From an uncultured Nitrospinota bacterium (GTDB lineage: Bacteria > Nitrospinota_A > UBA7883 > JAJRTC01): DNA of 22,299 bases. The stretch lies in assembly GCA_964395915.1 (NCBI GenBank), contig CAYNDB010000030.1:1-22299 (forward strand), written 5' to 3'. Position numbers and translations under genes: made by a program. Below are positions 1-22,299 of this stretch, piece by piece. Every line of letters begins with the position of its first letter. Position 1 is the stretch's first letter. Below the pieces are notes generated by a model. The model was given only the letters and a program-made list of their open reading frames with translations, ran no database searches and was not told the DNA's origin.

Positions 1-1
1 C

Positions 2-367
2 GACCTTAAGGCGATTGACGGCCCTCTAAAAGTCGGCTCGGCGGAGATTGTTCCGGTGCCGGTGATGCATGGCGACATGGAGGTGTATGGATACAGGATG
101 AACGGACTTGCGTACGTTACCGACTGTTCGGCAATACCAACGCCGTCCATGGATGCGTTGCAAGGATTGAACACACTCATTCTTGGCGCGCTTGGGCTTA
201 AACGGCACAACACACATTTCACGATGGAAGAGGCGTTAGCCACCATAGAGGAGCTCGCCCCAAAAAAAGCGTATCTTACTCATTTAAATCACAATACCGG
301 ACACGATACCACCACACTTCCTGATAATGTCGAGCTTGCATGGGACGGACTGGAGGTGGATATATAG
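2..367 (+). CDS. MBL-fold metallo-hydrolase (PhnP/YycJ-like), 5'-partial; the ORF is open to the window edge
   Basis: Frame 2 is open from base 2 with no stop before 367. The C-terminal region 'VPVMHGDMEVYGYR...AYVTDCS...HFTMEEALATIEEL...AYLTHLNH' is typical of metallo-beta-lactamase-fold hydrolases. The track ORF at 56 uses a GTG start and is just the internal tail. Confidence 0.55.
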   Translation, partial: DLKAIDGPLKVGSAEIVPVPVMHGDMEVYGYRMNGLAYVTDCSAIPTPSMDALQGLNTLILGALGLKRHNTHFTMEEALATIEELAPKKAYLTHLNHNTGHDTTTLPDNVELAWDGLEVDI

Positions 368-379
368 GTTATGCTTTAG

Positions 380-1120
380 TTAAAACAAATCGTCCAAAGT
401 ATTGTCGAAAGAGAAGTAACCCTTCGAAAAAGCGCCGCCATGTAGCACGCGGTTCCATTTGATGCGGGCTATAGCTCCTCTTTCAGGAAACTCTATAGTA
501 ACGCTTGATACGTATGGCGTTCCACCCCCCTTGGCGAAAGGCGAGAGAGTGACGATTATTTCTTCGCTGTCATCGCCTTCAAAGATAATTTTTTTAAGTT
601 TATCGGTATATTCAAGCGTCATCCCAGGCTTCGCCACCAGCGCTTTTTTCACTCCATCTTCTGAATAAGCCGAGACAACCCTCCCAAAGGTTGGTGGAGC
701 GCCTGTCACCATGGAACGCAAGACAGACACTGGTATGCTTAATCCGTCCAGACGAACGATATTTGCCGATTTCCCTGTCAGCACGGTTTTGCTCCCTGTT
801 TCAGGATCGATCCTTATCATACGTCCAGGCGCGCCAGCTACCGCCATTACGGTTTTTCCGACAGCGTTGAATATCTCCAGCCTGTACTTTTCCCCGGAAA
901 GCGCCAGAGTGATGGAGCCGCTATAGTCTGTCCCGCCACCTTTAAGGTCTATGGATCCCAAACCTGTAAACGACGGGTAATCCGGTTTCCTTAACCTATC
1001 GATATCCTGAAGAACCGTTTTTTTATCCAGCCTGACAGAGACGCATGAAACAAGGGACGTCAGCAATACGAAGGGAAAAACGGCAATGAAAATTGAGGAT
1101 AATAACGAACGGCGGCGCAT
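380..1120 (-). CDS. Putative outer-membrane lipoprotein (LolB/DUF4292-like?); function uncertain
   Basis: The track ORF 380..1153 starts at a GTG. The first ATG, at 1120, gives 'MRRRSLLSSIFIAVFPFVLLTSLVSCVSV', a classic lipoprotein signal with an L-V-S-C lipobox. The gene lies 14-47 nt downstream of the TPR lipoprotein gene, so co-transcription is likely. Confidence 0.6.
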   Translation of the reverse strand: MRRRSLLSSIFIAVFPFVLLTSLVSCVSVRLDKKTVLQDIDRLRKPDYPSFTGLGSIDLKGGGTDYSGSITLALSGEKYRLEIFNAVGKTVMAVAGAPGRMIRIDPETGSKTVLTGKSANIVRLDGLSIPVSVLRSMVTGAPPTFGRVVSAYSEDGVKKALVAKPGMTLEYTDKLKKIIFEGDDSEEIIVTLSPFAKGGGTPYVSSVTIEFPERGAIARIKWNRVLHGGAFSKGYFSFDNTLDDLF

Positions 1121-1167
1121 TCGCGCTACGTGATCGGATGGGACGGAAGGCACGACAGGGGATGATC

Positions 1168-2970
1168 CTATTTGTCTCCCCTTTCTTTTAAAGATATCGC
1201 TTCGATATTATGAAGTTTTGCTCTGACAGATTCCCTGTCCAGATCCCGTCCGTCATTGTTGTCCGACTTGAGTGATCGCTTGTATGCGTTTATAGCGGCG
1301 GTACGATCTTTAAGAGAGGAATAGATGTCTCCTAAATGTTCGAATACTGTAGGGTCCGGCGGAATGTTGCGCACTGCGATAAGCAACTGCTTTAAGGCCT
1401 CATCATAGCGGCCCTGTTTGTAATATATCCATCCCAGCGAATCAATAAAATATCCGTTTTCAGGCTCAAGCTCGAGGGCGCTCATAACGTAGCTTTCCGC
1501 CTTATCAAGGTCCTTCCCTTGTTCCGCATAAATATAGCCAAGGTAGTTCAATGCATTAGCGTGTTTTGGGTCGAGTTCTATAACTTTTTTCATCGACTCA
1601 ATACATTTATCGTACTGCTTCATCTTTTCATACAAAATACCTAGATAAAAATAATACTTCCCTTCATCTTTATTTAAAGCCAGCGCCTGCAAAAACGCTT
1701 CCTCAGCCTCCTCGTTGTTATTGAGCTTGTCCTGAAGTATGCCAACAAAATAATGAAGCTCCGGGTCTTTAGGGTCCAGCTCAACCGCCATTTCGGCGAA
1801 TTTCCGAGCTTCTTCAATATTGTCGGCCTTGGAGTACAGCTCGGAAATCTTCACATAGATTTCACGAGTGTCCGGGCCGCCAGTTATAAGGCGTTTCCAG
1901 ACTCCTATCGCCTCGCTCAGCAGGTCCAAGCGTTCAAAAATCGTGGCTATGTAAAACGCGACCCGCCTGTTTCCCGGATCTTTCGCGCGGACCAGCTGGA
2001 AGTGCTCCAACGCTTTTTTCAAGTCGCCCACAACACCCATGACCTCGGCCTGCCGCCAATAGGTTAAAGCCAATTTGAAATGCAGGTCCAGGTCATCCGG
2101 CTCATTCTGGACAAGGCTCTCAAGCTGACCTATCGCTTTGTCGTATGATTCCTTAAGAAGATACGCTTCAGCCAGCAAAACGCGAATCTCCTCAGACTTG
2201 GGATTTACTTTCAGGTACTTTTCATACACCGCGATAGAGGCGTCAATTTTTTTCTGTAAACGGTATACGAGAGCAAGCCCCGCGTGGCCCTTCGAAAATC
2301 TTGGGAATTGTTTTATCAGGTCTTCAAACGCTTCTTCAGCCTTGTCAAGCCGCCCAAGGGAAATCAACGCGCGGCCTTTATAATAGAGGCCTAGCGCGTC
2401 ATGCGGGAAAAACTTGTTATACTTTTCCAACGCCTGTAGAGCTTTCTCAAACTGTTTATCTTTAAGGTAAGCGACCGCAAGGTAAATCCAGGAGTTTTTT
2501 TGCTCCGAATCAAGCGCCAAGGCTCGTTCAAAGTACTTGACGGCTTCCCCCGGCTGGTTGATCCCCGAATAAATACCACCGAGAATAGTAAGTAAAGGAA
2601 CATTATCCCGGTCTATTTCTATCCCCCTGCTCGCAATGTCAATCGCGTTGTCGAGCTGCCCCATTCTGAGGAAAAGAGTGGCGGTCTTCTCATAGGCTTT
2701 TAGAATGGATTCGTCATAATCCACCGCCAGCAGAAAATGCTCTATAGCTTTATTATATTTCCCTTCTTTTTCGCTAATCAGGCCACGAAGGTAATGGTAA
2801 TACGCGTCGGACCTGTCCTTCGGCTCCCAAGCCATAACAGATTCCGGTTTACCGCCATCTTTAAGGATTTTACCTTTATCCGCCAGATCAGATGACGCTG
2901 TGGCGCAAGCGGTCACAAAAAAAGTGAGCGCCAAAAGAAGGATATTTCGTAACAATTTCATACGTAACAT
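1168..2970 (-). CDS. Tetratricopeptide-repeat (TPR) lipoprotein
   Basis: The 600-aa protein carries many 34-residue TPR-like repeats (recurring W/LG/Y/A/F/A/P positions, 'AL..DP..A.A...LG..Y'). Its N-terminus 'MKLLRNILLLALTFFVTACATA' is a signal peptide with a lipobox. The real start is probably the second Met, at 2961. Confidence 0.8.
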   Translation of the reverse strand: MLRMKLLRNILLLALTFFVTACATASSDLADKGKILKDGGKPESVMAWEPKDRSDAYYHYLRGLISEKEGKYNKAIEHFLLAVDYDESILKAYEKTATLFLRMGQLDNAIDIASRGIEIDRDNVPLLTILGGIYSGINQPGEAVKYFERALALDSEQKNSWIYLAVAYLKDKQFEKALQALEKYNKFFPHDALGLYYKGRALISLGRLDKAEEAFEDLIKQFPRFSKGHAGLALVYRLQKKIDASIAVYEKYLKVNPKSEEIRVLLAEAYLLKESYDKAIGQLESLVQNEPDDLDLHFKLALTYWRQAEVMGVVGDLKKALEHFQLVRAKDPGNRRVAFYIATIFERLDLLSEAIGVWKRLITGGPDTREIYVKISELYSKADNIEEARKFAEMAVELDPKDPELHYFVGILQDKLNNNEEAEEAFLQALALNKDEGKYYFYLGILYEKMKQYDKCIESMKKVIELDPKHANALNYLGYIYAEQGKDLDKAESYVMSALELEPENGYFIDSLGWIYYKQGRYDEALKQLLIAVRNIPPDPTVFEHLGDIYSSLKDRTAAINAYKRSLKSDNNDGRDLDRESVRAKLHNIEAISLKERGDK

Positions 2971-2973
2971 TTC

Positions 2974-2993
2974 AAGCCGGGACGCGGCTTTTT
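2974..2993 (+). terminator. Terminator-like GC hairpin (AAGCCG-GGACG-CGGCTT) followed by TTTTT; as a terminator it is oriented for the plus strand
   Basis: Read directly from the sequence: a 6-bp GC-rich stem, a 5-nt loop and a 5-T run. It lies 4 nt upstream of the TPR gene start on the opposite strand, so its role is unclear. It could be an RNA hairpin in the TPR 5' leader or an antisense terminator. Confidence 0.25.
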
Positions 2994-3124
2994 AAACATG
3001 GGCCTGCGCGCCGCAATGCCTTTTCCAATTGGTAGCAAAACCACTGTTTTTGGAATTTGCGCGGGTGGTACAAATGCCGCTAAAAAGCCTGCCACTATAA
3101 AAATAACAACTTGTGAAATCACAC

Positions 3125-3604
3125 CTAATCTCTGCCCTTTTTTCCTATACTTCTTAGAATAACCCGTTTAAAAGTAGAACACAATTGAGAATCGGAAACC
3201 GACGACAAAGCGTTTTCCATCTCCATTCTCTCAGGTTCTGTAAGAGGTTTTTCCTCGGCGGGGGGATTTCTGTCGACCCTACTTGATGGAATTGCGACTT
3301 TATTATTTTGAACTATCATTACCTGTTCCACCTCAGGCCCTCTAAACATTGCGTTTACCTTGGATCTTATTTCCGACCTTAGAAATAACATGGAGTTTAC
3401 CCACACAGCCTCCGTAGCCCAGATAGTAAGCGTCCCCTTTTCCACTCTGGCAGGGCGCGACACCATGGCAAGTTGAGGCCCCACCACTTCCCCCCAGCGA
3501 CGCTCTAACTCCATCAGCCTGGAAAGGTCTCCCTTAAAAGAAGACCTGAACGCGGAATCCAGAACCGAACCGATGCTTTTGGGTTTTCTGGAATTTCGTT
3601 TCAC
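3125..3604 (-). CDS. DUF721/DciA-like protein
   Basis: The core 'LMELERRWGEVVGPQLAMVSRPARVEKGTLTIWATEAVWVNSMLFLRSEI...VNAMFRGPEVEQVMI' matches the DUF721 pattern (W..vvG..la..s.p..v..g.L.v.v.s.w...l....l....N). The gene is transcribed divergently from the gcv operon. Confidence 0.5.
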   Translation of the reverse strand: MKRNSRKPKSIGSVLDSAFRSSFKGDLSRLMELERRWGEVVGPQLAMVSRPARVEKGTLTIWATEAVWVNSMLFLRSEIRSKVNAMFRGPEVEQVMIVQNNKVAIPSSRVDRNPPAEEKPLTEPERMEMENALSSVSDSQLCSTFKRVILRSIGKKGRD

Positions 3605-3698
3605 CCTCTATTCTCCTATCTTGTAAAGGGGGTTGCTTTTGGGTTGTGTTTCGTTTATTTTCATTTTTCTATCTATTTAGAGGTTAGCACGTAAAATT

Positions 3699-4112
3699 AT
3701 GACATTCCATACAGAATACCTGTGGTTCAACACAACCCGGAAGCGCGAATATATCAATATTACTGATAAGGTAGAAGGCATTGTCCAGGCTTCCAGTGTG
3801 AGTGAAGGAATGGTATTGGTATCGGCAATGCATATTACCGCCGGGGTATGGGTGAACGATGCGGAAGGCGGATTGCTTTCCGATATAGATAAATGGTTGG
3901 AAAATCTGGCTCCCTATGACCCAGACTACCAGCACCATCGCACAGGTGAAAATAATGGAGACGCACACCTTAAAAACCTTCTGGTTCACAACCAGGTCAT
4001 GCTCCCTATAACCGGAGGCATGCTCGACCTTGGCCCATGGCAGCAGGTTTACTACGCTGAATTTGACGGACGACGGAAAAAAAGAGCCGTTGTAAAGGTG
4101 ATGGGAGAATGA
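3699..4112 (+). CDS. yjbQ: YjbQ/UPF0047 family protein (secondary thiamine-phosphate synthase-like)
   Basis: The 137-aa protein shows YjbQ hallmarks: 'ITDKV...[25 protein letters not shown]...L..LAP....YQHH...[14 protein letters not shown]...[21 protein letters not shown]'. Its stop overlaps the gcvT ATG (ATGA). Confidence 0.8.
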
Positions 4113-5254
4113 CAGTACGCAACACGCCGCTTTATGGCATTCATAAAAAGCTGGGGGCGAAAATGGTCGATTTCCATGGCTGGCGCATGCCTGTTCAATA
4201 CAGCTCCATTCTGGAGGAACATAAAAGCGTGCGAGAGAAAGTCGGAATATTCGATGTTTCGCACATGGGCGAGATCGAGGTTAAAGGGGAACACGCCAAA
4301 GAGCTTCTTCAATGGCTTACCCCAAACGATTTGAACCAGCTTGAGGATGGGCGTGTTCAATATTCCGCCCTTATGAATGAAAATGGAGGAGTAATCGACG
4401 ATCTCTTGATATATGCGATAAGCAAAGAAAGATATTTCTTGTGCGTCAACGCTTCCAATGTAGGCAAGGATGTCAACTGGCTTGCCGACCACGCCTTGCA
4501 ATACCCTGATGTGGAGGTGGTAAACGTCTCTCGCCGATATGGAATGATATCCGTGCAGGGGCCGAACGCCGAATCGCTTTTCAGAACTTTAACCAAGCTC
4601 GATGTTACCAAGATGGAGTATTACACCTTCTCGGTAGTCATGATTGGTGAACATAATTGCATCCTTTCACGCACAGGGTATACGGGCGAAGACGGTTTTG
4701 AAATATTCTGCGAGTGGAGAGACGCTCCGCAACTGTGGGAATATATCATGGGTAAGGGAAAACATTTCGGCATCAAACCTATCGGTTTGGGAGCGAGAGA
4801 CACGTTGAGGATGGAAATGCGATACCCGTTGCACGGACAGGAGCTTGACGAAAATACAACGCCGCTGGAAGCCGGGCTTGACTGGATAGTCAAGCTGAAC
4901 AAGGAAAGTGAGTTTATCTGTATGAACGCGCTTTTAAAACAGAAAGAAAACGGGGTCGATCGTAAAATCGTTGGTTTAACAATGATGGGCAGAGGTATCC
5001 CTCGGTCGGGATACGCTGTATTTCATAACGATGAGAAAGTAGGAGAGATTACCAGCGGAACAATGAGCCCGACGTTAAAAAAGGCTATTGGAATAGGTTA
5101 TGTCCGCCCAGACCTCGCTGTTACAGGGACTACGCTTTACGTTGAAATAAGGGGCGCAAAAGTTGAGGCGGAAGTAAGCAAGACTCCTTTTGTGGAATCC
5201 CATGTAAAAAGGAGCAAGCCTGCCGAGGCGCTTCAGCAAAAAACGGTCGAATAA
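4109..5254 (+). CDS. gcvT: Glycine cleavage system T protein (aminomethyltransferase)
   Basis: N-terminus '[55 protein letters not shown]' is a canonical GcvT N-terminus. The gene sits immediately upstream of gcvH, gcvPA and gcvPB. Confidence 0.95.
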
Positions 5255-5278
5255 AATAATAATAAATGGGGAGTCAAA

Positions 5279-5656
5279 ATGGAATTTCCTGATGGGTTGC
5301 TCTACACCAAAGATCATGAATGGGTCAAAATCGAAGGGGATGTCGCTACTGTCGGAGTAACCGATTTCGCTCAAAGCGAGCTTGGAGATATAGTTTTTGT
5401 CGAATTGCCTGAAGAAGGCGGGACACTTGGCGTTAATGAAAGCTTCGGCGTCGCCGAATCCGTTAAAACCGTGTCCGATCTCTACTCCCCTTTAAGCGGC
5501 GACGTCATCGAAATCAATAAAGAGCTGGAGGCGGCTCCTGAGCTTGTAAACGAAAGCCCCTATGAAAAAGGCTGGATGATTAAGCTTAAGATAAGCGATC
5601 CAAAAGAGAGGGAAAGCTTGCTAAACGCCGCTGATTATAAAAAGCTTACAAAGTAG
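5279..5656 (+). CDS. gcvH: Glycine cleavage system H protein (lipoyl carrier)
   Basis: 'YTKDHEWVKIEGDVATVGVTDFAQSELGDIVFVELPEEG...ESVKTVSDLYSPLSGDVIEIN' includes the lipoyl-lysine motif ESVK. An RBS is present in the 24-nt gap after gcvT. Confidence 0.95.
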   Translation: MEFPDGLLYTKDHEWVKIEGDVATVGVTDFAQSELGDIVFVELPEEGGTLGVNESFGVAESVKTVSDLYSPLSGDVIEINKELEAAPELVNESPYEKGWMIKLKISDPKERESLLNAADYKKLTK

Positions 5657-5666
5657 AAGGGTCATC

Positions 5667-7016
5667 GTGCGTTTTATCCCGCTTACAGAGTCCGACAAGG
5701 TCAAGATGTTGAAAACTATAGGCGCAGGCTCTGTGGACGAACTGTTTGCCGATATCCCGGAAGACGCCGGACTTGATCGGAAGCTTAACCTGCCAGCCCC
5801 TTTGCCGGAGCCTTCGTTAATAGAATATTTCGAAAAACTCAGCGCTCAAAATAACCAAACGCCAGCGAACCAAAGCTTCCTTGGCGCGGGAGCGTACAGG
5901 CATCATGTCCCGGCCGCTGTCGACCAGCTGCTTCTTCGCGGGGAGCTTTTCACAGCGTATACGCCATATCAGCCGGAAGTAAGCCAGGGAACGCTTATGA
6001 CCACATACGAGTTCCAGACATATACCGCGGCTCTGCTGGGAATGGATATCGCCAACGCCTCTATGTACGACGGCGCGTCGTCGCTGGCGGAAGCCGTCAT
6101 TATGGCCAAAAGGGTGACGAGAAAAAACAGGGTTGTGATGTCCAGCCTCGTCCATCCTCATTGGCGTGAAGTGGCCGCCACATATACGCAAGACCTTGAC
6201 GTTGAAATTGTGGTTGTTGAATGCGCTGAAGCGGGAAAGACTTCCGCGAAAAGCCTTGTTGAAGTGGCGGGAGACGGCTTAGCCGCCATTGTCGTTCAGT
6301 ATCCCAATTTTATGGGTTGCTTGGAGGATTTAGAATCTATCCGGAAAGTGTGCGACGATACCGGAGCCCTGATGATAGTCGCCGTGGCGGAGCCTGTAGC
6401 GATGGGAATTATAGAGCCGCCGGGCCGGTTTGGGGCGGATATAGTGGTGGCCGAAGGGCGCTCTTTTGGCAATTCGGTGTCATACGGCGGGCCGGGGCTT
6501 GGCATGTTCGCCACTAAAGATAAATGGGCAAGGCAGATTCCCGGCAGGCTGGTGGGAAAAACCAACGACCTCAATGGCGAGAGGGGATATGTTTTAACGC
6601 TTGCCACGAGAGAACAGCACATAAGACGTGAGAAGGCGACATCGAACATATGCTCCAACCAGGCTCTTTGCGCCACCGCCGCGGCGATACATATAAGCCT
6701 GCTTGGCAGGACAGGTCTGCGCGAGCTTGCGGTTCGAAACCTCACCAGCGCGAAGTATCTTGCGGATAAACTGTCGTCTCTAAAGGGGTTTCAGCTTCTA
6801 TACGATCATCCGTTTTTTAACGAAGTGGCGGTGAAAACGCCATTACCGGTAGCGGCTTTAAACGAAAAATTGTCACAAAAAGGTTTTACAGGCGGGTTTG
6901 ATCTTTCGTCACATTATCCATCGCTTGAGAACGCTATGTTGTTTTGCGCCACAGAAACACATGCGAAAGAGGATATCGACAGGCTTGTTGATGCGTTGTC
7001 GGAGATTGAAAAATGA
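5667..7016 (+). CDS. gcvPA: Glycine dehydrogenase (decarboxylating) subunit 1
   Basis: The 449-aa protein matches the N-terminal P-protein subunit ('LTESDKVKMLKTIGAGSVDELFADIPE', 'YTPYQPEVSQGTLMTTYEFQT'), the split P-protein arrangement. Its stop overlaps the gcvPB start (ATGA). Confidence 0.95.
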   Translation: MRFIPLTESDKVKMLKTIGAGSVDELFADIPEDAGLDRKLNLPAPLPEPSLIEYFEKLSAQNNQTPANQSFLGAGAYRHHVPAAVDQLLLRGELFTAYTPYQPEVSQGTLMTTYEFQTYTAALLGMDIANASMYDGASSLAEAVIMAKRVTRKNRVVMSSLVHPHWREVAATYTQDLDVEIVVVECAEAGKTSAKSLVEVAGDGLAAIVVQYPNFMGCLEDLESIRKVCDDTGALMIVAVAEPVAMGIIEPPGRFGADIVVAEGRSFGNSVSYGGPGLGMFATKDKWARQIPGRLVGKTNDLNGERGYVLTLATREQHIRREKATSNICSNQALCATAAAIHISLLGRTGLRELAVRNLTSAKYLADKLSSLKGFQLLYDHPFFNEVAVKTPLPVAALNEKLSQKGFTGGFDLSSHYPSLENAMLFCATETHAKEDIDRLVDALSEIEK

Positions 7017-8497
7017 CATTACAATCGCAACGCGGCTTAATGTTCCGCGAAGATGAAATATTTGGCAGAGGTTCGCCCGGTCGGTCCGGAGTGGATATTG
7101 CCGACGGTAACTTTTCTGAAAAAGCCGACCCTGTAAAACTTCTTCCCGAAGGATTTGTGCGGGACGATCTTGAAGGGTTTCCGGAACTTTCCGAGCCGGA
7201 AGTGATACGCCACTACACAAGGCTATCGCAATGGAATTTCAGTATCGACACTAACATGTACCCGCTGGGGTCATGCACGATGAAATATAACCCAAGGGTG
7301 AACGAAGCTGTGGCGAGGATGAGCGGGTTTGCGAACATGCACCCATACCAGCCGGACTCCGAATGTCAGGGCACATTAAAACTCATACACGACCTTGGGA
7401 AATGGCTGTGCGAAATCGTAGGGATGAACGCCGCCACTCTTCAACCCGCCGCCGGAGCGCATGGAGAGTTTGCAGGGCTTCTGATGGTCCGCGCAGCGCT
7501 TGAAAAAAGAGGAGACGCAAGATCGAAAGTGATATTGCCGGACTCGTCCCACGGCACCAACCCGGCCTCGGCGGCGTTATGCGGATATAAAGCTGTCACT
7601 CTTAAAAGCAATGAGAACGGAAAAATTGATTTAAACGAACTCGACAAGCTGATGGACGATCAGGTGGCCGCGCTTATGGTCACCAACCCGAACACTCTCG
7701 GTATATTCGAATCGGACATAGTGGAGGTTGCAAGAATCGTCCACGATAGGGGGGGATTCGTATATTGCGACGGGGCGAACCTGAGCGCGTTACTAGGCAA
7801 GGCAAGGTTCGGAGATATGGGTGTGGACGTGGCGCACCTGAACCTGCACAAAACTTTTTCCACTCCGCACGGAGGAGGAGGGCCTGGCGCGGGGCCAGTG
7901 TGCGTGGTGGAGGAGCTTGCGCCTTTTTTACCGACTCCGATGGTCGTGGAGAACAACGGCGTGTACAGCATGGATTATGACAGGGCGGATTCTGTTGGCC
8001 GCATACACGGTTTCAACGGCAACGTAGGCGTCCTTCTCCGCGCGGCGGCGTATATTCTCTCCATGGGCGCTGATGGGTTGAAAGAAGCGACTGAAGCGGC
8101 GGTGATAAACGCTAACTATATTAAAGCGAGGCTTTCGAAACATTACTATGTCCCATACGAGGGGCATAACCTGCATGAATGCGTGTTGAACGACAAGCTT
8201 CAGAACGAACATGATGTGACCACGATGGATATCGCCAAGGGGTTGATAGACCGCGGTTTTCATCCTCCGACGATATATTTCCCGCTCATCGTGCGAGGCG
8301 CGCTGATGATCGAACCTACGGAAACGGAATCTAAAGAAACGCTGGACGAATTCTGCGACGCGATGATAGATATCGCCGAGAAAGCCAAGAGCGACCCTGC
8401 GTCATTGAAACAGGCTCCGATCAATACCGTCCGACGCAGGCTTGACGAAGCCACAGCCGCCCGCAACCCGGAGCTTCGGTGCAGGATCTGTTCCTGA
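7013..8497 (+). CDS. gcvPB: Glycine dehydrogenase (decarboxylating) subunit 2 (PLP-binding)
   Basis: The 494-aa protein has 'NLHKTFSTPHGGGGPGAGP', the PLP-lysine region, and 'YPLGSCTMKYNP'. It is the last gene of the gcv operon. Confidence 0.95.
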   Translation: MTLQSQRGLMFREDEIFGRGSPGRSGVDIADGNFSEKADPVKLLPEGFVRDDLEGFPELSEPEVIRHYTRLSQWNFSIDTNMYPLGSCTMKYNPRVNEAVARMSGFANMHPYQPDSECQGTLKLIHDLGKWLCEIVGMNAATLQPAAGAHGEFAGLLMVRAALEKRGDARSKVILPDSSHGTNPASAALCGYKAVTLKSNENGKIDLNELDKLMDDQVAALMVTNPNTLGIFESDIVEVARIVHDRGGFVYCDGANLSALLGKARFGDMGVDVAHLNLHKTFSTPHGGGGPGAGPVCVVEELAPFLPTPMVVENNGVYSMDYDRADSVGRIHGFNGNVGVLLRAAAYILSMGADGLKEATEAAVINANYIKARLSKHYYVPYEGHNLHECVLNDKLQNEHDVTTMDIAKGLIDRGFHPPTIYFPLIVRGALMIEPTETESKETLDEFCDAMIDIAEKAKSDPASLKQAPINTVRRRLDEATAARNPELRCRICS

Positions 8498-8526
8498 CAC
8501 CATCGGATCAAGGCTTCTACCAGTTT

Positions 8527-8835
8527 TTATTTTGATAGCAGTCCTTTTGCGTGGTCAAATAATTCGCCCGGGCTGATAGCTCCCAATGCCACTAACATGA
8601 GAGCTATACCCGTAATCATGGTAGGAAGCGCCATCCACCTGTTTTTGAAGCGAATTTGAATACTTGTGCCAAGCCATAAAAAACAACCACAACCTAAAAG
8701 AAATATGGAAGTGCGCTGCACATCCGGCATGTTTGGCCAAACAGCTAGCAAAGTAACAAACAGCGCACAGAGACATGAGGAAACAATAAACCAAACACGG
8801 CTTATTGACTCATCCGGTCTTTTTTTCTCTTCCAT
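8527..8835 (-). CDS. Small hypothetical membrane protein (3 predicted TM helices)
   Basis: The 102-aa ORF is convergent with gcvPB. It has three hydrophobic stretches (VWFIVSSCLCALFVTLLAVW, IFLLGCGCFLWLG, ITGIALMLVALGAI). No recognisable family. Confidence 0.4.
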   Translation of the reverse strand: MEEKKRPDESISRVWFIVSSCLCALFVTLLAVWPNMPDVQRTSIFLLGCGCFLWLGTSIQIRFKNRWMALPTMITGIALMLVALGAISPGELFDHAKGLLSK

Positions 8836-8962
8836 TTAGTTCCGAAATCTCCGCTTGTTAAGAGCGAATTAATTCGCCCTCAAACACTATACTTTTCTTT
8901 TCGGTTTGGTGTCAGAGGGAAAATAATGTAGAATTCTCGCTTCAGTCACGGTGAAACGATGT

Positions 8963-9038
8963 GGCCCCATCGTCTAGTGGCCTAGGACGCTGCCCTCTCA
9001 CGGCGGAAACAGGGGTTCGACTCCCCTTGGGGCTACCA
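8963..9038 (+). tRNA. tRNA-Glu (anticodon CUC), CCA encoded
   Basis: Hand-folded cloverleaf: acceptor GGCCCCA/TGGGGCT, D-stem GTCT/GGAC, anticodon stem CTGCC/GGCGG with loop CTCTCAC (anticodon CTC), 4-nt variable loop, T-arm AGGGG-TTCGACT-CCCCT, discriminator A and CCA. Overall architecture is nearly identical to E. coli tRNA-Glu. Confidence 0.9.
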
Positions 9039-9346
9039 ATGTTGCGGAATAGAGAAGAGTAGCTCCGCCATTTTGACACCATATCCTCTCCCCACCGCTT
9101 ATAGTTTGCATGGCACACATCATTAGCGTAGTTAATTATAGAAAATAATCGCGCCAAATAAAAAATTCACATTACCTAACAATTATGTATCTGGCTGGAA
9201 TAATCCGCCGCTATCAGACTGCGGAAGATTCTCAGTGGAAGTAATAAATTTATCTTAAAAAAATCTCATTTTGCACATGAATATATAAATGCTTTATTAT
9301 TATAAGCGTCTAATTCTTACCAAATAATAGACAATCAGGAAAATAC

Positions 9347-10420
9347 ATGATTTTTAATCGCCGAACACTTGAAGGTAAAATTATGATTGTCGATGACAAT
9401 CAGATAAATGTTTCTCTGCTTGAAAAGCTTTTAAGAACGGCGGATTTCACTTCTATCAAAAGCACGACTGACCCACGTGAAGCAAAAAATATATACAGGG
9501 ACTTCCAACCTGACATTTTACTGTTGGATCTTGACATGCCGCATCTGGACGGGTTTCAGGTGATGGAACAACTAAAAGAGATCGAGCGGGAAGCTTTTCT
9601 CCCGGTACTGGTTATAACAGGACGGAACGATAACGCAACATGCGTTCGCGCTCTTGAAGCCGGAGCGCTGGACTTTATTGTCAAACCTTTTGAGCCGGTG
9701 GAGGCTATCAACCGTATCCGCAATATGCTCCAGGTCCGGCTGATGCATAAACAGGTTCGCGATCAGAATCGATTATTAGAAGACAAAGTCCGCGAGCGGA
9801 CAAAAGAACTTCATGAAACGCGACTGGATGTGATCCATCATCTTGGTCGGGCGGCTGAGTATCGTGATAACGAGACGGGAATGCACATTATCCGCATGGG
9901 AAAGGCGGCCTATCTTCTGGGAAAAGCTATGCGCTGGGATGACGATCAATGCGAGCTTTTGCTTCAAGCCAGCCCGATGCATGACATAGGCAAGATAGGC
10001 ATACCCGACAAAATTCTTCTAAAACCTGGCAAGCTCGCCCATGAAGAGTGGGAAATAATGAAAACGCACACCACGATAGGCGCGGAACTACTCTCGGGCC
10101 ATTCTTCAGATCTGATGGTAATGGCGCGAAGCATCGCCTTGACCCATCATGAAAAATGGGACGGCTCGGGCTATCCAAACGGGCTTAAAGGTGAAGATAT
10201 TCCCATGGAAGGGAGAATCTGCGCGATCAGCGATGTGTTTGACGCTCTTACATCTGACCGTCCATATAAAAAAGCTTGGAGCATTGAAGACGCAATTGCG
10301 GAAGTCTATCGTGGCGCAGGCAAGCATTTTGATCCTAACCTTATTGCTCAATTCAAGATAATCCTGCCGGAAATTCTTGCTATTAAAGAACAGTTTGCGG
10401 ACATACCTGTTAGCAAATAA
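9347..10420 (+). CDS. Response regulator with REC receiver and HD-GYP (c-di-GMP phosphodiesterase) domains
   Basis: The N-terminal REC has 'IMIVDDNQ...[12 protein letters not shown]...LVITG'. The C-terminal HD-GYP has '[13 protein letters not shown]' and '[14 protein letters not shown]'. The true start may be the internal Met at about 9383. No histidine kinase is adjacent. Confidence 0.85.
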
Positions 10421-10626
10421 TATTCGCGTCCATTCATCATTATCTTGACACCGGAATATGCGATATTTTCCACGCCTCTGTTTTTGCCTGATCCAATATC
10501 TGGCGCATGGCTCCACAAATATCATCGGGCGCAATTGGTCTAAAAAATAATACTTTTATCCCGGGTTCACTTTCATCCTTTCGCTCCTGCCAAGAAGGCG
10601 CGAGTCCAGATAATGATGTTCATTGC

Positions 10627-10638
10627 CTGTTGCAACAG
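10627..10638. promoter_or_regulatory. 12-bp perfect palindrome CTGTTGCAACAG in the 547-bp non-coding region upstream of ccp
   Basis: Read directly from the sequence. It is a candidate operator for a dimeric regulator of the ccp-sensor kinase operon. Confidence 0.3.
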
Positions 10639-10967
10639 CTAAAAACCTCATGAGGCGCTAGGCAATATGTCCCTAAACACTGTATACTTAGGGTGTTGGA
10701 AGAATATGTTAATACTGCGGGCGGACTAAAAGCTTAAACTACGCATGGTTCATTGCAGAATTATTAACACGAGGAGCCGAAAATCTAAAGAAGCCGAAAC
10801 TGTATCTTATAATCAGGTCTTTAATGCGCCGTTCCGGCCGACGACCTGCAATCCACCATATCTTGCTATCCAAAGATGGGATGTTAACAGTTTGGAGCAG
10901 GGATTAAATAGGGGCTGTTATTAGAACCTTTTATAAAAAGGCTTAATATGAAGATCGTGTCGAGGTC

Positions 10968-11999
10968 TTGTCTCCAATGAAAAAATGGTTGGTGTTATTT
11001 GTGATAGCTATTCTTGTAGCTATCGCAATCTCATGGGTGACCTGTCTGGAACCACCCGTAAAAAGCAAAACGACATATCTTGTAAAAAACAGAGGAAATC
11101 CTGCGACGGGAGGAGAGCCTATATCCCCAATCCCTCTCAACATTGATCTCGATTCAAGAAAAGTGGCTCTTGGAAAGCTTCTGTTCCATGACCCACGTCT
11201 GTCACGAGATGACAGCATATCGTGCGCCCACTGTCATGATCTGGCCAATGGAGGAATGGACGGTTTGCCAAGGTCTATCGGTGTGGATGGGCGTGAGGGA
11301 GTTATAAACGCTCCAACGGTATTTAACAGCGGACTGAACTTCAAGCAGTTTTGGGATGGGAGAGCGAACACGCTGGAAGAACAGATCGACGGCCCAATAT
11401 CCAACAAAAACGAGATGGACTCGTCATGGGACGAGATAATCGGGAAGCTTACTCGAGACGATGAGTTAAAAGCCTTGTTCCGCGCCTCATACAAAGATGG
11501 GATTACAACCGATAACATAAAAAACGCTATCGCCACTTTTGAGCGCTCCCTTATCACACCGAACGCCCCTTTCGACCGGTTTCTGCGTGGTGAGAAGGGC
11601 ACGATAACAGACCAGGCGAAACAGGGCTATATACTTTTCAAACAATACGGTTGCATTGCGTGTCACCAGGGAATGAATATAGGTGGCAATATGTTCCATA
11701 CTTTAGACGTCATGGATGATCATTTTAAAGACAAGAAAAAGATGACAATCGCCGACCTGGGACGTTTTAACGTCACAGGCGATGAAGATGACAAGTATGT
11801 ATTCCGTGTCCCAAGTTTGCGGAATGTGGCCATCACGTCGCCATACTTTCATGACAGCCATGCGGAATCCCTCGAAAAGGCAGTGGAGGAAATGGCCAAG
11901 GATCAGCTCATGAGAAATATTCCCAAGGAGCATATACAGCTCATCGTTAAATTTCTTGAATCACTTACAGGTGAATATGAAGGTGAGCCTCTAAAATGA
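10968..11999 (+). CDS. ccp: Di-haem cytochrome c peroxidase (CCP/MauG family), membrane-anchored or secreted
   Basis: Two haem sites, CAHCH and CIACHQG. CCP signatures 'QFWDGRA', 'PFDRFL' and 'PSLRNVAITSPYFHDS'. N-terminal hydrophobic anchor/signal 'KKWLVLFVIAILVAIAISWV'. The stop overlaps the ATG of the downstream kinase. Confidence 0.88.
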   Translation: MSPMKKWLVLFVIAILVAIAISWVTCLEPPVKSKTTYLVKNRGNPATGGEPISPIPLNIDLDSRKVALGKLLFHDPRLSRDDSISCAHCHDLANGGMDGLPRSIGVDGREGVINAPTVFNSGLNFKQFWDGRANTLEEQIDGPISNKNEMDSSWDEIIGKLTRDDELKALFRASYKDGITTDNIKNAIATFERSLITPNAPFDRFLRGEKGTITDQAKQGYILFKQYGCIACHQGMNIGGNMFHTLDVMDDHFKDKKKMTIADLGRFNVTGDEDDKYVFRVPSLRNVAITSPYFHDSHAESLEKAVEEMAKDQLMRNIPKEHIQLIVKFLESLTGEYEGEPLK

Positions 12000-14900
12000 T
12001 AAACCTGAGATTCAAGCAGATTGCCATAGCGGTATTACTGGTGGCCCTGCTGACTTTAATGTATATAAAAACCAAATCCATGGATTTTGAAAAGCATAGC
12101 GCCATCACAAACAATCTCCTGCTTTTTGAACAGGTGGACGCTACCTTGAACCAGAACATCCTTATGGCCCGCTTTAGCCTGTTAAACAACTATGACCCTA
12201 TCATCCGTGATATTAGCAGGATAAAAAAGATCACAAGCGAATTGCGGAAGGACCTTCATTCCACGCCTTTCCTTGATGATACGGATACCCTGGCGGTGTT
12301 TACGGCATTGTCCAAAGCTATAGAAGATAAAGAACGATGGATTGAAAAGTTCAAGTCGAAAAACGCAATTCTCGAAAATTCACTCCGCTATTTCCCCGTG
12401 GCTGTGAGCGGGTTACAAAAGGCTTTGGTAAAAGGCTCTAAAGATTCCGATAAATTGAGAAACATTATTAACGCTCTGTTGGGCGAGTCGGCGAGTATTT
12501 CTTTTGAATCAGGAACTGAGTTCAAAAGAAATTTTAAAAACCTGCTCGATTTGCTGAGCGATTACAAGGAAAAGCTTGAAGGGGAAGTTAAAACGTGGGT
12601 GGATGTGGTGTTGCAACATGGTCGTATAATGGCTGAAGGTGTAGAAGAGGTAGGAGAGCTACTCAACGCCGTTATGTCCGCTCCCACAACTGAAAGTAGC
12701 GAGACATTGCGCAACGTTTACTCGCTCGCTTACGAAAAGGAGCTTCGTCTGGCGAATTTCTATCGTCTTGCCCTTTTTCTTATTTCCGTACTCCTCCTGT
12801 TTTTTATTATACGGATATTGATACAACTACGGAAAAGCATGGTCAGCCTGAACCAACAAAAATTCGCCATGGACCAGCACTCCATAGTCAGCGTGTCTGA
12901 TATGAACTGGAAAATAACATATGCGAACGACAAACTGGTGGAGGTGTCACAATTTTCTCTGGAAGAACTACTTGGGCAGGATCAGAGGAAAATCGACGCG
13001 GGAGAACGTAATCACGAAATTTTCTCGGAAGTCGAAAAAATTGTTTCCACTGGAAAGGTCTGGAAGGGAGAGATAATAAGCCGGAAAAAAGACGGTTCGC
13101 CCTATTGGGTGGAAACCACTATATCTCCATTTACCGACGAGAGCGGAACTCCCTATCAGTACGTGACCATACGCACAAACATAACTGAGCGGAAACTGGC
13201 CGAACAGAATCTGGCCGAAAGGGTAAATCATGCGGAATTCAACGCAAATGTAGGGGCCGCCCTGACAGAAGGTGGGCCGTTACGGGAAATTCTGCAAAAA
13301 TGCGTTGAGTTGTCGGTAAAGCATCTAGACGTTTCGTTCGCCCGTATCTGGATCTTTAATCAACAAGAGGAGATGCTGGAGTTGCAAGCGAGCGCGGGGA
13401 TGTACACTCACATCGACGGCCCCCACAGCAGGGTTCCGCTTGGGAAATTAAAGATCGGGCTGATAGCGCAAAAGCGAAAGCCGCATTTGACCAACACCGT
13501 TATAGGTGATCCGCGTGTTAACGATCAGGATTGGGCGAGGAAGGAAGGAATGACGGCTTTTGCGGGATATCCACTTATCGTTGAAAACAGGTTAGCTGGC
13601 GTGATGGCCATGTTTTCCAAGGAGGTCATCACTGAGGCTACCTTTGACACGCTTGGGTCGGTGGCGGATGAAATTGCCCTTGGTATCGAACGCAAGCGAG
13701 CGGAAAAGGAGCTCGCCCGCCTCGCCAAAGCGGTGGAACACGCGGCAGAAACGATACTCATAACTGATGTGGAAGGAGTAATCAATTATGTAAATCCCGC
13801 GTTTGAACGGATCACCGGATACAGCAGGGATGAAGCTATCGGCAAAAACCCGAGCTTTCTTAAAAGCGGCGTACATGACAATAGTTTTTATAAAAATATG
13901 TGGGGGACCATCACAAAAGGTCAGGTGTGGTCTGGCAGGGTAACAAACCGTAGAAAGAGCGGCGAGCAGTATAAAGAGGAGAGCACTATCTCGCCTATCA
14001 CTGACCACTCTGGAGCGGTAGTGGGCTACGTGGCTGTAAAAAAAGATGTGACCGAGGAGTTGAAAATGGAGCGGCAGGCCCAGCAATCGCAGAAGATGGA
14101 AGCCATCGGGACATTGGCTGGTGGCATAGCGCATGATTTTAACAACATACTCACAGCTATCATAGGTTATGCCGAGATGACCGCGGAAGGTTTTCCCGCA
14201 AATAGCGAAACGCGGGAAAATCTGAATGAAATCCTCCATGCCGGGAACAGGGCAAAAGAGCTTGTAAAACAGATACTGGCTTTCAGCAGGCAAAATGACA
14301 AGACGCTAAAACCGCTTTATCCACATCTTATCGTGAAAGAATCGCTTCGGCTTCTCCGGGCGACTGTGCCTTCGACCATCGAGATAATAGAAGACACAGA
14401 TAAATCTTCCGGCGCGATTCTCGCCGACGCCACGCAGCTAAGCCAGGTGATTATGAACCTTTGCACAAACGCCGAATACGTTATGCGTAAAACAGGGGGT
14501 GTTCTTACGATCAGTTTAAAGCCAGTTAAAGTGAACGCAAAATTAGCTTCCGCCCATAATGGTTTGCAAGAGGGTTCGTATGTCCGGCTGACGGTTGGCG
14601 ACACGGGAAGCGGTATGGACAGAAAAACTTTGGAGCGAATATTCGAGCCTTTCTTTACGACCAAATCGCAGGGTGAAGGGACAGGGATGGGCTTATCGGC
14701 GGTGCATGGCATTGTCGCAAGCTATGGCGGCGCAATTGTTGTTGAAAGCAAAATTGGCCAGGGAACCATATTCCACGTTTATTTGCCACAAATTAAAAAA
14801 GACGTAAGCCTGGGAGATGAAACCATTTTAGATGTTGAAAGAGGCGAAGAAAGCGTTTTATTTGTGGATGATGAGCAGAGTATCGCCTTATTAGGCAAAA

Positions 14901-15208
14901 AAATCCTTGAGCGATTAGGCTACAAGGTTGTTTCCAGCACGAGCGCTCAGGAAGCTTTGGATATATTTCTCAAGGCTCCTGAAAAGTTCGACATAGTTAT
15001 AACAGATCAAACGATGCCCGAAATGACAGGTTTTGATCTCGCTGGAGAAATAATGCGCATCAGCCCTGACATGCCAATTATTTTATGCACCGGTTATAGT
15101 CACACAATAGATGAGGAACAAGCCAGAAGTATAGGCATTAAAGAATATGTTATGAAGCCAATTAAAACGCATGAACTGGCAAAGGTAATACGCAGAGTTT
15201 TGAATTAG
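11996..15208 (+). CDS. Hybrid sensor histidine kinase: TM, ~225-aa periplasmic helical sensor domain, TM, PAS, GAF, PAS, HisKA, HATPase and C-terminal REC
   Basis: TM1 is at about aa 9-25 and TM2 at about aa 250-270 ('LALFLISVLLLFFIIRILI'). PAS motifs are 'NWKITYANDKL...GSPYWVETTISPF' and 'INYVNPAFERITGYSRDEAIG...VWSGRV'. The GAF region is 'LREILQKCVELSVKHLDVSFARIWIF'. The H-box is 'GGIAHDFNNILTAIIGYAEM', with G-boxes 'GDTGSGMD' and 'GTGMGLS'. The receiver is 'VLFVDDEQSIA...ITDQTMPEMTGFDL...ILCTGY'. Confidence 0.9.
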   Translation: MINLRFKQIAIAVLLVALLTLMYIKTKSMDFEKHSAITNNLLLFEQVDATLNQNILMARFSLLNNYDPIIRDISRIKKITSELRKDLHSTPFLDDTDTLAVFTALSKAIEDKERWIEKFKSKNAILENSLRYFPVAVSGLQKALVKGSKDSDKLRNIINALLGESASISFESGTEFKRNFKNLLDLLSDYKEKLEGEVKTWVDVVLQHGRIMAEGVEEVGELLNAVMSAPTTESSETLRNVYSLAYEKELRLANFYRLALFLISVLLLFFIIRILIQLRKSMVSLNQQKFAMDQHSIVSVSDMNWKITYANDKLVEVSQFSLEELLGQDQRKIDAGERNHEIFSEVEKIVSTGKVWKGEIISRKKDGSPYWVETTISPFTDESGTPYQYVTIRTNITERKLAEQNLAERVNHAEFNANVGAALTEGGPLREILQKCVELSVKHLDVSFARIWIFNQQEEMLELQASAGMYTHIDGPHSRVPLGKLKIGLIAQKRKPHLTNTVIGDPRVNDQDWARKEGMTAFAGYPLIVENRLAGVMAMFSKEVITEATFDTLGSVADEIALGIERKRAEKELARLAKAVEHAAETILITDVEGVINYVNPAFERITGYSRDEAIGKNPSFLKSGVHDNSFYKNMWGTITKGQVWSGRVTNRRKSGEQYKEESTISPITDHSGAVVGYVAVKKDVTEELKMERQAQQSQKMEAIGTLAGGIAHDFNNILTAIIGYAEMTAEGFPANSETRENLNEILHAGNRAKELVKQILAFSRQNDKTLKPLYPHLIVKESLRLLRATVPSTIEIIEDTDKSSGAILADATQLSQVIMNLCTNAEYVMRKTGGVLTISLKPVKVNAKLASAHNGLQEGSYVRLTVGDTGSGMDRKTLERIFEPFFTTKSQGEGTGMGLSAVHGIVASYGGAIVVESKIGQGTIFHVYLPQIKKDVSLGDETILDVERGEESVLFVDDEQSIALLGKKILERLGYKVVSSTSAQEALDIFLKAPEKFDIVITDQTMPEMTGFDLAGEIMRISPDMPIILCTGYSHTIDEEQARSIGIKEYVMKPIKTHELAKVIRRVLN

Positions 15209-15265
15209 ATTTCCCATCATTGGAAAGAGTTCACTCTCGACACAAAGGGCCTGTAATAAAGACGG

Positions 15266-16513
15266 TTACACGTTAGATGAACGGCCCCCTTTAGAGCCGA
15301 TGGTTTCTTCCGGGTAGGCGTCGATATTATGGATGGAAAGATCGGAACCCTCAATTTCCTGCTCTTTAGTCAGGCGCAATCCAATGGTAATGTCGATAAG
15401 CGTATACACGCAATAACCGGCGACAAGCGCAACCATAACCCCCGCTCCGGTTCCTATTAGCTGCGAGAGAAGTGTAACGTCGCCCATTCCACCAAGCTGT
15501 TTGAGCCCAAAGATACCGCAAGCGACGCCGCCCCACGCTCCGCATATTCCATGCAGTGGCCAGACACCGAGCACATCGTCTATTTTGAGTTTCTCCTGCT
15601 CAAATATAAACCCTTTGACAAAAATTATTCCGGCGACACCGCCGACAATCAACGCGCCCAGCGGATGATATTGATCCGATCCAGCGCAGACAGCCACCAG
15701 CCCCGCTAACGCTCCGTTATGGACAAACCCGGGATCGTTTTTGGAGATAACCAGCGCGGCGATGATCCCACCCACCATAGACATCAGAGAATTTACAGCA
15801 ACAAGCCCCGTGATACCGGTGATCTGTTGCGCGCTCATTACGTTAAACCCGAACCAGCCGATGCAGAGCATCCATGTGCCCAGCGCCAGCATTGGTATGT
15901 TGCTTACCGGTATCGGCCTGGATACGCCATCGACCCAGCGGCCATTGCGCGCTCCCAACTTAATGACAGCCACAAGGGCAAGCCATCCTCCCATGGCGTG
16001 GACAACCACCGATCCTGCGAAATCATGAAAGGGAGCCCCTCCGATTCTTTCAAGCAAAGACCCTTCCTGGCCGAGCAATGTGAGCCTGCCCCAGACCATT
16101 CCCTCGAAAATGGGATAGACAATAGCGACGAATATCATCGAGGCCAAAACCTGGGGCCAAAACCTGGATCGTTCCGCAATTCCGCCAGAGATGATAGCTG
16201 GAATGGCGGCGGCAAAAGTTAAAAGAAAGAAAAATCGGGCAAGGTCGTAGCCTCGTAAAGAGCCGACGATCTCTTCGGCGGAGCCGAAAAATGTCAAACC
16301 ATACGCAAGAGGAAAACCTATGAAAAAATAGATAACCGCCGAGAATGCGAAATCGGACAAAATCTTCACGAGAGCGTTAACCTGATTCTTCTTTCGTACA
16401 GTGCCAACCTCCAGAAAGGCGAAGCCTCCGTGCATTGCAAAAACCATCACCGCTCCCAACATCAGGAACAAAACATCCGCGCTGTTTTTAAGTTCGCCTA
16501 TTTCCGCCATCAT
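15266..16513 (-). CDS. amtB: Ammonium transporter (Amt/AmtB family), no cleavable signal peptide
   Basis: The 415-aa polytopic protein has Amt hallmarks ('FLMLGAVMVFAMHGGFAFLEVG', 'DFAGSVVVHAMGGWLALVAVIKLGAR', 'GVWPLHGICGAWGGVA'). It sits 59 nt downstream of glnK, the classical glnK-amtB pair. Confidence 0.92.
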   Translation of the reverse strand: MMAEIGELKNSADVLFLMLGAVMVFAMHGGFAFLEVGTVRKKNQVNALVKILSDFAFSAVIYFFIGFPLAYGLTFFGSAEEIVGSLRGYDLARFFFLLTFAAAIPAIISGGIAERSRFWPQVLASMIFVAIVYPIFEGMVWGRLTLLGQEGSLLERIGGAPFHDFAGSVVVHAMGGWLALVAVIKLGARNGRWVDGVSRPIPVSNIPMLALGTWMLCIGWFGFNVMSAQQITGITGLVAVNSLMSMVGGIIAALVISKNDPGFVHNGALAGLVAVCAGSDQYHPLGALIVGGVAGIIFVKGFIFEQEKLKIDDVLGVWPLHGICGAWGGVACGIFGLKQLGGMGDVTLLSQLIGTGAGVMVALVAGYCVYTLIDITIGLRLTKEQEIEGSDLSIHNIDAYPEETIGSKGGRSSNV

Positions 16514-16572
16514 GTACCTTTAACGCATGAATTGTTTATAAACTCGTTTCTTCAAAATCGAACAGGATCGAT

Positions 16573-16983
<411 letters not shown>

Positions 16984-17007
16984 TCATCTCCACCTGCGTT
17001 ACAGGCT

Positions 17008-18768
17008 TTAATTCATTTTCTTCGATTCTGAGCCGATGCCCATTCCCTTCGTCAGGTTGCTGTCTCCCAATATGGCGAACGCTCCTTCAAGGCTGCCCCC
17101 GCCAGAGCCGCTTTGGACCTGAACGCGCGGCGTTTTTACGATGTCAGGATTTTTGACCGCCGCCCGAAGAAGCTTGTCGATAACGGCAAGCTGCATCGTC
17201 TTGTCCTTGCCAAGCACGGCCACCTGGGCGCTCTGCCCTTTGGCGATCTCCTGTAGCTTCAGCTTTTCACCCTGCCCTTCAAACTGCTTGGCCGCCATAC
17301 GGTGTTTCGCCGACTTCTCTTCGATTTTAGCTTCCATCAGCGAATGCTGCTGATTGGCTTCCGCAATCGCCTTTTCAACTTCGATACGCTTTTTCTGGGC
17401 CGCTTCTTCCTCTATAAAGGTTTGCTGCATCTGCTTGGCCAGTTGTTCGCGTTTACGCGCCACCAGAAGCTCTGGCGGAATAACAGGATCGCCAAACCGC
17501 ACATCTCTGACGATCAAGCCAAATTTGGCCCCCTGCGCTTTAAGCGCCGCCAACACCTTATCCTCCAGATAAGCGCGTTTATTGCGCAAATCGAGAACAC
17601 GGGTTCCCTTAGCGGCTTTTGCGGCTTCTCCACGAGCCTGGTACTCGGCGTTGATAATATTTTTCACAACACTGCGGACAAGCGGCGTAAAGATTTTCTC
17701 TTCGAGCTGTTCGAGGTTGCCAATGGCGGCGAAAATAACCGGCGCGTTCTTTGGATCAACCTGCACGAGGGCCCGCATTTCTATAGGGACCTCCCATCCA
17801 TCAACCTTGAGTATTATTGCGCTGTCAGCGGCGTTTGCCGGGATGGATACTCCTTCCGATTTAATTTTCTGATCGATCTGCCCGTCCCGCTTGACGGTAA
17901 GATCTATCCACCGTTTCGTATACCCGCCAACGTAACCCAAAGTCTGAACTCGCGAGGGTATGGGGATGATTTTGTATGCGCTCTCGCTCATGTAATAAAC
18001 ACCCGGAGCCAGAACCTTGCTCCAGACGCCGCGGCAGCCCTTTGGAACAAGCCGGACAGAAAAGGAAACACCTTTCTGCAGTGGCACAGGTTCGCACTTG
18101 GCGCCGACCGGTGATGGAGCCATTGACTTGACTACGCCCACATATCCCGGCGGCACCTTCCGCGCCGGTTTGTTTTGTATCGAAAAAAGATAGGGGTTAT
18201 AGCGATATTTGCCCGGCTTCAACACCGTGGACTGAGGGCCTTTCTGCCCCTTGCCTTCACCCAGAAAGTATTCCGCTTTCAGCATATCGTTTTCCGAGCC
18301 CGCTTTCCATCTGTCGGCGAAATTCTGCCCGTCCCGTAACGGAAGACCGTCTTTGGCGGTAATCATTCCATAGCTGCCCAAGGAGACTTCATGCACAGGA
18401 AAGGATTCCACATCGTACAACACGTTCAGCAGAGGCTTGAAATTAAGTCCAGGCCCCAATATTTCGGCCTGCGGGCCGGTCTCACCATTAACTGCGATTA
18501 TCCGTCCGCTCTCCAGGCTTTTAAAGCCATACACCTTGCTGAGCGAACCTATTTTATCGGAGTCGATAACGACATACGACGTGTTGACGGCAAGAAGCAA
18601 GGCCACAAAAGCCAGGGCGCCACGCAAAGGCATGCGCATCCACCCAAGCGGTATTTCTTCTCCGGCGCGGGTCACATGCTTGTCACTTATCTTGAAATAA
18701 TCGGGTATCATGCCTGGCAAAAATATAGCTGCGCCAGCGCATACGACCACTAAAAACAAAGCGTCCAT
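17008..18768 (-). CDS. Flotillin-like SPFH/band-7 family membrane protein (YqiK-like) with N-terminal TM segments and a C-terminal coiled-coil
   Basis: Two N-terminal hydrophobic segments. The SPFH core is 'IPIEMRALVQVDPKNAPVIFAAIG...FTPLVRSVVKNIINAEYQARGE...LIVRDVRFGDPVIPPELL', followed by an E/A/K/Q-rich coiled-coil. The start is 11 nt downstream of the octahaem cytochrome stop. Confidence 0.75.
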   Translation of the reverse strand: MDALFLVVVCAGAAIFLPGMIPDYFKISDKHVTRAGEEIPLGWMRMPLRGALAFVALLLAVNTSYVVIDSDKIGSLSKVYGFKSLESGRIIAVNGETGPQAEILGPGLNFKPLLNVLYDVESFPVHEVSLGSYGMITAKDGLPLRDGQNFADRWKAGSENDMLKAEYFLGEGKGQKGPQSTVLKPGKYRYNPYLFSIQNKPARKVPPGYVGVVKSMAPSPVGAKCEPVPLQKGVSFSVRLVPKGCRGVWSKVLAPGVYYMSESAYKIIPIPSRVQTLGYVGGYTKRWIDLTVKRDGQIDQKIKSEGVSIPANAADSAIILKVDGWEVPIEMRALVQVDPKNAPVIFAAIGNLEQLEEKIFTPLVRSVVKNIINAEYQARGEAAKAAKGTRVLDLRNKRAYLEDKVLAALKAQGAKFGLIVRDVRFGDPVIPPELLVARKREQLAKQMQQTFIEEEAAQKKRIEVEKAIAEANQQHSLMEAKIEEKSAKHRMAAKQFEGQGEKLKLQEIAKGQSAQVAVLGKDKTMQLAVIDKLLRAAVKNPDIVKTPRVQVQSGSGGGSLEGAFAILGDSNLTKGMGIGSESKKMN

Positions 18769-18779
18769 TACTATTCTCC

Positions 18780-20024
18780 CTAATGTTTTTCTTTATGTTC
18801 ACGCAGCTCATCTATCATGCGGATAAGTTCAAGCTTGTTACGCGCGAGTTCGTAGAAACCATGCCATTGCGCATAATCAGCGCCCATCATAAAGACTCCA
18901 TGACGCGCCCTGCGGCCTTCATGGTGCCAATATTCAAAGAACTTGAACTCCAGCTCCTCGTCAAACTTCTCCTTTGTCAGAAGACCGTCCTCGTAAAGCT
19001 TGTCCATCTTCTCTTTTATCGGGTCGTAGAACTTTTCGTTGTATAGCTTCACAGCGTCGTCCGCCTGTTTGTAAAAACCTTTCACCCAGTTAATCGAGTG
19101 ACAGTTCAGGCAGACCTCCTGCATCTCTTTACGGTTTTCTTCCCAGTTCTCGCGCGGGACGCTTCTCGGGCTGGAAAGTTTCCATGAAAGACGCAAGTTT
19201 ATATTGTGCGTCGCCTTGACCTTGCCGATGCCCGACATATGACAAGTGGCGCAGGTGGGAGCGCGATAATATTGGACATCCCAGTTGCTGCCGGCCACGT
19301 CCCAGTCCCATTCCTCCTTTTCACTTTGATAAATAACTCCATGCTTCGATTCGAGATAAATCTCGATCTGCGGATGATCCGGGCCGATGTGGCAGGTGCC
19401 GCATGTCTCCGGTTTACGCGCTTCGCCGATTGAAAATTTGTGACGTGTATGACAGGCGGTGCAAGACCCCTTGCTTCCGTCCGGGTTCACTCTTCCGATC
19501 CCCTGGTTTGGCCAGGAGCCGAACTTGAGCGTCCCGCCTGGCCCCATTTCCACTGTCGAGCCGTGACATTTTTCACACCCGACTATCGCCGCCTCTTTTC
19601 CTTCAATTGTGTAGCCGAGAACATTGTCCATAACTCGGCCTTCCGGCGTTTCTTTGCTTATGAAAGTGGCCGCCTTCGCGTGGTGGCTTTCCTCGAATTC
19701 GCGCACTTCCTGTGGATGACAGCGAGAGCAATCGCGCGGGCTTACAATGACGGAAATAAGCGCCCCCTCATGTTCCTGCGCGTCGACATCGGTTCTTTCG
19801 GCCTTGTGGCAGTCAAAACATGTCACACCGCCGCGCGCGTGTTGGCTCTTTTTCCAGTCATTAACGATACCGGGGGATTTTTTTTCATGACATGTCATGC
19901 ACCGTTCGGCGATTGCTTCCTCCTTGGCGCGGACAGAGCTTTTATCGGCAAAAGCAGTTTGGGCGAACCCTATTCCCAATGCAACAAGCATCACGCTAAA
20001 AAACACTTTTTTCTTCATTAACAA
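18780..20024 (-). CDS. Periplasmic octahaem c-type cytochrome, HAO/ONR-family-like (candidate nitrite/hydroxylamine oxidoreductase)
   Basis: Sec signal 'MLMKKKVFFSVMLVALGIGFAQTAFA'. Eight CXXCH motifs (CMTCH, CFDCH, CSRCH, CEKCH, CTACH, CGTCH, CATCH, CLNCH) sit in about 390 mature residues, with the closely spaced haem 5/6 pair and helical C-terminal tail seen in hydroxylamine-oxidoreductase-type octahaem proteins. It is too haem-dense and too short to be pentahaem NrfA. An AGGAG RBS precedes it. Confidence 0.7.
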   Translation of the reverse strand: MLMKKKVFFSVMLVALGIGFAQTAFADKSSVRAKEEAIAERCMTCHEKKSPGIVNDWKKSQHARGGVTCFDCHKAERTDVDAQEHEGALISVIVSPRDCSRCHPQEVREFEESHHAKAATFISKETPEGRVMDNVLGYTIEGKEAAIVGCEKCHGSTVEMGPGGTLKFGSWPNQGIGRVNPDGSKGSCTACHTRHKFSIGEARKPETCGTCHIGPDHPQIEIYLESKHGVIYQSEKEEWDWDVAGSNWDVQYYRAPTCATCHMSGIGKVKATHNINLRLSWKLSSPRSVPRENWEENRKEMQEVCLNCHSINWVKGFYKQADDAVKLYNEKFYDPIKEKMDKLYEDGLLTKEKFDEELEFKFFEYWHHEGRRARHGVFMMGADYAQWHGFYELARNKLELIRMIDELREHKEKH

Positions 20025-20057
20025 CGCTCCTTTATCTTAATTTCCAGCCAATACCGA

Positions 20058-20597
20058 TCAGCCGAAATACATTTTGTTTTTATGTACTATATTTCTGTGG
20101 CAATGTACGCACTTGCCTTTATCTCCCTCAAAACCTTTTGAGTGGGCCAAAAAGCCTCCACGCGGAAGCCCTGAAGGGAACGGGTTCTTGTGACACTTTA
20201 TGCACGAATCGTTCGTCATACTGTGACGGGACATTTCGGCCATTTCTTTTCTGTCCAGGTTTTCCGGATCGCCGAGATAGTGAACATAGGTATCGCGTAC
20301 GCCAAATATTGTCTTCGCTTTGAGCTTGGCCAAAAAACCGGTCGGCAAATGGCAATCGGAACATTCGGCTACGACACCTGTATTGTTGTCGTAGTGAGAC
20401 GATACTCTCCACTCACGAAACATTTCCTCCATCTCGTGGCAGTTGACCGTGCAAAAATCAACCGACGAGGTGAAATCAACCGACCAGGTAAGGACTAAGT
20501 AAAAGCCGCCAATAGCAAATGCCGTAAGAGCCGAAGTGATGGCGACTACTTTTGGATTAGCCTTTTTGAGGATTTTTTCGCCAGTTATTCTTACCAT
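20058..20597 (-). CDS. nrfH: NapC/NirT/NrfH-family membrane-anchored tetrahaem cytochrome c (quinol dehydrogenase)
   Basis: N-terminal TM anchor 'VVAITSALTAFAIGGFYLVL'. Four CXXCH motifs (CTVNCHEM with the NrfH-type CXXCHXM first haem; CSDCH, CIKCH, CVHCH). The start is 9 nt after the amt stop. Confidence 0.85.
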   Translation of the reverse strand: MVRITGEKILKKANPKVVAITSALTAFAIGGFYLVLTWSVDFTSSVDFCTVNCHEMEEMFREWRVSSHYDNNTGVVAECSDCHLPTGFLAKLKAKTIFGVRDTYVHYLGDPENLDRKEMAEMSRHSMTNDSCIKCHKNPFPSGLPRGGFLAHSKGFEGDKGKCVHCHRNIVHKNKMYFG

Positions 20598-20606
20598 AAT
20601 CCGCTC

Positions 20607-21914
20607 TTACCTGAAGGAGCCCAGCGAAGAATCTGGATAGGAGTTGGCTCCGTGCTCGCTAAAGTCGAGCCCATTATATTCGTCTTCAGCGGAGACCCTG
20701 AGACCGCTAAACCTGTCTATTGCCTTGAGCAGGACAAACGTTGTGGGAAAAACCCAGAGAAAACACGCCGCTATACCGATTAGCTGGACACCGATAATTT
20801 TCAGCGAAAACATTTCGGCGCTGTTGAAAAGCCCCACAGCCAGTGTTCCCCATGCTCCACAAACACCATGCACCGAAATGGCGCCGACAGGATCATCCAC
20901 TTTAAAGCGTTCGATTATCGGCACGAAAACCACCACAAGGACTCCCGCAACGGCGCCGGTTATGATCGCAAATAGTGGCGAGAGGCTGGCGCACCCTGCG
21001 GCAATGCCGACAAGGCCGGCCATCGCCCCGTTGAGACTTGTTCCCACGTCTGGCAGACCATACCGCATCCATGCCACTACCATTGCGACAACCGTTCCCG
21101 CCACTGCCGCAAGAGTGGTGTTTATGACAATCAACGCTATGTCGCCATCGCCGACCATCGCGTTTCCGGTATTGAAACCGTACCAGCCAAACCATAGAAT
21201 CATCACGCCAATGGCGGCGAGAGGAAGGTTGTGCCCCGGCAGCGCTTTTATGACGCCATCCTTGCCAAACTTGTCGTTGCGCGGGCCAATGGCGATCGCT
21301 CCCGCAAGAGCCGCCCATCCGCCGACACTGTGAACAACTGTGGAGCCGGCAAAATCAATGAAACCGAGGCTCTCAAGCCACCCGTTTCCATGATACATAC
21401 TTCCCCAGGCCCAGCTTCCGAAGACCGGATAAATAATCGCGGCGAGAGCGGCGGTATAGATAAGATGTGCGATAAACCGTGTTCTTTCCGCCATTGCGCC
21501 TGAAATAATAAGGGCGACAATTGAGCAGAACAGAAGCTGGAGCATCCAGAAAGAGTAGTGTTGATAGTCGCCATCATGGGCAAAGCCTGTGAGAAAAAAG
21601 CCATCAGAGCCAAACAGGCCGGAGCTGGATTCTCCGAACATCAGGCCAAAACCTATCGCCCAATACGCAAACGCCCCGATAGAAAACCCGATGATGGTTT
21701 TCATTATGACGTTCGACGCGTTTTTAGCCCGTGTAAGACCCGACTCCATCAACGTGAACCCCGCCAGCATGATAAAAACAAGACAGGCGGCGATGATCGT
21801 CCATATTGAATTCAGATGGTTCTGGACATCCAACGCATCTGGTATTTCCGCCGCAAACGCATTTTCAGCTATCGCCAAAAACGCAATACAAAATATAATT
21901 ATTCCGTTTTTCAT
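20607..21914 (-). CDS. amt: Ammonium transporter (Amt family) with a cleavable N-terminal signal peptide
   Basis: The 435-aa protein has the signal 'MKNGIIIFCIAFLAIAENAFAAE', then Amt core motifs ('DFAGSTVVHSVGGWAALAGAIAIGPR', 'SVHGVCGAWGTLAVGLF'). It is the first gene of the minus-strand cluster. Confidence 0.9.
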   Translation of the reverse strand: MKNGIIIFCIAFLAIAENAFAAEIPDALDVQNHLNSIWTIIAACLVFIMLAGFTLMESGLTRAKNASNVIMKTIIGFSIGAFAYWAIGFGLMFGESSSGLFGSDGFFLTGFAHDGDYQHYSFWMLQLLFCSIVALIISGAMAERTRFIAHLIYTAALAAIIYPVFGSWAWGSMYHGNGWLESLGFIDFAGSTVVHSVGGWAALAGAIAIGPRNDKFGKDGVIKALPGHNLPLAAIGVMILWFGWYGFNTGNAMVGDGDIALIVINTTLAAVAGTVVAMVVAWMRYGLPDVGTSLNGAMAGLVGIAAGCASLSPLFAIITGAVAGVLVVVFVPIIERFKVDDPVGAISVHGVCGAWGTLAVGLFNSAEMFSLKIIGVQLIGIAACFLWVFPTTFVLLKAIDRFSGLRVSAEDEYNGLDFSEHGANSYPDSSLGSFR

Positions 21915-22026
21915 AATAGATACACTTTAATTACGAGCGTTGTCTCCTGGTGAAATTCAAAAAACACACCAATCGAACATGTGGATTAACTAAAACTTCA
22001 AACAAAATGAAAGTTGAAACATTCAC

Positions 22027-22051
22027 GTATTACTTCAGCCAGAAGTAATAC
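22027..22051. promoter_or_regulatory. Perfect 10-bp inverted repeat GTATTACTTC-agcca-GAAGTAATAC in the predicted amt 5' leader
   Basis: Read directly from the sequence. It lies between the sigma-54 element and the amt start codon, so it would be transcribed as a stable 10-bp stem-loop or act as a DNA operator for a dimeric regulator. A second inverted repeat, GATCCA-N16-TGGATC, follows at 22053-22080. Confidence 0.4.
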
Positions 22052-22106
22052 CGATCCAAACCGTAACTTTTATCTGGATCACTCTCCCCATAGATGACCA
22101 TGTAAG

Positions 22107-22123
22107 AGCAATATGTTTGCCAA
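22107..22123 (-). promoter_or_regulatory. Sigma-54 (RpoN) -24/-12 promoter candidate, about 180 nt upstream of amt
   Basis: The minus strand reads TTGGCAAACATATTGCT, i.e. TGGCAA-N5-TTGCT. This is GG-N10-GC with a near-perfect match to TGGCAC-N5-TTGCA. It is correctly oriented for the amt/nrfH/octahaem/flotillin/glnK/amtB transcription unit. Coordinates may be off by 1-2 nt. Confidence 0.6.
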
Positions 22124-22171
22124 AACGCAACTCATTGAATATGAAGGTGTTATTATTAACGCGGCAAATCG

Positions 22172-22210
22172 GACGCCTATATATTAGGCGTCAAAAGTGG
22201 AGGACGCCTA
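22172..22210. promoter_or_regulatory. Enhancer/UAS-like triple motif GACGCCTA-TATAT-TAGGCGTC-AAAAGTGGAG-GACGCCTA, about 50-90 bp upstream of the sigma-54 -24 element
   Basis: Read directly from the sequence: a perfect 8-bp inverted repeat with a 5-bp AT spacer, plus a third direct copy 10 bp further on. Position and geometry fit a dimeric bacterial enhancer-binding-protein site. It is not the NtrC consensus TGCACC-N5-GGTGCA. Confidence 0.5.
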
Positions 22211-22299
22211 AACTTTGCGCAAAAAATAGGCTTAATTTATGGAATTGCTTGGGATGGAACCGCTGCCTGTGAAAATCAAGATTTTCTTTTACAGAAAGG

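Follow-up and report, generated by a model that had tools for sequence, protein, structure and literature searches.

A di-haem cytochrome c peroxidase coupled to a DAHL-domain hybrid histidine kinase is a candidate periplasmic co-sensor

Periplasmic sensing of peroxide or redox state in bacteria, as distinct from cytoplasmic sensing by OxyR or PerR, is poorly understood. A 22,299-nt stretch of DNA from an uncultured Nitrospinota bacterium, referred to here as the window, carries a cytochrome c peroxidase (CCP) gene directly ahead of a hybrid sensor histidine kinase gene. This arrangement raises the question of whether the peroxidase is a detoxification enzyme or the periplasmic detector of the kinase. 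All features given with coordinates below lie on the + strand of the window.

The original prediction described the first gene, in a region given as starting at 10968, as a di-haem CCP. The identification was borne out, as the ORF matched CCP_MauG (PF03150) with an E-value of 1.4e-58 (198 bits, cut-off 25.6) and contained two CxxCH motifs, C83-H87 and C226-H230. The likely start is the ATG at 10977 and not the TTG at 10968, since an independent gene call on an identical contig and a 93%-identical homologue of 340 aa agree on it. The gene therefore spans 10977..11999, ends with a TGA stop at 11997-11999 and encodes 340 aa. The protein is 49-61% identical to 80 genomic relatives, and its identity is 38-51% to peroxidases compared to 24-27% to MauG. 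The nearest solved structure is that of E. coli YhjA (9qdt), with 51% identity. The N-terminus has a hydrophobic helix (aa 4-22, 10986..11042) with a mean Kyte-Doolittle hydropathy of 3.1 over 17 aa, and an AF2 model of the peroxidase, of no more than moderate confidence near the E haem (pLDDT 77), places a helix at residues 2-23. A long N-terminal helix lacking an AxA site was also found in close relatives. Sequence and model thus suggest that the helix is probably an uncleaved membrane (signal) anchor, with cleavage also possible. YhjA is reported to keep its signal peptide uncleaved (PMC10301912).

The two haem-binding motifs, read directly from the sequence, are CAHCH for the peroxidatic (P) haem (11223..11237) and CIACH for the electron-transfer (E) haem (11652..11666). 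Both motifs, the inter-haem W126, the catalytic Gln and Glu (Q136 and E146) and M306 align with the canonical bacterial CCP (bCCP) structure 1iqc and do not vary across 50 homologues. Met306 (11892..11894) corresponds to the Met within the 1iqc segment 'AVETMGRIQL', the E-haem axial ligand of bCCPs. In contrast, the distal His of the S-x-G-H loop, which in canonical bCCPs gives a bis-His resting P haem that requires reductive activation, is missing. Alignment showed S-[IV]-G-H at this position in canonical 1iqc, 3o5c, 2c1u and 1eb7, and Val in both YhjA and the window peroxidase (Val103, 11283..11285). A distal His was found in 0/142 DAHL-linked peroxidases, which have I, V, S, F, L, M or N instead. 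With no His at this position, the P haem probably lacks a distal ligand from the protein and would then need no reductive activation to react with H2O2. The P haem of YhjA is OH-/His ligated and does not need reductive activation (PMC10301912). YhjA and the window peroxidase are alike in lacking the distal His, in having an N-terminal hydrophobic helix (in the window peroxidase a probable anchor) and in their catalytic residues. They differ in that YhjA uses quinol as donor and has a third, N-terminal haem domain with a third CxxCH, whereas the window peroxidase has only two CxxCH motifs and gave no match to that domain (Haem_bd, PF14376). Around the E haem, the DAHL-linked clade has its own conserved surface, comprising Q231, N238 and an insertion at F250/R253. 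Several positions that the clade conserves (164, 198, 214, 253, 254 and 312) have a non-consensus residue in the window peroxidase itself.

The second gene (11996..15208) encodes a hybrid sensor histidine kinase of 1070 aa. As predicted, two hydrophobic helices, TM1 (about aa 8-26) and TM2 (about aa 258-281), enclose an all-helical segment of ~230 aa, and ORF and Pfam analysis placed the following domains in order after it: PAS domain 1 (PAS_4, aa 300-400, 12893..13195), GAF (GAF_2/GAF, aa 429-565, 13280..13690), PAS domain 2 (PAS/PAS_9, aa 575-687, 13718..14056), a kinase core of HisKA (aa 705-767) and HATPase_c (aa 811-932) at 14108..14791, and a C-terminal receiver domain (Response_reg, aa 954-1065, 14855..15190, E 1.7e-22). 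HisKA, HATPase_c and a C-terminal REC together define a hybrid histidine kinase. The periplasmic segment had been thought to belong to no obvious family. This was incorrect, as it matched the DAHL domain (PF19443, aa 30-257, 12083..12766) with an E-value of 1.8e-47 and a score of 162 bits (cut-off 38). It has the bimodular all-helical fold that characterises DAHL domains, is flanked by helices at residues 2-28 and 231-289, and matches the fold of TorS. A few polar residues of the DAHL domain are near-invariant: D67 (100%), N128/S129 (99%), H208 (98%) and K120 (97%). No conserved Trp was found in the domain, and the window's copy, being free of Cys, cannot itself act as a thiol switch.

Is the pairing of the two genes more than an accident of this contig? 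The predicted ATGA overlap (11996..11999) was confirmed in the sequence, with the peroxidase TGA at 11997-11999 overlapping the kinase ATG at 11996-11998. Four-base ATGA overlaps are common in operons generally, and a lone one is not significant. Its conservation surpasses chance: among related loci, the overlap was retained in 118/150 homologous pairs (59/78 genome loci and 59/72 metagenome loci). Conservation of the pair itself, on which the original prediction was to stand or fall, proved strong in both search directions: in 79/80 peroxidase-seeded genomic loci from many phyla the peroxidase gene was followed immediately by a DAHL ORF in the same orientation, and in 73/76 DAHL-seeded metagenomic loci a peroxidase lay directly upstream, although the loci are phylogenetically related and so do not count as independent events. 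The partner was absent within 5-7 kb at three DAHL loci and one peroxidase locus. The peroxidase-DAHL pair is thus near-obligate. There was no third gene conserved at these loci. A single-sequence search returned ~1,550 DAHL cluster representatives from many phyla, among them cyanobacteria, rhizobia, iron oxidisers and the pathogen C. jejuni.

The outputs joined to the pair are varied. All 70 full-length partners (70/70) carried PF19443, and their output domains were HATPase_c in 61, SpoIIE in 4, MCPsignal in 2, GGDEF+EAL in 1 and a cyclase in 1. Many partners are pared down to a DAHL-HisKA-HATPase kinase that lacks any further sensor domain. Joining varied outputs to one pair favours a shared sensory input over a regulator that merely adjoins its target gene. 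The linkage also distinguished types of peroxidase. On annotated replicons, five members of the di-haem clade had a DAHL neighbour, whereas E. coli ccp, four tri-haem peroxidases and three canonical peroxidases did not. The E. coli YhjA gene is monocistronic, between gadA and treF, in contrast to the kinase-coupled window gene. One locus (L040, Elusimicrobiota) bridges the types, with a DAHL kinase overlapping a tri-haem peroxidase.

Pair conservation, varied outputs and the unlinked canonical and tri-haem peroxidases are the comparative genomic support for the proposal that the CCP is a periplasmic co-sensor. On this sequence-based evidence, the peroxidase is most likely the kinase's periplasmic oxidant or redox detector and not merely a detoxification enzyme. 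We put the probability at roughly 0.55 that it serves as co-sensor for the helical DAHL transducer, here probably signalling to a REC-HD-GYP regulator encoded upstream. The two genes would then encode a single sensory unit. The peroxidase is probably held at the inner membrane by the N-terminal helix; on the periplasmic side it would lie beside the double four-helix-bundle DAHL domain as the signal-receiving subunit of the kinase, and we infer that the two make physical contact. The P haem would react with H2O2 directly, as in YhjA, and the E haem, with His/Met ligation kept, would accept electrons from a periplasmic donor. The redox state and conformation of the peroxidase would then depend on the balance between oxidation by peroxide, the presumed signal, and re-reduction by the donor. 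Sensed by the DAHL domain, this state would be relayed via TM2 to the PAS-GAF-PAS-kinase core.

The likely output in the window is the upstream response regulator (9347..10420), which consists of REC (aa 12-124) and an HD-GYP-type HD_5 domain (aa 180-332) by Pfam. It is the probable cognate output, would act as a c-di-GMP phosphodiesterase and presumably belongs to the same unit. A gap of 556 nt separates its gene from the peroxidase gene. REC-HD-GYP orthologues with 41-46% identity flank peroxidase-DAHL hybrid kinases at loci L014 (Gallionella), L034 (Mariprofundus) and L098. An Hpt domain was found neither in the kinase nor in the scanned ORFs of the window, which leaves the route to the HD-GYP regulator without an evident relay; at other loci, 7/70 partner proteins contained one. 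Neighbouring nitrogen-cycle genes (octahaem HAO-like, NrfH-like, two amt and glnB) are encoded on the other strand and do not recur at other loci.

Kinases with accessory sensors have precedents. In H-NOX-HnoK and NosP-NahK, the activity of a histidine kinase or cyclic-di-GMP enzyme is controlled by a separate haem protein from the same operon. Those haem proteins are cytoplasmic and gas-binding with a single b-type haem, whereas the window pair involves a periplasmic c-type di-haem peroxidase. In TorT-TorS, LuxP-LuxQ and XylFII-LytS, the sensor kinase receives its signal by way of a periplasmic accessory protein, and TorS shares the DAHL fold of the window kinase. However, their accessory proteins are small-molecule binding proteins rather than redox enzymes, and there is no sequence similarity (7-8% identity). 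Yeast mitochondrial Ccp1 is also an H2O2-sensing CCP, although it is eukaryotic, of unrelated fold and has a single b-type haem; whether it behaves as sensor or enzyme is reported to depend on the supply of reducing substrate (PMC5369544).

A close parallel is in C. jejuni, where docA (Cj0020c, a cytochrome c peroxidase) lies immediately upstream of, and is translationally coupled to, docB/Tlp10 (Cj0019c). As in the window, a peroxidase gene precedes and overlaps a DAHL transmembrane receptor gene. DocB/Tlp10 is the founding DAHL protein and has a chemoreceptor output, whereas the window partner is a PAS-GAF-PAS hybrid histidine kinase. The docA and docB mutants are both poor at chick colonisation, and the peroxidases of C. 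jejuni confer no H2O2 protection. A functional link between DocA and DocB has been suspected, and an interaction of the two was speculated upon in a 2026 paper. Several small molecules, malate among them, are reportedly sensed by the DAHL domain of Tlp10, and by analogy DAHL domains may sense without a peroxidase, which counts against the co-sensor reading.

The same complex could instead respond to another signal, with an open five- or six-coordinate P haem, or the E haem, reporting the redox state of the periplasmic cytochrome c or quinol pool, as an energy or redox sensor, or a diatomic or nitrogen-oxide ligand (such as NO, nitrite or hydroxylamine). A P haem open on its distal side can bind small ligands, and the retained E-haem His/Met ligation and clade-specific surface would suit redox reporting. 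The lack of peroxide protection in C. jejuni, the nitrogen-cycle neighbours and the resemblance of the upstream regulator to the NosR family of nitric-oxide-linked regulators point the same way, although that match scored 151 bits, well under the cut-off of 400. However, the invariant catalytic Gln and Glu are a signature of peroxide chemistry, and the nitrogen-cycle genes are on the other strand and not kept at other loci. We consider a different signal unlikely.

Equally, the peroxidase could be an ordinary periplasmic detoxification or respiratory enzyme that is co-expressed with a self-sufficient DAHL small-molecule sensor. This would account for the retention of every catalytic residue, for YhjA, the nearest solved relative, being a genuine respiratory/detoxification peroxidase, for the several ligand classes detected by Tlp10 and for a gene overlap of a kind widespread in operons. 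It is at odds with near-obligate adjacency in both search directions across phyla, with the absence of linkage for tri-haem and canonical peroxidases, and with DocA, which shares the DocB colonisation phenotype yet gives no peroxide protection. Moreover, the pair is also linked to chemoreceptor, phosphatase and cyclase outputs that are unable to regulate transcription of the peroxidase gene. Independent function is thus also improbable.

A more literal form of the co-sensor reading is quite unlikely. Here the peroxidase would be the ligand-binding subunit of a heteromeric receptor, with DAHL polar residues (His208, Asp67, Lys120 and Asn128-Ser129) reaching into it and either supplying the lost distal haem ligand or being covalently oxidised; peroxide binding or turnover would displace or modify the receptor residue and drive the TM helix. 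Maturation of a DAHL residue (e.g. His208, Lys120 or Asp67) into a sensing cofactor or metal site by the di-haem protein and H2O2 is highly unlikely: the window pair resembles MauG-preMADH and MbnH-MbnP, whose enzymes modify adjacent partner proteins, in combining a PF03150 superfamily member with a dedicated adjacent partner, and strict one-to-one coupling and a small set of near-invariant DAHL polar residues would fit, but the peroxidase scored far below the NCBIfam equivalog cut-offs (TIGR03791 for MauG, 167 vs 444; TIGR04039 for MbnH, 160 vs 363), is much less similar to MauG than to peroxidases and has Met306 at the bCCP Met ligand position where MauG has Tyr (Tyr294, axial ligand of its six-coordinate haem), with MauG alignments ending before this region, and the DAHL domain has no conserved Trp.

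If the peroxidase and DAHL protein form one receptor, as the co-sensor reading proposes, the pair would be a large unrecognised input module. Such a receptor would explain why DocA is important in chick colonisation without giving peroxide protection, what the orphan DAHL domain requires for signalling and why one clade of di-haem peroxidases lost its regulatory distal histidine. The heteromeric form would further imply a widespread class of periplasmic peroxide/redox receptors feeding kinases, chemoreceptors, PP2C phosphatases and nucleotide cyclases. Cultured carriers of the pair are Vitreoscilla filiformis, Gloeocapsa PCC 7428, Rhizobium etli, Agrobacterium fabrum and C. jejuni.

The di-haem cytochrome c peroxidase gene (10977-11999, forward strand) and the hybrid histidine kinase gene downstream of it (11996-15208, forward strand) were analysed as a pair. 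The ATGA overlap of the original prediction was confirmed at 11996-11999, where the peroxidase stop codon (TGA, 11997-11999) shares bases with the ATG, at 11996, that opens the kinase ORF; this ORF encodes 1070 aa and ends at 15208. The peroxidase start had been placed at the TTG at 10968 that opens the mechanical ORF (10968-11999). The in-frame ATG at 10977, giving a 340-aa protein with the N-terminus MKKWLVLFVIAILVAIAISW, is preferred, since a separate gene call made for an identical short contig and a 93%-identical 340-aa homologue both share it. Pfam matched the peroxidase to CCP_MauG (PF03150, E 1.4e-58) and assigned to the kinase a DAHL domain (aa 30-257), PAS (aa 300-400), GAF (aa 429-565), a second PAS (aa 575-687), HisKA (aa 705-767), HATPase_c (aa 811-932) and REC (aa 954-1065), in agreement with the predicted layout. 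The periplasmic domain had been said to have no obvious family, a description that is corrected here: it belongs to DAHL (PF19443), with E 1.8e-47 and a score of 162 bits (cut-off 38).

The AF2 model of the window DAHL domain was wholly helical with a pLDDT of 91.6, bearing out its predicted all-helical nature. Across 151 non-identical DAHL domains, D67 was conserved in 100%, N128 and S129 in 99%, H208 in 98%, K120 in 97%, F119 and A124 in 95% and E117 in 94%. The periplasmic segment in the window contains no cysteine and so lacks an intrinsic thiol switch. When 1.84 billion representatives were scanned in full with HMMER, 1,551 DAHL relatives were obtained at E <= 1e-3, and the domain was N-terminal in all 150 of the matches listed. 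Word-indexed protein searches returned nothing at E <= 1e-5 for the window domain alone and only 51 matches, all fragmentary ENA gene calls, for a 55-sequence profile; no DAHL domain of solved structure emerged when PDB sequences were searched with a profile. Two ENA gene calls with both DAHL and CCP Pfam matches, P0138 and P0147, were rejected as gene fusions on account of abrupt jumps and frameshifted Arg-rich tails. They are assembly or gene-call chimeras from noisy assemblies and not Rosetta-stone evidence.

Conservation of the pair was examined in both directions. The window peroxidase, used as the query against one genome per species, gave 80 loci (49-61% identity) from Rokubacteria, Verrucomicrobia, Poribacteria, Cyanobacteria, Beta-, Alpha-, Gamma- and Zetaproteobacteria, Acidobacteria, Planctomycetes, Omnitrophota, Nitrospinota, Binatia, Bdellovibrionota, Elusimicrobiota and others. 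The window DAHL segment alone detected the same-strand ORF directly downstream in 78 of these, and the DAHL profile added one locus and a truncated copy, bringing the partner to 79/80. PF19443 matched every full-length partner (70/70). Conversely, a DAHL seed (12-sequence alignment) run against metagenomes gave 80 loci, and a peroxidase lay directly upstream in 73 of the 76 that had upstream sequence; the loci are related by descent, so that neither count is one of independent events. The four-base start/stop overlap was present in 59/78 genome pairs and 59/72 metagenome pairs, the others having gaps of a few to 38 bases. Neighbour-gene clustering across the loci found no conserved third gene such as a small cytochrome donor. 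The sole peroxidase-seeded exception, L008, has no DAHL gene within 7 kb, and at three DAHL-seeded loci (L106, L136 and L151) there is neither a peroxidase within 5 kb nor any c-type haem protein in the vicinity; in these orphans the partner may be encoded elsewhere or lost. Chance or mere operon drift is an unlikely account of the pairing, because it spreads over phyla and both search directions agree. Collectively, these results show a close to obligate peroxidase-DAHL pair, and the original prediction that the peroxidase may be a co-sensor for the kinase, for which lack of conservation had been named as refuting, strongly survives this check as a suggestion. Some loci differ in gene number: a single peroxidase gene lies between two DAHL genes in L002 (2-3260) and precedes two tandem DAHL genes in L038 (7894-11764). 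At such loci, several transducers may share one peroxidase.

The outputs of the 70 full-length partners were varied. HATPase_c was present in 61 (13 with REC, 7 with Hpt), and other outputs were four SpoIIE/PP2C, two MCPsignal, one GGDEF+EAL and one nucleotide cyclase domain. Many partners are minimal DAHL-HisKA-HATPase kinases with DAHL as their sole sensor domain. That the peroxidase stays constant at DAHL while the output is swapped suggests that it behaves as part of the input module and not as a gene regulated by its neighbour. The two proteins could also be co-expressed yet work independently; given this swapping of outputs, we consider such an arrangement unlikely.

The DAHL-linked peroxidases stand apart as a group. 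The nearest solved structure to the window peroxidase is E. coli YhjA (PDB 9qdt), a tri-haem peroxidase, at 51% identity; identity was 38-42% to canonical bCCPs and 24-27% to MauG. Both CxxCH motifs, W126, Q136, E146 and M306 were invariant in 50 homologues, M306 being aligned with the Met that ligates the electron-transfer haem. Enzymes from Nitrosomonas, Shewanella, Paracoccus and Pseudomonas carry the motif S-[IV]-G-H, which holds the distal His of the peroxidatic haem; the window sequence has Val103 there, and the His was absent at the aligned position from 142/142 DAHL-linked sequences and from YhjA. The peroxidatic haem of YhjA has OH-/His ligation, reductive activation is not needed, and the protein is anchored in the membrane by an uncleaved signal peptide (PMC10301912). 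The N-terminal helix of the window peroxidase and its nearest relatives is long, very hydrophobic and without an obvious cleavage site, whereas in more remote members from alpha- and gammaproteobacteria and Binatia the N-terminus appears cleavable. Q231, N238 and an F250/R253 insertion, around the second haem motif, are conserved in the linked group, unlike in both YhjA and the Nitrosomonas enzyme, and form a candidate interaction surface. The window peroxidase itself departs from the clade consensus at aa 164, 198, 214, 253, 254 and 312 (e.g. G312 to M, E214 to A), positions where conservation among the other DAHL-linked members is 89-98%; sequencing error is unlikely because of the 93%-identical homologue.

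In a control set of 12 annotated plasmid or chromid loci, a DAHL gene was directly downstream of five di-haem members (Vitreoscilla filiformis, Gloeocapsa PCC 7428, Rhizobium etli, Agrobacterium fabrum and Pseudoalteromonas), two of whose partners bear the RefSeq label 'DAHL domain-containing protein'. No DAHL neighbour was present at four tri-haem YhjA-like loci (Lawsonia, Paraburkholderia, Methylotuvimicrobium and Vibrio campbellii) or at three canonical loci with SIGH or SIGD-W (R. gallicum, Cupriavidus and Azospirillum). E. coli ccp (yhjA) stands alone between gadA and treF. A locus from an Elusimicrobiota MAG (L040, 5819-8778) encodes a tri-haem YhjA-like peroxidase (Haem_bd PF14376 plus CCP_MauG, three CxxCH) with a four-base overlap to a minimal DAHL-HisKA-HATPase kinase, and is an intermediate bridging the quinol-peroxidase and DAHL-linked types. 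In a superfamily network paper, YhjA falls among the canonical enzymes, and sensors are not mentioned.

The best-supported reading of these sequence comparisons is that the peroxidase and the DAHL protein would form a two-protein receptor, with the peroxidase as the periplasmic signal receiver and the DAHL bundle as the transmitter. The invariance of the catalytic Gln and Glu points to H2O2 as the natural signal. The supply of electrons to the His/Met haem would also affect the read-out state, so the unit may report the balance of oxidant and reductant; that the same complex instead senses another haem ligand or the redox state of a pool has a low probability. A MauG-like maturation role for the peroxidase is less probable still, since family cut-offs were not reached and the haem-ligand test failed. 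For the two-protein receptor in the window, the cytoplasmic PAS-GAF-PAS region could add further inputs. A REC-HD-GYP regulator gene lies 556 bases upstream of the peroxidase gene on the same strand, and its orthologues, 41-46% identical, lie next to peroxidase-DAHL hybrid kinases in Gallionella (L014, 581-6340), Mariprofundus (L034, 6842-12578) and a metagenome contig (L098, 2877-8198), suggesting that the likely output is c-di-GMP hydrolysis through this regulator and hinting at a three-gene unit in iron oxidisers (Gallionella and Mariprofundus). No Hpt domain was found in the kinase or the scanned window ORFs.

The DAHL domain takes its name from C. jejuni Tlp10, whose gene, docB, lies immediately downstream of the cytochrome c peroxidase gene docA. 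In C. jejuni the peroxidases play no part in peroxide resistance, and docA and docB mutants alike colonise chicks poorly. A July 2026 paper describes cj0020c as overlapping and translationally coupled to cj0019c and speculates on a DocA-Tlp10 link. The pair is not unique to the window, and the co-sensor idea has already been floated for C. jejuni. Beyond that speculation, the literature searched contained no DAHL-peroxidase link, no experiment on the pair and no description of it as pan-bacterial; neither the breadth of the pairing and its varied outputs nor the peroxidase clade's loss of the distal His and its relatedness to YhjA appears to be described there. Papers on Leptospira and Geobacter peroxidases had no bearing on the pair. 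We would place the pair among sensors that depend on an accessory protein.

Elsewhere in the window, little was learnt from scanning for promoters and terminators (12 promoter-like sites versus 7.5 +/- 2.8 expected, none convincing), and the gap between regulator and peroxidase genes (10421-10976, 556 bases) matched nothing in Rfam and contained promoter-like sites that were only weak. The only match in Rfam and tRNA scans was a tRNA-Glu (anticodon CTC; 8963-9038, forward strand) flanked by the glycine-cleavage operon gcvT-H-PA-PB (4109-8497) on one side and the REC-HD-GYP gene on the other. On the reverse strand (18780-20597), an octahaem HAO-family cytochrome (414 aa, eight CxxCH, Multi-haem_cyto), with a weak hydrazine-dehydrogenase-like match (98 bits versus 900), adjoins an NrfH/NapC-type cytochrome of 179 aa. 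A 586-aa protein (17008-18768, reverse strand), encoded between the P-II and HAO-like genes, matches SPFH/Band 7 only, and weakly (E 7e-9). Two ammonium transporter genes and the P-II gene (15266-16974, 20607-21914) bracket the cytochrome pair, and the region looks like a reductive HAO-type nitrogen-oxide module amid ammonium-sensing genes.

Follow-up and report, generated by a model that had tools for sequence, protein, structure and literature searches.

An operon that joins ammonium transporters to multihaem cytochromes is preceded by a predicted sigma-54 promoter and, further upstream, by a perfect palindrome that departs from the enteric NtrC consensus. The question raised by this locus is which activator acts on the control region; a member of the NtrC family, or, as a sequence-only reading had proposed, an undescribed enhancer-binding protein. 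The whole stretch of DNA that was analysed, 22,299 nt, is referred to here as the window, and loci in other contigs are given by number.

The operon and its predicted promoter

The genes downstream of the promoter were annotated as follows:

15266..21914, minus strand, operon downstream of the promoter (Pfam, PDB matches, haem motifs; gaps of 9-96 nt)
20607-21914, minus strand, amt (Pfam PF00909, E = 3e-109; ATG at 21914)
20058-20597, minus strand, NapC/NirT-type cytochrome (Pfam)
18780-20024, minus strand, octahaem HAO-family cytochrome, 414 aa (Pfam, PDB match, haem motifs)
17008-18768, minus strand, SPFH/Band 7 protein (Pfam)
16573-16911, minus strand, glnK, encoding P-II (Pfam)
15266-16513, minus strand, second amt (Pfam)

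The intergenic gaps of 9-96 nt suggest that the six genes would be transcribed as a single unit. The best solved relative of the octahaem protein is 4qo5, deposited as "hypothetical multiheme protein", and eight further contigs share the conserved amt-NapC/NirT-octahaem cassette. With amt, glnK and a second amt as targets, the control region stands before nitrogen-assimilation genes, as is expected of an NtrC-type enhancer. Genes for NtrC, NtrB and RpoN were not found within the window, and neither was an ORF containing GAFTGA; such ORFs were also absent from L001-L010, and two unrelated cases were seen among the scanned loci. The divergent upstream gene was tried as a candidate regulator and rejected, as its L005 copy reads by eye as an AmmeMemoRadiSam/MEMO-type protein and the ORF in L001 looks spurious.

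The promoter was read from the sequence and located by pattern search:

22122..22107, minus strand, predicted sigma-54 (-24/-12) promoter TGGCAAACATATTGCT

The GG of this element is at 22121-22120 and the GC at 22109-22108, which gives the GG-N10-GC in a TGGCAC-N5-TTGCW context that is expected for sigma-54. It has one mismatch to TGGCAC-N5-TTGCW and is the sole match at up to one mismatch in the 22.3-kb window, where 0.55 would be expected. The earlier placing of TGGCAA-N5-TTGCT (GG-N10-GC) on the minus strand, about 180 nt from the amt ATG, was confirmed; as the -12 GC has its C at 22108 and the ATG is at 21914, transcription is predicted to start at about 22096, with a leader of about 182 nt. 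The promoter keeps its position before the first operon gene in L001, L002, L005, L006, L007 and L009, and in the orthologous operons of L002, L005, L006, L007 and L009 the element ahead of that gene has the form TGGCA-N6-TTGC; no sigma-54 promoter was found upstream of the operon in the related locus L003. An alternative sigma-70 promoter close to the ATG was sought, and neither sigma-70-like promoters nor terminator-like sites were present on the coding strand of 21850-22299. The element is a good predicted sigma-54 promoter, kept before orthologous operons.

The leader and its two hairpins

Three features were located between the predicted start and the amt ATG:

22052..22081, minus strand, leader hairpin 1 (RNA folding; 10 pairs including 3 G-U, 10-nt loop)
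22027..22051, minus strand, leader hairpin 2, GTATTACTTC-TGGCT-GAAGTAATAC (10 perfect pairs, 5-nt loop)
21943..21948, minus strand, Shine-Dalgarno-like AGGAGA, 28 nt upstream of the amt ATG, which is unusually far

A perfect 10-bp inverted repeat and GATCCA-N16-TGGATC had been noted in the leader, with the suggestion that they add a layer of attenuation or operator control. Both are present and unusually stable. The GATCCA repeat (22079..22052) is contained in hairpin 1, which spans about +16 to +45 and abuts hairpin 2 (about +46 to +70), the arms of which, GTATTACTTC/GAAGTAATAC, are at 22027-22036 and 22042-22051. Together the hairpins fold at -22.8 kcal/mol (z = -4.7), and a 10-bp hairpin appeared in 14 of 5000 first-order Markov resamplings of 21915-22299, which also served for the chance estimates on the upstream repeats.

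The two abutting 10-bp stems, their stability and the rarity of the perfect hairpin in the resamplings speak for a real additional control at 22027-22081, either an RNA element recognised by a protein or small ligand, or a repressor operator in the DNA downstream of the promoter. So do the unusual length of the leader, with AGGAGA displaced from the ATG, and the near-identical strain L001, in which the single stem substitution, A to G at 22073, retains pairing in hairpin 1 (A-U to G-U) alongside one change in the loop. One compensated change is, however, no statistical evidence, and the leader as a whole is not unusually structured (z = -1.1). Among 129 loci searched, the hairpin sequence was found in L001 only, no hairpin-like repeat occurs elsewhere in the window, and the orthologous leaders of L002, L005, L006, L007 and L009 show no comparable structure (z from -1.3 to +2.0). 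Neither a U-tract after the hairpins nor, on the coding strand of 21850-22299, a terminator-like site was found. A search of 21880-22299 against Rfam at E up to 5 gave nothing credible (best E at least 0.9, scores far below the gathering thresholds), and at gathering thresholds the one match across the entire window was a tRNA at 8963-9035. ANTAR antiterminator targets are tandem hexaloop hairpins, which loops of 10 and 5 nt do not suit; with no terminator and no Rfam family either, an attenuator, riboswitch or ANTAR target was rejected.

An extra layer of control is considered unlikely, and the suggestion of one was not borne out by the orthologues. Most likely the hairpins are a strain-specific 5'-UTR structure, either an mRNA stabiliser or a by-product of inserted sequence, and they are probably not a conserved regulatory layer. 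When aligned with L005, which has GGAGG 5 nt before its ATG, the window leader carries extra sequence of about 24 nt and of about 55 nt.

The probable enhancer dyads and their spread

Upstream of the promoter, four features were identified:

22172..22192, unstranded, proximal (strong) dyad GACGCCTA-ATATA-TAGGCGTC, a perfect 8+5+8 palindrome
22206..22220, unstranded, distal dyad D1, GCGCA-AAGTT-TAGGC in minus-strand reading (8 of 10 core positions)
22217..22231, unstranded, distal dyad D2, GCCTA-TTTTT-TGCGC in minus-strand reading (8 of 10 core positions; inverted-repeat search)
22128..22140, minus strand, IHF-like ATTCAATGAGTTG, with one mismatch to WATCAANNNNTTR, ending 5 nt upstream of TGGCA

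Three exact copies of GACGCCTA were confirmed, at 22172-22179 (plus), 22185-22192 (minus) and 22203-22210 (plus), so that the plus strand reads GACGCCTA-TATAT-TAGGCGTC-N10-GACGCCTA, 50-88 nt upstream of the TGG. A triple 8-mer within 45 nt arose in 4 of 5000 resamplings and an 8+5+8 palindrome in 37 of 5000. The core of the proximal dyad, GCCTA-N5-TAGGC, spans 22175-22189 with its centre at 22182 (about -86), 60 nt from the T of TGGCA, and the gap from core to TGGCA is 52 nt. The site had been described as a perfect palindrome plus a third half-site; the palindrome stands, while the lone half-site fits better within a second, weaker dyad. This dyad, D1, is centred on 22213 (about -117), 31 bp or three helical turns upstream of the proximal dyad. 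D2, centred on 22224 (about -128), overlaps D1, and the two together make a 26-bp palindrome, GCCTA-N5-TGCGCA-N5-TAGGC (22206-22231); D2 may bind a third dimer. Multiple sites are a mark of NtrC-type enhancers, and here weaker dyads lie 31 and 42 bp upstream of a strong one, with all three centres in the expected range of about 80-150 nt upstream of a sigma-54 promoter and in fixed helical phase. The earlier proposal, that amt is driven from a sigma-54 promoter by an upstream enhancer made up of repeated dyad half-sites, is supported, and the promoter is conserved in orthologous loci.

A second dyad 31-32 bp from the first is also present in L009 (4960-4974), L002 (4078-4092) and L005. Distances from the dyad centres to the T of TGGCA are:

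Window: proximal 60 nt, second 91 nt
L002: proximal 60 nt, second 92 nt
L009: proximal 61 nt, second 92 nt
L005: proximal 60 nt (weak site), second 91 nt (strong site)

The strong and weak dyads of L005 are therefore swapped relative to the window. Presence of the palindrome in orthologous loci was a test of the earlier proposal, and the outcome was divided: the core dyad is present in L002, L005 and L009, and absent from the related loci L003, L006 and L007, of which L006 and L007 nonetheless have sigma-54 promoters.

An AT-rich stretch between enhancer and promoter had been offered as a possible IHF site. It is not distinctive, since it is 63% A+T against 62% for the whole intergenic region, and one-mismatch versions of WATCAANNNNTTR are no commoner in the window than chance predicts (19 found, 24 expected). 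In the alignment, L005 carries ATTCAACAGGTTA at the corresponding place, likewise 5 nt before TGGCA, and L002 and L009 have no IHF-like sequence; the idea that IHF might aid this promoter is weakly supported.

The generic NtrC box is TGC-N11-GCA around an A/T-rich centre; EMSA and footprinting showed NtrC of Sinorhizobium meliloti to bind it (PMC10746234), and a primer listed in Table S2 of that paper reads TTGCCCATTATTTCGGC. The window site, cGCCTA-ATATA-TAGGCg, has GC-N11-GC, 5-nt half-sites and a spacer that is all A/T, and agrees with this box except that the outer T/A is replaced by C/G; other genomes show the same swap at some of their nitrogen-gene sites. Compared with the enteric TGCACC-N5-GGTGCA, CGCCTA-N5-TAGGCG matches at 4 of 12 specified positions and so is not of the enteric subtype. 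Within the 5-nt half-sites it is the inner three bases alone that depart from the enteric consensus, and the GACGCCTA arms are 8 bp long, against 5-6 bp conserved elsewhere.

A total of 185,579 species genomes were scanned with GCCTA-N5-TAGGC-N{46,60}-TGGCA-N6-TTGC, which yielded at least 119 loci. Among the matches listed, the gap peaks at 52 nt (26 of 119 loci), which is the gap of the window; the bins at 53-55 nt hold 10-12 loci each, and those at 46-51 and 56-60 nt hold 1-10 each. P-II, Amt, GlnA, UrtA, NrtA, NarK or NirB is encoded by the first or second gene in 35 of 65 listed loci with a gap of 51-55 nt, compared with 8 of 49 at other gaps (Fisher p = 4e-5). This amounts to 43 of the 114 listed loci with a callable downstream ORF (at least 119 having been retrieved), and the sites of these 43 have the consensus TGCCTAAaatTTAGGCA. 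The composite thus precedes glnK/glnB, amtB, glnA, urtA, nrtA, narK and nirB among the matches listed, which belong mainly to Alphaproteobacteria and Zetaproteobacteria apart from single cases in several further phyla. Among these matches, the contig nearest to the window is that of L033, which is labelled Nitrospirae.

The reading that best fits these observations, to which a probability of roughly 0.78 is given, is that the region is an NtrC/sigma-54-type nitrogen-limitation promoter before an ammonium-transporter/nitrite-reductase operon. On this evidence from sequence, the palindrome would be a widespread variant of the NtrC site, and not the mark of a new regulator. A bolder view holds that GCCTA boxes represent a distinct NtrC DNA-specificity class, or a paralogous nitrogen-responsive activator, in several phyla and held rigidly at about -86; in this Nitrospirae-like lineage the boxes would have evolved longer, 8-bp GACGCCTA arms, and the lineage would have gained a tandem-hairpin leader, specific to the strain, as an added post-initiation control of the NtrC-driven octahaem nitrite reductase/ammonium-transporter operon. 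This is unlikely.

Unlikely too is recognition of the palindrome by a different, undescribed enhancer-binding protein that has a regulon of its own apart from NtrC. The failure of the GACGCCTA half-site to fit the enteric TGCACC is consistent with such a protein, as are the 8-bp arms, which exceed the conserved 5-6 bp core, and the absence from the window of a GAFTGA-containing ORF. The literature could also be taken this way, as the motif strings matched primers only and GCCTA-N5-TAGGC was found in no paper as a printed NtrC site. For this reason the link to NtrC rests on regulon content and geometry. Both argue against a separate activator. Among the matches listed, the same core and spacing stand before glnK, amtB, glnA, urtA, nrtA, narK and nirB, which correspond to the NtrC regulon of Alpha- and Betaproteobacteria (glnA, amtB, glnBK, urt, nrtABC, narK and nasDE/nirA; PMC5343134). 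In geometry and position the dyad matches that of E. coli glnKp (60 versus 61 nt), and the core fits GC-N11-GC with an A/T-rich centre. Furthermore, a metagenome scan with GACGCCTA-N5-TAGGCGTC-N{35,65}-TGGCA, aimed at a lineage-specific regulon, returned the window's own contig and two intragenic chance matches in GC-rich genomes and nothing else, so that no separate regulon emerged. The earlier argument holds in its observation, the mismatch to the enteric consensus, and is not supported in its conclusion; such a mismatch is not evidence of a new regulator.

It is very improbable that the palindrome works in RNA, as a hairpin that terminates or processes an upstream transcript, or that it is a repressor operator unrelated to sigma-54; GACGCCUA-AUAUA-UAGGCGUC could make an 8-bp stem and what is found upstream of 22299 is poorly defined, but the coding strand of 21850-22299 has no terminator-like site, conservation across phyla covers the GCCTA/TAGGC bases themselves and their distance to TGGCA and goes beyond the ability to pair, and in four loci a second dyad is placed three helical turns from the first.

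A proposed mechanism and comparison with known systems

Under the NtrC/sigma-54 reading, sigma-54 RNA polymerase would wait as a closed complex on TGGCAA-N5-TTGCT (22122..22107). When nitrogen is scarce, phosphorylated dimers of an NtrC-family protein would occupy the strong GCCTA-N5-TAGGC dyad at about -86, and more dimers the weaker, overlapping dyads at about -117 and -128, which lie on the same helix face 31 and 42 bp away. The dimers may then form an active ring and contact the polymerase by looping of about 50 bp, possibly aided by a bend at the ATTCAA-N4-TTG site, and the promoter would be opened through ATP hydrolysis. The transcript, predicted to begin at about 22096 with its 182-nt leader, would encode an ammonium transporter, a membrane quinol-oxidising cytochrome, an octahaem nitrite/hydroxylamine reductase, an SPFH protein, GlnK and the second ammonium transporter, a set of products that could together serve to scavenge nitrogen.

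For an uncultured organism, this reading would provide a regulatory annotation in which the ammonium-transporter/GlnK/octahaem operon is a nitrogen-starvation unit, and it can therefore be argued that the HAO-family cytochrome scavenges nitrogen (nitrite or hydroxylamine to ammonium) and does not serve energy metabolism. GCCTA-N5-TAGGC, paired with a sigma-54 promoter at a distance of 52 nt, provides a short and specific signature of nitrogen-regulated promoters, which reaches Alpha- and Zetaproteobacteria, Nitrospirae, Binatia, Verrucomicrobia and other groups; scans tuned to the E. coli consensus would miss such promoters.

The window core GCCTA-N5-TAGGC shares its geometry with the NtrC box of E. 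coli, GCACC-N5-GGTGC. The closest parallel is the NtrC-dependent glnKp of E. coli K-12, where GCACT-GTCAT-AGTGC is centred 61 nt from TGGCACACCGCTTGCA. Both promoters are of the -24/-12 type, serve P-II and ammonium transporter targets, and have 5-nt half-sites with a 5-nt spacer at nearly the same distance from centre to the T of TGGCA (61 nt in glnKp, 60 nt in the window). They differ in the half-sites themselves, GCACT/AGTGC in glnKp and GCCTA/TAGGC in the window, and in the outer bases, T/A and C/G respectively. Unlike glnK-amtB, the window operon also includes cytochromes and an SPFH protein, and has a 182-nt leader with two hairpins.

The enhancer of E. coli glnAp2 has two strong NtrC sites, at -108 and -140, about three helical turns apart, together with weaker sites. 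The window resembles it in having several dyads on one helix face, with the strong and secondary dyads 31 bp apart and weak sites overlapping, whereas it has only one perfect site and its enhancer is nearer to the promoter, at about -86 and -117.

With respect to alphaproteobacterial NtrC promoters (PMC5343134, PMC10746234), the scan consensus among the matches listed, TGCCTAAAATTTAGGCA, fits TGC-N11-GCA with an A/T-rich centre, and the window core is identical to it; the window site differs from alphaproteobacterial NtrC boxes in its uncultured lineage, in the outer C/G for T/A and in the extended GAC/GTC arms. The operon itself recalls the octahaem nitrite reductase (ONR) clusters of Nitrospira (term as in PMC12903955), as in both cases an HAO-family octahaem cytochrome adjoins ammonium-transporter genes in a nitrogen-assimilation context.

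Promoter and enhancer upstream of amt

A sigma-54 promoter with an upstream enhancer had been proposed on the minus strand, and both were borne out. The candidate promoter TGGCAAACATATTGCT is the only match with one mismatch or fewer to TGGCAC-N5-TTGCW in the 22.3 kb of the window, and elements close to the sigma-54 consensus stand before the operon's first gene in the near-identical strain (L001) and in the related cassette contigs L002, L005, L006, L007 and L009. All of the elements listed upstream of amt by the sequence-only reading were present on the minus strand, and each was located in the sequence.

Features of the region upstream of amt
22206-22231: 26-bp palindrome GCCTA-N5-TGCGCA-N5-TAGGC
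22203-22210 (+): exact copy of GACGCCTA
22185-22192 (-): exact copy of GACGCCTA
22172-22179 (+): exact copy of GACGCCTA
22128-22140: IHF-like sequence ATTCAATGAGTTG
22122..22107 (-): candidate sigma-54 promoter TGGCAAACATATTGCT
near 22096 (-): predicted start, giving a leader of about 182 nt
22027-22036 and 22042-22051: 10-bp inverted repeat GTATTACTTC/GAAGTAATAC
21943-21948 (-): AGGAGA, Shine-Dalgarno-like
21914 (-): amt ATG

The window holds only two other exact copies of GACGCCTA, both intragenic. In 5000 first-order Markov resamplings of 21915-22299, the triple 8-mer appeared in 4, the 8+5+8 palindrome in 37 and the 10-bp hairpin in 14; the repeat, palindrome and hairpin are real, and each is improbable by chance.

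The GCCTA-N5-TAGGC dyad is centred 60-61 nt from the T of TGGCA in the window, L002 and L009, and a second, more degenerate dyad is found 31-32 bp from the first in the window (GCGCA-AAGTT-TAGGC), L009 (GCTCA-TTTGT-TAGGC), L002 (GCCTC-AATGT-GAGGC) and L005. In L005, which has the same gene order as the window, the dyads align to the same two positions, with the perfect copy distal and the weak copy proximal. The layout of two dyads 31 bp apart is conserved. The sequence previously described as a third half-site is present, but it is not a lone half-site; because the second dyad recurs at this distance in orthologues, it is read here as the good half of the second dyad, three helical turns away. 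The 26-bp palindrome includes the distal dyad of the window and can be interpreted as a pair of weak dyads that overlap, 11 bp (one helical turn) apart, with the central TGCGCA as a shared weak half-site.

The AT-rich stretch suggested as an IHF site between enhancer and promoter is not distinctive, as its A+T content is 63% and that of the whole intergenic region is 62%. ATTCAATGAGTTG has one mismatch to WATCAANNNNTTR, and the window contains no excess of matches of this kind (19 found, 24 expected). L005 carries ATTCAACAGGTTA at the same aligned place, likewise 5 nt before TGGCA, and no IHF-like counterpart of it was found in L002 or L009. Control of the operon varies within the clade: in the long, very A+T-rich upstream region of L003 (2406-3258) no sigma-54 promoter could be recognised, and there is no GCCTA dyad.

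Operon and leader

Six genes lie downstream of the promoter, with intergenic gaps of 9-96 nt.

Genes downstream of the promoter (all on the minus strand)
20607-21914: amt, ammonium transporter (435 aa; Pfam Ammonium_transp, E = 3e-109)
20058-20597: NapC/NirT-type cytochrome
18780-20024: HAO-family cytochrome, eight CxxCH motifs (PDB 4qo5, E = 3e-46; hydroxylamine oxidoreductases, about 1e-29)
17008-18768: SPFH/Band 7 protein
16573-16911: glnK (P-II)
15266-16513: amt, second ammonium transporter

An identical Amt protein is encoded on one other public contig, L001, and L002-L010 were reached through Amt homologues of 62-70% identity. The cassette of amt, NapC/NirT-type cytochrome and octahaem HAO-family cytochrome (8 CxxCH) is kept in L002-L010, eight further metagenomic contigs, always with glnK or other amt genes adjoining. 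In L002, L003, L006 and L009 glnK-amt precedes the cassette, and the promoter region is upstream of that first gene. The short interval that separates the upstream amt from the 435-aa amt is occupied by G+C-rich inverted repeats in L002 (5935-5985), L003 (5895-5935) and L004 (3270-3315); these repeats may be processing or stabilising hairpins inside the operon. Directly upstream of amt in L004, 3150-3225 resembles by eye the C-terminus of a further ammonium transporter (...GLDLAEHGEAGYRM*); this stretch carries no gene call and is possibly what is left of a truncated amt.

In the leader, GATCCA-N16-TGGATC lies immediately upstream of the GTATTACTTC/GAAGTAATAC repeat, and the two adjoining hairpins (22081..22052 and 22051..22027) have a folding energy of -22.8 kcal/mol (z = -4.7). 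The fold of the whole leader is unremarkable (z = -1.1). The hairpins had been taken as an extra attenuation or operator layer, a reading that loses ground here: there is no U-tract 3' of the hairpins, no terminator-like site was detected, no Rfam family matched the leader, and the leaders of the orthologues are unstructured and shorter. Of the loci covered by the search, only L001 has the hairpin sequence, with one stem change (A-U to G-U) and one loop change, which are compatible with an RNA structure but represent a single event. A true regulatory function is unlikely, and the hairpins are regarded as a strain-specific 5'-UTR structure, possibly with a stabilising role. At gathering threshold, Rfam gave a single match across the window, a tRNA gene (8963-9035).

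Relative to L005, the leader is extended by two blocks, of about 55 and 24 nt. The latter block displaces AGGAGA, the only good Shine-Dalgarno-like sequence before amt, to 28 nt before the ATG; because the GGAGG of L005 is only 5 nt from its ATG, an insertion of about 24 nt seems to separate the ribosome-binding site from the start codon (21915-21942).

The composite motif across genomes

The composite GCCTA-N5-TAGGC-N{46,60}-TGGCA-N6-TTGC was scanned in one genome per species (185,579 species), giving at least 119 loci. Among the matches listed, the gap peaks sharply at 52 nt (26/119), exactly that of the window, with 10-12 in bins 53-55 and 1-10 in each of bins 46-51 and 56-60. Unrelated halves would be expected to give a uniform gap instead. 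Downstream ORFs were called and compared with reference proteins; again among the matches listed, P-II, Amt, GlnA, UrtA-like, NrtA-like, NarK-like or NirB-like proteins were the first or second gene at 35 of 65 loci with a gap of 51-55, versus 8 of 49 at other gaps (Fisher p = 4e-5), and the consensus of these 43 nitrogen-gene sites is T-GCCTA-AaatT-TAGGC-A. Most organisms in this listed set are Alphaproteobacteria (Sphingomonadales; Rhodospirillales, among them Magnetospirillum; Hyphomicrobiales/Rhizobium), Zetaproteobacteria are also frequent, and Binatia, Udaeobacter, Cybelea and a Nitrospirae MAG, the source of contig L002, have one locus each.

The downstream genes are the same set as the NtrC regulon reconstructed in Alpha- and Betaproteobacteria, which includes glnA, amtB, glnBK, the urea and nitrate ABC transporters, narK and assimilatory nitrite reductase (PMC5343134). 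The signature of dyad, 52 nt and TGGCA is specific, and the non-enteric GCCTA-type enhancer is common outside Gammaproteobacteria.

Two further groups were seen in the scan. In the Rhizobium loci L015, L023, L027, L072 and L126 the sigma-54 promoter is highly conserved, with GCCTAAGAAATAGGCA at a gap of 60 nt and an upstream GCAATCGCACAAAA that is likewise conserved; in the three loci with a callable downstream ORF (L027, L072, L126), the nearest is only ~77 aa. Methyloceanibacter and relatives (L021, L038, L076, L097) share a near-identical ~130-nt block with GCCTAGGTCCTAGGC and TGGCAACCC-N-TTTGCT at a 49-nt gap, which adjoins an apparent divergent start codon (CATGGTTTCCTCTCC) and was not a nitrogen-gene promoter by the downstream-gene comparison used.

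Identity of the activator

A different or undescribed enhancer-binding protein had been proposed on the basis of a mismatch to the enteric NtrC consensus. The comparative data contradict this, as the same dyad and spacing mark NtrC-regulon genes and the geometry is that of the E. coli glnK-amtB promoter. Nor was there any hint of a separate regulon of extended-arm sites: a metagenome scan with the extended 8-bp arms plus TGGCA returned only the contig of this organism and two intragenic chance matches. As the activator gene itself was not seen (neither the window nor L001-L010 has a GAFTGA-type ORF), we infer from the promoter that the activator is probably an NtrC orthologue (probability about 0.8). 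The region therefore reads, on sequence grounds, as a well-formed NtrC/sigma-54 nitrogen-limitation promoter with a non-enteric GCCTA-type enhancer in an uncultured Nitrospirae-like organism. What would be under NtrC-type control here is an octahaem HAO-family cytochrome together with two ammonium transporters, and the position of the cassette behind such a promoter suggests that the cytochrome is an assimilatory nitrite/hydroxylamine reductase, like Nitrospira ONR.

Upstream of glnK-amtB in E. coli K-12, GCACT-GTCAT-AGTGC has its centre 61 nt before the T of TGGCACACCGCTTGCA. The two promoters share the lengths of half-site and spacer and the spacing to the -24 element, and their half-sites differ in the inner bases only. 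The consensus of the 43 nitrogen-gene sites fits the Sinorhizobium meliloti NtrC box, TGC-N11-GCA with an A/T-rich centre, for which binding was demonstrated by EMSA and footprinting (PMC10746234). The outer T/A of this box differs from the window site, which has C/G outermost, as do several nitrogen-gene sites of other genomes.
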